Source of the DNA: an uncultured Alphaproteobacteria bacterium
Lineage (GTDB): Bacteria > Pseudomonadota > Alphaproteobacteria > Rhizobiales > Xanthobacteraceae
Direction: 5' to 3'
Assembly (NCBI GenBank): GCA_963749625.1
Contig: CAVVNY010000011.1
Location: 28,294 to 92,293, forward strand
Length of the DNA: 64,000 nucleotides
Shown: piece after piece, positions 1-64,000 of the stretch
Numbering within the stretch: the first letter of the stretch is position 1
Layout of the letters: every line of letters starts with the position of its first letter
Program-made: the position numbers and the translations under genes
Notes under the pieces: model-generated
Databases searched by the model: none
What the model saw: only the letters and a program-made list of their open reading frames with translations
What the model was told of the DNA's origin: nothing

Positions 1-899
1 TCGCCTGCATGCCGGTCTGGCAGGAGGCCAAGATTGTCAACATGATCAGCGTCTGCCTCGACACCACACTGACGACGAGCGCCTGCAACCGTTACACCTT
101 CCGCCTGCACGATTACGCACCGGCGCAAGCCGTCGCCATGGGACCGACGCTCACCAAGATGGGCAAGAAATGGCACATCGTTTATGCCGACTATTCCTGG
201 GGCCAGTCGACGCGCGACGCCTACGCCGCGCAGATCAAGAAGAACGGCGGCGAAGTTGTCGGCACCACCGGCATTCCGCTCGGCACGCCCGACATGACGC
301 CGTTCCTGTCGAAGATCTCCGGCAATTTCGACGGACTGTTCGGCATCTTCTTCGGCAAGGACGGCGTGACGCTGGTCAACCAGGCCTACGATCTCGGCTT
401 GAGCAAGAAATACAAGATGGCCGGCGACGGTTCGATCACCGAGCCGACCAATCTGCCGGCGCAGGGCCACAAGGTCGACGGCTTCACCGCCATCAACCGC
501 TACATCCCGGTGTTCCAGGGACCGCTCGACACGCCGTCGCACCATAAGTTCTACGACGAAGCCAAGAAGCGGTTGGTCAAGGTCGATCCGAGCGGTCCGG
601 CGCCCGACAAATACGTGCAGTCGAACTACGAAGCCTTGAACGCGATGAAGATCGCCATGGAGAAGTCGAAGTTCGAGGGCCGCAAGGACACCATGAAGCT
701 GATTGAGGCGCTCGAGGGTCTCGAAGTCAAGCTAAGCGACGACTTCCCGCAAGGCGACAAGACCCTGCGCAAGGAAGATCATCAGGCGTTCTTGACCGAG
801 TTCATCTTCGAGGTGAAGGACGGAACCTATAAGCTTCTCCAAGCGGTGCCGAAGGACAAGACCCTGGTGCCGCCGGCGTGCCACTTCCCCGCGGCGTAA
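1..899 (+). CDS. Branched-chain amino acid-type ABC transporter substrate-binding protein (5' partial)
   Basis: Frame is open to the window edge; Peripla_BP_6-like motifs (YADYSWG, RKEDHQA); first gene of a liv-type operon. Confidence 0.9.
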   Translation, partial: ACMPVWQEAKIVNMISVCLDTTLTTSACNRYTFRLHDYAPAQAVAMGPTLTKMGKKWHIVYADYSWGQSTRDAYAAQIKKNGGEVVGTTGIPLGTPDMTPFLSKISGNFDGLFGIFFGKDGVTLVNQAYDLGLSKKYKMAGDGSITEPTNLPAQGHKVDGFTAINRYIPVFQGPLDTPSHHKFYDEAKKRLVKVDPSGPAPDKYVQSNYEALNAMKIAMEKSKFEGRKDTMKLIEALEGLEVKLSDDFPQGDKTLRKEDHQAFLTEFIFEVKDGTYKLLQAVPKDKTLVPPACHFPAA

Positions 900-1693
900 G
901 TGCGCGTGGACCAGTCGACCGACATCCGCTCCCCGGCGCAGGGCCGGGGAGCTGCATCGGCCCCCATTCTGAAGACCGAACTGCTGACCGTCCGCTTCGG
1001 CGGGCTTTCGGCGCTTAATCAGGTCAATTTCGAGGTTGCCCGCGACGAGGTCCGCGCCATCATCGGGCCGAACGGCGCCGGCAAGAGCACCTTTTTCAAC
1101 TGCCTGACCGGGGTGCTGCGGCCCACTTCGGGCCGCATCGTTTTCAATGGCGAAGACGTCACCGGCCTGCCGCCGAATGCCATCTCGCAAAAAGGCGTCG
1201 CCCGCTCGTATCAGATTACCAACATCATGCCGAACGCCTCGGCGCTGGAGAATGTGCGCATCGCCGCGCAATCGCGGCGGCACGGCTGGAATCTGCTGCG
1301 CGACCACAAGAGCTTTCCGGACATCAACGAGAAGGCGGAAGCCGCGCTCGACTCTGTCGGGCTGCTGAGCAAGGCCGATGAACTCGCCGCCAACCTGTCG
1401 CACGGCGAACAGCGCAACCTCGAGATCGGCATCGCGCTGGCCACCGAACCTGCGTTGTTGCTGCTCGATGAGCCGACCGCCGGCATGAGCGCGGCCGAGA
1501 CACATGAGACGATGGAGCTCGTGCGCCGCGTCGCCAAGAAGAATTTGACCATCCTCATCGTCGAGCACGACATGCATGTGGTGATGGAGCTCTGCCACCG
1601 AATCACCGTGCTGCATTACGGCGCCGTTCTCGCCGACGGGACGCCGGAGGAAATCCAGCGCAATCCCAAGGTGCAGGAGGTCTATCTCAAGAC

Positions 1694-1697
<4 letters not shown>
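900..1697 (+). CDS. livG: ABC transporter ATP-binding protein, LivG-like
   Basis: Walker A GPNGAGKS, LSHGEQR signature, LLLLDEP, VEHDM. Confidence 0.92.
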
Positions 1698-2434
<737 letters not shown>

Positions 2435-2436
2435 CG

Positions 2437-3330
2437 ATGCAGCCGGTGATCCAGTTTTTTCAGAATTTTCCGCTCGACCTGCTGCTGATCCAGACCGTGA
2501 ATGGCATCGTCACCGGCCTGATTCTGGCGCTGGTCGCCTCCGGTCTGACGCTGATCTTCGGCATCATGGACGTGGTGAATTTCGCGCACGGCGAATTGTT
2601 CATGCTCGGCGCCTATCTCGGCGTGGTGGTGATGGCGTCGACCGGAAATTTCTGGCTGGCGCTCATCGTCGCTACTCTGATTGTCGCCATTCTCGGCGCA
2701 GCGTTGCAGCTCGTCACCTTGCGGCCGCTGATCGGGCGCGAGCCACTCAACACCATCCTCGTCACCTTCGGCATTTCGCTGATTCTGCAGAACTTCGCAC
2801 TGTGGGAGTTCGGCCCGGTATCGCGCAAGCTGCCGGAGCCGATCACCTCCCATTTCAATCTCTTCTACTTGCAATATCCCTGGTACCGCATCGTCATCGC
2901 CGCATTGTCGGCCGCGATCATCGGCGGCTTCTGGCTGTTCCTAAAATACGGCAAGTTCGGCATCTGGATTCGCGCCACCACACAGGACCGCGTGATGGCG
3001 CAGGCCATGGGCATCCCCGTGCCCTGGGTCTACACCGGCGTATTCGCCATCGGCGCCGCCATGGCGGCGGCGAGCGGGGTGCTGTTCGGCCCGCTCGGCT
3101 CGATCAACCACACCATGGGCCTCGACTGGGTGCTCAAGGCCTTCATCGTCGTGGTGGTCGGCGGCATGGGTAACCTTGGCGGCTCGATCGCCGCCGCCAT
3201 CTTCGTCAGCCTGCTCGAAGCCTACGCCGCGATCTGGGTCGACCCGTCGCGCGCGGTGATTGTCTCCTTCGTCGTGCTGATCCTCACTTTGCTGTTCCGT
3301 CCAACCGGCCTATTCGCGACACCAAAATGA
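2437..3330 (+). CDS. livH: Branched-chain amino acid ABC permease, LivH-like
   Basis: GLTLIFGIMDVVNFAHGE and VVVVGGMG motifs; ATG at 2437. Confidence 0.92.
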   Translation: MQPVIQFFQNFPLDLLLIQTVNGIVTGLILALVASGLTLIFGIMDVVNFAHGELFMLGAYLGVVVMASTGNFWLALIVATLIVAILGAALQLVTLRPLIGREPLNTILVTFGISLILQNFALWEFGPVSRKLPEPITSHFNLFYLQYPWYRIVIAALSAAIIGGFWLFLKYGKFGIWIRATTQDRVMAQAMGIPVPWVYTGVFAIGAAMAAASGVLFGPLGSINHTMGLDWVLKAFIVVVVGGMGNLGGSIAAAIFVSLLEAYAAIWVDPSRAVIVSFVVLILTLLFRPTGLFATPK

Positions 3331-4328
3331 CAACCGCGCCACTCGACAAAGCGATGCCACTCACCAAAGGTAAATTGAGCCACACCGCCGTCTATTGGAT
3401 CGGCTTTTGCGCGATCATGGCGTTGCTGATCGTCGCGCCACTGGTGTTGCCGATCTTCTGGGCGAAGTTCCTGACCGAAATCCTGATCTGGGGCCTGCTG
3501 GCGATGTCGTCCGATCTGCTGATCGGCTACACCGGCATGATCTCGTTCGGCCATTCGGCCTTCTTCGGGCTCGGCATGTACGGCGCGGCCGGCGCGCTGC
3601 TGCACACCAGCCCGCCCAATTTGTGGGCCGCGATCTTCATGGGCCTCGTCGGCGCGGCCTGCGTTGCGCTATTCGTTGCCTATTTCTCGACGCGGCTGCG
3701 CGACATTTATTTTGCCATCACCACGCTGATTTTCTCGCAGATCTTCTACGTCATCATCTTCACCTGGACGACGGTGACCGGCGGCGAGAACGGGTTGATC
3801 TTCACGCGGCCGCATTTCTCCATTCCGTTCCTTGTCGACGTGCGCTTCACCACCCCGACGATGCACTGGTTCGTGCTGGCGTTGGTCTCGGGATCCTATC
3901 TGGTCTTGCGCCGCGTTACCCGCTCGCCGTTCGGTATGGTGCTGCAGTCGATCCGCGAAAACGAAGCCCGCACCCGCGCCATCGGCTACTCGGTCGAGCG
4001 CTACAAGATCGTCGCGGTGATGTTGTCCGGTCTGTTCGCGGGGCTCGCCGGCGTGCTCTACGCCGTGCAGAACGAATTCGCCGCGCCGGACTTCGTGTTC
4101 TTCGTCACCTCGGGCGACACCGTCATCTTCAATGTCATGGGGGGTATCGGCACGTTGGTCGGCCCCATCGTCGGCGCCGGCTTCTTCCAGGTCCTGCGCG
4201 AACTGATGTCGCGCATCTTCGGCGACCAGTTCCCCTATCTGATCCCGCTCGGCGTTATTTTTATCGTAATGATCATCTTCCTGCCGCAGGGATTGTTAGG
4301 TTTCGCAAGAAGGTGGTTGAACCGCTAA
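3327..4328 (+). CDS. livM: Branched-chain amino acid ABC permease, LivM-like
   Basis: GYTGMISFGHSAFFG and SPFG..IRENE motifs. Confidence 0.92.
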   Translation: MTTAPLDKAMPLTKGKLSHTAVYWIGFCAIMALLIVAPLVLPIFWAKFLTEILIWGLLAMSSDLLIGYTGMISFGHSAFFGLGMYGAAGALLHTSPPNLWAAIFMGLVGAACVALFVAYFSTRLRDIYFAITTLIFSQIFYVIIFTWTTVTGGENGLIFTRPHFSIPFLVDVRFTTPTMHWFVLALVSGSYLVLRRVTRSPFGMVLQSIRENEARTRAIGYSVERYKIVAVMLSGLFAGLAGVLYAVQNEFAAPDFVFFVTSGDTVIFNVMGGIGTLVGPIVGAGFFQVLRELMSRIFGDQFPYLIPLGVIFIVMIIFLPQGLLGFARRWLNR

Positions 4329-5125
4329 TCGCACCGCACCGTCATCCCGCCGTCCAAGATGATTTCCGTGCCGGTGATGAAGCGTGCTTCGTCACTGGCG
4401 AGAAACAGCGCCGCATTGGCGGTGTCGCGTCCATCGCCCATGAAGCCCATCGGGATGCGGGCCACGCGCGACTTGAGCAGCGCCTCGACATCGCCGCCGG
4501 CGCGCTGCTTGGCGAGCCGCACCTCCACCATCGGCGTATGCAGTTGCCCCGGCACCACCGTGTTCACGCGGATGCCGCGGTCGGCATATTGCACGGCCAC
4601 CACGCGCGAGAGTTGGATCACGCCGGCTTTGGTCGCGGCATAGCCGACCTGCGCCGCGCCGGTCCAGCGCAGGCCGGAGGTCGAGGCCGTATTGATGATG
4701 ACGCCGCTCTTTTGCTTCTCCATCACCGGCAGCACGTGCTTGCAGGTGAGGAACACGCTCTTGAGATTGTAGTCGACCTGGGCGTCCCAGACTTCTTCCG
4801 CCATTTCCACCGGGCCGCCGGCGGCCGAGCCGCCGACATTGTTCACCAGCACGTCGATGCGGCCGAAGCGGGCGAGGCAGGCCGTCACCATGGCGGCAAT
4901 CGAGGCGCTATCGGTGACGTCGCATGGCTGCACGGCGATGTCGCCGCCGGCGGCTTTGACGCGCTCGACCGTCTCGGCGACTTGGTCGAGATTGCGGTCG
5001 ACCGCAAAGATCTTGGCGCCTTCCTCGGCGAAGCGCACGCACGTGGCGCGGCCGTTGCCCCAGCCAGGGCCGACGCAGCCGGCGCCGGTGACGATGGCGA
5101 CGCGGTCCTGCAGGCGTCCGCTCAT
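4325..5125 (-). CDS. Short-chain dehydrogenase/reductase
   Basis: AIVTGAG..G.G, NNVG, YAATK; real start MSGRLQDR lies inside the track ORF 4325..5677. Confidence 0.92.
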   Translation of the reverse strand: MSGRLQDRVAIVTGAGCVGPGWGNGRATCVRFAEEGAKIFAVDRNLDQVAETVERVKAAGGDIAVQPCDVTDSASIAAMVTACLARFGRIDVLVNNVGGSAAGGPVEMAEEVWDAQVDYNLKSVFLTCKHVLPVMEKQKSGVIINTASTSGLRWTGAAQVGYAATKAGVIQLSRVVAVQYADRGIRVNTVVPGQLHTPMVEVRLAKQRAGGDVEALLKSRVARIPMGFMGDGRDTANAALFLASDEARFITGTEIILDGGMTVRCD

Positions 5126-6045
5126 GATTTGGCTCCCGGGGTCAGCTTGCGCGCCGGCGCGAAGCGATAGAGGCGTTGCGGATTGTCGACCAGCAGCGCC
5201 TGGCGCGCGGCCTCGCTCGGCGCGATCTCGGCCAGAATGTCGACTAGCAGGCCGTCGTCCACCACCGGCGGCGGGTGATTGGGATGCGGCCAGTCGGTGC
5301 CCCAAACGCAGCGGTCGCCGAATTCGGCCACCAGCTTGCGCGCGAACGGCACCGCGTCGGCGTAAGGCGGGCCTTGCCGCGTGATGCGGTCGGTGCCGCT
5401 CACCTTCACCCAGACATGCTTGTTTTCCATCAGCGCGAGCAGCGCGCGGAAGCCGGGTTGCTCCAGCCCGAGCCCGGCATCGACGCGGCCGATGTGGTCG
5501 ATGACCACCGGCACCGGCGAGCGCTTGAGCGCTGGCGCAAGCTCCGCGATACGCGAGCCGTCCATATGGACCTGCAGATGCCAGCCGACATCGGCCAGCC
5601 GCTTGGCGAGCGCCATCGCGTCGTCGATCGAGGGGCCGCGCCCGAGATGCTCGGTATAATGGAAGCGCGCGCCGCACAGTCCGGCATCGGCGAGCCGCTT
5701 GAGTTCGGCGCCGCTGACGTCGGGCGCCACCAGCGCGATGCCGCGATAGGATTGGCCGGAGGCGGCGACCGCGTCGACCGTCACCGAATTATCGCGGCCG
5801 TGACAGTTCGGCTGCACGATCACGCAATGCTGGATGCCGAGCTTTTCATGCAGCGCGAACAGCATTTCCTTGGTCGCGTCGGATGGGGTGTAGCTCCGCC
5901 CCTCGGCGAACGGAAAGCGCTGGCGCGGCCCGAAAATATGCACATGGGCGTCGCAGGCGCCCGGCGGCAGCTTCAGCTTCGGCTGGCTCGGATTGGCCGT
6001 CCAATAAGGCGGGTCCGCGGGCGTGTCGGCGGTCTGCAGGGCCAT
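5122..6045 (-). CDS. Amidohydrolase_2 family, LigI-like (2-pyrone-4,6-dicarboxylate lactonase-like)
   Basis: CDAHVHIFGP, VIDHIGR, WVKVSG, WGTDWPHP. Confidence 0.85.
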   Translation of the reverse strand: MALQTADTPADPPYWTANPSQPKLKLPPGACDAHVHIFGPRQRFPFAEGRSYTPSDATKEMLFALHEKLGIQHCVIVQPNCHGRDNSVTVDAVAASGQSYRGIALVAPDVSGAELKRLADAGLCGARFHYTEHLGRGPSIDDAMALAKRLADVGWHLQVHMDGSRIAELAPALKRSPVPVVIDHIGRVDAGLGLEQPGFRALLALMENKHVWVKVSGTDRITRQGPPYADAVPFARKLVAEFGDRCVWGTDWPHPNHPPPVVDDGLLVDILAEIAPSEAARQALLVDNPQRLYRFAPARKLTPGAKS

Positions 6046-6055
6046 GGGATACCTT

Positions 6056-6682
6056 TCATGCCTCCGGCGCGCGCGTGCGTTCGAGCGCCGGCTCATTCGC
6101 GGCAAAGGCTGTAAGCCAGGCGGCAAGGCGCGGGCAAGCCTGCCGCCATTCCACCACCTTGCGCCAATCGAGATAGCCGAGCGCGCAGGCGAGCCCGATG
6201 GAGACGATATCGGTCTTGCCCGGATCGGGCGGCGCTTTCTCGAAGGCGGCGAGCGCGCGGGCGATCTTGCCGCGCTGATGGGTCAGCCAGCCCTCCGATG
6301 GCGGCTGGCCGGGGCGGAAGCGGCCATCGTAAACGATCAGGATCGCGGCATCAGTAATGCCGTCGGCCAGCTTCGACAGCGTGAACGTCTTGAAGCGCTC
6401 CAGCCCGCACGCCGGCAGCAGGCGGTCGGTGCCGGCCACGTCCTGCAAAAACTCGATGATCACGCCGCTGTCGTAGATCGACGTGCCGTCGGCCAAGAGC
6501 AGGCAGGGCATTTTGCCGAGCGGATTCTGCAGGCGCAGCGTGTCGTTCTCGTCGAGTGTGCTGGCGGGCTCCAGCGTAACGCGGTCGCTCAAGCCGAGCA
6601 CATCGACGGCGATGCGCACCTTGCGGCCGAACGGCGAGGTCAGCGTCGAACGCAGCACGAATTTCTCGGGAACGGCGGCCAT
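6056..6682 (-). CDS. Glutathione S-transferase family protein
   Basis: SPFGRKVRI, NPLGKMPCL, IYDSGVI. Confidence 0.9.
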   Translation of the reverse strand: MAAVPEKFVLRSTLTSPFGRKVRIAVDVLGLSDRVTLEPASTLDENDTLRLQNPLGKMPCLLLADGTSIYDSGVIIEFLQDVAGTDRLLPACGLERFKTFTLSKLADGITDAAILIVYDGRFRPGQPPSEGWLTHQRGKIARALAAFEKAPPDPGKTDIVSIGLACALGYLDWRKVVEWRQACPRLAAWLTAFAANEPALERTRAPEA

Positions 6683-6760
6683 TTCAGTGGATGTCCTGCG
6701 GGAGGGGAAGCGCCAATGGCGGCAGCCTAGCAAGCAGCGCAGGCATGTGCCTAGGCGTTA

Positions 6761-6793
6761 CCCGTTTGGCAAACCATGGGCCTGCCAAACGGG
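6761..6793. terminator. Intergenic hairpin, possible terminator after the TTT gene
   Basis: CCCGTTTGGCA-N11-TGCCAAACGGG inverted repeat. Confidence 0.5.
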
Positions 6794-6832
6794 GCAATCG
6801 CCTGCGGCGGAAGTCCGCCGGGATCGATCGTT

Positions 6833-7798
6833 CTATTTTTGCACCGGCACGCCGGCGTCCTTGATCACCGTGGCCCACTTCTTGGTTTCACTGGCGATGT
6901 AGGCCCGGAATTGATCCGGCGTGTCGCCGACCAGGATCGCGCCCTGGCTCGCCAGTTTCGAAATCACTTCGGGGTCCTTCATGGCCTCGACCGCCGCCTT
7001 GTTCAGCGCGGCGACGACCTGCGGCGGTGTCTTTGCCGGCGCGACCATGCCGTACCAATTCTCGGTCAGCAGATTGGGCATACCGGCTTCGGCGGTGGTC
7101 GGAACGTCAGGGGCGCTGGGAACGCGCGTCGGCGAGCCGACGGCGATCGGCCTGAGCCTGCCGGCTTTGATCTGCGGCAGCAGCACCGGCAGATCGAGGA
7201 ACACCATCTGCACCTGCTGGCCGAGCAGATCGTTGACCGCGGGCGCCGCGCCGCGATAGGGCACATGGGTGATGTCGATCTTGGCGGTGAGCTTGAAAAG
7301 TTCTCCCGCCAGATGTGGCATGCTGCCGGGACCGGACGAGGCAAAGTTGAGTTTGCCGGGCTCGGCCTTGGCCAGCGCCACCAGCTCTTTCATGTTTTTG
7401 GCGGGCACGCTGGTCGCCACCACCAGCATTTCCGGAACCTTGGCAACCAAGGTGATCGGCTGCAAATCCTTGAGCGTATCGTAGGCAACCTTTTCCATGC
7501 TCGGACTGATCGCCAGCGCTCCGGCGCTGACGATGCCGATGGTGTAACCGTCCGGCACCGATTTCGCGACGATGTCGGTGCCGAGCACGCCGCCTTGCCC
7601 GGCGCGATTGTCGACGATGATCGTCTGCTTGAGGATTTCCGACATGCGCTTGCCGACGACGCGGGCGATGACGTCGTTCGGGCCGCCGGGCGGGAAGGGG
7701 ACGATCAGCCGCACCGGCCGGTTCGGGAAATCCTGCGCCATGGCAAAGGCCGGACACAGCAGGGCAACGCCTAGCAGGAATAGTCGCAGAACTCTCAT
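6833..7798 (-). CDS. Tripartite tricarboxylate transporter substrate-binding protein (Bug/TctC)
   Basis: Signal peptide, PFPPGG..D..AR, NRAGQGG, HVPYRG. Confidence 0.93.
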   Translation of the reverse strand: MRVLRLFLLGVALLCPAFAMAQDFPNRPVRLIVPFPPGGPNDVIARVVGKRMSEILKQTIIVDNRAGQGGVLGTDIVAKSVPDGYTIGIVSAGALAISPSMEKVAYDTLKDLQPITLVAKVPEMLVVATSVPAKNMKELVALAKAEPGKLNFASSGPGSMPHLAGELFKLTAKIDITHVPYRGAAPAVNDLLGQQVQMVFLDLPVLLPQIKAGRLRPIAVGSPTRVPSAPDVPTTAEAGMPNLLTENWYGMVAPAKTPPQVVAALNKAAVEAMKDPEVISKLASQGAILVGDTPDQFRAYIASETKKWATVIKDAGVPVQK

Positions 7799-7991
7799 GG
7801 CAATCCTCCCAAGTTCAATTTTGCGGGATATTGGTCCGCGCGGCCGAAGCGCCGGGGGCCCGGTTTTTGTCATGCTAGATTAGATCGGGGCGGCATTTAT
7901 TGAAAGTTCGTCACCGATACTTTTTCAGCATGGCAAATAAGATGGAGCCCTGAGCGATCGCCGGCCAGGTGGCGCGGCGATGGAGCGTAAG

Positions 7992-8927
7992 TCAGGCGAG
8001 CTCGGCCCCGGCCCAGGTTTTATTGCGCACGAGTCTGCGGCAAACATCGTGCAGCAACTCGCTTGCATCCTGCGTCAGCTTGGGCAGCTGCTTGTCGCGC
8101 AATGTCACGATGGTGACTTTGGTCGAGAGCGTCGGCCGCACGATCGGATAGGCCGTCAGCTTGTTGCGCATCACCTCGTCCTGCACCGCGGCGTAAGTGA
8201 GGATTGTATAGCCGAGGCCTTTCTCCACCATCGCCTTGGCGAAGGCGACGCTGTCGGCTTCGATCTTGATACGCAGCCGGACGCCGTGCTCGATCGCCGC
8301 GTTTTCGACCAGGCGCCGGTTGGCATGCGCCATGTTCGGCAGGATCAGCGGCAGTTCGGCCAAGTCGCGAATGCGGAAGCTGGCGCGCGGCTTGGCGGAC
8401 TTGTTATGCCGCGCCGGGGGGCCGATGACCCACATCCGTTCGTTCAGAAGTGGGCTGATATCCAGCAATTCCAGGTGCGGCGGGTTATGCAGCATGGCGA
8501 TATCGATGCGCTTTTCCACCAGCCACTCCTGCAGCGAACTGGCGACGCCCTCGCGCATGTGCAGCGTCGTCTGCGGCCAGGCTTTCTGGAAACGCGCGAC
8601 GAAGGGCGGGATGAGAATGCGTCCCGCGGCCGGCGGCACGCCGAGCGTGATACGGGCGCTCGCCGGCGAGCGGTCGTCCTTGATCTCCTCGCTGGTCTGA
8701 TGAACGAGATGGACGATCGCCTCCGCCCGCTCGAGCAGCAGCGAGCCGGCGACGCTGAGCCGCACGCCGCGGCCGTGGCGGGCGAATAGCGAAACGCCGA
8801 GCTCGTGCTCGAGCTTCTGTATCTGCCGGCTCAAGGCCGGTTGCGCCAGACGCAACTCCTGCGCCGCGCGGCTGACGCTGCCGGCGCGCGCCACCCGCAT
8901 GAAGTTGCGCAGTTCTTTCAGTTCCAT
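7992..8927 (-). CDS. LysR family transcriptional regulator
   Basis: N-terminal HTH (GSVSRAAQELRLAQPALSRQIQKLE); divergent from the dehydrogenase. Confidence 0.93.
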   Translation of the reverse strand: MELKELRNFMRVARAGSVSRAAQELRLAQPALSRQIQKLEHELGVSLFARHGRGVRLSVAGSLLLERAEAIVHLVHQTSEEIKDDRSPASARITLGVPPAAGRILIPPFVARFQKAWPQTTLHMREGVASSLQEWLVEKRIDIAMLHNPPHLELLDISPLLNERMWVIGPPARHNKSAKPRASFRIRDLAELPLILPNMAHANRRLVENAAIEHGVRLRIKIEADSVAFAKAMVEKGLGYTILTYAAVQDEVMRNKLTAYPIVRPTLSTKVTIVTLRDKQLPKLTQDASELLHDVCRRLVRNKTWAGAELA

Positions 8928-8943
8928 GATGCGCTCATTTGCC

Positions 8944-8964
8944 GCTATACTTTTACGGTATAGC
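8944..8964. promoter_or_regulatory. LysR recognition site (ATAC-N7-GTAT)
   Basis: Perfect dyad GCTATAC-N7-GTATAGC, 17 bp upstream of the lysR start in the divergent promoter. Confidence 0.75.
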
Positions 8965-9076
8965 TTACGCGCTACGCGGTCGTACGCCAAGCCGGGCAGG
9001 GGCTGGAGAAAAGGCGAAACGGTGACCGGCAATGTGATAGAAGCACCGGCGGCAAATGCAGGGAGCGCGAGCGGCG

Positions 9077-10165
9077 ATGAGCGAAAAACGCAAGGACGGT
9101 TCGGTCAATCTTTTGGTGCTGGAAGGCGACGGCATCGGGCCGGAGATCATGGCGGCGACGCTCGCCGTGCTGCGCGCGGCCGACGCCAAGTTCGGCTTGC
9201 GCCTCGCTTTCAAGACGGCGGTGGTCGGCTGGGCGGCGCATCGCGCGACCGGCAGCACGCTGCCGCCGGCCGTGCTGGAGAAAGCCAAAGCCGCGGACGG
9301 CGTGCTGCTCGGACCGGTGTCGCACAACGAATATCCGCCGGTGGCCGAAGGCGGCCGCAATCCGTCCGGCGAACTGCGCAAGGGCCTCGATCTCTACGCC
9401 AATATCCGCCCGGCGCGCTCGCGCGAAGGTTTCCCGCCGCGCTGCGGCAAGAGCGTCGATCTGGTCATCGTGCGCGAGAACACCGAGGGCTTCTATGCCG
9501 ACCGCTCCATGTTTCTCGGTCCCGGCGAATTCATGCCGACGCCGGATCTGGCGATCGCCATGCGCAAGATCACGCGGCAAGGTTCGACCCGCATCGCGGA
9601 GCAGGCGTTCAAGCTGGCGCTGCAGCGGCGCAAGAAGGTGACCGCCGTGCACAAGGCCAATGTGCTGCGCGTCTCCGATGGGCTCTATCTCGAATGCGTG
9701 CGCGCGGTCGCCGCGCGTTACCCGCAGGTTCAGTACGAGGAGCGCATCATCGACGCCATGGCGGCGCTGCTGATCCGCGACGCAAGCCAATTTGACGTCG
9801 TCGTCACCACCAATATGTATGGCGACATCCTGTCCGACGAGGCGAGCGAGATCGCCGGCAGCCTCGGGCTCGCCGCGTCGCTCAATGCCGGCGCCGAGCA
9901 CGGCGTAGCGCAGGCCCAGCACGGTTCGGCGCCCGATATCGCCGGCAAGAACATCGCCAATCCGGCCTCGCTGATCGGTTCGGCCGCCATGCTGCTGGCT
10001 TGGCTGGGCGAGCGTCGCGGCGACACTAAATTCGTGCGCGCGGCGCAGGCGATCGAGGCTGCGCTCGACCGTGTCATCGCCGAGCCGGACGGGCGCACGC
10101 CCGACATGGGCGGCAAGCTCGGCACCGATGCCTTTGGCCAGCGCGTGGCGCAGGCGGTGGAATGA
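9077..10165 (+). CDS. Isocitrate/isopropylmalate/tartrate dehydrogenase family
   Basis: GDGIGPEI, LYANIRP, VRENTEG, VHKANV, NMYGDILSD, HGSAPDIAG. Confidence 0.93.
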   Translation: MSEKRKDGSVNLLVLEGDGIGPEIMAATLAVLRAADAKFGLRLAFKTAVVGWAAHRATGSTLPPAVLEKAKAADGVLLGPVSHNEYPPVAEGGRNPSGELRKGLDLYANIRPARSREGFPPRCGKSVDLVIVRENTEGFYADRSMFLGPGEFMPTPDLAIAMRKITRQGSTRIAEQAFKLALQRRKKVTAVHKANVLRVSDGLYLECVRAVAARYPQVQYEERIIDAMAALLIRDASQFDVVVTTNMYGDILSDEASEIAGSLGLAASLNAGAEHGVAQAQHGSAPDIAGKNIANPASLIGSAAMLLAWLGERRGDTKFVRAAQAIEAALDRVIAEPDGRTPDMGGKLGTDAFGQRVAQAVE

Positions 10166-10235
10166 CGGCAGGGCGATCCGCCACTAATGTTGGCAGCAAA
10201 TTTGCTTCTATTGGGCCGGAAATGAGGACACCACC

Positions 10236-10415
10236 ATGGCAGAACCACTCGACGACTTCATTGCCGCCGCCGCAGCCTCGCTCGACCTGCCGCTGGAGGC
10301 GGAGTGGCAGGGTGCGATCAAGGCCAATCTCGCGGTCACGCTCAAGCACGCCAATTTCGTGGCGGACTTCGCGCTGCCGGACGAGGCTGAGCCGGCGCCG
10401 ATCTACAAGGCTTGA
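10236..10415 (+). CDS. AtzG/HpxX-like small subunit (DUF4089), 59 aa; absent from the ORF track
   Basis: My translation: MAEPLDDFIAAAAASLDLPLEAEWQGAIKANLAVTLKHANFVADFALPDEAEPAPIYKA; GAGGA RBS; 3 bp before the amidase. Confidence 0.8.
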   Translation: MAEPLDDFIAAAAASLDLPLEAEWQGAIKANLAVTLKHANFVADFALPDEAEPAPIYKA

Positions 10416-10418
10416 GCC

Positions 10419-11807
10419 ATGGACGACGACTTATCCTGGGCGACTTCGGGCGAAATAGCGAAGGCGGTTGGTTCGGGGCAGGCGAGCGCGCTAGGCGTGA
10501 CCGACGCCGCGCTGGCGCGCATTGCCAGTCTTAATCCCACGCTCAACGCCTTCACCGCCGTCACCGCCGACCGCGCCCGAACCAAGGCGCGCGCCATCGA
10601 TGCCGCTCCCGACAAGTCGAGACTGCCGCTCGCCGGCGTGCCTTTCGCGGTCAAGAACCTGTTCGACATTGAGGGTCTGCCGACGGTCGCCGGCTCCAAG
10701 ATCAACCGCTCTCGGCCAAAGGCAGAGCGCGACTCGCCCCTGATCGTACGGCTGGAGGCGGCCGGCGCCGTGCTGGTCGGCGCGCTCAACATGGGCGAAT
10801 ACGCCTACGACTTCACCGGCGAGAACGTGCACGACGGCCCCTCGCGCAATCCGCACGACTTAAGCCGCATGACCGGCGGCTCGTCCGGCGGTTCGGGCGG
10901 CGCGGTGGCCGGCGGCCTGGTGCCGCTGGCGCTCGGCTCCGACACCAACGGTTCCATTAGGGTGCCGTCGTCGCTGTGCGGGATTTTCGGTTTGAAGCCG
11001 ACCTATGGCCGGCTCACGCGTACGCGCTCGTTTCCATTCGTCGCCAGTCTCGACCATCTCGGGCCCTTCGCGCGTTCGGCGCGCGACCTCGCGCTGTCCT
11101 ACGATGTTATGCAGGGCTTCGACGCCGAGGATGCCGCCTGCGTCGACCGGCCGGTCGAGCCGGCGACGCCGCAGCTAGAGCAGGGGCTCAAGGGCCTGCG
11201 CATCGCAGTGGCCGGCGGCTATTTCAAGAAGGGCGCATTTCCCGAGGCGCTCGACGCGCTTGCCCGCGTTGCCAAGGCGGCCGGCGCGCGCGAGGAAGTC
11301 GAAATCCCGGAAGCGGCCCGCGCGCGCGCCGCAGCTTACGTTATCACCGCCACCGAAGGCGCCGCGCTGCATCTCGACCGCTTGCGAACTCAGGCGGGCG
11401 ATTTCGATCCCGCCGTGCGCGACCGCCTGCTCGCCGGCGCCATGGTGCCGTCAACTCTGGTTGTGAAGGCGCAGATTTTCCGCCGCTGGTATCGCGAGCG
11501 CGTGCTCGAATTGTTCAAGACCTGCGACGCAATTTTGGCGCCGGCCACACCCTGCACCGCGCCGAAGATCGGCCAGCAGACCTTCGTCATCGACGGCGTC
11601 GAATTGCCGGTGCGCCCCAATGTCGGCATCTACACCCAGCCGATCTCCTTCATCGGCCTGCCGGTGGTGGCGGTGCCGGTTCCGCTTACGCCGCTGCCGA
11701 TCGCGGTGCAGATCATCGCCGCGCCCTGGCGTGAGGATATCGCCTTGCGCATCGCGCATGCGCTGGAGCAGACGGGCGTGGCCGCTGCGCCCAAACCGAA
11801 CCTTTAG
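10419..11807 (+). CDS. AtzE-family amidase (amidase signature)
   Basis: VKNLFD, GGSSGGS, GSDTNGSIR, TGENVHDG. Confidence 0.9.
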   Translation: MDDDLSWATSGEIAKAVGSGQASALGVTDAALARIASLNPTLNAFTAVTADRARTKARAIDAAPDKSRLPLAGVPFAVKNLFDIEGLPTVAGSKINRSRPKAERDSPLIVRLEAAGAVLVGALNMGEYAYDFTGENVHDGPSRNPHDLSRMTGGSSGGSGGAVAGGLVPLALGSDTNGSIRVPSSLCGIFGLKPTYGRLTRTRSFPFVASLDHLGPFARSARDLALSYDVMQGFDAEDAACVDRPVEPATPQLEQGLKGLRIAVAGGYFKKGAFPEALDALARVAKAAGAREEVEIPEAARARAAAYVITATEGAALHLDRLRTQAGDFDPAVRDRLLAGAMVPSTLVVKAQIFRRWYRERVLELFKTCDAILAPATPCTAPKIGQQTFVIDGVELPVRPNVGIYTQPISFIGLPVVAVPVPLTPLPIAVQIIAAPWREDIALRIAHALEQTGVAAAPKPNL

Positions 11808-11818
11808 GGAGAGTTCAA

Positions 11819-12208
11819 ATGGAGATCGACCTGCCGGAGGTCGTGGCCGAGGTGCGGGAATGCTTCGAGCGCTATGAACAGGCGCTGGTGTCGAACGACG
11901 TCGCCGCGCTGAACGAATTTTTCCGCGACGATCCACGCACTATCCGCTACGGCACCGGCGAAATCCTTTACGGCTCTGACGAGATCATGGCGTTCCGCGC
12001 CGCACGCTCGCCGGTGGCGCTCGGCCGCACGCTGGCGCGCACGGTAATCACCACGTTCGGCCGCGACTTCGCGGTGGCCTCGACGCTGTACGAGCGCCCC
12101 TCGGCGCCCGGCAAGACCGGCCGGCAGATGCAGACCTGGGTGAAATTCCCGGAAGGCTGGCGCGTAGTGGCCGCGCACGTCAGCCTGATCGATAAGCCAG
12201 GCGCGTGA
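11819..12208 (+). CDS. AtzH/HpxZ-like protein (DUF3225)
   Basis: YEQALVSND, GRQMQTW, WRVVAAHVS. Confidence 0.88.
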   Translation: MEIDLPEVVAEVRECFERYEQALVSNDVAALNEFFRDDPRTIRYGTGEILYGSDEIMAFRAARSPVALGRTLARTVITTFGRDFAVASTLYERPSAPGKTGRQMQTWVKFPEGWRVVAAHVSLIDKPGA

Positions 12209-12249
12209 TCCCGAAAAGTGGGAACCGGTTTTCGAATAAGATCACGCGC
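12201..12249. repeat. Palindromic dispersed element, copy 1
   Basis: GCGCGTGATC-CCGAAAAGTGGGAACCGGTTTTCG-AATAA-GATCACGCGC; similar copies at 19091 and 21625. Confidence 0.85.
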
Positions 12250-12261
12250 AAACGAAAAAAG

Positions 12262-12675
12262 CTAAAGCGCCGCGACCGCCGACACCTCGATCAGGAACTG
12301 CTCCTGCACCAGGCGGTCGATCATCAACAAAGTGTTGGGCGGATAGGCGCCGTTCGTAAACATTTTGGGAAACTCGCGCAGCCGCCAGGCCATGAATTTC
12401 GGGATGTCCTGCGAGTGCACCATGTAGGTGGTGAACTCGACGATATTGCCCCAGCCCGCGCCGACCGACTTCAGCGCCGCCTCGATATTGGCGAAGGCCT
12501 GGGTGCATTGCGCGTCGAAGCCGCCGTCGCCGGCGAGCTTGCCGTCTTTGAGAACGCCGACCTGACCCGCGATGAAGACGAATTCCGACGCCTTCACGCG
12601 GGTCAGATGCGAGTATTGCCCGAGCGGCTTGCCGAGCGCATCGGGATTGAGAATCTTGATGTCGGCCATCGTCAA
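12262..12675 (-). CDS. RidA/YjgF family protein
   Basis: YSH, FIAGQVG, PPNT, LIEVSAVA. Confidence 0.88.
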   Translation of the reverse strand: MTMADIKILNPDALGKPLGQYSHLTRVKASEFVFIAGQVGVLKDGKLAGDGGFDAQCTQAFANIEAALKSVGAGWGNIVEFTTYMVHSQDIPKFMAWRLREFPKMFTNGAYPPNTLLMIDRLVQEQFLIEVSAVAAL

Positions 12676-12721
12676 CTCCTTCTCCCGCGCGCCGCGGCAT
12701 GGCAGCTGCGGTCAGCTTTGT

Positions 12722-13696
12722 TTACTGCGATACGCCGCTTGCCTTGATCGGCGCTTCCCACTTCTTGATTTCGCTCTTCACGTACTCGCCGAGATAGGCC
12801 GGCGTCTGTTCGTTGGCCGGCACCACGGTGGCGCCGAGTTTCTGCAGACGTTCCTTCACTGCGGCCGAATTCATCGCCTTGACCGCCGCGTCGTTGAGCT
12901 TTTTGACGATGTCGGGCGGGGCACCTTTCGGCAGGAAGAGCGCGTTCCAGGTATAGGCCTCGAAGTCCTTGATGCCCTGTTCCTCGGCGGTCGGAACGTT
13001 GGGCTCGACCGGCGAGCGTTGCTTGGACATCAGGACGATCGCCTTCACCTTGTGGCTATCGATGAGCGCCTTCGCGGTGGACAGCACCTCGCAGAAGAAG
13101 TCGATGCGTCCGCTGATCAGGTCGGTCATTGCCGGTGCCGAGCCCTTGTAGGGGACGTGCGTGATATTGACGCCCATCGCCAGATCAGCGACGACGCAGC
13201 CGAGATGGGTGGCCGACCCCGGGCCTGCCGAACCGAAGGTCATCTTCGACGCATTGGCCTTCGCGTAAGCGACGAAATCTTTCAGATTGTCGGCCGGAAA
13301 GTCGGGCCGCGCGATCAACACGATCGGAACTTCGGCGACCAGCGCGACTGGCGTGAAATCGGTCACCGCGTTGTAGAGCGGATGCTTGTAGAGCGTCTGG
13401 CCTTGCGCCTGCGTGCCGACGGTGCCGAGCAGCATGGTGTAGCCGTCGGGCCTGGCGTCGGCCACTTTCTTGCCGCCGGTCATGCCGCCGGCGCCGCCGA
13501 TGTTCTCGACGATCACCGTCTGGCCGAGAATTTCACCCATGGCCTGCGCCATGATGCGGCCGAGCACGTCGGTCGGTCCGCCAGCCGCGAAGGGAATGAC
13601 CATCGTCAGCGTCCGGTCCGGAAACGCCGCCGCGCCGGCCGTTCCGGTCAGCGCCAGCAATACCGCGAGTGCGGCTCCATAAATCGCCTTTTTCAT
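12722..13696 (-). CDS. TTT substrate-binding protein (Bug/TctC)
   Basis: PFAAGGPTD, ENIGGAGG, HVPYKG. Confidence 0.93.
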   Translation of the reverse strand: MKKAIYGAALAVLLALTGTAGAAAFPDRTLTMVIPFAAGGPTDVLGRIMAQAMGEILGQTVIVENIGGAGGMTGGKKVADARPDGYTMLLGTVGTQAQGQTLYKHPLYNAVTDFTPVALVAEVPIVLIARPDFPADNLKDFVAYAKANASKMTFGSAGPGSATHLGCVVADLAMGVNITHVPYKGSAPAMTDLISGRIDFFCEVLSTAKALIDSHKVKAIVLMSKQRSPVEPNVPTAEEQGIKDFEAYTWNALFLPKGAPPDIVKKLNDAAVKAMNSAAVKERLQKLGATVVPANEQTPAYLGEYVKSEIKKWEAPIKASGVSQ

Positions 13697-13771
13697 CGCT
13701 TCCTCCACATTGCGTTGAGAGCCTTGTTGCGCTCTCTTTATTGGCGGTCAATGGCACCGCCCGAATGGCTG

Positions 13772-14968
13772 CTATCCGACTTCGACGATCTCTTCCGGAA
13801 ACTGGTGCAGCCGGTCGCCAGGGCCGTTGCCGCCGATCAGGTAGTTGTCGCACAGCCAGTTGAGATAGCCGGCGTGGATATACGTTGGGTGCACGACGAT
13901 GTTCATGTCTTTTTCAATTGCCATCGGCTCGTCATTGCGGATCAGCGGGCGTTCGACCAGGTCGTAGCCCTGGCCGTGGCAGTACAGCCGCGCCTCCATC
14001 GGCCGGCCGTTCTTGCGCATGAAGGCGTTGAAGGCGTCCCAGATGTCCTTGCAGGACGCGCCCGGCTTGAGCAGGTCGAGCGTCATCTTGCGCGAGGCCT
14101 TGCAGAATTCGAGTTCGTCCTTCATCGCCTGCGGCACTTTGGCGCCGACCACGCAAGAGCGGCCAAGTTCCGTGTACATGCCGCCGGGCCCGTTATCCTC
14201 GACCAGGAGCGCGATTTGGTCGCCGGCCTGGATCACCCGGTTTTGCAGATGCTTGTTGGCGAATTTCGATGGGCTGCCGAGCGGCATCGAGGCGCATAGA
14301 TAAATGCCGTTCTCGCTGCCGTGGCACTGGCTATAATGCTGGGCGGCGGCGGCGACCTCGGTATCGCGCATGCCGGGCTTCACGGCAGCGAAGGCCGCAC
14401 GCATGGCGCCGTCCTGCATCAGCGCCGCGCGCTTGATCAATTCCATTTCTTCCGGGCTCTTGATCACCTTGATGCGGTCGACCATGTCGGAAGCGTCGAC
14501 ATAGCGCGCCTTCGGAAACGTGTGCTTGATGAAGTCGAGCAACGCGTAAGACATCTGATAGGTGCCGACGTAGCCGATGGTGGCGTTGCGAAACGGCGCC
14601 AGCGCCTTGGCGGCGAGCTCGGGGTCGTAGTCCTTGGTGTAATGGGCCGAGGCATAGCTCGGCGTCGTGAGGATGCGTCCGACGCCGCGCCAGGTCTGGT
14701 CGCCCTGCGCGGTCGCTTCGGCGCCGCCGAACGGACCCTGACACACGACCGACATCTCGCCGTCGCGCGGAAAGATCACCGTGTTGGGATAGCCGTTGGT
14801 CGCCGGCATGTCGGTGAAATAGCGCACATAGCCGCCCATGTGATCGTTGTTGTTCTGCATGAGCAGAACATCGATCTTTTCCAGCTCCATAGCGGCGCGT
14901 ACGGCGCGCCAGCGGCGCTGCAATTCAGCGGTGGAGATCGGCGTGTTCAGGCGTTCGGACAAAGCCAT
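13772..14968 (-). CDS. M24 (creatinase/Xaa-Pro peptidase) fold protein
   Basis: IKSPEEMELIK..A, VKPGM, HGQG..ERP; metal ligands are non-canonical. Confidence 0.82.
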   Translation of the reverse strand: MALSERLNTPISTAELQRRWRAVRAAMELEKIDVLLMQNNNDHMGGYVRYFTDMPATNGYPNTVIFPRDGEMSVVCQGPFGGAEATAQGDQTWRGVGRILTTPSYASAHYTKDYDPELAAKALAPFRNATIGYVGTYQMSYALLDFIKHTFPKARYVDASDMVDRIKVIKSPEEMELIKRAALMQDGAMRAAFAAVKPGMRDTEVAAAAQHYSQCHGSENGIYLCASMPLGSPSKFANKHLQNRVIQAGDQIALLVEDNGPGGMYTELGRSCVVGAKVPQAMKDELEFCKASRKMTLDLLKPGASCKDIWDAFNAFMRKNGRPMEARLYCHGQGYDLVERPLIRNDEPMAIEKDMNIVVHPTYIHAGYLNWLCDNYLIGGNGPGDRLHQFPEEIVEVG

Positions 14969-14989
14969 GGTTCAATTTCCCCGGAAAAC

Positions 14990-15955
14990 TTACCAAGAGG
15001 CGGGTTTGCGCACGATGTTGATCATGCTCTTGAGATCGTTGGCGAGAAACTTGGCCATGTTGCCGGCGATGGTCGGCATGGCGCGGTCCTCGTAACCTTC
15101 CGAATAGCCGCCGAGATGCGAGAAGATCGTTACGTTCTTCGTCTTCCACAGCGGATTGTCGGGCGGCAGCGGCTCCTGCGAAAACACGTCGAGGCCGGCG
15201 CCGGCGATCTTACCCGACTCCAACGCCTTGATCAGCGCCGGTTCGTCGACCACGCCGCCGCGCGCGACGTTGACGACAAACGCGCTCGGCTTCATGGCGG
15301 CCAAGACCTTCTCGCCGACGATGCCGCGCGTCTCCGCCGTCAGCGGGGCCAGCACCACGAGGTGATCGAGTTCGGGGGCTAACGCCACGAGGTCGTCGCG
15401 CTTGACCATGCGGTCGAAGCTCGGCGCCGGGCGAGGGGTGCCGCTGATCCCGATAACGGTCATGCCGAGCGCCTTGCAGATCGGCGCCAGATATTCCGCG
15501 ATCAGGCCGACGCCGAGAATGCCGACGGTCTTGCCGGAAAGCAGTTGCGACGGCCAGCGCTCCCAGACGCATTTCTCCTGCGCGCGCACGGAACGCGGCA
15601 GATTGCGGGCGAGCGACAGCATGAAGGCGATGGTAGCTTCCGACACAGGCGCGCCATGAATTCCGCGGATATTGGTGACCAGCACCTCTTTGCCGAGCGA
15701 GGGCAGGTCGACGATGTTGTCGACGCCGGTGCCGAGCGCCTGGATCCATTTGAGCTTGGGCGCGTCGCGCACCACATGGTCGGCCATGGGCGGCGAGAAG
15801 CAGAGCAGAATGTCGGTGTCGGCGATGTAGGGCTCTACCAGGGTGTGGTGGCCGACCACGTTGATGGTCAACTGCGGGAACTGGTCCAGCAGCATGGCCT
15901 TGTAACGGGCCCGCATCGATTCCTGGACTTCGGTGAGGATGAGGAGATTTGCCAT
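14990..15955 (-). CDS. D-2-hydroxyacid dehydrogenase
   Basis: GVGLIA, NVARGGVVDE, GAGLDVF..EPL; catalytic H in FSHLGG. Confidence 0.92.
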   Translation of the reverse strand: MANLLILTEVQESMRARYKAMLLDQFPQLTINVVGHHTLVEPYIADTDILLCFSPPMADHVVRDAPKLKWIQALGTGVDNIVDLPSLGKEVLVTNIRGIHGAPVSEATIAFMLSLARNLPRSVRAQEKCVWERWPSQLLSGKTVGILGVGLIAEYLAPICKALGMTVIGISGTPRPAPSFDRMVKRDDLVALAPELDHLVVLAPLTAETRGIVGEKVLAAMKPSAFVVNVARGGVVDEPALIKALESGKIAGAGLDVFSQEPLPPDNPLWKTKNVTIFSHLGGYSEGYEDRAMPTIAGNMAKFLANDLKSMINIVRKPASW

Positions 15956-16062
15956 GGGGGTGGAGGTATAGTGACAAATCAGGCTTTGGGAAATAACCGG
16001 GTGCAGGTGACCCACATCGTGGGTCTGGGCTAACATTCGATGCCGAGAGGAGAGTGAGCGCT

Positions 16063-16422
16063 ATGAATTCTATGCCGATCGATCTGGCGGCCGTGGACTG
16101 GTTTTATGTCGTTATTCTTGCCGTGTTCGTGTTTTTCGCCACGCTTATCGGCAGCGTGCTGGCGTTCAACCACCGCTTCTTCGGCGCCCTGCTGTCGGCG
16201 ATCCTGTTCACGGCGGCCTTCGTGTTCTGGACCTATTACCCGCACCATTTGCCGCTGCCGACCACGCTGACCTTGCACAAGGCCGCCCCGGCCGCCGCGC
16301 CGCCGGCTCCGGCCGCGCCCGCCGCCCCGGTACGGCCGCGCAACCCCGTCACCGATATTACGCCGCCGGCTACCGCCCCAGCGGCGCCCGCCGCGCCGGC
16401 AACGCCGCCGCCCGCGCACTAG
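16063..16422 (+). CDS. Small membrane protein with a Pro/Ala-rich C-terminal tail
   Basis: AGGAG RBS, two hydrophobic helices, low-complexity PA tail. Confidence 0.75.
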   Translation: MNSMPIDLAAVDWFYVVILAVFVFFATLIGSVLAFNHRFFGALLSAILFTAAFVFWTYYPHHLPLPTTLTLHKAAPAAAPPAPAAPAAPVRPRNPVTDITPPATAPAAPAAPATPPPAH

Positions 16423-16500
16423 GCTTGCAACCGACCGTCTTATTGATGTTCTCTCACGTTCGAGTAGGTTCATGATTGTCCGGGAGAGTGGTGGAGTCGC

Positions 16501-17229
16501 ATGAAGAAGGTCTATCCCGACGCTAAAGCTGCGCTGGCCGGTCTGCTCAAAGACGGCATGTTGATCCACGCAGGCGGTTTCGGCCTCTGCGGTATCCCCG
16601 AAACGCTCATCCTCGCGATCCGCGATTCCGGTGTGAAAAATCTGACGGTGGTGTCGAACAATGCCGGCGTCGATGGCGCCGGTCTCGGCCTGCTGCTGGA
16701 GACCAAGCAGATCAAGAAGATGATCTCGTCCTATGTGGGCGAGAACAAATTGTTCGCCCAGCAATATCTCGGCGGCGAATTGGAAATCGAATTCAATCCG
16801 CAGGGCACGCTGGCCGAGCGTATTCGCGCCGGCGGCGCCGGCATCCCGGCCTTCTTCACCCGCACCGGCGCCGGCACCGACATCGCCAAGGGCAAGGAAG
16901 AGCGCGAGTTCGACGGCGAGAAATACATCATGGAGCGCGGCATCGTTGCCGATCTCGCCATCGTCCATGCTTGGATGGGCGATACCGAAGGCAACCTCGT
17001 GTACCGCAAGACCGCGCGCAACTTCAATCCGATGATGGCGACCGCCGGTAAGGTCACCGTCGCCGAGGTCGAGCACCTGGTCCAGCCGGGCGACTTCAAT
17101 CCCGATCACATCATTACGCCGGGCGTTTACGTCAAACGCATCGTTCACGTCCCGAACGCGACCAAGCACATCGAGCAGCGCACCGTGCGCAAGCGTGTCG
17201 CGCCGGCCGGAACCGGAGAGGAGGTCTAA
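16501..17229 (+). CDS. scoA: 3-oxoacid CoA-transferase subunit A
   Basis: [34 protein letters not shown]. Confidence 0.93.
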
Positions 17230-17230
17230 A

Positions 17231-17896
17231 ATGGCTTGGACCCGCGAGCAAATGGCCGAACGCGCCGCTAAAGAGCTGCGCGACGGCTTCTACGTCAATC
17301 TCGGCATCGGCATCCCGACGTTGGTGTCGAATTACATCCCGGACGGCATGACCGTGCAACTGCAAAGCGAGAATGGCATGCTCGGCTTCGGCCCGTTTCC
17401 CTATGAGGGCGACGAAGATCCTGATCTGATCAACGCCGGCAAGCAGACCGTCACCGAACTGCCGACCACCAGCTTTTTCTCCTCCGCCGATTCATTCGCC
17501 ATGATCCGCGGCGGTCACATCGACATTGCGCTGCTCGGCGCCATGCAGGTGGCCGAAAACGGCGATCTTGCCAACTGGATGATCCCCGGCAAGATGGTCA
17601 AGGGCATGGGCGGCGCCATGGATCTGGTCGCCGGCGTCAAGAAGGTGGTGGTGATCATGGAGCACACCGCCAAGGCCAAGGATGGCAGCGTCGATCCGAA
17701 GTTGCTGCACAAGTGCAACCTGCCGCTCACCGGCGCCGGCGTGGTCGATATGGTGATCACCGATCTCGGCGTATTCGACATCGACCGCAAGGCCGGCGGC
17801 ATGACGCTGATCGAGCTTGCCCCCGGCGTGACGGTGGATGAGATCACGCAGAAGACGCAGGCGAGCTTCAAGGTCGATCCGAAGCTGAAGCATTAG
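17231..17896 (+). CDS. scoB: 3-oxoacid CoA-transferase subunit B
   Basis: [26 protein letters not shown]. Confidence 0.93.
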
Positions 17897-17904
17897 CCGT
17901 TATC

Positions 17905-17933
17905 GTCATGGCCGGGCTTGCCCCGGCCATGAC
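17905..17933. repeat. REP-like palindrome
   Basis: GTCATGGCCGGG-CTTGC-CCCGGCCATGAC perfect 12-bp stem just after scoB. Confidence 0.8.
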
Positions 17934-17989
17934 AAATAAATGCCGCGCCCCGCGACCTCATTCACGCAACCTACGGATCGGCGCCGTGC

Positions 17990-18208
17990 ATGAATGAAAT
18001 CGAAACATTGAACGCCCGCATCGACACGCTGGAAACGCGCGTCGCGCACCAGGACCGCATGTTGGAGGATCTCAATGCCACGATCACGGCGCAGTGGAAG
18101 GAGATCGAGAACCTGACCCGCCAGATCGCCCGGCTCGGCGATCAGTTGCAGGAGGTGCGCGATAGCGCGGCGGTTGAGGGACCGGAACCGCCGCCGCCGC
18201 ATTACTGA
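17990..18208 (+). CDS. slyX: SlyX family protein
   Basis: LETRVAHQD..LEDLN coiled coil; C-terminal PPPHY. Confidence 0.88.
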   Translation: MNEIETLNARIDTLETRVAHQDRMLEDLNATITAQWKEIENLTRQIARLGDQLQEVRDSAAVEGPEPPPPHY

Positions 18209-18308
18209 TCCGCCCGGAATGATGCCCGGCCGTCCAGGCCTCACCCATTTTAATTTTCGGCCAGAAACGCTACAGCATCGGGGTAACAAATGGGGGAGGA
18301 GTGACCCG

Positions 18309-19091
18309 ATGCTTTCCGAGGCTGACCGCAACAAGGCCGCGGATATCCTGATCGCCGCGCAAAAGGAGCGCAAACAGGCGATCCAGTTACACGTCACCTT
18401 TCCCTCGATCACCATCGAGGACAGCTACGCGATCTCCACCATCGTAGCGGAGCGCAAGATCGCCGCAGGCGCCAAGCTGATCGGCCACAAAGTCGGTCTG
18501 ACCTCGAAGGCGATGCAGCGTTCTTCGATGATCGACGAGCCGGATTACGGCTACATCCTCGACGACCAGATGATCGCCGATGGCGCCAAGGTGAACCACG
18601 CCGATTTCTGCAAGCCGCGGGTCGAGGTCGAACTCGCTTTCATCATGGGAAAGCGCCTGCAGGGTCCCGGCGTCGGCCTGACCGACGTGCTGCGCGCCAC
18701 CGAATATGTCGTGCCGGCGATCGAGATCGTCGACGCCCGCATCCAGGATCAGCGCAAGATCGTCGACACGGTTGCCGACAACGGCGCCGCTGCCGGCATC
18801 GCGCTCGGCGGTCGGCCGGTCGGGCCGATGGATGTGGACCTACGCTGGGTCGGCGGCATCATGTACCGCAATGCCGAGATCGAGGAGACGGGGCTGGCCG
18901 CCGGCGTGCTCGGCCATCCCGCGCTCGGCGTCGCCTGGCTCGCCAACAAGATCGGCCCGCACGGCCATGCGCTCGAGCCCGGCCATATCGTGCTCGCCGG
19001 TTCCTTCACCCGCGTCGTGTTCGCGCAAAAGGGCGATACGCTGCACGCCGATTTCGGTACGCTCGGCGGCATCGCCATTCAGTTCGTTTAG
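18309..19091 (+). CDS. hpaH: 2-oxo-hept-4-ene-1,7-dioate hydratase
   Basis: [40 protein letters not shown]. Confidence 0.88.
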
Positions 19092-19164
19092 CGCATGATC
19101 CCGAAAAGCTTGTCCTCGGACTTGATCCGTGGATGGGAACCGGTTTTCGGATAAGATCATGCGC
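19091..19164. repeat. Palindromic dispersed element, copy 2, with a nested 25-bp hairpin
   Basis: Same arms as copy 1 with CTTGTCCTCGGACTTGATCCGTGGA inserted at 19109-19133. Confidence 0.85.
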
Positions 19165-19181
19165 AAAGAAAGGTAACCGTC

Positions 19182-19952
19182 ATGCCGGAAATGCCACGCA
19201 ACGCCTTCAAGCACGCGCTCGCCGCTGGAAAATTGCAGATCGGCCTGTGGTCGAGTCTGTGCAGCAATATCGCCGCCGAGATCATCGGCAACTCGGGCTT
19301 CGACTGGATCCTGCTCGACACCGAACATTCGCCCAACGAAATTCCCGGCCTGGTCACGCAATTGCAGGCGATCCAGGCCGGCACGGCGTCGCCGATCATC
19401 CGCCCGGCGTGGAACGACGCGGTGCTGGCGAAGCGCTGCCTCGATATCGGCGCACAGTCGCTTCTGTTTCCCTACGTGCAGAATCCCGAGGAAGCGAAAC
19501 GCGCCGTCGCCTCCACGCGCTATCCGCCGCACGGCATCCGCGGCGTGTCGGTGGCGGCGCGCGCCAGCCGCTATGGCCGCGTGCCGGGCTACCTGACCAA
19601 GTCCAACGCCGAGATCTGCGTGCTGGTGCAGGTGGAGACCGCGCCCGCGCTCGCCCAGCTCGAGGCCATCGCCAGCGTCGAGGGCATCGATGGCGTGTTC
19701 ATTGGGCCGTCCGATCTTGCCGCTTCGCTCGGCCATCTCGGCAATCCGCAACATGCCGAGGTGCAGGCGGCCATGCAGGACGCGGTCAAGCGGTTGAAGA
19801 AGCTCGGCAAACCCGCCGGCATCCTTACCGGCAACGAAGAGGAGGCCCGCCGCTATATCGAGTGGGGCTATCTGTTCGTGGCGGTCGGCGCCGATGTCGG
19901 CCTGCTGGCCAAGAGCGCCGATACGCTGGCCAAGAAGTTCAAGGCCGGCTAG
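19182..19952 (+). CDS. hpaI: HpcH/HpaI class II aldolase
   Basis: DTEHSPN, KRCLDIGA, QVET, FIGPSDL. Confidence 0.88.
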   Translation: MPEMPRNAFKHALAAGKLQIGLWSSLCSNIAAEIIGNSGFDWILLDTEHSPNEIPGLVTQLQAIQAGTASPIIRPAWNDAVLAKRCLDIGAQSLLFPYVQNPEEAKRAVASTRYPPHGIRGVSVAARASRYGRVPGYLTKSNAEICVLVQVETAPALAQLEAIASVEGIDGVFIGPSDLAASLGHLGNPQHAEVQAAMQDAVKRLKKLGKPAGILTGNEEEARRYIEWGYLFVAVGADVGLLAKSADTLAKKFKAG

Positions 19953-19959
19953 GCGGCGT

Positions 19960-20824
19960 TCATTTCGCCGACAAGTAATCGCGCGTCGCCTCGCCGTATT
20001 GAGCGGCGCGCGTGAGGGTGCTCATCAGCGCGCTAGACGCTACATTCTTGAGCTGGCCTGGGCTGGTGCCTTCGCGCAGCGCTTTCATCGTATCGTAGAC
20101 GGCTTGCACTGCGGCCATGATCGGTGCGTGGCCCTGCAGCGAAATTCGCACGCGCTGGGCTGCAAGATCGGCGCCTGCGAGGTCGCCGCCGACATTGCCG
20201 AGGATCAGCGGCAATTTTGTCGCGGCGGCGACGGCAGCAAGATCCGCCCGGCTTTTCAGTCCGACGATAAAGAGCGCATCGACGCCGGCTTTTTCGTAGG
20301 CGCGTCAACCGCGCCACGGTGTCGTCGATGTTGGAAATTACTGGCGCGCTGGTGCGGCCGATGACGGCGAAGGCTTGATCGGGACGCGCGGCGAGCGCGG
20401 CGCGCATCTTGCCGACGCCTTCTTCCAGCGAAATCAAGCCCGCATTTCCATTGGCGCCGAACGGCACCGGCAAAATCGTGTCTTCGATCGTCGCCGCCGC
20501 AACGCCGACGGTGGCGAGTTCCTCGATGGTGCGAGCGACGTTCAAGGCGTTGCCGTAGCCGTGATCGGCATCGACCAGCAGCGGCAGGCTCATGGCCCGG
20601 CAGACGCGCTGGGCTTGCTGGGCAAATTCGGTCGCCGTCAGCAGCACCAGGTCGGGGGCGCCGAGCACCGTCAGGGAAGCCGTCGACCCGGCCATCATGG
20701 CGAACTCGAAGCCGAGATGTTCGGCAATGCGTGCCGACAGCGGGTCGAACACCGAGGCCGGGTGAATGCACTTGTTGCCGCTCAATATCGCGCGAAATTG
20801 GTCGCGGCGGGCCCGCCATTGCAT
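19960..20824 (-). CDS. Isocitrate lyase/PEP mutase family, oxaloacetate decarboxylase-like; +1 frameshift near 20302
   Basis: SVFDPLSARIA, DADHGYGNALNV, TIEDT; removing one base restores RLT-AYEKAGVD through to the stop at 19960. Confidence 0.82.
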
Positions 20825-21059
20825 CAGATTTCTCCTATATCTTGACCCGGATCCTGTCCGGCTTGGGCGAACGGAAATTTCCCTAGGTTCGTCGGTGGAA
20901 TGTCGAGGGCCGTCGCTCGTCCGGCCATATGAAACGGCAGCGAATCAGCATACACGGCATGAGTAGTCCACAATTTGTGCGTCGGCGTCATTCTGCCCCT
21001 GCTGAGCCGACAGGTCTCATTCGACCGCCTGCCGGTTCGGCGCTCGCCACGGACCACGC

Positions 21060-21296
21060 ATGCCGGCTATGCCAGGCGCGCCTCGCTTCGACGAAATATC
21101 GCGGAAATGGCTTGCTTTTGCCGAGCGGCGGCTGGCGCATTTTGCCGAGCTTTATCGCAGCGGCCGTTGGCAGCGCTACTACACCAAGGAGAGCTTCGCC
21201 TTGCTGATGCATGACGTAATCGGCGCGGTGAAGGCCTGGAAACGGCTGGCTCCCCCGCCGCCGGCCGCCGACAAGACCCGACCCGCATACCGTCGA
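21060..21296 (+). CDS. TIGR03809-like small protein (reads through in frame into cytochrome c)
   Basis: KWLAFAERRLAHFAELYRSGRWQRYY. Confidence 0.7.
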
Positions 21297-21620
21297 ATGA
21301 AAGCCCCTGCGGCAGTTTTTGCGTTGGCGCTGGGCATGACGGCGCTGGCGCAAGCGGCCGCCGCCGCCCCCGATCTCAAGCGCGGCGAAGCGCTGCTCAC
21401 GCGCGCTTGCGGCTCCTGCCATGCGGTCGGCCGCGGCGACAGCGCCGACAAGGGCGCCCCGCCGTTCCGCACGCTCGGCCAGCGCTATCCGGTCGAAGAT
21501 CTGGAAGAAGCCTTGGGCGAGGGCTTCATGTCCGGACATCCCGACATGCCGGAATTCCAGTTTGACGCCGACGACGTCGGTGCCATCATCGCCTATCTGA
21601 AATCGATCCAGCAGCGCTGA
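21297..21620 (+). CDS. Monoheme cytochrome c
   Basis: Signal peptide MKAPAAVFALALG, CGSCH, GHPDMP Met ligand. Confidence 0.88.
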   Translation: MKAPAAVFALALGMTALAQAAAAAPDLKRGEALLTRACGSCHAVGRGDSADKGAPPFRTLGQRYPVEDLEEALGEGFMSGHPDMPEFQFDADDVGAIIAYLKSIQQR

Positions 21621-21624
21621 GCTT

Positions 21625-21673
21625 GCGCATGATCCCGAAAAATGGGAACCGGTTTTCGGAAACGATCCTGCGC
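21625..21673. repeat. Palindromic dispersed element, copy 3
   Basis: GCGCATGATCCCGAAAAATGGGAACCGGTTTTCGGAAACGATCCTGCGC. Confidence 0.85.
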
Positions 21674-21713
21674 CGGCAATAGGGCCCGCTGCCACCTTCG
21701 AGTTGTCCATCCC

Positions 21714-22814
21714 ATGACCAGTACGCTGTTCTCGCCTTTCTCCTTGGCCGGCCTCGAACTTGCCAACCGCATCGTGGTCGCGCCCATGTGCCAGTATTCG
21801 GGCGACGACGGCTGCGCCAATGATTGGCACATGATGCATCTCGGCATGCTGGCGAATTCCGGTGCCGCGCTGGTGGTGGTGGAGGCGACCCATGTCGAGC
21901 GCCATGGCCGCATCACGCATGGCTGCCTGGGGCTTTATTCTGATGACAACGAAGCGGCGCTGGCGCGCGTCATCCGGCAAGTGCGGCGGCTCGGCACTGC
22001 CAAGTTCGGCATCCAGATCGCCCATTCCGGCCGCAAGGGCTCGGCGCAGCGGCCCTGGGAAGGCGGCGGCTCACTGCCACCCGACGCCGATCCGTGGCCG
22101 ACGATTGCCGCCTCGCCGATCCCGTTCGGCGCCGGCTGGCACACGCCGCGCGAAGTGACGGAAGCCGATATGGACCGCGTGCGCGCAGCTTTCGTCTCCG
22201 CCGCGCAACGCGCGCTGCGCATTGGCTTCGACGAGATCGAGCTGCATTTCGCGCACGGCTATCTGGCGCACGGCTTCATGTCGCCGCTCTCCAACAAGCG
22301 CACCGACCAATATGGCGGCTCTTTCGAGAACCGCCTGCGCTTTCCGCTGTCGATCGCGCGCGCGGTGCGCGCCGTGGTGCCAAAGGGCGTACCGCTCGGC
22401 GCGCGCATCACCGGCAGCGATTGGCGCGAGGGCGGGCTAACCGCCAACGATGCGGTGGCCATTTCCAAGGCGCTCAAGGCCGAGGGCCTCGATTTCATCT
22501 GCATCTCGTCCGGCGGCGTCGCCGCCGACATCCGCAACCCGACCGAGCCCGGCTACAACGTGCCGATCGCCGCGCGGGTGAAACGGGAGGCCGGGATTGC
22601 CACGCGCACCGTCGGCCTGATCATCAAGCCCGAACACGCCGAAGCGATCGTGGCGAAAGGCGAGGCTGACCTCGTGTCGATGGCGCGCTGCTTCCTCGAC
22701 GATCCGCATTGGGGCTGGCACGCCGCCAAGGCGCTCGGCGCCGATGTCGCCCGCCCGCCGCAATATGCGCGCGCCGGACCCAAGCTGTGGGCGCCGGCTG
22801 CTGCGAAGGCCTAG
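21714..22814 (+). CDS. NADH:flavin oxidoreductase (old yellow enzyme family)
   Basis: NRIVVAPMCQYS, QIAHSGRK, HFAHGYL, NKRTDQYGG. Confidence 0.93.
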   Translation: MTSTLFSPFSLAGLELANRIVVAPMCQYSGDDGCANDWHMMHLGMLANSGAALVVVEATHVERHGRITHGCLGLYSDDNEAALARVIRQVRRLGTAKFGIQIAHSGRKGSAQRPWEGGGSLPPDADPWPTIAASPIPFGAGWHTPREVTEADMDRVRAAFVSAAQRALRIGFDEIELHFAHGYLAHGFMSPLSNKRTDQYGGSFENRLRFPLSIARAVRAVVPKGVPLGARITGSDWREGGLTANDAVAISKALKAEGLDFICISSGGVAADIRNPTEPGYNVPIAARVKREAGIATRTVGLIIKPEHAEAIVAKGEADLVSMARCFLDDPHWGWHAAKALGADVARPPQYARAGPKLWAPAAAKA

Positions 22815-22817
22815 CGG

Positions 22818-23663
22818 TTGGAAAACCTCGTCTTCCTTGCCGTTCTGTTCGCGGCGCTCTGCCATGCAGGCTGGAATGCGCTGATCAAGATCGGGCTCGA
22901 CCCGCTCTCGACCACTACGCTGATTTCGATCGGCTCCGGCGCGGTGGCGCTGGTGTTGCTGCCGCTCGTCGGCTTGCCGGCCTCAGCGGCCTGGCCTTGG
23001 CTGATCGCATCCGTGATCATCCATCTGTTTTATTTCGCCGCGTTGATCGAAGCCTACCGTACCGGCGATCTCGGCCAAGTCTATCCAATCGCGCGCGGCT
23101 CGGCGCCGCTGATGACGGCGACGGCAACCACCTTCTTCGTCGGCGAAAAACTCAGCCTCATCGGCTGGGCCGGCATCGTCGCGCTGGTGGCCGGCGTGTT
23201 CCTGTTATCGGCGCGCGGCGGCCGCGATCTGGTCAAGATCGACCGCCGCGCCGTCGGCTTCGCGCTCATGACGGCGCTCACCATCTGCGCCTATTCGGTG
23301 GTGGACGGCATCGGCGCGCGGCTTGCCGGCAACCCGAACGCCTATTCGCTTTCACTGTTCGTCGGCATTGCGCTGGTGATGGTACCTTACGCGCTCTACC
23401 GCGACGGCCGCGACGTCCTTCCGGCGATGCAGCGTTATTGGCGGCGCGGGCTCGCCGGCGGCGCGCTGCAAACGTTGTCCTATGCCATCGCGCTGTGGGC
23501 CATGACGCTGGCGCCGATCGCCATCGTCGCCACCTTGCGCGAGACCAGCGTGTTGTTCGGTGCGGCGATCGCCGTCGTCGTCCTCAAGGAGCCGCTGCGC
23601 CTCACGCGGATCGGCGCCGCGTTTATGATCCTGTGTGGGTTGGTGCTACTGCGGCTGCAGTAA
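22818..23663 (+). CDS. EamA/DMT family transporter
   Basis: HAGWNALIK, VYPIARG, LRETSVLF; about 10 TM segments; TTG start. Confidence 0.9.
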   Translation: MENLVFLAVLFAALCHAGWNALIKIGLDPLSTTTLISIGSGAVALVLLPLVGLPASAAWPWLIASVIIHLFYFAALIEAYRTGDLGQVYPIARGSAPLMTATATTFFVGEKLSLIGWAGIVALVAGVFLLSARGGRDLVKIDRRAVGFALMTALTICAYSVVDGIGARLAGNPNAYSLSLFVGIALVMVPYALYRDGRDVLPAMQRYWRRGLAGGALQTLSYAIALWAMTLAPIAIVATLRETSVLFGAAIAVVVLKEPLRLTRIGAAFMILCGLVLLRLQ

Positions 23664-24284
23664 TCAAAGCGCCAGCTCCGGAAATACCTTTTCGCAACGG
23701 GCAAGATCAGCTTCGGTGTCGACGTCCCACAGCACCGGCAGTTCGATGGCCTTAAGGTCAAGGGCAGCAGTACGCGCCCGCGTTTCCTGCGTGACTGACG
23801 CGGTGCCCCAGGTGATCCCGTCGAACAGGCGCAGGTGGGCGGCGCGCGCCCCGATCAGCACGTAACCGCCGTCCTCGGCCGGCACCAGGACGACCTCGGC
23901 CTCGGTCAGCGCCTTGGCGGCGGCGCGCAAAATCTCCGCCGTGAAGGCCGGGCAATCGGTGCCGATCACCAGCGTCGGGCCGTTGGTGGCGCCGATCGCG
24001 CCCAGCATGCGGTCGCCGAGATCGCCGTCCGGCTGCTGTTTGAGGACGATCGGAAACCGCGCCGCCAGATTCTGAAACGAGGCATGCGTAAAATCCGGCG
24101 TGCACCACAGCGTCACCGGGCCGATATCGGCGGCCACCGCCGTTTCGACCGTGCGTTCGGTTAGCCGCTCCTGCAGCACCGCCGCCGCATGCGCGCCGAT
24201 CGAAGGAATCAGGCGTGTCTTGGCCAGGCCAGGCATCGGCGCTTTCGCCAGGATGGCGATGGCGACCGGACTAGCGTTCGGCAT
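23664..24284 (-). CDS. TIGR04282/DUF2064 family (glycosyl/nucleotidyltransferase fold, ArsS-cluster associated)
   Basis: AKAP..G.AKTRL, Q..GDLG.RM, IGTDCP, PAEDGGYVLIG, WDVD. Confidence 0.88.
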   Translation of the reverse strand: MPNASPVAIAILAKAPMPGLAKTRLIPSIGAHAAAVLQERLTERTVETAVAADIGPVTLWCTPDFTHASFQNLAARFPIVLKQQPDGDLGDRMLGAIGATNGPTLVIGTDCPAFTAEILRAAAKALTEAEVVLVPAEDGGYVLIGARAAHLRLFDGITWGTASVTQETRARTAALDLKAIELPVLWDVDTEADLARCEKVFPELAL

Positions 24285-24954
24285 AGCCGTAAGCTTGCGC
24301 GAGGTGGATCGGATCGGCGCCAAAATAAAAAGCGAGCCGCAGCTTCCACATCAGCAAGATGGTGCGCAGCACGCCATGCCGCTGCCAGCGCCGCGCCGAG
24401 GTGGTGACGCGCGCGGCAAGGCAAAGCGGTCGCCTGATGCGTTTGAGCCGGGCCGAAAGCGCGACGTCTTCCATCAGGGCGATCGGCGGAAAACCGCCCG
24501 TGTCCTCGAACGCCGCGCGCGTCATGAACATCGCCTGGTCGCCGGTGGCGATGCCGGTGGCGCGCGAGCGCCAATTCATCATCGTTGCGACCCAAGCGAG
24601 CAGGCCGCCGCCGTCGAAACGTACGTCGAAGCGCCCCCAGCCGCGGCCGGAACGCGCGAGGCCGTCGCACACCAGCCGGTCGGCATTTTCCGGCAGCCGC
24701 GTGTCGGCATGGAGGAACACCAGCACGTCGCCGCACGCGGCCGCGGCGCCCGCATTCATTTGCGTCGCGCGCCCGCGCGGCGCCGACAGCACGCGGTCGG
24801 CGAGCGGACGCGCCAAGTCGGCAGTGCCGTCGCGGCTGCCGCCATCGACGACGATCAGTTCGACGCCGCGGGCGCGATAGGGCGCCAGCGCCGATAGCGC
24901 TGCTGCGATATCCGCGGCTTCGTTGAGCACCGGCATGACGATGGAGAGTTTCAT
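24271..24954 (-). CDS. TIGR04283 family GT2 glycosyltransferase
   Basis: SIVMPVLNE, VVDGGSRD, QMNAGA, FLHADT, TGDQ, LMED, TSARRW. Confidence 0.9.
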   Translation of the reverse strand: MKLSIVMPVLNEAADIAAALSALAPYRARGVELIVVDGGSRDGTADLARPLADRVLSAPRGRATQMNAGAAAACGDVLVFLHADTRLPENADRLVCDGLARSGRGWGRFDVRFDGGGLLAWVATMMNWRSRATGIATGDQAMFMTRAAFEDTGGFPPIALMEDVALSARLKRIRRPLCLAARVTTSARRWQRHGVLRTILLMWKLRLAFYFGADPIHLAQAYGYAER

Positions 24955-25908
24955 GGCCCCGCCGCCTGCGCGATCCGGTAGTCCGGCCCGTCTCATGATG
25001 CGCGCATGATATGACGCGTATGCGGGCGTGCCCCGCGGCCAGCGCTTTTGGAAGCGGCCGAGAAAGGCGTCGTGATCATAGGGCAGGGCAATGGCGTCGA
25101 TGTGAACGCCGCCGCGCTCAACGCCATAGAGACGCGGATGCGGCGACACTGCGGTGGCGATGCGCGTGACCAGACCAAAGCGCGTGCCGCTGAAATTCGG
25201 CATACCGGCGGCGCCATTGTTGATGATCGTCAGCCGCCCGTGCGCAAACGAAAAATCGCGCAAGGCGGCAAGACATGTGTGGGTCGAAGCGAAAACGTCG
25301 ACTTTCGCCGCCGCGTGCACGTCGCCAAGCCAGGTCCGCCGCTTCGGATTGTCGAGCTCGTCATGGGCAAAGCGCCAGCCAGCGAGCGCCCCCGCGTCGC
25401 CATGTACGATGCCGATACGCAAGGGCCCGACCGTCGCCACCAGATGCATTGGCAGGCCGGCAAGCCGTCCGCGCGCTGCGGCCGGCGCTGCTCCTTGCAG
25501 CAGCGCGAGAATCTCATTCGAGCGCGCCACCACGTCGCCCGGCACGCTCGGCGGATAGGCGCAGCCGCAGCCGGCGCCGATGTCGCCCGGCCGGGCGATT
25601 TCCGTCTCCACATTGCCGCGCAGCGCCGTATGGTGCGTGACGCGCCGTTCGACGCTTGCGAACCACTCCGGCTCGGCGTCGAACCAATGATAATCGCCGT
25701 TGAAAACGACGCGAGAGGCACCGCGTTCGGCCGCCGTCAGGCGCTCGACCGCATCGAGCGCGGCAAGATTGCCGTAGATCCCGCCCACGACATAAAGCGT
25801 GTCGGTGGTCAGATCGGCCGGCCGGTCGAACACCGATGGCGCATAGGTGTAGTCGACCGGGCAGACCCGGCCGGCGGCAAGCCATTCGGTTGCGGCGCCG
25901 GCGTTCAT
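24951..25908 (-). CDS. Degenerate calcineurin-like metallophosphoesterase-fold protein; +1 indel near 24993 fuses it to the next gene in the ORF track
   Basis: GGIYGN, FNGD, RGNVE, VHGD, STHTC; removing one base gives IM-DGPDYRIAQAAGP-stop, overlapping the GT start (ATGA). Confidence 0.7.
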
Positions 25909-26876
25909 TCCGCCGCCTGTTCCAAAGCGCCGCCGCAGCTCGAGCCTTGCCCGGCGGTGCAGCCATAGCAGTGGCCGGCGACGCGGATCGGGTTGCCCGC
26001 GATGTCCTCGTCGAGGAGATCGGACAAATGCACGCGCGGGCGCTGGCCCCGTGCCAGCGGAAGATCGAGCATCTGATTGAAGTCGCAGTCATAGACCAAG
26101 CCGCGCCAATCGACCGAAATCAGATTGCGGCACATCACGCCGTCGAGATTGGCGTCAAGATGGGCGTCTTGCAGCAATTGCAGATAGCCATCGAACTCGC
26201 CTTTGTTGATCAATATGGTGCCGAAGCGCTGGATCGGCATGTTGGCGAGCACGAACAATTTGTTGAAGACGATGCCGTAGGTCTCGCCCAGCACGCGCTT
26301 GTAGTCGGCTTCGAGCGAAGCCTGCGGCGGCGGCAGCGCCGGCCCTTGCGGATTGTAGACGAGATTGAGCGTGAGCGCGGAATCGCGCCCGAAGCCGAGC
26401 GCGTTGAGTTTCTTCAGGCCGCGGATCGAGCCGTCGAACACGCCCTTGCCGCGCTGGCGCTCCACATTGTCCTGCAGATAGCACGGCATCGACGCGACGA
26501 CCTCGACGCGGTTCTCCGCCAGAAACTCCGCGAGGTCTTCCTGGCCCGGCTGCTCCAACACGGTGAGATTGCAGCGGTCCATTACCTTGACGCCGAGCTT
26601 GTGCGCGCCGGTCACCAGGCGGCGGAAATTCGCATTGAGTTCAGGCGCGCCGCCAGTGATGTCGAGCGTCGTTATGTTCCGCCGCGCCAGAAAATCGAGC
26701 ACGACGTCGGCGACCTCGGCCGACATCTCCTCGGCGCGGTTCGGCCCGGCGTTGACGTGGCAGTGGAAGCACGACTGGTTGCAGCGATAGCCGACATTGA
26801 TCTGCAGGGTGTCGAGCCGGCCGCGTCGGATGGTGGGGAATGCGATTTTTTCGAGCAGCGGCCGCGTATCGCGCAT
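25905..26876 (-). CDS. arsS: ArsS-type radical SAM protein (arsenosugar-biosynthesis family), Cys variant
   Basis: CNQSCFHC, LDITGGAPELN, MDRCNLT, YDCDFNQM, C-terminal HCYGCTAGQGSSCGG. Confidence 0.9.
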   Translation of the reverse strand: MRDTRPLLEKIAFPTIRRGRLDTLQINVGYRCNQSCFHCHVNAGPNRAEEMSAEVADVVLDFLARRNITTLDITGGAPELNANFRRLVTGAHKLGVKVMDRCNLTVLEQPGQEDLAEFLAENRVEVVASMPCYLQDNVERQRGKGVFDGSIRGLKKLNALGFGRDSALTLNLVYNPQGPALPPPQASLEADYKRVLGETYGIVFNKLFVLANMPIQRFGTILINKGEFDGYLQLLQDAHLDANLDGVMCRNLISVDWRGLVYDCDFNQMLDLPLARGQRPRVHLSDLLDEDIAGNPIRVAGHCYGCTAGQGSSCGGALEQAAE

Positions 26877-26969
26877 GGGAATCCTTGGTTGCCCGCAACT
26901 TGCCACGGGCCGCGCCGCCGCGTCACCCCCACATAAAGTCACATCGAGACAAATCGCCGTGAGCGCGCG

Positions 26970-27884
26970 CTAGGCGGAATCCTTGGGTGAATCGAGGCCG
27001 AGCAGATAGGCCGGATTGGTGTGCGTCATCGTACGAACGTCCTCTTCGCTCATGCCGTGCCGCAGCAGTGTCGAAATGAACATCCGCATGCCTTCTGCGG
27101 GCGAGGGATGGTAGGCGACGCCGAGGTCGGTGCCGAGGACGCATTGCTGCGGCCCGGTGGCGCGGATCATCTCGACCATCTCGGAGGGGTGGATGATGTC
27201 GCGGTGCGCCGGCAGGCAGCAAAGAATGCAGTGCTCGATATAGGCGCCGCGGCGCGCCAGCGCGACGATCTGGTCGCGGGTCAAGGCTTCCTCGACCACG
27301 TGCCGTTCCAGCGCATGCGTGATGATGACCTTTTTCAGGCCGATCCGTTCGCACTCGTCCATCAGCGCGAAGGTTTCCGCCGGCGTCACATGGCCGGTTG
27401 CCAGCACCATGTCGTGCTTCTTGATGGCGGCAATAATTTGGACCGCCTCCGGCAACAGGCGCCCTTCCGCGTCGATCACCTTGAGACCGTCGCTCTTGAT
27501 ATCGAGCCCGAGCGATTTCGATACTTTGCGGATCGAATTCGCCGCGCTGAAAGTCGGCATCCATGCGACCTTGGCGCCAAGCTCAGCTGAACATTCCAGC
27601 GCGTGGATGTTGAGGCCGCCGGCTTCGATGTCGAGGCAGACGCTGGAGACGACTTCGACGTTCGGCGCGAGGCTGCGCGCGGCATGCGCGCACGGCGCCG
27701 TCGGGTACGAATGGCTCTTGAGCACGATCGCGCGCATGCCGGCTTCCTGCGCATGCAGGGCGGCCATGTTGAAGTCGAGCCGGCGCGGCAGCAGCGGATC
27801 GGGCGCGAAATGCAGGTGCATGTCGACCGAACCTGCCAGCAAATCGTTGATCTGCGCGAAGGTCACAAAACGCGATTTGGCCAT
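26970..27884 (-). CDS. Amidohydrolase-fold metalloprotein, DUF6282-like
   Basis: DMHLH, VLKSH, WMPT, LATGH, ITH, GTDLG. Confidence 0.75.
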   Translation of the reverse strand: MAKSRFVTFAQINDLLAGSVDMHLHFAPDPLLPRRLDFNMAALHAQEAGMRAIVLKSHSYPTAPCAHAARSLAPNVEVVSSVCLDIEAGGLNIHALECSAELGAKVAWMPTFSAANSIRKVSKSLGLDIKSDGLKVIDAEGRLLPEAVQIIAAIKKHDMVLATGHVTPAETFALMDECERIGLKKVIITHALERHVVEEALTRDQIVALARRGAYIEHCILCCLPAHRDIIHPSEMVEMIRATGPQQCVLGTDLGVAYHPSPAEGMRMFISTLLRHGMSEEDVRTMTHTNPAYLLGLDSPKDSA

Positions 27885-27982
27885 GGCCAGCCTTTCTCGC
27901 CGCTATCGTGGGTTGCGCACGATCTTAGCCGAAAACCGGCGCCCGCCCAGGGCCCCGTCGGCGGGCTCGGCTCGGTTGTGGG

Positions 27983-28762
27983 CTAGCGCGCGAGCGCGGT
28001 GGCGACCGGGGATTCGACGCCGATGCGGCCAAATCCCGGCAGCTTGACGCCGGGATGGCGCAGATCGAGCCCGGCCACCAGTCCGAACAGGTCGAGTTCG
28101 ATGCCCTCGACCCAGCCAAGCTTCACGGCGGCGAAACCGTACACGTTGATCTCCACGCCGGTGCCGCTGTCGGTGCGCCCGGCATAAAAGCGGTCGCGGA
28201 AGTCGCGGCCGACCGCGTTCGGCGGCAGCGCCACGCCGAGTTCCGGCACCGCACGCAGGATCGCCGCGGTGAAGCTGTTGCTGTTCGGGCCCGGCCAGAT
28301 GCGGTAGTCGCCGGCCCGGTTGAACCGATAGGCCTCGACCGCCGCCTCGATGCGCGGGACCAGCTTTTCCGCGTCGGGTCCGGAAACATCGGCGATCGCC
28401 ACCGGCCTATTGCCGAACCAGAGGCCATCCGGCGGCCAGCCGTTGGTGCGCACCGGGTTGCCCCAGCCGACCACGTCGTAGCGCGTCCATTCGCTAGCGC
28501 CAGCGGGCTTGAGCACGATCCAGCTATGGACCGAGAAAATGCCCTTCCAGGCGCCGGTCGTGGCCGTAAACACCATGACGCGCGCCGGCTTGTTGTCGGC
28601 GGCCTTCGGCAGCATGCCGGTGCTGGACCAGTTGGCATCGCGCCACGAACGCGGGCCATTGCTGGCCGCATAGAGCGCGGCGCGGGCGAGGAGCGGCACA
28701 AGAAATACGGCAACGATCGCAAGCATGATGAGCTTTCGGCGGGAAGGGCGGTTGGCCGGCAT
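27983..28762 (-). CDS. DUF3750 domain protein
   Basis: WKGIFSVHSW, RYDVVGWG, YRIWPGPNSNSF (His/Cys-less NlpC-like arrangement). Confidence 0.8.
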   Translation of the reverse strand: MPANRPSRRKLIMLAIVAVFLVPLLARAALYAASNGPRSWRDANWSSTGMLPKAADNKPARVMVFTATTGAWKGIFSVHSWIVLKPAGASEWTRYDVVGWGNPVRTNGWPPDGLWFGNRPVAIADVSGPDAEKLVPRIEAAVEAYRFNRAGDYRIWPGPNSNSFTAAILRAVPELGVALPPNAVGRDFRDRFYAGRTDSGTGVEINVYGFAAVKLGWVEGIELDLFGLVAGLDLRHPGVKLPGFGRIGVESPVATALAR

Positions 28763-28802
28763 AAGATGCAGATAGGGACGCATTCCGGCTGAAAGGTGGC
28801 GG

Positions 28803-30143
28803 TCAGCTCACCTGGTTGCCGCTGATCTTGAGCTGCGGATAGCGTTCGGCGCCGGAAAGTGCGAGGTCGCCGGTCGCCGGCTTGTGCCATTCCATGCCGA
28901 CAATGGCGCCATGCGGGGTATCGCTCAGCACATTGCCAGAAATCACCGCCGTGCCGGCGCCGGCGACCACCGATACGGCGACGCCGATGCCGCTGGCGCG
29001 CACCACATTGCCGGTGATCGCGACATTGCGCAGAAACTCGCCCCAGCCGGCGCTGATGCCGGCGGTCTGCGCGTTCTCGATGACATTGCCGGCGACCGCG
29101 GTGTCGGCTTCGACGCCGATGCCGAAGCCTTCCGTCTCCGGCGCGGTGCCGGGAATGTGCGCTTTGCAATTGCGCACGACATTGCCGCGCACGCTGGCCA
29201 GCCGTCCGCCTTCCTTGAAATTGGTGACGGAAATTCCGCTGCCGGCGCCGTCGATCACGTTGTCGGCGATCACCGCGCCCTGAAATTCGAATTCGCAATA
29301 GATCGCCACCTCATCGAGCGCGAGGCAGTTATTGCCGAGGATCTGAATCTCGGACGCCGCCGTGCCGCGAATCGCCGAAAAGGCCGCGTTGCGGATGTGG
29401 TTGCCGCGCACGATCACGTTGCCGGCGCGGAAGACGTTGATGGCGTTGCCGTTCTGCCCGCTGCCGCCGCTGCGCGCGCTCGTGTCGTCGATGCGGTTGT
29501 CGGCGATCAGGCTGCCGTCCTGGCGCTTGGCGCTCTGCCAGACGCGGACGCCGCCATTGCCGGATTTTGCAATCGTGTTGGCCACGATCATCAACCCGTC
29601 GCAATCATTGCAGTAGAGCGCGTTGTCGGCCGCGCCGGTGATCGTCGAATGGGTCACTTCGCCCGTGCAGCTTTCGAGCGCGATGCCGTTGCCGCCGGCG
29701 CCGGCAATCTCGCAATCGGTAATGCGGACGGCTTTGACGTCGTCGAAATGCGCCAGCGCACGGCCGGCGGGCAGCGTCTGGCCGCCGCCGTCGAGCGTAA
29801 GGCCGCTGAGCGAAATCGTGTCCGCATGCTCGGCGGAAACAAGCGACGGTCCGTGCGTCAGAATAAGTTTTGTGGCGCCGCGTATGCCGGCAAGGCTGGC
29901 GCCGGCCGGCAGCGTGAGACCGCCGGCGCGGTAGACGCCGGGCGCCAGCATCAGCGGGACGCGGCGTTGCGCGGCTTCATTGATAGCGCGCTGCAAGGCG
30001 GCGCTCTGGTCGCCGGCTGCGCCTGCGCGCACGCCGAAATGCGCGGCGTCGAGACCGAAGTTCGACAGCGGCGCGGCTTTCACCGGCGCGGCGAACGCGA
30101 CGGCAAGCGAGCCGAGGACGACGGTGCGGCGGTTAACGCTCAT
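28803..30143 (-). CDS. TIGR03808-like Tat-exported right-handed beta-helix repeat protein
   Basis: NRRTVV Tat signal, DQSAALQRAI pectate-lyase-like start, repeated GN.I units. Confidence 0.85.
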   Translation of the reverse strand: MSVNRRTVVLGSLAVAFAAPVKAAPLSNFGLDAAHFGVRAGAAGDQSAALQRAINEAAQRRVPLMLAPGVYRAGGLTLPAGASLAGIRGATKLILTHGPSLVSAEHADTISLSGLTLDGGGQTLPAGRALAHFDDVKAVRITDCEIAGAGGNGIALESCTGEVTHSTITGAADNALYCNDCDGLMIVANTIAKSGNGGVRVWQSAKRQDGSLIADNRIDDTSARSGGSGQNGNAINVFRAGNVIVRGNHIRNAAFSAIRGTAASEIQILGNNCLALDEVAIYCEFEFQGAVIADNVIDGAGSGISVTNFKEGGRLASVRGNVVRNCKAHIPGTAPETEGFGIGVEADTAVAGNVIENAQTAGISAGWGEFLRNVAITGNVVRASGIGVAVSVVAGAGTAVISGNVLSDTPHGAIVGMEWHKPATGDLALSGAERYPQLKISGNQVS

Positions 30144-30179
30144 GCGCCGCCACTATGCGCCATCCGCGCCCGCAGTGTG

Positions 30180-30801
30180 TTAACGCGCCGCCGCCGCGAT
30201 AACCTTAATCAGCCGCGCACCAAAGCGGGCGAGATCGTCGGCCGACAGGCGCGGCTTGCCGCGGCGAGGCCACGCCTTGCGGCGAATCGATCGGCACATG
30301 CACGAAGGCGGCGACCTGAGGGCTGTCCTTTTTGCCGGCGGCTTCGGCCGCCCGCCAGCACAGATAATTGCAGAGATAACGTCCGGCGTCGTGCGAGCGG
30401 ATGACCGGCACGCGGGCGGCGCGCGCTGCGGCAAGAAGCTGCGCCGTCGGCACCGGCAAAGCGAGCGCCGGCGGACCGCCCGGCGCGATTTTTACGGCGC
30501 GCGCGGCGCCGCCCGCATCCGGCAACAGCGACACCGTGTTGCGTGCGCGCGTCTCGATGCGGATGGTCCTCGCCCGTGGCGCCAGCCCGAACATCAACAG
30601 CGCGTCCGGCCTGTGTTTGGCGAGCAACTTGGGCAGATCGTGGTCGACCGCCGCATAGCTGGTCGGGAAAATATGCGAAACGATTGTCGCGCATGCCAAT
30701 CCCGGCCGCTGTCGCGCCAGTTGCTTGGCCAGCGGTCCGGTCGGATTGAACGGCGCGCCCGGAAACGGCCCAAAGCCGGTGACGAGGATAGTGACAGCCA
30801 T
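30180..30801 (-). CDS. pcp: Pyroglutamyl-peptidase I (C15); +1 frameshift near 30290
   Basis: LVTGFGPFPG..NP, IETRA, AGRYLCN, FVHVP; corrected tail ends ARLIKVIAAAAR. Confidence 0.85.
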
Positions 30802-31787
30802 CACACGCCCAGCAGCAGCGCGATCTCTTCCACGGCGAGCGTCGGCGCCAGTTTTCCTGCGGCGACCGCGGCCTCCGCTGCCTTAAGCTTGCCGCGTACG
30901 GCCGGATCGCTGCGCAGCCGCGCGGTGAGCCGCTCCTCCAGCATCGACCACATCCATTTCACCTGCTGCTCGCGCCGGCGCTGGCTAAGTTCGCCGGAAG
31001 CCGTCATCTTCTCCTTGTGCGAGACGATCTGCTCCCACAACAGGGAAATGCCGTCGCCGGTGAGCGCCGAATAGGTGAGGACCGGCGGCGACCAGTTGGG
31101 CGAGCGCGGCGCCAGGATATGCAACGCGGCGCGATAGTCCGACGCCGCCACGCGCGCGCGGCCGATATTGTCGCCGTCCGACTTGTTGACGGCGATCATG
31201 TCGGCCAATTCGACGATGCCCTTCTTGAGGCCCTGCAATTCGTCGCCGGCGCCCGCCACCATCAGCACCAGAAAGAAGTCGGTCATGTCGGCGACGGTAG
31301 TTTCGGATTGGCCCACGCCGACGGTCTCGACGATCAAGACGTCATAGCCCGCCGCCTCGCACAGCAGCATGGTCTCGCGCGTTTTGGCGGCAACGCCGCC
31401 GAGCGTCCCGGAGGACGGCGACGGGCGGATGAAAGCATTGGGATCAACAGCGAGCCGCGCCATGCGCGTCTTGTCGCCGAGGATCGAGCCGCCGGTGCGG
31501 GTCGAGGACGGATCGACCGCCAGCACGGCGACCTTGTGGCCGTCGCCAGTGAGCGCGGTGCCGAGCGCGTCGATGGTGGTCGACTTGCCGGCGCCGGGCG
31601 CGCCGGTGATGCCGAGCCGCACCGCCTTGCCGGTCGCCGGCAGCAGTTCCTGCACCAGCAGGTGCGCCTGCTTGCGATGGTCGGCGCGCTTGCTCTCGAT
31701 CAGCGTAATGGCGCGCGCCAGCATCGCGCGGTCGCCCGCCCGGATGCCCTGGGCGAGGTCGCTGGCTTTAAGGGTGCGCGCAGCCAT
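30801..31787 (-). CDS. meaB: Methylmalonyl-CoA mutase-associated GTPase
   Basis: GITGAPGAGKST, AVDPSS, ETVGVGQSE, NKSD. Confidence 0.95.
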   Translation of the reverse strand: MAARTLKASDLAQGIRAGDRAMLARAITLIESKRADHRKQAHLLVQELLPATGKAVRLGITGAPGAGKSTTIDALGTALTGDGHKVAVLAVDPSSTRTGGSILGDKTRMARLAVDPNAFIRPSPSSGTLGGVAAKTRETMLLCEAAGYDVLIVETVGVGQSETTVADMTDFFLVLMVAGAGDELQGLKKGIVELADMIAVNKSDGDNIGRARVAASDYRAALHILAPRSPNWSPPVLTYSALTGDGISLLWEQIVSHKEKMTASGELSQRRREQQVKWMWSMLEERLTARLRSDPAVRGKLKAAEAAVAAGKLAPTLAVEEIALLLGV

Positions 31788-31793
31788 CGAATT

Positions 31794-32327
31794 CTACTGC
31801 CGGGACTTGGACGCCGGCGGGTCTTCGAGGCGGATGGCGAGGCCGCCGTCTTGGTAATGCTTCGCCGCGGTGGCGCGGGCCAAGGCGAAGAGCTGGTCGC
31901 GCGTCGCGACGCGGCACGCCTTGCTGGCATTGCCGCAATTGGCCGCGCGCGTCGCCGCGTCGGCATCGTCCTCGTCGATCGCCCGCACCAGATAGACGCC
32001 ATCGGTGAGTTTGCGCATTAGCGCGTATTCGTTGATCTCCGGATGTTTGACCGGCACGTCCTGCACGATGTAGTCGCCGTTTTCGAACGCGTGCACCGAG
32101 AACGCGCGGATGTCGCCCATGCCGCCGCCGGCATGGACGTAGAGCTTGCCGTCCCAGGTAAAGAGCGTCTGCTCCGGGTCGCTGACCAGGCCCTTGCGCA
32201 GCGTGTAAAGCTGCAGCCGCAGCGTCTGCCCGAGCAGCGGCTGCGAGTCGGTGAGGATCGGGCCGGACGAATCGATGCAGCCGGCAAGCGACACCGCGCA
32301 AAGCGCGGCAAAAGCCGCGCGGACCAT
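31794..32327 (-). CDS. Putative lipoprotein
   Basis: Lipobox SLAG-C after a hydrophobic stretch; lies between the mutase and meaB. Confidence 0.75.
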   Translation of the reverse strand: MVRAAFAALCAVSLAGCIDSSGPILTDSQPLLGQTLRLQLYTLRKGLVSDPEQTLFTWDGKLYVHAGGGMGDIRAFSVHAFENGDYIVQDVPVKHPEINEYALMRKLTDGVYLVRAIDEDDADAATRAANCGNASKACRVATRDQLFALARATAAKHYQDGGLAIRLEDPPASKSRQ

Positions 32328-32335
32328 GGAGGATT

Positions 32336-34492
32336 TCACTCTGCCGCCTCTTTTCCGTGGCCCAATCGCTTGTTGAGGGTCTTGAGCAGTTTCTCCGCCG
32401 CCTCGGCGATTACAGTGCCGGGCGGGAAAATCGCCTCGCAGCCTGCCTTCATCAGCGCGTCGTAATCCTGCGGCGGCACCACGCCGCCGACCACGATCAT
32501 GATGTCGTCGCGCCCCTGCGCCGCCAGTTCCTTCTTCAACTCCGGCACCAGCGTCAAATGCGCGGCTGCCAACGACGACACGCCGAGAATATGCACGTCG
32601 TTTTCCACCGCCTGGCGCGCGGCTTCCGCCGGCGTGGCGAACAGCGGCCCGATGTCGACGTCGAAGCCCAAATCGGCAAAAGCCGAGGCGATCACCTTCT
32701 GGCCGCGGTCGTGGCCGTCCTGGCCGATCTTGGCGACCAGCAGGCGCGGCCGGCGGCCCTCCGCCGCCTCGAACGCCTCGACCGCAACGCGCACCCGTTC
32801 GACCGCGCCGGTCATGCCGACCTCCCGCTTATAGACGCCGGTGATTGCTTTGATCTCGGCGCGGTGACGTCCGTACACCTTCTCCAGCGCCGCGGAAATC
32901 TCGCCGACGGTGGCCTTGGCGCGGGCGGCGTCGATGGCCAGCGCCAAGAGATTGCCGTTGCCGCGGTCGGCGGCGCGGGTGAGGGCGCCGAGCGCTTCTT
33001 TCAGCGCTGCCGGATCGCGCTCGGCCTTGAGCCGCCTGAGCTTGTCGAGTTGCATCTGCATGACGGCGGAATTGTCCACCTTGAGCACGTCGATCGGCGC
33101 CTCGTCGGTCGGCTGGTATTTATTGACGCCGATCACCGACTGATGGCCGCTATCGATGCGCGCCTGCGTCTTGGCCGCGGCTTCCTCGATGCGCAGCTTG
33201 GGGATGCCGGCCTCGATTGCTTTGGTCATGCCGCCGAGACCTTCGACTTCCTCGATATGGGCCCAGGCCTTCTTGGCGAGTTCGTAGGTGAGCCGCTCGA
33301 CATAATAAGAGCCGCCCCAGGGATCGACGATGCGGGTGGCGCCGGCTTCCTGCTGCAGCACGATCTGGGTGTTGCGCGCGATGCGGGCGGAGAAATCGGT
33401 CGGCAGCGCCAGCGCCTCGTCGAGCGCATTGGTGTGCAGCGACTGAGTCTGCCCCTGCGTCGCCGCCATCGCCTCGATCATGGTGCGCGACACATTGTTG
33501 AACACGTCCTGCGCCGCCAGCGACCAGCCTGAGGTTTGCGAATGCGTGCGCAGCGACAGCGAGCGCGCATCCTCCGGCTTGAACGGCTTCATCAGCTTCG
33601 CCCAGATCATGCGCGCGGCGCGCAGCTTGGCGATCTCCATGAAATAATTCATGCCGATCGCCCAGAAAAACGATACGCGCGGCGCGAACTGGTCGATTGT
33701 CAGCCCCGCCTTGATGCCGGCGCGAACATATTCGACGCCGTCGGCGAGCGTATAGGCGAGCTCGAGATCCTGCGTCGCGCCGGCTTCCTGCATGTGATAG
33801 CCGCTGACCGAAATCGAATTGAACTTCGGCATTTCGGCGGAGGTGTAGGCGAAGATGTCGGAGATGATGCGCAAGGACGGCGAGGGCGGATAGATATAGG
33901 TGTTGCGCACCATGAATTCTTTGAGGATGTCGTTCTGGATCGTGCCGGAAAGTTTCTCGTGCGGCACGCCCTGTTCTTCCGCGGCGACGATATAGAGCGC
34001 CAGCACCGGCAGCACCGCGCCGTTCATGGTCATCGATACGCTCATCTGGTCGAGCGGGATGCCGGAGAACAGCGTGCGCATGTCGTAGATCGAGTCGATC
34101 GCCACGCCCGCCATGCCGACGTCGCCGGAAACGCGCGGATGGTCCGAGTCGTAGCCGCGATGGGTGGCGAGATCGAAGGCGATGGAGAGGCCCTTCTGTC
34201 CGGCGGCGAGGTTGCGCCGGTAGAAGGCGTTGGAGTCTTCCGCCGTGGAGAAGCCGGCATATTGCCGGATGGTCCAGGGCTGCGCGGCATACATCGCGGG
34301 ATAAGGTCCGCGCAGGAACGGCGCCTTGCCGGGATAGGTATCGAGGAAATCCAGCCCGGCGAGATCGCTCTCGCCGTAGAGCGGTTTCACCGGGATCGCT
34401 TCCGGCGTCATCCACGGCGCGGCCGCCTGCGGGCCGTTTGCGACCGGCGTGTCGGCGAAGTCGACCGTGGCGAAGTTGGGGACCTGGCTCAT
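32336..34492 (-). CDS. scpA: Methylmalonyl-CoA mutase, catalytic subunit
   Basis: [11 protein letters not shown]12-binding [13 protein letters not shown]. Confidence 0.96.
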
Positions 34493-36363
34493 TTGACTCC
34501 CAGAATATCATGGGCCGCCCGCAAGGTCGAAACCACGTCGCAGCCCATGAATACGAAGGATTTCACGCCCGCCTGCCGCCATCTGTCCTCGTTCTCGCCG
34601 CCCCGGCCGGCGAGATGGACGATGGCGCCGGCGGCGCTGAGCGCCTGGGCGGCGTCGGCGGCTTCCGCCTCATAGACCTTGTCCGACGAGCATAGGCAGG
34701 CGAGCTTGGCGCCCGACGCCTTGAACGCCGCGATCATTTCGGCCCGGTCCTTGAAGCCGTCATTGCCGACCGCCGCGATGCCGCCGGCCTCGTAGAAGTT
34801 CTTCGCGAACATGGCGCGCGCGGTGAACTCCGACAGCTTGCCGAGATTGGCCAGGAACACTTTCGGCCGCGCGCCGGTCTTTTTGAGGATCGCGTCCGAC
34901 CTGTCGCGCAATGCCTCGAACGGCTCGGCGAGGCGAATGCGCGGCAGCGGCTCTGCCGTCACGGCCGCCGCGCTTTCTTTCGGCCCCGCCACTTTCGCGA
35001 CATCGAGCACCGCGGCTGGCGCTTCCTGCAAATTGGGAAAATCGCTGGTGCCGGTCAGCGCGTCCTTGCGGCGCGCGATTGCCTTCTCGCGTTCGGCGCG
35101 CACGGCCGCGACGTTCTTCTGCACCAACCCGGTTTCGAGCGCGGCCCAGACGCCGCCGGCCTTCTCGATCTCCTGGAATCGTGCCCAGGCGGCGGCGCAC
35201 AATTTGCTCGTCAGGTCCTCGATAGCGCCGGAGCCGGCGGCCGGATCGGCGACGCGGAACAAGTTGGATTCTTCCAGCAGGATGAGCTGGGTATTGCGCG
35301 CGGTGCGGCGCGCGAAGGCATCGGGCAGGCCGAGCGCGGCTGTGTGCGGCAAAGCGACGATGCTGTCGGCGCCGCCTAATCCGGCCGCGGCGATCGCGAC
35401 CGTGATGCGCAGCATGTTCACGTAAGGATCGCGCTGCGTCATCATCCGCCAGGCAGTCTCGGCGGCGACATAGGCCGGTTTCGGCGTCAAGCCGCAGGCC
35501 TGCTCGACGCGCGCCCACAGTTTCCGCAACGCGCGGAATTTGGCGATGGTCAAAAACTCGTCGGCGTCGGCCGACAGGCGGAAATAGATCATGCCGCGCG
35601 CGGCGTCGGGCGAAATGCCGCCCGCTTCCAGCGCGCGCAGATATTCGACCGCGCTGGCCAGCGCGAAAGCCAGTTCCTGCGCTTCCGAGCCGCCGGCATT
35701 ATGGACGATTCGCCCGTCCGCGGCCACGAAGCCGCCGCGGAAGCCTTGGTTTGCCAACTCGCTTACCACGCCAGCGAAGCCGCGCGAGAGCTTGGCCCAG
35801 GGCATGGGGCTGGTGCCCGAAGCGGCGAAACCGCCGACCGGATTGATGCTGGCGCGCAGCTCGACCGATGCCGGCGAAATTTTCCGGTTCTTCACCAGCG
35901 CGGCGAAGGTCTGCACGACATTGCGCGTCGGTGGGCTGAGATTGAAATCGATGGTGATGCCGGCATCGAGTTCGATTCCTTCGAACACGCGGGCGAGCGT
36001 GACCGGCGAGGCGTCAAGGCCATAGCCATTGGAATTGATCGATCCGGCCATGACCAGGGTTAGCCCGGTGGCGCCGTTCTCCAGATCTTGCAGTGCCTGC
36101 GCGTTGGCGGCTTTCGGGTCGGGATGGTCGACCCGCTGCATCACCGTCCAGGCCGCGCCCGGTGCGCGTCCGGCGACCGGCGTCGCCGCCGCCGCGCGTG
36201 GATAGAGCGGGTCAATGCGCAGCCCGTCATAGGTCTGGCTGACCAGGCGCTTCTCGAAGGTGGCGCCCTTGAGCGCGGCGTCGACCAGCTTGCGCCAGAC
36301 CGCCTCGCTGGTGGGCGGGAATTCGGCGGCGAGGGGAAGCGTTTGATCAAGGTCTTGGGTCAT
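34489..36363 (-). CDS. mutA: Methylmalonyl-CoA mutase small (beta) subunit
   Basis: MutA-like fold without DxH; [15 protein letters not shown]; 4-bp overlap with the large subunit. Confidence 0.9.
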
Positions 36364-36434
36364 CGGCGCAAAGTGCCACAGTCGGTGCGGTGCCGCCATT
36401 GAGCTAAAGCAAATTGCGTGCCCGGCCTATTTGA

Positions 36435-36926
36435 CTAAAGCCGCGGCGGTAGCCGCTCGATCCCGGCTTTATCGACCGTCTCGGCCGCCTCCCGCACGCT
36501 GCGGCCGCCGATCACCAGGTCGGGCGCGATTTCGGCAAGCGGCAGCAGCACGAAAGCGCGCTCGAACAGGCGCGGGTGCGGCACTGTCAGGCCCAGCTCG
36601 TCGATGGCGAGGCCACCATAGGCGATGATGTCGATATCGGCGGTGCGCGGACCCCAGCGCTTTTCGTGCGCCCGGTCGCGGCCAAGCGTGAGTTCGACCG
36701 CTTGCGCATGCGCCAGCAGGTCGCGCGGCGCTAGCGTGGTCTCGACCGCGATGCACAGGTTGATGAACGGCGGCTGATATTTGAAGCCCCAGGGCGGCGT
36801 GCGGTAATCGGAGGAGCGCGCGGTCAGCCGCACCTTGGTGCCGTCGCACAGCAAACTGACCGCGCGGTCGAGAATGGTCCGGCTATCGCCGACATTGCCG
36901 CCGAGCGCGAGCCAGGCCGCCGTCAT
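36435..36926 (-). CDS. folK: HPPK
   Basis: LALGGNVG, RWGPRTADIDI, VPHPRLFERAFVL. Confidence 0.95.
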   Translation of the reverse strand: MTAAWLALGGNVGDSRTILDRAVSLLCDGTKVRLTARSSDYRTPPWGFKYQPPFINLCIAVETTLAPRDLLAHAQAVELTLGRDRAHEKRWGPRTADIDIIAYGGLAIDELGLTVPHPRLFERAFVLLPLAEIAPDLVIGGRSVREAAETVDKAGIERLPPRL

Positions 36927-36928
36927 GA

Positions 36929-37300
36929 TCAGGATTCGCCCCGCGCTCGCTCGAGTGTGACGCCGACATCGCTGAAGGTCGCCGCGATCGGGGCATGCGG
37001 CTTGTGGATCGTCACTCTGATCTTACGTACGCGCGGAAAGGCGGCGAGCACCGCGTCGGCCACCCGACCGGCGGCGGCCTCGATCAGTCGGTATTTCTGC
37101 GCGCAAAATGCCGCGCTCGCGCAGGTGACCACTTTGTCGTAGGAGACGGTGTCGACCACTTTGTCCGAGCGCGCGGCGTCGGCGAGACCGATGTCGAGTT
37201 CGATGTCGATGGTGAAGGTCTGCCCGACCTTGCCCTCGTAGGGCATGATGCCGTGATAGGCGTGCAGCGACAGTCCCTTGATGAAGATTTGATCGCTCAT
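36929..37300 (-). CDS. folB: Dihydroneopterin aldolase
   Basis: YHG..E..GQ.F, DTVSY, LIE, HKPHAP. Confidence 0.95.
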   Translation of the reverse strand: MSDQIFIKGLSLHAYHGIMPYEGKVGQTFTIDIELDIGLADAARSDKVVDTVSYDKVVTCASAAFCAQKYRLIEAAAGRVADAVLAAFPRVRKIRVTIHKPHAPIAATFSDVGVTLERARGES

Positions 37301-38173
37301 GTTTCGCTCTCTTTGGCGCGGCCGATCGCCGCCGCCACCCGCAATGCCTGCACGGTTTCGGCCACGTCATGCACGCGCACGATCGCGGCGCCGTTGGCCG
37401 CCGCCGCGAGGTGACTGGCGATCGAGCCGCCGAGCCGCTGGTCGGGCGCGGCCGGCGTTACCGCATTGATGAAGCGCTTGCGCGAGGCGCCGACCAAAAG
37501 CGGCAGCCCGAAGCGTTCGAACTCGGCGAGCCGCGCGATGCAGGCGATGCTTTGTTCCGGCGTCTTGCCGAACCCGATGCCGGGATCGAGCACCATGCAG
37601 TCGCGCGCGATGCCGCGGCGCTGGGCGATGTCGAGCGAGCGTTCGAAGAACGCCTGTACGTCGGCGATGATGTCGATCGCCGCGTCGGCGCTCTCGCGGT
37701 TATGCATGACCACGACGGGCATGTCGTATTCGGAAACCACCTCGGCCATGGCGGGGTCACGCTGCAGGCCCCAGACGTCGTTGACCATGGCCACGCCCTG
37801 GTCGAGCGCCCAGGTCGCGATGTCGGCCTTCATGGTGTCGATCGAAACCGGCGTCTTGAGTTTGACCACGGCCGGCAGCACCGGCGTCAGCCGCGCCAGT
37901 TCGTCGGCGGAACTTACCGGCGCCGCGCCGCCATAGGGGCGGGTCGAACTCCGCGCCGATATCGATGATGTCGGCACCCGCGGCGATCATGCGCTCGGCC
38001 TGCGCGATCGCCCGTTCCGGATCGATGAAACGTCCGCCGTCGGAGAAGGAATCCGGTGTTACATTGAGCACGCCCATGACCAGCGGCCGCCGCTCGGCCA
38101 ATAGCCCGGCGAGCCAGGATGGCGGCGTATCGGCGATCAAATCGGCGGTATGCGGATCGCGCTCAGGGCCCAT
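37297..38173 (-). CDS. folP: Dihydropteroate synthase; +1 frameshift near 37947
   Basis: [19 protein letters not shown] in one frame, STRPY..SIDT..DPGIGF..SRK..RVHDV in the next; a single extra T joins them. Confidence 0.92.
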
Positions 38174-38232
38174 GCAGCGAGGCTTTGCGCGGTCGGCAGC
38201 GGGCTGTCAAGAAGCCGCGGATCGCGGCCGGT

Positions 38233-38643
38233 CTATTTGTAGGTGATCTTCAGCGGCAGTTTCTTGGCGTTCTCGATCCAGTGGCAGACCACCTTCTCGG
38301 ACGGCAGCATGGAGACCATCTTGTGCTTCTTGTTGGCTTCCCGCATCGCCTTGGCGAGATTGGAGGGGTTGCGATACTTGAGTTCCTTGACGGTATCGAC
38401 GCCGGCGGCTTGCAGCAGCTCGGCATATTCCTTGCGGATGCCCTTGACGCGCATGCGGTCGGCGACGTTGGCCCAGCAGAGCAATTGCTTTTCGTCAAAC
38501 CCTGTCTTGAGGGCGAGCGTCTTGCGTCCGCGCAGCGTGCGCGCCGCTTCCAGCAGCCGTCCGGTCGACCGGATTCCCGCCGCCTTGAGGATCGCGGCCG
38601 CTTCGCCGTCGATCCCGTCGATTTCGGTGATGGGATAACTCAT
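38233..38643 (-). CDS. DUF4332 domain protein
   Basis: IDGI..LKAAGIRS, ADRMRVKGI..YAELL..AGVDTV. Confidence 0.85.
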   Translation of the reverse strand: MSYPITEIDGIDGEAAAILKAAGIRSTGRLLEAARTLRGRKTLALKTGFDEKQLLCWANVADRMRVKGIRKEYAELLQAAGVDTVKELKYRNPSNLAKAMREANKKHKMVSMLPSEKVVCHWIENAKKLPLKITYK

Positions 38644-38695
38644 ACGGAATGCCTTACTCGTTACTTACGTCTGTCTACGCGGCCGAACGGAACGT

Positions 38696-39064
38696 TCAAA
38701 CGAACTGACTCAAGCCCGGAATCGCGCCGACGATCTCGCCGACCGCGTCTTCACCGGCTTTTTCACGGGAATAGGCGATGACTTCCTTGGTGACGGCCTG
38801 CACCTGACCCATGCTCAGCCCGGCGCCCATCAATTTGGTGCCGGCGCCCATCAGGCCGCCCATGGCAAACATGCCGCCACCGGCGTCGCTGGCCTGCTGG
38901 GCGTCGATCAAAGCTTGCGCCCCGGGAATTTTGTCGATGAGAGGCTTCACTTTGTCGGCCGGTCCGTCCTTGACCAGGAAGTCGAGGATTATGCCGACCG
39001 ATTTTTCCGCAGTTGTCCGATCGACGCCGACGTTGGCGACGAGACGCGCAATCAACTCGTCCAT
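38696..39064 (-). CDS. Conserved small protein (DUF2267/DUF937-like)
   Basis: MDELIARL..; GG RBS; Gly/Met-rich middle. Confidence 0.75.
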   Translation of the reverse strand: MDELIARLVANVGVDRTTAEKSVGIILDFLVKDGPADKVKPLIDKIPGAQALIDAQQASDAGGGMFAMGGLMGAGTKLMGAGLSMGQVQAVTKEVIAYSREKAGEDAVGEIVGAIPGLSQFV

Positions 39065-39522
39065 GATCCCCCTCGACTCTTCCGCACTGATGGCGGGTTG
39101 CCGGTATATTGAACGCCGATCGCGGCGATGACAAGTGTAATGCTCATCATAGATACGAACGTGTTGCCCCGCGCACACACTGTCATTGTCCCATGTCAAG
39201 TAAATTGTAATTTTCTAAACGCCGTCACCGAATTTTTATTCGACAGCCGGCGTGCGCAGTCCATAGGTCGAGAAGCAACCCGGCATTTGCTTCGGCAGTA
39301 TCTGGAGCATAACGGTCAGTCGAATTTCCCGGTCGAAAGGGGACCTCGGCCGGCTATGCTTGCAAAATTCTGAACATAAGATCGAAAAATCACGTCTGAT
39401 GACGCAAGAACGGCGCCTCAACTTGCAATTCGGCGCGAATTTCGAATGATTATAAGAACTGCGATGCTTTTCAGCCGGCGAAGGCGTTGCTAGCGTCCGC
39501 CTGCCACCTAAAGGAGTACCTC

Positions 39523-40908
39523 ATGAGCACACTCGACGCAGTCTTAAGTCGTATCGACCAGGATATCGACCAAAGCGTCGAGCGTTTGTTTGCATTGCTG
39601 CGCATCGCTTCGGTGTCGACCGACCCGGCGTACAAGGAACAATGCCGGGCCGCCGCCGAACACGTCGCCGCCGACCTGCGCAGCATCGGTTTTGCAACCG
39701 AGGTGCGGCCCACGGAGGGCCATCCGGTGGTGGTTGGTAAAACCAACGGCGTTGCCGGACCACGCGTGCTGTTCTACGGCCATTACGACGTGCAGCCGGT
39801 CGATCCGTTGAGCCAATGGAAGACCCCGCCGTTCGAGCCGCGCATCGAAACGCTGCCTGGCGGCCGAAAAATCATCGTGGCGCGCGGGGCTTGCGACGAC
39901 AAAGGCCAAGCCATGACCTTTATCGAGGCCTGCCGCGCCTTCAAGGCGGTCACCGGCAAGCTGCCGCTGCCGATCACCACCATGATCGAGGGCGAGGAGG
40001 AGTGCGGTTCCAAGAATCTGTTCAAATTCGTGAGCGATAACGCCGCCGAGTTCAAACTGGACCTGGCGCTGGTCTGCGATACCGCCATGTGGGACAGCCA
40101 GACCCCGGCGGTGACCACCTCGCTGCGCGGGCTGGTCTATGAGGACGTCAAGATCACCTGCGCCGACCGGGATTTGCACTCGGGCGTGTTCGGCGGTGCA
40201 GCGCAAAACCCGATCCGGCTTCTGGCCAAGATCCTCGGCGCGCTGTGGGACGACGGCGGCCGCGTCACCATCCCGGGCTTCTACGACGGCGTTGAGGACC
40301 TGCCGGCCGACATCAAGGCGGACCTTACGGCGCTCGACCTCACGGCGGAAAAGTTCCTCGGGCCGATCGGCCTGAAAACGCCGGCCGGCGAAAAAGGCCG
40401 CCTGCTGATCGAGCAGATCACCACGCGGCCGACTGCCGAGATCAACGGCATCATCGGTGGCTATACCGGCGAGGGCGCCAAGACCGTCATCCCCGGCCAA
40501 GCGTCCGCCAAAGTGTCGTTCCGCTTGGTTGGCAAGCAGGACCCCGAGAAAGTGCGCGACGGCTTCCGCGCCTTCGTGCGCGCGCGCCTGCCGGCCGACT
40601 GCCAGGTCGAGTTCGGCAATTTCGGTTTGGCTCCGCCACTGCAGCTCTCGTTCGACAATCCGGCGCTTAACAAGGCGCGCGCCGTGCTGGCCGAGGAATG
40701 GGGCCACAAGGCGGTGGCGGTCGGCGCCGGCGGCTCGATCCCGATCGTCGCCGATTTCAAGAGCGTGCTGGGCATGGATTCATTGCTGGTCGGCTTTGCG
40801 CTCGACGACGACCGCGTGCATTCGCCGAACGAGAAGTTCGACTTGCGCTGCTATCACAAGGGCATACGGAGCTGGGCGCGCATCTTGGCGGCGTTGGCCG
40901 AGGCATGA
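39523..40908 (+). CDS. M20 family dipeptidase/deacylase
   Basis: YGHYDVQP, ARGACDDKGQ, EGEEE, HSPNE; AAGGAG RBS. Confidence 0.93.
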   Translation: MSTLDAVLSRIDQDIDQSVERLFALLRIASVSTDPAYKEQCRAAAEHVAADLRSIGFATEVRPTEGHPVVVGKTNGVAGPRVLFYGHYDVQPVDPLSQWKTPPFEPRIETLPGGRKIIVARGACDDKGQAMTFIEACRAFKAVTGKLPLPITTMIEGEEECGSKNLFKFVSDNAAEFKLDLALVCDTAMWDSQTPAVTTSLRGLVYEDVKITCADRDLHSGVFGGAAQNPIRLLAKILGALWDDGGRVTIPGFYDGVEDLPADIKADLTALDLTAEKFLGPIGLKTPAGEKGRLLIEQITTRPTAEINGIIGGYTGEGAKTVIPGQASAKVSFRLVGKQDPEKVRDGFRAFVRARLPADCQVEFGNFGLAPPLQLSFDNPALNKARAVLAEEWGHKAVAVGAGGSIPIVADFKSVLGMDSLLVGFALDDDRVHSPNEKFDLRCYHKGIRSWARILAALAEA

Positions 40909-40991
40909 GGTCGCTTGCTGGCCTCGGCCCGCGGCCCTAAAATTGCTTACGACGATAAGCCCGGCGTAAGCGTCCATCGAGAGTTCGGATC

Positions 40992-41847
40992 ATGACCAGG
41001 CGGCTTGGCACAGTCTGGGTCGGTTGCGGTGTTGGCGCCGGCCTGATCGCGCTGAGCGCTGCCGCTATTTCCTCGTCAGCCCACGCCCAATCGGCCGATC
41101 TCGTGCTGTGCGACCGGGTCGCCGCCGAACCGAACGATCCGGACAAGCCGAAGGACGTCAGAGGGACGGCCACCATTGCTCCCTCCGATATCGCGACGGC
41201 GATAAAATTCTGCAAGATCGCGTCGGCCGGATCGCGCCGGGCGCTTTATGAACTCGGCCGCGCTTACGCGGCGAACCGGCAAATTCCCGAAGCGCTCGCC
41301 GCCTATCGCAAGGCGGCCGACAAAGGCAGCACGTCGGCAATGGTCGAGCTCGGCGTGATGTACGGCACCGGAACCGGCGTCGCCCGGGACCAGGCCGAGG
41401 CGCACAGAGCTGTTCGAACGCGCCGCCAAGGCCGGCAATGCGCGCGCCATCGCCAATCTCGCGGCGCTTTCCGGCGGCGGCACGCCATCGGATCCGGTCG
41501 AGGCCAGAGCCTTGCTGGCGAAGGCGGCGGAGGCCAATTCGCCGGAGGCGCAGTTTCAGCTCGGCGTCATGATGGCGGAGGGAACCGGCGGTCCGAAGGA
41601 CGACGTCAGCGCGCGCTCTCTGTTTGAGAAGGCGGCGGCGCAAGGCTATCCCGACGCCATGGTTTGGAGCGGCGCCTTTGCGCAGATCGGACGCGGTGGA
41701 CCGGAGGATAAAAGCGCCGCCAGGTCCTATTTCCAGAAGGCCGCGGCGCTCGGCAACGAAGAAGCCAAGCAGCGCCTGAAGGAAATCGATTGCCCCTACG
41801 TGCTCAAAAATAAAAACGGCAAAGTCTGGTCCAACCTTTGCTTCTAG
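40992..41847 (+). CDS. Secreted Sel1-repeat protein; +1 frameshift near 41407
   Basis: Signal peptide and Sel1 repeats spread over two track ORFs; the corrected junction reads LFERAAKAG. Confidence 0.82.
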
Positions 41848-41993
41848 CGGGCATCGGATTGAAGGCGCGCCGTGCCGGCGGGCTGCCGGACTCTTCGTGA
41901 CGCCCGACATTGCGCCTGTACCGGACCGGCAATCCGGTCTAGAGGGCTGGCTCGCTTCCGCACCCGCGACGGCCCGACCCATAAGACGAACGC

Positions 41994-43802
41994 ATGGCTC
42001 CTCCGCTTCTGCAACTCAAAGACATTGCCCTGACCTTTGGCGGCACGCCGCTGCTCACCGGCGCGGAGCTTTCCGTTTCCACCGGCGAGCGCGTGTCGCT
42101 GGTCGGGCGGAACGGCTCGGGCAAGTCGACGTTGCTTAAAATCGCCGCGCAACTGGTCGAGCCCGACCGCGGTTCGGTGTTCGTGCAGCCGGGCGCGCTC
42201 GTGCGCTATCTGCCGCAAGAGCCCGATTTCTCTGGCTTTGCCTCGACGCTCGCCTATGTCGAGGCCGGCCTCAAGCCGACCGACGATCCCTATATCGCGC
42301 GCCATCTCTTGGAGGAGCTCGGCCTCACCGGCGCGGAAAATCCGGCGCAATTGTCGGGCGGCGAGGGTCGCCGCGCTTCGCTTGCGCGCGTGCTGGCGCC
42401 GTCGCCCGATATTTTGCTGCTCGACGAGCCGACCAATCATCTCGACCTCACCACCATCGAGTGGCTGGAGCGCGATCTCGACGCCCGGCGCACCGCGCTG
42501 GTGATCATCAGCCACGACCGGCGCTTCCTCTCGACGCTGTCGCGCTCGACGGTCTGGCTCGACCGCGGCACGACGCGGCGGATCGAGCGCGGCTTTGCCC
42601 ATTTCGAGGAATGGCGCGACATGCTGCTGGCGGAGGAGGAGCGCGAGCAGCACAAGCTCGACCGCAAGATCGTCGCCGAAGAGCATTGGATGCGCTACGG
42701 CGTCACCGGGCGGCGCAAGCGCAACATGCGCCGGGTCGGTGAGTTACAGACGCTGCGGGAAGCGCGCCGCACCCACCGCGCCGCCGCTGGCGACGCCACC
42801 ATCACCGCGGGGGCCGCGGCGCCCTCCGGCGTGCTGGTGATCGAAGCGAAAGGCATCGGCAAAAGTTACGGCGGCCGCGCCATCGTCAGCGATTTTTCGA
42901 TCCGTATCCAGCGCGGCGACCGTATCGGCATCGTCGGACCCAATGGCAGCGGCAAGACCACGCTGATCGGCCTGCTGACCGGCGCTCTTGCCCCCGACAG
43001 CGGCACGATCCGGCTCGGCTCCAATCTGGCGGTCGCAACCCTCGATCAGCATCGCGACAGCCTCGACCCGCAAGTCACCGTCGCCGACGCGCTGACCGGC
43101 GGCAGCGGCGAAACCGTCATGGTCAACGGCGCGCCCAAACACGTCATCGGCTACATGAGGGACTTCCTGTTTTCGAGCGAACAGGCGCGCACGCCGCTCG
43201 GCAAGCTGTCGGGCGGCGAACGCGGCCGCCTGATGCTGGCGCAGGCGTTGGCCAAGCCCTCGAACCTATTGGTGCTCGACGAGCCGACCAACGATCTCGA
43301 CATGGAAACGCTCGACGTGCTCGAGGACATGCTCGGCGATTATCCCGGCACGGTGCTGCTGATCAGCCACGACCGCGATTTTCTCGACCGTCTGGTGAGC
43401 GGCGTCATCGTGCCGGAAGGCGAGGGGCGCTGGACCGAATATGCCGGCGGTTATAGCGACATGCTGGCGCAGCGCGGCGTCGATCTGACGCGCGAACGGC
43501 GGCAGCCTGCGGCGGAGAAGCCGGCCAAATCTGCCGGCGTGGCCGCGCCGCCTGCCGCCAAGCGGCGCATGACCTTCAAGGACAAGCACGCGCTCGAAAC
43601 GCTGCCGAAGACCATGGCCGGGCTGATCGCCAAAGCCGACGCGTTGCAGGCCAAGCTCGCCGATCCGCAATTCTATATGCGCGACCGCGCCGGGTTTGAG
43701 AAAGTCACCAGCGACCTGGGCGAAACCCAGCGCAAGCTCGCGGCAGCCGAGGAGCATTGGCTGGAGCTCGAAATCCTGCGCGAGGAACTCGCCGGCGAGT
43801 GA
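41994..43802 (+). CDS. uup: ABC-F family ATPase, Uup-like
   Basis: Two NBDs (GRNGSGKS, GPNGSGKT), LDEPTN twice, C-terminal coiled coil. Confidence 0.9.
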   Translation: MAPPLLQLKDIALTFGGTPLLTGAELSVSTGERVSLVGRNGSGKSTLLKIAAQLVEPDRGSVFVQPGALVRYLPQEPDFSGFASTLAYVEAGLKPTDDPYIARHLLEELGLTGAENPAQLSGGEGRRASLARVLAPSPDILLLDEPTNHLDLTTIEWLERDLDARRTALVIISHDRRFLSTLSRSTVWLDRGTTRRIERGFAHFEEWRDMLLAEEEREQHKLDRKIVAEEHWMRYGVTGRRKRNMRRVGELQTLREARRTHRAAAGDATITAGAAAPSGVLVIEAKGIGKSYGGRAIVSDFSIRIQRGDRIGIVGPNGSGKTTLIGLLTGALAPDSGTIRLGSNLAVATLDQHRDSLDPQVTVADALTGGSGETVMVNGAPKHVIGYMRDFLFSSEQARTPLGKLSGGERGRLMLAQALAKPSNLLVLDEPTNDLDMETLDVLEDMLGDYPGTVLLISHDRDFLDRLVSGVIVPEGEGRWTEYAGGYSDMLAQRGVDLTRERRQPAAEKPAKSAGVAAPPAAKRRMTFKDKHALETLPKTMAGLIAKADALQAKLADPQFYMRDRAGFEKVTSDLGETQRKLAAAEEHWLELEILREELAGE

Positions 43803-43806
43803 CGGC

Positions 43807-44295
43807 CTACTTCAGCTGATCGGCCACCTTGTCGAGGCCGGCCTGCGAGCAGACGTCGTCTTTGCCGGGCGAACCCGAGACGCCGACCGCGCCGATCACC
43901 TCGTTGCCGACCTTGATCGGCAGTCCGCCGCCGAGCGCCAACACGCGAGTATATTGCATCGCCGGCGCGTAACCGGGGTCGCTCTGCACGCGCTTGGCGA
44001 AATTAGCCGATGGCGAGCCATAGGTGCGCGCGGTATAGGCCTTGCGGTCGGCGCCCTCGGGCGTGTGCAGGCCGGCGCCGTCGCCGCGCAGCATGACGAT
44101 TTGCAAGCCGGCACGGTCCAGTACTGTCACCGATATCTTGTAGCCCATGCTCTGGCACTTCTCGGCCGCGGCATTGGCGATGGTCTGCGCCATCGCCAGC
44201 GAAACGTTCTTTTGCGTAAGGACCTGCGCGGAAGCCGGCGACGCTAGCGCGGCGGCAACGGCGAAACTGGCGAGAGCCTTCGACAGCGGCGACAT
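43807..44295 (-). CDS. Exported GlcG/HbpS-like heme-binding protein (DUF336)
   Basis: Signal peptide, RKAYTA, GGLPI..IGAVGVSG..DD. Confidence 0.85.
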   Translation of the reverse strand: MSPLSKALASFAVAAALASPASAQVLTQKNVSLAMAQTIANAAAEKCQSMGYKISVTVLDRAGLQIVMLRGDGAGLHTPEGADRKAYTARTYGSPSANFAKRVQSDPGYAPAMQYTRVLALGGGLPIKVGNEVIGAVGVSGSPGKDDVCSQAGLDKVADQLK

Positions 44296-44455
44296 GGGGT
44301 AACCTCCCTGGTTTTTTGCGAGACCGTACGGCCCCTGACCCGAGTATACCCCGGCGGCGCGATTTTATTCGGGCTTTCGCCGATGCGCTGGCGCATAAAC
44401 GGGCCGCCGGATGCCGGTTGAGGCATCACGCGGCACCAGCGCCTGCCGGTTTCGG

Positions 44456-44812
44456 CTAGTTCATGGTTGGCGGAAAGAGATCGGACTGATTGGCGCTAAG
44501 AAATTGCACGCCGACCTGCGTTTCGGAACGAAAGACCACCCGGCAATAGCGGCGTTTCGTCTTGTCTTTGGTGAGGGCGAGCCAAAATTTCTTTGGCAGA
44601 TCTGCAGTGGATGCCAATGTGATCCGGGCGCCGTCGTCGGAAAGGTCCACGACGGTGGCGTTGAGCGGCTGCGAGCCGTCCCCGATGTCGATCCAGGCCG
44701 GGATCTGAACTTGTACGCGTATGGACCGGCGCCGCTCGACGAAGTTCGACTTGAAGCGCGCGAATGCCTGAAATAAAGACACAGCCACCCCCCGGCGGAG
44801 CGGCAGTCGCAT
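44456..44812 (-). CDS. PilZ domain protein
   Basis: ERRRSIR (RxxxR) and DLSDDG (DxSxxG). Confidence 0.85.
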   Translation of the reverse strand: MRLPLRRGVAVSLFQAFARFKSNFVERRRSIRVQVQIPAWIDIGDGSQPLNATVVDLSDDGARITLASTADLPKKFWLALTKDKTKRRYCRVVFRSETQVGVQFLSANQSDLFPPTMN

Positions 44813-44856
44813 CAAGCGCGGCGGCCCCGGACATTGGCCAGCATAAGCGAGGCCAA

Positions 44857-44872
44857 TTACTGGCTTGTTAAC
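44857..44872. promoter_or_regulatory. Near-consensus CtrA box
   Basis: TTAC-N7-TTAAC, 45 bp upstream of the pilZ gene. Confidence 0.5.
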
Positions 44873-44926
44873 GCCAGCCGCCGGCCGAAAACCACGCGAA
44901 AATCTGGCCGTTTTTGAACAGGCGCC

Positions 44927-45688
44927 CTAGTTCTTCAGCCGGTAGCCGGTCTTGAAGATCCACCACACGATGGCAAGGAAAATGCCGAGAAACACCAGCG
45001 TCATGGCCAGGCTGATCGCCGGGCTCACGTCGGCGACCTCGAAGAAGCTCCAGCGGAAGCCGCTCACCAGATAGACCACCGGATTGAACAGCGCGATCTT
45101 CTGCCACAACGGCGGCAGTACGCTGATCGAATAGAAGGTGCCGCCGAGGAAGGTCAGCGGCGTGATGATCAGCAGCGGCACGATCTGCAGCTTCTCGAAG
45201 CCGTCCGCCCAGATGCCGATGATGAAGCCGAGCAGGCTGAAGGCGACCGAGGTCAGCACCATGAAGGTCATCATCCAGAACGGATGCGCGATGTGCAGCG
45301 GCACGAACAGCACCGAGGTCGCCAGGATGACGACGCCGAGGATGATCGACTTGGTCGCCGCCGCGCCGACGAAGCCGAGCGTGATTTCGAGGAAGGAGAC
45401 CGGCGCCGACAGCAGTTCGTAGATGGTGCCGATGAAACGCGGGAAGTAGATCCCGAACGAGGCGTTCATCACGCTCTGCGTTAGCAGCGTCAGCATGATC
45501 AGCCCCGGCACGATGAACGAGCCGTAGTTCACGCCGTCGATCTGCGAGATGCGCGAGCCGATCGCCGCGCCGAATACGACGAAATAGAGCGCGGTCGATA
45601 TGACCGGAGACACGATGCTTTGTGCCAGCGTGCGGCCGGTCCGCATCATCTCGGTCTGGTAGATCGCGGCAACGGCGCGAAGATTCAT
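44927..45688 (-). CDS. ABC-2 permease, YadH-like
   Basis: [22 protein letters not shown]. Confidence 0.9.
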
Positions 45689-46620
45689 GGCGCGCTCCGC
45701 GGTTCGTTGACGAGGCCGACGAAGATCTCCTCGAGCGAGGACTGGTCGGTGTGCAGGTCGCGGATGCGCACGCCGGCTTTGCTCAGCTCGCCGAGCAGCG
45801 GAGCGACGCCGGTGCGTTCGGATCGCGTGTCGTAGTCGTAGATCAGCTCATAGCCAGCGCCGCCGATGGTGAGGTTGAAGGCGGAGAGGGCGGCGGGAAC
45901 GGCGTCGAGCCGATCCGTGACATGCAAGACAAGGCGTTTCTTGCCGAGCTTGCGCATCAGCTCGGCCTTGTTCTCGACCAGGATCATCTCGCCCTTGCTG
46001 ATGACGCCGACGCGGTCGGCCATCTCTTCGGCTTCTTCGATGTAGTGCGTGGTGAGGATGATGGTGACGCCCGCGGAGCGCAGCGTGCGCACCACGTCCC
46101 ACATGTCCTTGCGCAGTTCGACATCGACGCCGGCCGTCGGCTCGTCGAGGAACAGGATCGTCGGCTCGTGGCTCAGCGCCTTAGCGATCAGAACGCGCCG
46201 CTTCATGCCGCCTGAAAGTTCCACGATCTTGGCGTGACGCTTATCCCACAGCGACAGATCCTTGAGCACTTTTTCGAGATAGGCGGGGTTCTTCGGCTTG
46301 TTGAACAGCCCGCGCGACATCGTGATCGCCGCCCAGACGGTTTCGAACGGCGCCATCATGATCTCCTGCGGCACCAGCCCGATCATCGAGCGCGTCGCGC
46401 GGTACTCCTTGAGGATGTCGTGGCCTCCGACCGTGACCTTGCCGCCGGTCGGAACCAGGATGCCGCAGACGATGCCGATCAGCGTGGTTTTGCCGGCGCC
46501 GTTGGGGCCGAGCAGGGCGAAAATCTCGCCCTGTTTGATGTCAAGATTGATCTCCTTCAGCGCCCGGAACCCGGTCGCGTAGGTCTTCGACAGGTTGGTG
46601 ATGGAAATGATCGATGGCAT
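45685..46620 (-). CDS. ABC ATP-binding protein, YadG-like
   Basis: [29 protein letters not shown]. Confidence 0.92.
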
Positions 46621-46706
46621 GAATGGAATGATGGTTCCGGCGGGGCGCCATCGCATATAGGGGGCCGCGCGCGGCCGCGCCAGCCCGGCGATGACGAGTC
46701 AAGACT

Positions 46707-47363
46707 TTAGGCTAGCGCCGCCAGTTCGTTCAAATCCACCAGTTCCTGGCGCGGCGGAAAATCGAAATACTCGTCCGGCATCTTGCTGCGGTTGACCCAG
46801 AGGCCGCGGAAGCCGACCGAGACGCTGGCCATCACGTCCCAGCGGTTGGACGAGACGAAAGTCACGTCGGCCGGCTTGCACGCATAGTGATCGGTCACGA
46901 GCCGGTAGACCTCCGGTCGCGGCTTGAACATCTTCAACGCGTCGACCGACAGCACGGCGTCGAGATCGCCGCCGACGCCCGCGCCGTCAACGGCGCCTTT
47001 CAGCATGTTGGGCGAACCGTTCGACAATATGCCGGTCTTGTGGCCCTTCGATTTCAAGGTGCGCAAAGCCGCGCGCGCGTCGGGAAAGGCATCGAGCTTG
47101 AAATAGGCCTCGAGCAATCTTGGCCGCAGCGCCTTGTCGACGGACGGAAAGCGCGTCAGCGCAAAATCCAGCGCCCGTTCGGTCAGCGCCCAGAAATCGA
47201 CGTAGTGGCCGGCCAGCGTCAGCGTCCACGAATATTCGAGCTGCTTGGCGCGCCAGACTTCCGACATGCGGTCGGCCTCGGGGCCGGCCTCGGCGCGGAA
47301 GCGGGCGATGGCCGCATGCACATTGAATAGCGTGCCATAGGCGTCGAACACGAAAATGGCCAT
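46707..47363 (-). CDS. Haloacid dehalogenase type II
   Basis: FDAYGTL, SNG, FKP, SSNRWD. Confidence 0.9.
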   Translation of the reverse strand: MAIFVFDAYGTLFNVHAAIARFRAEAGPEADRMSEVWRAKQLEYSWTLTLAGHYVDFWALTERALDFALTRFPSVDKALRPRLLEAYFKLDAFPDARAALRTLKSKGHKTGILSNGSPNMLKGAVDGAGVGGDLDAVLSVDALKMFKPRPEVYRLVTDHYACKPADVTFVSSNRWDVMASVSVGFRGLWVNRSKMPDEYFDFPPRQELVDLNELAALA

Positions 47364-47458
47364 TGATTCCTCCCATCGGGAAATCGCATAAGATATTGCA
47401 GCGAGGCTGGCGTAGCATGCCGGCGCGGGTCAAGCCCGTATGACGGGAGGAGACGCGA

Positions 47459-48322
47459 ATGGCTGCAAGCCCGGCCCTGTCCGCGACCTGGACCTATATG
47501 GACGGCGATTGGCACGAGGGCAACGTGCTGATGTGGGGCGCGCGCACGCACGCGATCTGGCTCGGCTCTTCGGTGTTCGACGGCGCGCGCGTGTTCGAGG
47601 GCGTGGCGCCCGACCTCGATCTGCACTGCGCGCGCGTCAACGCCTCGGCCAAGACGATGTATCTCAAGCCCAATATGTCGGCCGAAGAGATCGCCGGCTT
47701 GACGCGCGACGGCATGAAGAAATTTCCCAGGGACACGATGCTTTATGTGCGGCCGATGTATTGGGCCGAGCGCGCCGGTCCGGCCGCGCTGCCGCCCGAT
47801 CCCGACTCCACGCGTTTCGCGCTCACGTTGTACGATTCGCCGATGCGCAAGCCGGACGGCTTCTCGATCACGCTGTCGCCGTTCCGCCGCCCGACCTGGG
47901 AGACCGCGCCGGTCGACGCCAAGGCCGGCTGCCTCTATCCGAACAATGCGCGCGCGCTGTTCGAGGCGAAATCGCGCGGCTTCGACAACGCCATCGTCTG
48001 CGACGTCGCCGGCAATGTCGCCGAGCTCGCCAATTCCAACATCTTCATGGGCAAGGACGGCGTCTTGTTCACGCCGATCCCGAACGGCACCTTCCTCGCC
48101 GGCATCACCCGCATGCGCGTGATCGGCCTGTTGCGCGACGCCGGCATTACGGTGATCGAAAAAGTGCTGCGCTACGCCGATTTCGAAAACGCCGACGAGA
48201 TCTTCGCCACCGGCAACGCCTCCAAGGTGCTGCCGATCAACCGCATCGGCGAGCGCGCCTTGCAGCCCGGCCCGCTCTACCGCAAGGCGCGCGAGCTCTA
48301 CTGGGCCTACGCGCATTCGTGA
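47459..48322 (+). CDS. Branched-chain amino acid aminotransferase (class IV)
   Basis: SSVFDGAR, AKAGCLYPNN, NVAELANSN, FLAGITR. Confidence 0.92.
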   Translation: MAASPALSATWTYMDGDWHEGNVLMWGARTHAIWLGSSVFDGARVFEGVAPDLDLHCARVNASAKTMYLKPNMSAEEIAGLTRDGMKKFPRDTMLYVRPMYWAERAGPAALPPDPDSTRFALTLYDSPMRKPDGFSITLSPFRRPTWETAPVDAKAGCLYPNNARALFEAKSRGFDNAIVCDVAGNVAELANSNIFMGKDGVLFTPIPNGTFLAGITRMRVIGLLRDAGITVIEKVLRYADFENADEIFATGNASKVLPINRIGERALQPGPLYRKARELYWAYAHS

Positions 48323-48324
48323 CC

Positions 48325-48528
48325 ATGGCCGGCGAACCAGAACCCGAAGAGACCGAGCACGAGCGCCGCGTGACCAACCTGTTTTTGTTGGGCGCCGCGC
48401 TGGTCGTCGTGGTCGGCGGCGTTTGGCTGGTCAACGCCATGGTGGATGCGCGCAAGAGCGAGGAATGTTTCGAATCCGGCCGGCGCAATTGCAATCCGAT
48501 CGAGGCCCCGGTCCGGGAGAGGAACTGA
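48325..48528 (+). CDS. Small membrane protein
   Basis: MAGEPEPEE..one TM..ECFESGRRNC; 2 bp after the upstream stop. Confidence 0.65.
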   Translation: MAGEPEPEETEHERRVTNLFLLGAALVVVVGGVWLVNAMVDARKSEECFESGRRNCNPIEAPVRERN

Positions 48529-48534
48529 CCGGTA

Positions 48535-49563
48535 ATGGCATCCGTCTTCGTCTATGTGGGAAATGCCGAAAGCCAGGACGTCAGCGTACTGGCGCTGCAG
48601 CCGGACGGCGGTCTGACCCCGGTCGAGACCAGGCCTGTGCCGGGTCCTGCCGAGCCCGGCAGCACAACGCCGATGGCGGTCAGCCCGGACAAGCGTTTCC
48701 TCTATGTCGGCCTGCGCAACAAACCCTATAGCGCGGCGACTTTCGCCATCGATGCCAAAACCGGTAGGCTTGGTTTTGTCGGCAGCGGGCCGCTCGCCGA
48801 TGCCATGGCCTATATCGCCACCGACCGCAGCGGCAAATTTCTGCTCTGCGCCTCCTACGGCGGCGGCAAGATCGCGGTCCATCCGATCGGCGCCGATGGC
48901 GTCATCGGTGCGGCGCAGCAGGTGATCGCCGGCCAGCCGAATGCGCACGCGATCCTCGCCGATGCCGCCAACCACCACGTCCTGCACACGAGTTTGGGCG
49001 GTGACTACATCGCCCAGCATCAATTCGATGCCCGCACTGGAATGCTGACGCCGAACGACCCGCCCATGGTCCGCGTGCGCGCCAAAGCCGGTCCGCGTCA
49101 TTTCCGTTTTTCGCCGGATGAGCGTTTCGTCTATCTGCTCTGCGAACTCGACGGCTCGATCTACATCTTTCCCTATGACGCGGCGACCGGCCGGCTCGCG
49201 CAGGAAACCCAGATCGTCAGCGCGCTGCCGCAAGGCTTTGCCGGCAAGCCCTGGGCGGCTGACATCCACCTCACGCCGGACGGCAAATTCCTTTACGCCT
49301 CCGAGCGCACAACCAGCACGTTAGTGGCGTTCCGTACCGATCCGAAAACGGGCGTGCTAGCCGTGATCGATTCCTATCCGACCGAGCAACAGCCGCGCGG
49401 CTTCAGGATCGACCCTTCCGGCCGTTATTTGCTGACGGTCGGCCAATTGTCCAACAGCCTGACCAGTTATGCGATCGACGCTACAACCGGCAGGCTCGTC
49501 AAACTCGGGCAATATCCCGTGGGCAACAACCCGAACTGGGTCGAGATCGTAAGCTTTCCTTGA
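48535..49563 (+). CDS. Lactonase family beta-propeller (6-phosphogluconolactonase-like)
   Basis: AGPRH, AADIHLTPDG, PRGF, PNWV. Confidence 0.9.
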   Translation: MASVFVYVGNAESQDVSVLALQPDGGLTPVETRPVPGPAEPGSTTPMAVSPDKRFLYVGLRNKPYSAATFAIDAKTGRLGFVGSGPLADAMAYIATDRSGKFLLCASYGGGKIAVHPIGADGVIGAAQQVIAGQPNAHAILADAANHHVLHTSLGGDYIAQHQFDARTGMLTPNDPPMVRVRAKAGPRHFRFSPDERFVYLLCELDGSIYIFPYDAATGRLAQETQIVSALPQGFAGKPWAADIHLTPDGKFLYASERTTSTLVAFRTDPKTGVLAVIDSYPTEQQPRGFRIDPSGRYLLTVGQLSNSLTSYAIDATTGRLVKLGQYPVGNNPNWVEIVSFP

Positions 49564-49813
49564 CCACGAGACTTAATTCCGACGGCCGGCCGGCGGCTTT
49601 GGCCGGCCACCCCCGTTTTGGGAGCAAAACGATAATTTAAATGAAGCGGTATTTTAGTGAATAATTATCGCTACTTGCGACGAAGAATCTAAGACTATCC
49701 AACATTAATTCGATGGTATTTTCGATATTGCATCGTCCTGCGTATGGGCGATTTCGTTGCGCAAGAGGACGCGAACTCGAAGCCGTCGCGGCCAGCCGGC
49801 AGCGGAGGAGCTT

Positions 49814-52800
49814 ATGCGCGCCGCGGGCAAACCGGTGGCCGCGCGCACGCCTTGGTACGCCCACCCGATCCGGCTGATCGTCATCTGCGGTATTGTTCTT
49901 GTCGCGGTCGTCGTTGCGGTGACGGCGAGCCTGCTGCTGAATCTGCGTGACCGCGATCTCGCCGAAAAGGAGCGCTCGCTCGACCGGCTCGCGGTGGTGC
50001 TCGCCGAGGAAATCGATCGCAGCTTTCAGTCGATAGAACTCATCCAGATGCCCGAGATCGAGCGGATAAAGCATCTCGGTGTGGAGTTGCCGGAAGAGTT
50101 CGTGCGGCAGATGTCGGACGTTGACACGCACCAGCGTCTCAAGAATCGCATCAGCGCATTGCCTTATATCGACGCCATCGTGCTGACGGATGCCGCTGGA
50201 AGGCTGATTAATTTCTCCCGCGGTTGGCCGGCCCCGAAGGTAATAGTCCCCGATAACGACCCGCATAAGGCTTTCATTGCCGACCCGAATTTGACCGTTT
50301 TTGTCGGCGACCCGCTGCTCAGTCCGACGACCGGAGACTGGATGGTCCCGTTTGCGCGCAAGTTTACCGCCGCGAACGGAGAATTTCTGGGCGTCATAAC
50401 GGCCGTTATGAAGCTGCGGTACTTCGAGCAATATTTCGAAACGGTCGCGAATGGGCCGAATAGCTCGATTGCGCTTTTCCGCCGCGACGGAATTCTGCTT
50501 GCCCGCTATCCCCATCAAAACGCGGCCGTCGGGCGGTCCTTTCCCAAAAGCGTGTTCATGCGGCTGCTGGCGAAATCCAATCATGGCGCGGAACGCGACA
50601 TCGGCGTGATCGACGGCCAGGACCGGCTGATTTCGGCGCGCAGCCTCGCGCATTACCCGGTTGCGCTCGTGGTCACGACGACGGTCGCCGATGCGCTGGC
50701 AAATTGGAAGCGCGGCGCCATCACCATGATCGCCGCCGCATTGGTAATCGGGCTCGTGATCGGCGGCGCGGTATTTCTGTGCGTGTGGCTGGTCGGGAAA
50801 AAACTACGCGAGCATAACCTGCAGCGAGACACCGCCTTCAACTACATGTCGCAGGGCCTGGTCATGTTCGACGCGGCGGCGCGGCTGGTCGCCTGCAACG
50901 ACCGCTACCGCCAGATCTACAATTTTCCGCCGCGCTTGTTGCAGCCGGGCCGCGGATTTATCGAGTTCATCAAACACCACGTGGCGCAGGGAACGATTGC
51001 CGGCGATCCGCAGAACTACGCCGACGCCATCTTCAACAAAATCGCCGAAGGAAACGACCTGACCATCGTCGTGACGCTACGCGACGGCCGCTCGATTTCG
51101 ATCGTGAATCTGCCGATGCCCGGCGGCGGCTGGGTGTCGACACATGATGACATCACCGAGCGCAAGCGCGCCGAGGAACAACTGCATCGCACGCAAACAT
51201 TCCTCGATACCGTCATCGAGCATGTTCCCGCCGCGATATTGGTGAAGAACATACCGAACGCGACGCAAGACGCCAGTCAGTTCCGCTACAGCCTGATCAA
51301 CCGCGCCTGCGAGGAGCTTCTCGGCATTTCCCGCACGGAAATCGTCGGCAAGACCATCGGCGAAATCTATCCGGCGGAGCGGGCCAGGTTCATCATCGCC
51401 GAGAATAACGAAACGCTGCAATCGCAGCGGCCGATCATCGTCAATGACCATCTGGTCCATACCCCCGGCAATGGCATCCGGTTGGCGACGGCCAAGAGCA
51501 TCGCCATCCGGGACGACGACGGCAACGCGCAATATCTGGTGACCGTCCTGGACGACGTGACCGAGCGCCGGCGCGCGGAACAGCGCATCCGGCATATGGC
51601 GCATTACGACAGTTTGACGGACCTGCCGAACCGGGTCGCGTTCAACGAGCAGTTCGCCGTCACGCTCGACCAGGCGGCGGTGAACAATGCGCAGTTTGCG
51701 GTTCTGAGCATCGACCTCGACCACTTCAAGGAAGTCAACGATCAGTTCGGCCACTCGGTCGGCGATGCGCTGCTGCGCGAGGTCACCAGCCGCCTGCAAG
51801 CGCAATGCAGCGGCGCCTTCCTGGCGCGTATCGGCGGCGACGAATTCATGCTGATCGCCACCGAAGGCGCGCAGCCGGCGGCCGCCATGGCGCTGGCCGA
51901 TCGCCTATTGGCCGCCTTTGTCGACGATTTCGTGGTTGACGGCCGTGACTTGCAAATCGGTCTGAGCATCGGCGGCGCGGTCTATCCGGCCGACGGCCGC
52001 GACGCCAAGACGCTGATGGTCAACGCCGATACCGCGCTCTATCGCGCCAAGGCTGAAATGCGCGGGTCGGCGCTGTTCTTCGAATCCGAGATGAGCGTGC
52101 GGCAGGTCGAGCGGCTCGCTCTGCAGGCGGAATTGCGCTTGGCGCTCGCGCACGACGAACTGCTGCTGCATTATCAGCCGCAGGTGCGCATGACCGCCGA
52201 GACCATCGGCTTCGAAGCTCTGCTGCGCTGGCAGAATCCGGCCCGCGGCGCGGTTCCGCCCGACGTCTTCATTCCGCTTGCCGAGGAAAGCGGCCTTATC
52301 GTTCCGATCGGCGAATGGGTGTTGCGCGAGGCCTGCCGCGAGGCGGCGTCCTGGCCCGAGCCCTTGACCATCGCGGTCAACGTCTCACCGATCCAGTTCC
52401 GCCACGGCGACCTGCCGGCCCTCGTTCATGCCATTCTGCTGGAAACCGGCCTTGCGCCGGGCCGGCTCGAACTCGAAGTCACCGAGGGCGTGCTTATCGA
52501 CGATTTCTCGCGGGCGGTATCGATCCTGCGCCGTCTCAAATTGCTCGGGGTGCAGATCGCCTTGGACGACTTCGGCACCGGCTATTCTTCGTTGTCCTAT
52601 TTGCACTCGTTTCCCTTCGACCGGATCAAGATCGACCGCACCTTTATCGGCGACCTCGATCACAACCGCCACTCGATGGTCATCGTCCGCGCGGTCATCG
52701 GCCTCGGCCACAGCCTCGACGTTCCGATCCTCGCCGAAGGCGTCGAGACGGAAATCCAGCAGGCGATCCTGGTGCAGGAAGGCTGCGATGCGATGCAAGG

Positions 52801-52894
52801 CTATCTGACGGGCCGGCCGCAGCCGATTGCCCATTATGCCCGGCTGATCGGCCTACAGCCGGACGCCGCGCAAGAGCAAGCCGCCGCGGGCTAA
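49814..52894 (+). CDS. Cache-PAS-PAS-GGDEF-EAL diguanylate cyclase/phosphodiesterase
   Basis: Two TMs flanking a Cache-like domain, HEDITER-like PAS ends, IGGDEF, FEALLRW, DDFGTGYSS; GGAGG RBS. Confidence 0.93.
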   Translation: MRAAGKPVAARTPWYAHPIRLIVICGIVLVAVVVAVTASLLLNLRDRDLAEKERSLDRLAVVLAEEIDRSFQSIELIQMPEIERIKHLGVELPEEFVRQMSDVDTHQRLKNRISALPYIDAIVLTDAAGRLINFSRGWPAPKVIVPDNDPHKAFIADPNLTVFVGDPLLSPTTGDWMVPFARKFTAANGEFLGVITAVMKLRYFEQYFETVANGPNSSIALFRRDGILLARYPHQNAAVGRSFPKSVFMRLLAKSNHGAERDIGVIDGQDRLISARSLAHYPVALVVTTTVADALANWKRGAITMIAAALVIGLVIGGAVFLCVWLVGKKLREHNLQRDTAFNYMSQGLVMFDAAARLVACNDRYRQIYNFPPRLLQPGRGFIEFIKHHVAQGTIAGDPQNYADAIFNKIAEGNDLTIVVTLRDGRSISIVNLPMPGGGWVSTHDDITERKRAEEQLHRTQTFLDTVIEHVPAAILVKNIPNATQDASQFRYSLINRACEELLGISRTEIVGKTIGEIYPAERARFIIAENNETLQSQRPIIVNDHLVHTPGNGIRLATAKSIAIRDDDGNAQYLVTVLDDVTERRRAEQRIRHMAHYDSLTDLPNRVAFNEQFAVTLDQAAVNNAQFAVLSIDLDHFKEVNDQFGHSVGDALLREVTSRLQAQCSGAFLARIGGDEFMLIATEGAQPAAAMALADRLLAAFVDDFVVDGRDLQIGLSIGGAVYPADGRDAKTLMVNADTALYRAKAEMRGSALFFESEMSVRQVERLALQAELRLALAHDELLLHYQPQVRMTAETIGFEALLRWQNPARGAVPPDVFIPLAEESGLIVPIGEWVLREACREAASWPEPLTIAVNVSPIQFRHGDLPALVHAILLETGLAPGRLELEVTEGVLIDDFSRAVSILRRLKLLGVQIALDDFGTGYSSLSYLHSFPFDRIKIDRTFIGDLDHNRHSMVIVRAVIGLGHSLDVPILAEGVETEIQQAILVQEGCDAMQGYLTGRPQPIAHYARLIGLQPDAAQEQAAAG

Positions 52895-53101
52895 GGCGTG
52901 CGGCCGATTTCGCGTGTGCGGCAATTCACAGCCCGCGCGACGGTTTTTTGCTTCCGCCCAAATTTCTGCGTCGGCTTAACTGGCTCGCGTCATCCGGCGA
53001 TGGAGCCACGCGTGGCCGCTGAGACGGACATTGATCGGCTCACTCAGTCGAATGACGCCAAATCGATCGGAAATGCCTATACGCCGGAGTGCCGTTTCCG
53101 G

Positions 53102-53117
53102 TTAGTGCAACTTTAAC
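53102..53117. promoter_or_regulatory. Near-consensus CtrA box
   Basis: TTAG-N7-TTAAC, about 240 bp upstream of the cheY-like gene. Confidence 0.45.
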
Positions 53118-53359
53118 GGATAACGCGCAATGTAGTTATGAAGGATTGACCTGGGGATTCCAGCGTCCGGTCTACGCCCCGACATTCGGAAAGCATTTTG
53201 CTTCCCGATCGGAGTGAAGACCGCGAACGCGCATTTATTTCCGCTACCCCGGAATCCCGTGAGCGCGATGCGGCGCGACCGAAATCCCGGCGCGTCGATA
53301 TGCCGGCGACGTGTCGTATTGGTGAGGATGAATATAGGGCAACTCTGCGAGGAGCCGAA

Positions 53360-53744
53360 ATGATCGTAGATAAAAACAGCAAAGTTTTGATTGTCGACGA
53401 CAGCCGGGTCGTAAGAGGCGTGGTTGGAAAAATTCTGGCGCAATTGGGCTATAATGATTTCGATGAAGCCGTCGACGGTTCCGACGCGTTGGCAAAAATC
53501 AGCGCCACAAGGTACTCCTTGGTCATTTCGGATTGGAACATGGCGCCGATGAACGGCGAGCAGCTGCTCGAGAATCTCCGCGCGCAAGAAAGGTTCGCGA
53601 AACTGCCCGTGATCATGATGACGACCGAGCCGAGCGTCGACAAGATATCGAAAGCCAGGCACGCCCGCACCAGCAGCTTCATCGTCAAGCCGTTTGATTC
53701 CGGAGGCTCTTCAGGCGAAGATTGCCCAGTTCAATACGAAATAA
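53360..53744 (+). CDS. Orphan CheY-like response regulator; +1 frameshift near 53700
   Basis: IVDDS, ISDWNM, MMT, VKPF; corrected end EALQAKIAQFNTK-stop. Confidence 0.85.
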
Positions 53745-53883
53745 TCGGTCAGGGCCTAAAGCGGCCGTTGTTGCGTCTCGGCATTTGACGCTAAAGCGGG
53801 CAGGCGCCCGACATCCCTTTATGATTCATTGATGGCATCGGCAAATCTTTACGCGCTGCTACGTATTTTTCCCTAGCGGTCAA

Positions 53884-53898
53884 TTAAACCGCGATTAA
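53884..53898. promoter_or_regulatory. CtrA box
   Basis: Exact TTAA-ACCGCGA-TTAA, about 80 bp upstream of 53980. Confidence 0.6.
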
Positions 53899-53979
53899 TC
53901 GTCGCGTTCTAAATCAATTGCACTGCTGCGCGCGGACATGGTGTGATCGTGCGCGCCGCATTTTGACGGGATAGCCCGC

Positions 53980-54264
53980 ATGCCGAAATATCAAGTTGCC
54001 CACCTGAATGAGCAGGGGCAGGACATGGTCATTTTTCCCCTTGACGCAAAATTCGGTCGTCTGCCCGGAGCCGAGCAAGATCGGGAATTGGCTGTTCTCG
54101 GCGCGCAGGCAAACCGGGCGGGACTTCTCGGCACCGCTGTGGCGGTTTGGGACGCCGGCTACGGTCATGTGGGTTTTCGCGGGCCGGTCAAATGCTACCC
54201 GTTTCTGAGCGCCATCAACCTGCGATATGTGATGGCGAATTTGAATCGAGAGCTTTCCTGGTAG
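53980..54264 (+). CDS. Small hypothetical protein
   Basis: Clean 94-aa ORF, MPKYQVAHL..QGQDM..NLNRELSW; fills an otherwise empty gap. Confidence 0.7.
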   Translation: MPKYQVAHLNEQGQDMVIFPLDAKFGRLPGAEQDRELAVLGAQANRAGLLGTAVAVWDAGYGHVGFRGPVKCYPFLSAINLRYVMANLNRELSW

Positions 54265-54362
54265 CCTTGTCTTTTTTCAACGATCCAAAGGGGCCATAGC
54301 GATATTTTCGCACAAGGTACCTGACCCGCCCGCGCAACGGGCTTTTCCGTCATTTCGAGCCG

Positions 54363-55607
54363 TCACGCCCTGATCGCGGCCCATAAACTTTTCGACTTGC
54401 GGTCCGCCGCCATCCACCAGCCGCAAAGGCCGAGCGCCACGGCGGCCACCAGCGGTCCGGCGAGCCAGTCCCAGGCCGTCAGCGTCACCGGCAGCGCGAT
54501 CGTGCTGGCGCCGAGATGGAAGTCGCCGGCGGCGAAGCTCGCCGGATTCTCGCCCGGAAGGCTGGCCGGCAGCTTGAGGCTAATATGCGCCAGCAGAACG
54601 CTGGCGGCCACCAGCAGTCCGAGCGCGAGCAATCCGGCGATCAGCCCCTGCAGCGCCATTTCCGCCGCGATTTCGCGGCGCACTTGGTTTTGCTCCCAGC
54701 CGATCACCCGCAAAATCGCCAGTTCGCGGCTGCGCTCGACCAGATTGCCGAACACGAAGGTCGCGCCGAGCGCCAGCGCCGCGAGCGCGCCCGCCAGCAC
54801 AGCCACAAGACGGAAGCGGCCGATGGTCTGCGACACCCCGCCGAATAGTTGCAGCATGGTGCCGGGCGAGGTCACCGAGGCGTGCGACAGCCAGGTGGCG
54901 ATGTGACTTTTGACGCTTTCGGTCTGCGCCATGTCGGAGAGCTTGAGAAATACCTGATTGACCAGATTGGCGGGGAGATTGGCCAGCCGTCGCGCCTCGT
55001 CGATATCGATGTAGAAATTGCTGGCGACGATCTGGCTGCCTTCCAGAATATCGACGACGCCGGTGACGGCATAAGCTTGCCCGCCGATATCGACGCTCGA
55101 CCCCGGAGCAAGGCGGAAGAACGCCCCATAGTGCCGTTCCACCAGCGCCTCGCGCGCGCCGGGCGCCGGCAAGCGGCCCTGGATCAGCCAGTTGCGGATC
55201 TTTCCGGGCCCGAGCGTCGGCGCGTCGGGCGCCAGGGGGACGCCGGTGATGGAAATGAATCGTCCCTTGCCGAGATTCCACAACAGCACGAAGCCGGCGG
55301 CCTGGCTCACGCCCGGCTCGGCGGCGAGCCGCTTCATCTCGTCGGTGGTGATCGGCTCGGCCGAGTAGGGGAGAATGATGCCCATCTCCTTGGGCACCGC
55401 GGTCTGCGTCGCGCTGCGCTGCACGATCAGGTCGGCGCCGAGATTGCGGAATGGCACCGTCGCCAGATCGGCAAAGGCGCGGCTGAGAATGTCGAGTGTG
55501 GTGACCAGCGTCACCGCCAGCGCAATGCCTGCGATCAGCAGGGCGGTGCGCTTCCACCGGTAGGCCAGCTCACTCCCGACATAGCGCCAGTGAACCGGAC
55601 GGGTCAT
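54363..55607 (-). CDS. MacB/FtsX-type ABC permease (second)
   Basis: N-terminal TM, large periplasmic domain, ERSRELAILRVIGW, 3 C-terminal TMs. Confidence 0.88.
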   Translation of the reverse strand: MTRPVHWRYVGSELAYRWKRTALLIAGIALAVTLVTTLDILSRAFADLATVPFRNLGADLIVQRSATQTAVPKEMGIILPYSAEPITTDEMKRLAAEPGVSQAAGFVLLWNLGKGRFISITGVPLAPDAPTLGPGKIRNWLIQGRLPAPGAREALVERHYGAFFRLAPGSSVDIGGQAYAVTGVVDILEGSQIVASNFYIDIDEARRLANLPANLVNQVFLKLSDMAQTESVKSHIATWLSHASVTSPGTMLQLFGGVSQTIGRFRLVAVLAGALAALALGATFVFGNLVERSRELAILRVIGWEQNQVRREIAAEMALQGLIAGLLALGLLVAASVLLAHISLKLPASLPGENPASFAAGDFHLGASTIALPVTLTAWDWLAGPLVAAVALGLCGWWMAADRKSKSLWAAIRA

Positions 55608-55608
55608 G

Positions 55609-56028
55609 CTATTCCCCCAGCGCCGCGTTGACCGCCGCTTCGAAATCGGCGACCGACCAGGAGCCGTTGAGACCGAGCGGATTGCCGGCGCCGGTGGGGA
55701 AGTCCTTGAACACGACCAGCGTACCGTCCGGCCGCTTGAAGTGCGCGTTGCCGTTGACCAGCAGCAGGATCGGTACGTGGCCTTTTTCGCCGGCCGCCTT
55801 GATGCGCTTCTCGCCCGCGGCGCTTTCCGAATCGAACTCGACCACTTTGATTTGACCGCCGAGCTTGCCGAGGAAGTCGCGCACCGGCTTCAAGGCGTTC
55901 TGCACCGGATAGTGCGTCAGAGCGACGATTTCGACCGTCGGCTGGGCGCCGAAGGCGTCATGGAATTTCGTCAGCAGCAGAATTGCAGCGCTCGCGCCGA
56001 GCGCGAGGATGTCTCTACGCGTGGCCAT
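55609..56028 (-). CDS. Exported thioredoxin-fold-like protein without Cys
   Basis: TRRDIL signal; VEIVALTHYP in place of CxxC; GHVP cis-Pro-like loop. Confidence 0.65.
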   Translation of the reverse strand: MATRRDILALGASAAILLLTKFHDAFGAQPTVEIVALTHYPVQNALKPVRDFLGKLGGQIKVVEFDSESAAGEKRIKAAGEKGHVPILLLVNGNAHFKRPDGTLVVFKDFPTGAGNPLGLNGSWSVADFEAAVNAALGE

Positions 56029-56737
56029 CGATGATTCTCCCGTCTTTCATCTCCACGACATTGCCGGCCTTGGCCGCCACGTCGGGATCGTGCGTTACCA
56101 TCAGCAGGCCGGTGCCGTGCGTGCGGCCGAGATCGAGCAGCAGCTCGAGCACCGACGCGCCGGTCTCCTGATCGAGATTTCCGGTCGGCTCGTCCGCCAA
56201 CAGAATCGCCGGGCGGTTCATCAAAGCGCGCGCGATCGCCACGCGCTGCTGTTCGCCGCCGGAGAGCGTCGCCGGGTGGTTGTGCAGCCGTTCGCTTAAG
56301 CCCACCTGCTTGAGCAAATCGACGCCGCGTTGCCGGCGCTCCGCCACGCTCGTCTCCGTCGTAAAGAAAGTCGGCAGCAGAACATTGTCGAGCGCGGTCA
56401 ACGATGGAATAAGGCTGAAGCCCTGGAACACGATGCCGATCGAGCGGCGGCGCAAGGTCGCCAGCTCCCGGTCGCTCATGGCGGCGAGCTTGTGACCCAG
56501 GATGGACACGTCGCCTTCATCCGGCTTTTCCAGCCCGGCGATGATGCCGAGCAGGGTGCTCTTGCCGGAGCCCGACTTGCCCATGATGGCGGTGAATTGT
56601 CCGGCGTCCACGGTGAGGTCGACGCCCTTGAGAACCTCGACGTCGCCGTAGCGTTTTTTGACCCGCGCGACGCGGATGATCTCTTGTCCGGGCGCGGCGT
56701 CCGGCGCCGACTTTGCGAGCATTGCCGTATCGCTCAT
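56015..56737 (-). CDS. LolD/MacB-type ABC ATPase
   Basis: GKSGSGKST, LSGGEQQRVAIAR, LADEPTGNLD, VTHD. Confidence 0.93.
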   Translation of the reverse strand: MSDTAMLAKSAPDAAPGQEIIRVARVKKRYGDVEVLKGVDLTVDAGQFTAIMGKSGSGKSTLLGIIAGLEKPDEGDVSILGHKLAAMSDRELATLRRRSIGIVFQGFSLIPSLTALDNVLLPTFFTTETSVAERRQRGVDLLKQVGLSERLHNHPATLSGGEQQRVAIARALMNRPAILLADEPTGNLDQETGASVLELLLDLGRTHGTGLLMVTHDPDVAAKAGNVVEMKDGRIIDGHA

Positions 56738-56748
56738 GCGAGGCTCCA

Positions 56749-57996
56749 TCATTCGGCGCGCAGCAGCGACCAGGCTTGCGGCCGCGGCAGGACAAGAACG
56801 GCGAGAACCGCCAACAAACTGATCGCCAGGCTGCCGGCGCTGGCGATGGCGGCGGTCAGCCAGGAGATTGAAATCGGCGCGGTAATGGTCTGGCTGCGGT
56901 TGATCGCGGCGGCCGGAATGAAATGCGGCGTCGAACTCAGGTCCCAGGGCAGGTCGACCGTCACCGAGATGTGTCCGAGCGACAGCACGACCACCAGCGC
57001 AACCGCGAGCCCGGCCGCGGTGCCGATCACCGCCAGCGCCAGGTTCTCGATCATGACCTGCTCGCCGATATGCCGCCACGACCAGCCGATGGCTTGCAGG
57101 ATCGCCATTTCGCGCCGCCGCTCCGCCACCGAGGTCGCGGTCGCGCGCCAGACGAAGGCGGCGGCGAACAGGCCGATAATCGCCGCGCTGATCAGCCCCA
57201 TGCTTTGCGACAGGAACAGCACGCCGGCGAGGGCGTCGCGCATCGACAGTTCACTCGATACCACGCCCTTTTTGCCGATCAGGCCGGTGATCCTTTCGAC
57301 CACGCTCTGTAATTGCTCGCGGTTGACCTTGACCAGCACGAGATTGGCGTCGTCGGCGCCGAACGGATAGAGCGCGCGCACCTGCGGCGCCGCTGCCGCC
57401 AGATTTTGCGCCAGTGCCAGCGGCATATAGACGTCGGCGCGCACCAGCTTGCCGCTGCGCGCTGCATCGACAATGCCGGCGACCGGAAATGCATCGACGC
57501 CGATCTTGACGCTGTCACCGACTTTGACGTGGTTCTTGGTGGCGTAGTCGCTGTCGGCCAGGACGCTGTGGCTGCCGGCGGCGATCGGCTTGCCGTCGAT
57601 CAATCGCTGGCCGAGGCCGGCGAGGCCGACCTCGCCATCGCCGATGCCGAGTACCGAGGCGTAGCGATCCGGCTCGAGATCCCACATGTACACGCCGCGC
57701 GTCAGCGAGATAACGCCAGGAGTTGCTTTGATCTGCGCGACAATGCCGGCCGGAATCAGCGCATTCGGGTGGGGAAACACCAGCCCTTCGAGCTTGGGTG
57801 GGATGTCGCCTTGCTGCTGCACGATCACATCGGCGCCGACCGTCTCGATCGGCACGCGCAGCGCGCGCGCATAGGAGCTTGCCAGCGATGTGAGGACGAT
57901 GGCTGCGAGCACGGCTAGCGCAATGCTGACGGCGGTTACCAGCGAGCGGCCGCTGCGGAACCGAAGTTCGTTCACCGCGTAGCGAAGGACAGCCAT
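56749..57996 (-). CDS. MacB/FtsX-type ABC permease (first)
   Basis: ERRREMAILQAIGW; same topology as 54363..55607. Confidence 0.88.
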   Translation of the reverse strand: MAVLRYAVNELRFRSGRSLVTAVSIALAVLAAIVLTSLASSYARALRVPIETVGADVIVQQQGDIPPKLEGLVFPHPNALIPAGIVAQIKATPGVISLTRGVYMWDLEPDRYASVLGIGDGEVGLAGLGQRLIDGKPIAAGSHSVLADSDYATKNHVKVGDSVKIGVDAFPVAGIVDAARSGKLVRADVYMPLALAQNLAAAAPQVRALYPFGADDANLVLVKVNREQLQSVVERITGLIGKKGVVSSELSMRDALAGVLFLSQSMGLISAAIIGLFAAAFVWRATATSVAERRREMAILQAIGWSWRHIGEQVMIENLALAVIGTAAGLAVALVVVLSLGHISVTVDLPWDLSSTPHFIPAAAINRSQTITAPISISWLTAAIASAGSLAISLLAVLAVLVLPRPQAWSLLRAE

Positions 57997-58044
57997 CGCA
58001 GTTCCTTTCGGAACATCGCTCGGTAGCTATTCGATTGGGAGGAT

Positions 58045-58057
58045 TAAGTCATTGATT
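58045..58057 (-). promoter_or_regulatory. IHF consensus site
   Basis: Minus strand AATCAATGACTTA matches WATCAANNNNTTR, 49 bp upstream of the ABC operon. Confidence 0.45.
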
Positions 58058-58259
58058 TAGGTCAGCCACCGCGTGACCGTCGGTAGGCGCAAATTGTCAC
58101 AGATGTTTGCCTATGCCGGAGAATTTTGTGACAGAATGTGTCTTACGTATCCGAGTAGGCTGATTAACGCGCGACAAATGGCCGATTCGGGCCCTAAACC
58201 GCACATTCCGCGGACATCATGGAATGCCCGCTCGTGACCGAAATCGGCATCCTCGGAAA

Positions 58260-61200
58260 TTATGCCGCGGTCGCCGGGTCCGCCGCCCTCTGAGCGCCTG
58301 TCGGAAAGAATTGCGAGAGGTCTTGCACCGGCACCGGACGGCTAAACAGGTAGCCCTGCATCTCGGAGCAGCCCAGTATGCGGAGCATATCCTTTTGCTG
58401 TTCGGTCTCGACGCCCTCGGCAACGGTGACGACATTGCGCGCCTTGGCAACCGTAATGACCGCCTGCACGATGGCGAGAGAATTGTCGTCGCTGGCGATG
58501 TTCTCGATGAAGGATCGATCTATCTTGATCTTGTCGAATGGAATACGTTGCAGGTACCGCAGCGAAGAGTACCCGGTGCCGAAATCATCCAGCGAGATCT
58601 GCACGCCCATCTCCCGCAGCTGGGCTATCTTGCCGAGCGTCGCCTCCTCGTTGTGAATAATCGCCGTCTCGGTAATCTCCAGTTCCAGCCTGCGTGCCGG
58701 CAGGCCGGACGCCGCAAGCGCGCCGACGACCGTCAGGACTTGGGCCGGATTTTTGAATTGAACCGGCGAAACATTGACCGAGATCTTGATGCCGTCCGGC
58801 CAAGTCGCGGCTTCGGTACAGGCCGTTCTCAGCGCCCATTCGCCAAGCTGATCGATGAGGCCGGTCTCCTCGGCGATTGGGATGAATTCGGCCGGCGAGA
58901 TCATGCCGCGTTCGGGATGGTGCCAGCGCAGAAGCGCCTCGCAACCGGTGATCGCGCCATCTCGAAGATTGATGAACGGCTGATAATAAAGCTCGAATTG
59001 ATCGCACATGATCGCCTGACGCAACTCGAATTCCAGCGCGCTCCGCGCCTTTACGCGCGCATCCATCTCCGGCTCAAAGAAGCAAAACGTGCCGCGCCCG
59101 TTGGCCTTGGCCTGATACATGGCCAAATCCGCGTTCTTCAGCAGCTGCTCCGCTTCGACGCCGTTGTCTGGCGACATGGCGACGCCGATGCTGGTGCCGA
59201 CGATGAAGCGGTGACCGCCTATGTCGTACGGTTCCTTGAGCGCTTCTTGAATTCGCATGGCCAAATAGGCGACATCCGGCGGCCGCTTGACGGCGGCCTG
59301 AATAATGCCGAATTCGTCGCCGCCGAGCCGCGCCAGCGTATCGAGATTCCGGACGCAGCCTTGCAGTCGGCCGGCGACTTCTTTCAGCAATTCGTCGCCG
59401 CCCAAATGTCCGAGCGTGTCGTTGATAATTTTGAAGTTATCGAGGTCGAGGTAGAGCACGGCGAAATGCTCGCCGCGGGCGACCCGCTTGAGCGCCTGGT
59501 CAAGCTTCTCGCGGAACTGCGTACGATTCGCCAGATCGGTTAGCGCGTCATGATGCGCGGCATAGGAGATGCGCTCCTCCGCCCGTCTTAATTCGGTGAC
59601 GTCTTCGTGGGTGGTTACCCAGCCGCCGTCCGCGGTCGGATGGTCGACGATCGAAATGATGCGCCCATCGCGCAAGGTCGCGTACTTTCTGACCGTCGTG
59701 CCGCGGTTCAGCTTGTCGCGCAGATCGCTGACGAACGTTTCGATGTCGGCGGTAAAGAAACTGTCGTTCTTGATGCGCCAAGCAATAATGTCGCGAAACG
59801 GGCAGCCGGGTTTTACGATCTCGGGCGGCAGACGGTACATATTGAGATAGCGCTGGTTGCATATGACAAGCTTGGCCGACGCGTCGAACAGCGCGAGGCC
59901 CTGCGACATATTGCTGAGCGCCGCATCGCGTTGACGCTGTTGTTCCTCTTTCGCATTTTCGGCCTTGACCATGTCGGTAACGTCTTCATGGATGGCGACC
60001 CATCCGCCGCCTGCAACCGGCTGGTTGGCAATCTGAACGATGCGCCCATCGCGCAGCGTCGTTACTTTTCTTACGCTCGTCCCTTGCCGTGCAGCCGCTA
60101 ACAGCTCGTTGATGTACTGCTGGGGATCGTCGGTAAAAAACATACCGGTCGCGACACGGTAATTGAGAAGATCACTGAGAGGGCAGCCGGGTTTTACGAC
60201 CTCGGGCGACAGGCCATACATATCGAGATAACGCCGGTTGCAGATGACAAGCCGGGCTGACGAATCAAACATTACAAGGCCCTGCAACATCAGCGCAAGG
60301 CAACGTCGACTTTCGCCTGTTCTTTGGCAAGCGCGGCTTCTGAACTGACAAGACGATTGGTGTGATTGATCAATGCTCGAAGAAGAAATACCGAGCAAAT
60401 AATGACGAGCAGCGTGCCGATGCCGATGGTGAGCGCATGATTGCGCCAGCCTGCGAGCGCGGCGGTTTCCGAAATGGCAACATCGATGACGAGCGGATAA
60501 TGCGACAGCGGCCGCACGGCGACGAGGCGTGCGGTGTGGTCGAAATAGCCGGGCGATCGATAGCGTGCCGCCGCCTTGCGAAACCAACCGGTACCAGGGC
60601 GACTCCGTCCGGTATCACGTCGCCGCCGCGGTCTTTCGGGTCCGGGTAGCGCAGGATCACCGTTCCGTCGTCGCGCAACAGCAGAAACGACTGGTCGGGC
60701 AGCGACGTGATCGAATTGTAGATGGCCTGGAAATAAGTGACCCTGACGCCAACCAGGATCAAACCGAGAAATGCGTTGTTGGAGTCGTTGATGCGTTTGC
60801 CGAAGAAAATCGTCTGCAATCCTCGTGGTGCGATCGGCGACGGGTTTGCCGACGAAGATGCCTTTGTCGTCATCATTTTTGAAGTGCTGAAAATAGTCAC
60901 GATCCGTAAACGTCGACGCCCGGCGACGGCCACTTCTGGGTGGTGACCAGTACCCGTCCATTCTTGTCAATCAGCGCGATGAGGCCGGCCTGCGACAGAT
61001 GCGACAGACTGTCCAGCAGCGAATGATAGGTGTTCTTGTCTTGCTCGAGATGCCGTAATTTTCGTCGGTCGTGGCGCCGAGGTTTTCCAGCCGGACTTGG
61101 ATCTCGTTCAGTACCAAGTCGATCGATTGAACTGCAAGGTTTGTTTGCTCGGCCAGTACCGTTGCGAGATTGCCGTTGTCGTTGGTCGCGTCGCTGATCG

Positions 61201-61333
61201 CATCGGAGCGAAGCCACCAAACCGTCATACCGATGGCAATGACGGCGGCGCCAAGAATGCCAGCGGCAACGGCAACCAAAAACCGAAAAATCGATCGGTC
61301 GGCACGCGCGGATATTTGTCTGAACCAGGTCAT
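58260..61333 (-). pseudogene. Cache-PAS-PAS-GGDEF-EAL gene broken by six frameshifts at 60290-61050 (pseudogene or sequencing errors)
   Basis: Contiguous in-family segments across track ORFs 60971, 60897, 60290, 60370 and 58260; LGGDEF and CEALLRW are intact. Confidence 0.8.
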
Positions 61334-61609
61334 TGTCGGTTGAAATAGGCATAAGCAAAACACGTTTTCGTTGCGTAAAAAGCGATATCTAATCGATTGA
61401 TTGAGTAAATGGTTTTCTAAATCTTGGACCGGCTAGGTCGGCAAGAGGCCGTTAACCAAACGAATGCGTCAAAATTACTCTTAAACGCAATGCGGGCAAC
61501 GAAGACCAAGCCCTGACGCCGCGTTCGGGGTTCGGCAGCGCCCGTCTCAAGCGTGCTCCGTGGGGATGCCTTGCTTTGGCGGAAGGGGAGTTTCCACAAA
61601 CGCGCTGCG

Positions 61610-61636
61610 AATGTCCGCTGGCCCGGAGCGGACATT
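61610..61636. repeat. ATGTCCGCT..AGCGGACAT-type small palindrome
   Basis: AATGTCCGCT-N7-AGCGGACATT perfect 10-bp stem; partial AAGCGGAC matches near 63535 and 63635. Confidence 0.65.
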
Positions 61637-61832
61637 AAGGCGGCAAGGCGTTGTCACATGGCAGCTGCCACGAGACGCGGCGTTGATTTAAGACCGCACA
61701 AATTCGGAAATTTTAAATTTAGCTGCTGCTAACCGATCTAAACGAACTACGTATAATTCCTGAGGCCCAAAATGGTTGGCGCGTACCTCGGCTTAATCGT
61801 GTCGTTGATAAGGGTGCATGCACTGAGGCACC

Positions 61833-62870
61833 TTGGAAATGACTGTCAACGGCATGCTGACAAGTATTGCTGGCGCAATGGTTCAGCGCCGCGTCAGCCC
61901 AATTTCGCGCGTTGGTTTTTTTCTCACCGTTGCGATGGCGGCTGCCGCGGTCGTTATTTCAGTGGCCACGGTGCTCGTGTTCCTCAATCTTCCAAATATC
62001 CTGCCTCTGGTCCTCGGTGTTCTGGTTCTGGACGGCATAAGCCGGCTCGCACCGCAAACGTTAAATATCCAAGCCGTTCAGACGACCCTCTATGGCATAT
62101 TATATTTGGTGATTACGTGCTTCAGCGGCGTCCTCGCTGCCTATGCCATGCAGCGTTTCGCCTTTCCGCTTCAAGACCGTCTTTTCACGCGCGTCGACGC
62201 GGCGCTCGGCGTGAATTGGTTCGCCATCGCCCATTGGGTTGATGGCCATCTGGAAATCCAAAGAGTTCTGAAATTTGCTTACGCCAGCATGGGGGCTCAG
62301 ATCGCGATTCCGGTTGTCGTTCTGGCGTTCGCAAATCGACTGAGCGATCTCCGCATCTATCTTCTTGCCTTCACTCTCGCGCTCGCCGTCACGACGATTA
62401 TTGGCGCGCTGCTGCCGGCGGCCAGCCCGATAGTGTTGGTAGATCGGACGACTTTCAACGTTCTGCGATTTAGCGGCGCAACGCCGATCGAACATTTGGC
62501 GCGTCTGCGCGCGGCAGCGCCCATAGTCTTGAGCGGCAGCCTCGGCGGCGTCATCGCCTTTCCCTCGTTCCACGCGGCAGTCGCGACGCTGACGCCGCTC
62601 GTTTTGTACCGCTATCGGGGCCTCTTCGTCGCCTTGCTCCTTTTGGATGCGGCCATGCTCGGCGGCTGCGTCACCGAGGGGGCGCATTATCTTAGCGACG
62701 TCCTCGCGGGAATAGGCATTGTATTTTTCGCGTACTTTTTAGCAAAGCGCATCATCGACCTGGAAGATCGTCCGCCGCCGCACCACCTCGATCGGTCCAT
62801 CGCCCCGCTTAGGGCTGAATGGGCCGGTCGTGACCCGATCTTCACGCGCGTTGAAAATCCGCCGAAGTAG
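61833..62870 (+). CDS. PAP2_3 / inositol-phosphorylceramide-synthase-like membrane protein
   Basis: Multiple TMs, AFPSFH, HYLSDV. Confidence 0.85.
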   Translation: MEMTVNGMLTSIAGAMVQRRVSPISRVGFFLTVAMAAAAVVISVATVLVFLNLPNILPLVLGVLVLDGISRLAPQTLNIQAVQTTLYGILYLVITCFSGVLAAYAMQRFAFPLQDRLFTRVDAALGVNWFAIAHWVDGHLEIQRVLKFAYASMGAQIAIPVVVLAFANRLSDLRIYLLAFTLALAVTTIIGALLPAASPIVLVDRTTFNVLRFSGATPIEHLARLRAAAPIVLSGSLGGVIAFPSFHAAVATLTPLVLYRYRGLFVALLLLDAAMLGGCVTEGAHYLSDVLAGIGIVFFAYFLAKRIIDLEDRPPPHHLDRSIAPLRAEWAGRDPIFTRVENPPK

Positions 62871-63312
62871 TGATTGTCGGTGCCGCCGAAGGCTGGAAAG
62901 AGTTCGGTGCCGAATTCGCTTTCCGGAAGCTACGGGTCGAATAGTTGTCGCCTATTGGCGATTTGCGGAAAATTCAGCCGCAGTCGTATTGGTCCGCTTT
63001 CGAGGGTAAAGCAAACGTCGCGGAGAAGAATCGTTCCCATCGCGTTCGGCAACATACGCGGCACTAAGTTGCGGGTTGCTATGTGTTTGCGATCGGACTG
63101 TGTGGCACGATCGCCCTACGCATTATGCGGTATCCGCAAGCATCGGAAGGCGAACAAGGCGGTGCCCAAATAGTTGTTTTTCGGGCGGCTTAGCTCGTGC
63201 AAAGTCAAGGCGTTATCCCGTCCACACCGCTCCGATTGAATCTCCGTCATAAGTTTGCAACAATTTTCGACCGAAAATTGCGGCTCGGTCGTCGCCTTTC
63301 CGGTAATGCGTC

Positions 63313-63498
63313 ATGCAAGTAAAAATTAAAGCGTTGCTTGAGCGCGCTCACGAATGTTTCGCGCAGGCCCGAGCAAGTAATCAGGCCAATGCGAAGCGTA
63401 AGCTTGAACTAATTGGCAACCAACTTTTGCAAGAGGCTCACGACCTCGCGGAAAGAAATGGTGATTGGACGCCGCTTAGAAGACGACGACGTCACTAA
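63313..63498 (+). CDS. Possible small helical protein
   Basis: 61-aa ORF only; no recognisable RBS or family. Confidence 0.35.
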   Translation: MQVKIKALLERAHECFAQARASNQANAKRKLELIGNQLLQEAHDLAERNGDWTPLRRRRRH

Positions 63499-63686
63499 AC
63501 ATCTTTCATCACGCTTAACGGTCGTTATTGACACAAAGCGGACACTCGCTGCGTCGCCATCGTTCGTTCGCTTTCGGATAAGAGCTGATATTGGTCGAGT
63601 TTTTGCTCGCGATGGTTTGCCGGCTTTTAACCAGAAGCGGACTCAACAGCCTCGATTGATGGGTGCATGCCCAAGTGCCGCCCGCC

Positions 63687-64000
63687 TCACGGCGGCGGCT
63701 CGGTAAGCAGCTTCTCGGTCCGGGCGCCGCGCAGGTCGTAAATCTCGGCATAGACCACGCCCTCGCGCTCGATCGTGGCCATGATCGGCGCCTGCAGATG
63801 TCGGCAATAGAAAGTGCCGAGCGCCAGGACGAAGTCGGCTTTCTTTTCGTCGAAGATGGTTTCGAATTGCGGGCCAAGCTCCTCTTGCGCCGACGATTGC
63901 GGCCCGCAGATCGCCACTACCCAGCGCCGTCCTTGCGGCGGGTGCTCGGCGCCGGCGCGCGAGCCGTGCGCGCAATTCGTCGGCCGCCTGTTTGAAGGCG
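63687..64000 (-). CDS. C-terminus of a membrane glycosyltransferase-like (GT39/PMT-type) protein; 5' partial; +1 frameshift near 63955
   Basis: AFKQAADELRARLAR / GAEHPPQGRRWVVAICGP..ADFVLALGTFYC..IYDLRG; family call from memory of similar proteins. Confidence 0.55.
   Translation of the reverse strand, partial: PSNRRPTNCAHGSRAGAEHPPQGRRWVVAICGPQSSAQEELGPQFETIFDEKKADFVLALGTFYCRHLQAPIMATIEREGVVYAEIYDLRGARTEKLLTEPPP

Follow-up and report, generated by a model that had tools for sequence, protein, structure and literature searches.

We identified a four-module cassette built around the radical SAM enzyme ArsS in the genome of a Pseudolabrys-group soil bacterium. We hold, with roughly as much confidence as doubt, that this accessory cassette converts an externally acquired arsenical into a 5′-deoxyribosyl ("arsenosugar-type") conjugate. 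The ArsS/TIGR04283/TIGR04282 type of cassette is already known, and the most interesting part of the locus is an unnamed partner of ArsS with a metallophosphoesterase fold, referred to below as MPE-like.

Organization of the cassette and its flanks

The stretch of DNA analysed (the window) has a length of 64,000 nucleotides. In its annotation ArsS, the phosphoesterase-fold module, the TIGR04283 GT2 and the TIGR04282 protein follow one another head to tail, all on the minus strand. The features of the locus are as follows:

25905–26876, minus strand: arsS, predicted radical SAM 5′-deoxyadenosyl transferase, all-Cys (non-selenoprotein); TIGR04167 446 bits, Radical_SAM and DUF3641
24955–25908, minus strand: MPE-like, cysteine-rich, half-degenerate metallophosphoesterase-fold module; AlphaFold2 and Foldseek fold, invariant motifs
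24988–24996, minus strand: one-base insertion relative to relatives (about 24992); comparison with relatives
24271–24954, minus strand: TIGR04283-family GT2 glycosyltransferase module; TIGR04283 267 bits, Glycos_transf_2 58 bits
23664–24284 (TTG alternative start 24323), minus strand: TIGR04282/DUF2064 protein, CofC/MobA-like nucleotidyltransferase fold; TIGR04282 187 bits
22818–23663, plus strand: EamA-family transporter, flanking core gene; convergent with the cassette, stop-to-stop
26970–27884, minus strand: DUF6282 gene, between DUF3750 and arsS; PF19799 199 bits
27983–28783, minus strand: DUF3750 gene, upstream flanking core gene; PF12570 151 bits

All cassette modules are full length, and their GC3 (0.79–0.82) is similar to that of the adjacent genes. 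The arsS stop overlaps the start of the next gene in an ATGA (25908–25905), an alternative GTG start of arsS lies at 26942, and GT2 shares 14 nt with the TIGR04282 gene. A preliminary description of this DNA had proposed four overlapping, translationally coupled genes. The four modules and their minus-strand positions were confirmed, but they are carried by three ORFs and not four, since an extra base at about 24992 fuses MPE-like to GT2 in frame. In this assembly both modules form a single 545-aa ORF (24271–25908); the inserted base (window sequence at 24988–24996, ATGAGACGG) falls after R303, the last conserved MPE-like residue, and alters the last 14 MPE-like codons, with reading continued in frame into GT2. 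Relatives have one base fewer at this site and separate MPE-like and GT2 genes that overlap in an ATGA corresponding to 24954–24951; their MPE-like protein has about 318 aa and ends in ...IMNGPDYRIAQAAGP followed by the stop codon. The internal ATG at 24954 is the ancestral GT2 start. The one-base insertion may be an assembly error. An Rfam scan of 21000–30500 returned chance-level matches only, and a riboswitch or other RNA element at the cassette was rejected on these grounds.

The borders of the cassette could be drawn from a cassette-free relative (G014), in which a cytc-OYE-EamA array is followed, without an intervening cassette, by DUF3750 in opposite orientation. As EamA and DUF3750 abut at this empty site, both were placed outside the cassette, DUF3750 was rejected as a cassette member, and the earlier idea that EamA exports the product had to be abandoned. 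Xanthobacteraceae loci (18/80) were the only ones in which EamA accompanies the cassette. The DUF6282 gene is specific to the locus of this genome: none of the 80 related loci has it, and it is likewise missing from loci of the same genus, in which DUF3750 lies immediately ahead of arsS. Within the genus we observed the full cassette, a three-gene form, a TIGR04282-only remnant (G008) and the empty site; the cassette appears to be removable and accessory. The three-gene form, arsS-GT2-TIGR04282 with no MPE-like gene anywhere in the genome, was found in 10 of the 16 ArsS-bearing genomes of the genus, and the nearest ArsS (93% identity) belongs to such an MPE-less genome. The MPE-like gene is thus dispensable in nature.

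ArsS belongs to the TIGR04167 family

ArsS matches TIGR04167 over its full length (2–303 of 303) at 446 bits (cut-off 300), and contains PF04055 Radical_SAM (48 bits) and the Cys-rich, C-terminal PF12345 DUF3641 (182 bits); the CX3CX2C radical SAM motif reads CNQSCFHC in the translation. GT2 reaches 267 bits against TIGR04283 (cut-off 182, match 1–221 of 221), adjoining ArsS and TIGR04282 in the cassette, and the TIGR04282 protein 187 bits (cut-off 134). The family assignments of the preliminary description were therefore correct, and the outcome it had named as refuting, an HMM assignment of the radical SAM protein to another family, was not observed. The layout is not special, as such a cassette is already named in NCBIfam. 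TIGR04167, TIGR04168 (phosphoesterase), TIGR04169 (AhpD-like), TIGR04282 and TIGR04283 make up a "rSAM/selenodomain-associated" set, now named arsenosugar biosynthesis. At our locus TIGR04167, TIGR04283 and TIGR04282 are adjacent and above cut-off, while the best matches to TIGR04168 and TIGR04169 in the genome remained below cut-offs at 14.7 bits (elsewhere in the genome; TIGR04168 cut-off 200) and 38.6 bits, respectively. According to the family description, a phosphoesterase partner belongs to the set, and a phosphoesterase-fold partner is also present here; it comes, however, from a different family, and ArsS has Cys and not selenocysteine.

The closest characterized system is the ArsM-ArsS pathway of Synechocystis sp. 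PCC 6803 (Xue et al., 2019; Cheng et al., 2021, as cited in PMC12159101, PMC13598754), whose ArsS is orthologous, with the same TIGR04167 equivalog and C-terminal DUF3641. ArsS forms DDMAA from dimethylarsenite, DMAs(III) (PMC13598754), biochemistry for which PMC12159101 cites Cheng et al. (2021). This adenosylation is known only for the cyanobacterial enzyme (PMC13598754); for the window ArsS, assigned by orthology, the chemistry, 5′-deoxyadenosyl transfer to a trivalent arsenical, is presumably the same. The present locus differs in its host, a heterotrophic soil alphaproteobacterium with a genome in which no ArsM was found, and in having the downstream enzymes in one coupled cassette.

In many other genomes arsS adjoins arsM, and the window ArsS is 60–64% identical to ArsS encoded directly beside arsM. 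On the tree, ArsM-adjacent ArsS nest among ArsS of this cassette type (L110 and L075 are sisters, support 100/99), and at L110 the flavoprotein reductase, GT2, TIGR04282, ArsS and an ArsM-like gene all occur together. As ArsS from ArsM-linked and ArsM-less loci interleave, an arsenical, probably taken up from outside, remains the most likely substrate.

ArsS without ArsM

The absence of arsM, arsR, arsC and acr3 from the 64 kb, noted in the preliminary description, is consistent with the window annotation. The genome search for arsM and the co-occurrence analysis that it had called for were performed. In the 91.6%-complete genome no ArsM was found: NF008823 gave at best 59 bits (cut-off 263), NF038099 at best 26 bits (cut-off 400), and tblastn of four ArsM-like proteins at most 53 bits, confined to the SAM motif. 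The latter two probes were added because NF008823 is silent in the ArsS-bearing control Synechococcus elongatus. We also rejected a hidden ArsM among the methyltransferases of the genome, the best candidate being an ArsR-HTH/methyltransferase fusion with two cysteines and the others PmtA-like or UbiE. An arsR-arsC-like-acr3 operon is located on contig C15; none of arsR, arsC and acr3/arsB occurs among the annotated neighbours of the locus. The window contains no importer or reductase genes, and the closest homolog to the flavoprotein reductase is found on a different contig.

In a 401-genome sample of the phylum, an ArsM-like gene accompanied ArsS in 68/109 genomes vs. 23/292 genomes without ArsS, far above background, although kin in this sample are not independent. 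No ArsM-like gene was detected in the remaining 41 of 109 ArsS-bearing genomes (16 of 24 ArsS-bearing families), so that ArsS without ArsM is not rare and, in this respect too, the layout is not special. The presence of MPE-like was rejected as a general explanation of ArsM absence, with the family found in 4/401 genomes vs. 41 that are ArsS-positive and ArsM-negative. Scavenging of environmental methylarsenicals, as put forward earlier, remains the best fit.

A remodelled metallophosphoesterase fold next to ArsS

In Pfam, the MPE-like module gave only Metallophos_2 at 18 bits (scores of 18.2 and 14.5, under gathering thresholds), and no NCBIfam match was obtained for it; for three family members close to that of the window there were zero NCBIfam matches even at E ≤ 10. 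The family is covered by no Pfam or NCBIfam model. A PDB sequence search with the module alone returned noise only, and the matches of a profile search, to LpxH and Vps29, were weak. The AlphaFold2 model (pLDDT 95.6, pTM 0.93) has the alpha/beta sandwich fold of the calcineurin-like metallophosphoesterase superfamily. Foldseek found 142 PDB matches at E ≤ 0.001, and the listed top 50 all have a metallophosphoesterase fold, led by SapH and LpxH-type enzymes (top match SapH 3qfn, E = 1.6e-11, target TM-score 0.71). These results uphold the phosphoesterase-fold call made earlier for the second gene.

Among 66 diverse members the motifs GGxYG, GD, GNxE, CGCAY, HGD and THTC are invariant, and the full dinuclear metal ligand set (DxH, GD, GNHE, H, GHxH) is absent. 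The fold is that of the YfcE/SapH/LpxH-type calcineurin-like metallophosphoesterases, with the Asp of motif II, Asn of motif III, His of motif IV and first His of motif V conserved, and the metal-2 ligands D72, N99, H169 and H210 are retained. In contrast to these enzymes, DxH of motif I is replaced by GxY (within GGxYG), GNHE of motif III by GNVE and GHTH of motif V by THTC, and an invariant CGCAY loop is added. C114 and C116 are invariant in the family, and C212 stands at the position of the second His of motif V in the LpxH alignment. One metal site has thus been lost and invariant cysteines have been gained.

The family is large, with 950 clusters at 50% identity and members in at least 566 species genomes. 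MPE-like is encoded directly after ArsS in 57/64 loci and directly before GT2 in only 27/53, with conserved synteny of the TIGR04283 GT2 in 54/80 loci. Two natural MPE-ArsS fusions (P0152, P0196) and one TIGR04282-MPE fusion (P0154) were found, another member is fused to a PhnC-like ATPase, and at one locus MPE-like is accompanied by a radical SAM gene and a solute symporter, with no GT2/TIGR04282 homolog by BLAST. An ArsM-like gene within 10 kb was found in none of the 80 MPE-type loci; 37 of them have a DedA-fused MerA/GR-like disulfide reductase, 6 a PhnD-like binding protein and 3 a PNP_UDP_1 phosphorylase.

The two transferases

The TIGR04282 protein also matches PF09837 DUF2064 (103 bits), CofC (45 bits) and NTP_transf_3, as well as PDB 3cgx (E = 3e-15), and GT2, besides Glycos_transf_2 (58 bits), is weakly similar to structures of GpgS, the glucosyl-3-phosphoglycerate synthase. 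By analogy with the CofC/FbiD guanylyltransferase and GpgS-type GT2, the pair suggests an "activate, then transfer" logic, albeit at scores far under the CofC/FbiD and GpgS family cut-offs.

Proposed pathway and alternative explanations

In the pathway that we propose, ArsS would, by orthology, reductively cleave SAM and add the 5′-deoxyadenosyl radical to a trivalent arsenical. As the genome is without ArsM, the methylarsenical would be supplied by ArsM-bearing soil neighbours. The cysteine-rich MPE-like, coupled to ArsS, would act on the ArsS side of the pathway: it keeps the oxyanion and metal-2 half-site, has Tyr and Cys in place of metal-1 ligands, and may bind, perhaps reduce, a pentavalent methylarsenical and deliver it to ArsS in trivalent form. 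Adenine could then be taken off by an unlinked housekeeping nucleoside/MTA-type phosphorylase, TIGR04282 would nucleotidylate the arsenoribose-1-phosphate, and the TIGR04283 GT2 would move arsenoribose onto a small alcohol or lipid acceptor. The benefit is likely detoxification or sequestration of toxic methylarsenicals. In its most specific form, MPE-like would be a thiol-dependent reductase or delivery protein for DMAs(V)/MAs(V), feeding ArsS in ArsM-less bacteria and re-reduced by the DedA-fused flavoprotein disulfide reductase of many clusters; we regard this as speculative and rather improbable. The arsenate reductases ArsC and Acr2 are thiol enzymes that evolved from phosphatase folds. 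MPE-like resembles them by analogy only, as a phosphoesterase scaffold of an arsenic pathway with its oxyanion site kept, conserved cysteines and, in many loci, a disulfide reductase; it is unrelated to them in sequence and fold, and what we propose is an analogy, not membership.

The same pathway could instead employ MPE-like as an ordinary phosphoesterase acting at a late step, in which case it would correspond in Proteobacteria to cyanobacterial TIGR04168; we take this possibility seriously but consider it unlikely. Here GT2, like GpgS and GgpS, would attach a sugar to a phosphorylated acceptor, for instance glycerol-3-phosphate, and MPE-like would strip the phosphate. Since cyanobacterial cassettes have their own phosphoesterase, with a TIGR04168 match only in the ArsS-bearing control S. 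elongatus, a plain late-step role is equally conventional. The fold with its SapH and LpxH-type top matches, the four retained metal-2 ligands, the GpgS likeness of GT2, the MPE-GT2 fusion of the window and the TIGR04282-MPE fusion all agree with it. Yet no member retains DxH of motif I or the catalytic His of motif III, adjacency of MPE-like tracks ArsS and not GT2, the protein persists where BLAST finds no GT2/TIGR04282 homolog, and the window fusion results from a non-conserved one-base indel.

That the cassette acts on another heteroatom (e.g., Se, Sb or reduced phosphorus species) and owes its "arsenosugar" names to annotation transfer, an alternative raised earlier, seems quite improbable to us. 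It would account for the ArsM-less genomes and families counted above, for the PhnD/PhnE-like ABC importer genes flanking some cassettes together with the PhnC-like ATPase fusion, and for the weak, under-cut-off likeness of the EamA neighbour to a phosphonate-associated family. The intermixing and identity of ArsS from ArsM-linked and ArsM-less loci weaken it, as does the co-occurrence of ArsS with ArsM-like genes, within the limit of kinship given above; binding proteins of the PhnD family also accept arsenic oxyanions (AioX), and EamA is a flanking gene only. It is very unlikely, in our view, that the cassette is a decaying remnant without current function in this strain. Decay would fit the frameshift at the MPE-like 3′ end, the range of cassette states in the genus, the split MPE-like gene of G016 and the lack of an ArsM to provide substrate. 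Against it stand full-length modules scoring above curated cut-offs, GC3 like that of the neighbours, and an indel, possibly an assembly error, that touches only codons past R303 and leaves both an open in-frame fusion and GT2's own ATG.

Implications

Enzymes are assigned only for the first committed arsenosugar steps, ArsM and ArsS, and our literature search found no paper assigning the later ones. The locus offers a compact, ArsM-less version of the pathway from a common soil bacterial genus, in which natural three-gene, four-gene, remnant and empty alleles allow comparison. MPE-like represents a large family without a database model; its tie to ArsS and its remodelled active site with cysteines make it a concrete candidate for biochemical work. 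We know of no bacterial methylarsenate reductase identified so far; if the reductase proposal is true, MPE-like would repeat the origin of ArsC/Acr2 from phosphatases and could supply this missing enzyme. More broadly, the locus suggests that a large number of heterotrophic Proteobacteria act on methylarsenicals that other organisms have made, a point of relevance to the speciation of arsenic in soil and in rice paddies.

Composition of the ArsS cassette

The cassette region (62–69% GC) contains three consecutive ORFs on the minus strand, with overlapping stop and start codons:

25905–26876 (GTG start: 26942), minus strand, ArsS (TIGR04167, 446 bits; Radical_SAM and DUF3641; cluster motif CNQSCFHC)
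24271–25908, minus strand, two-part ORF of 545 aa (residues 1–320 MPE-like; residues 321–545 GT2)
23664–24284/24323, minus strand, TIGR04282/DUF2064 (187 bits, cut-off 134)

The TIGR04167 score, against a cut-off of 300 bits, confirmed the ArsS identity of the radical SAM gene. Residues 321–545 of the second ORF matched the TIGR04283 GT2 family with 267 bits (cut-off 182), and the TIGR04282/DUF2064 ORF was also similar to CofC and PDB entry 3cgx. The ArsS/TIGR04283/TIGR04282 set is the canonical cassette, of the type already labeled by NCBIfam as arsenosugar biosynthesis. For residues 1–320 no above-threshold match was found in Pfam or NCBIfam; Metallophos_2 reached 18 bits, below its gathering score of 27.

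The preliminary description had counted four separate genes, but the MPE-like module and the GT2 share one 545-aa frame. The N-terminal part of this ORF has more than 4000 database homologs, and among the matches listed every best homolog of the MPE-like part is a free-standing protein of ~318 aa, the closest (89–91% identity) with the C-terminal end ...IMNGPDYRIAQAAGP. DNA alignment with same-genus loci showed that their MPE-like genes overlap the GT2 start by ATGA, and that the window carries one additional base at ~24992. This base alters the final 14 MPE-like codons and carries the frame into GT2, leaving the conserved core through R303 unaffected; despite the fusion, GT2 still has its own ATG at 24954. 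No other genus member compared has the fused frame, which therefore reflects a mutation in this strain or an error in the assembly.

Fold and active site of the MPE-like protein

An AlphaFold2 model of the module, built from an alignment of 66 diverse members, was confident (pLDDT 95.6, pTM 0.93). Its top structural match was SapH (3qfn, E=1.6e-11), followed by YfcE-like proteins, Vps29, LpxH, and PP5, which bears out the phosphoesterase fold proposed earlier for the second gene. The active site is changed in every member of the alignment: the metallophosphoesterase motifs I (DxH), III (GNHE), and V (GHTH) are replaced by G43-x-Y45, G98-N99-V-E101, and T-H210-T-C212, respectively, while the metal-2 ligands D72, N99, H169, and H210 are kept. 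The loop following motif III carries C114-G-C116-A-Y118 in all members, and nearly all also have C16. The family comprises 950 clusters (50% identity, E≤0.001) and occurs in at least 566 species genomes, chiefly of Xanthobacteraceae (Pseudolabrys), Burkholderiales, Usitatibacter, and Competibacteraceae, with some Acidobacteriota.

Gene neighborhood of the MPE-like family

Neighbors were counted at 80 MPE-like loci, up to 10 kb per side, many of them on short contigs.

Genes found at the 80 MPE-like loci (≤10 kb per side)
ArsS: 65
TIGR04283 GT2: 54
TIGR04282: 44
DedA(VTT)-fused MerA/GR-like flavoprotein disulfide reductase: 37
DUF547: 24
PhnD-like binding protein: 6
PhnE-like permease: 5
PNP_UDP_1 phosphorylase: 3
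ArsM-like gene: 0

The MPE-like gene lies directly downstream of ArsS at 57 of the 64 loci with both genes, vs. directly upstream of GT2 at only 27 of 53. Natural fusions join it to ArsS (proteins P0152, P0196) and to TIGR04282 (P0154). At L120, a gammaproteobacterial-type locus (4662–10633, genome G278), its neighbors are a radical SAM protein other than ArsS, a sodium/solute symporter, and a DedA-fused flavoprotein reductase; BLAST detected no GT2 or TIGR04282 homologs there. The radical SAM proteins of this cluster and its counterpart L121 (genome G249) fall below the TIGR04167 cut-off, and an ECF sigma factor precedes each cluster. Taken together, the adjacency to ArsS, the ArsS fusions, and L120 point to the radical SAM step rather than the transferase step as the closest functional partner of the MPE-like protein.

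In an Actimicrobium isolate (L079:6039–8751), genes for a PNP_UDP_1 phosphorylase and a PhnD/PhnE-like ABC importer precede the cassette. An almost identical ArsS lies at L093 on a contig assigned to Bradyrhizobium, which points to mis-binning or to a recent transfer.

Occurrence of ArsM and ars genes

The absence of arsM, noted earlier for the 64 kb, extended genome-wide (24 contigs, 91.6% complete): ArsM was not found with the profiles NF008823 (best 59 bits) and NF038099 'AsSugarArsM' (best 26 bits), nor did tblastn recover it when queried with four ArsM-like proteins that included a same-genus one. The best methyltransferase matches were an ArsR-HTH/methyltransferase fusion, a PmtA-like protein, and UbiE. 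The fusion (355 aa; C13:190314–191378, L001:1279–2343, minus strand), an ArsR/SmtB HTH (76 bits) joined to a class I SAM methyltransferase, was rejected as ArsM: it is the genome's best ArsM-like match but a poor one (59 bits), with only two cysteines. A conventional operon of arsR, LMW-phosphatase-type arsC-like gene, and acr3 adjoins gshA on another contig (C15:145043–146984, L119), with no linkage to the ArsS cassette. Of 24 other genomes of the genus, 15 carry ArsS; a strong ArsM-like gene occurs in two ArsS-positive and two ArsS-negative ones.

ArsS and ArsM-like genes in the phylum sample (n=401 genomes; kin not independent)
ArsS present, ArsM-like present: 68
ArsS present, ArsM-like absent: 41
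ArsS absent, ArsM-like present: 23
ArsS absent, ArsM-like absent: 269

Across this sample, in which kin are not independent, ArsS and ArsM show an overall association, and one family with small genomes has arsS directly beside arsM. In 16 of the 24 taxonomic families with ArsS, no sampled ArsS-bearing genome has an ArsM-like gene. An ArsS cassette without ArsM is a common state, not peculiar to the window.

The control genome, Synechococcus elongatus, scored above cut-off for TIGR04167 and TIGR04168, with no match to NF008823 (threshold E≤1e-20) or, above its cut-off, to NF038099. Either its ArsM escapes both models or this species is a further case of ArsS without ArsM.

The cassette as an accessory element

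The cassette lies between fixed flanks: cytochrome c, OYE flavoprotein, and EamA genes border it at one end, and genes for DUF3750 and a NosD-like protein at the opposite end. Genome G014 has a clean empty site with EamA directly against DUF3750 (L116; C59:2882–6724), and in G008 only a TIGR04282 remnant remains between them (L117; C188:6890–10732). The cassette is undergoing gain or loss within the genus; that it is decaying is less likely. Ten ArsS-bearing genus members, including that with the nearest ArsS (93% identity), have a three-gene form and no MPE-like gene anywhere in the genome. DUF6282 (26970–27884) occurs at this position solely in the window's genome. EamA had been suggested as a possible exporter of a product; given the fixed flanks and the empty site, it is a positional neighbor and not a dedicated exporter.

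The EamA and TIGR04282 genes converge, their stop codons touching at 23663/23664 with zero intergenic bases and no terminator space. Elsewhere in the window, the segment 18174–20824, for which no cassette link was seen, encodes an FAA-hydrolase-like protein and an HpcH/HpaI aldolase; its other strand encodes a PEP-mutase/isocitrate-lyase superfamily protein of 263 aa. Upstream of the cassette region, 30801–36399 encodes on one strand MeaB, a 181-aa ORF without Pfam family, methylmalonyl-CoA mutase (32336–34492), and a 636-aa ORF (34489–36399).

Substrate and proposed pathway

A substrate other than arsenic is less likely, as the window ArsS is 60–64% identical to ArsS encoded beside arsM, and in a maximum-likelihood tree these ArsM-adjacent proteins are nested among ArsS of MPE-type loci. 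ArsS of locus L110 is sister to that of L075 (support 100/99); at L110 a flavoprotein reductase, GT2, TIGR04282, ArsS, and an ArsM-like gene lie side by side, adjoining true MerA. Identity, tree, and gene set therefore argue for one orthologous ArsS that would act on one kind of substrate, with only the source of the trivalent methylarsenical differing. The importers and disulfide reductase of ArsM-less clusters are consistent with cells importing DMAs(V) or MAs(V) produced by other soil organisms and then reducing it. Bacteria reducing MAs(V) have been listed, with the responsible enzyme not named (PMC11868830).

In the pathway we propose, ArsS would adenosylate a trivalent arsenical, as its orthology supports, the arsenical probably being of extracellular origin. 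The MPE-like protein would act on the ArsS side, its cysteines binding or reducing a pentavalent methylarsenical via the retained oxyanion half-site. The main rival, drawn by analogy with GpgS/GpgP and cyanobacterial TIGR04168, would make it a conventional late phosphatase. In the proposed pathway, adenine would be removed by an unlinked phosphorylase; contig C10 of the same genome encodes a homolog (51% identity) of the cluster-linked PNP of L079. TIGR04282 would then nucleotidylate arsenoribose-1-phosphate and GT2 would pass the arsenoribose moiety to an acceptor. We found no paper assigning arsenosugar steps after ArsS.

The frequency of ArsM-less ArsS genomes is now counted, and comparison within the genus shows that the cassette is an insertion/deletion polymorphism, with flanking genes unrelated to it. 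The MPE-like family, modeled by no database, is documented here and linked specifically to ArsS.
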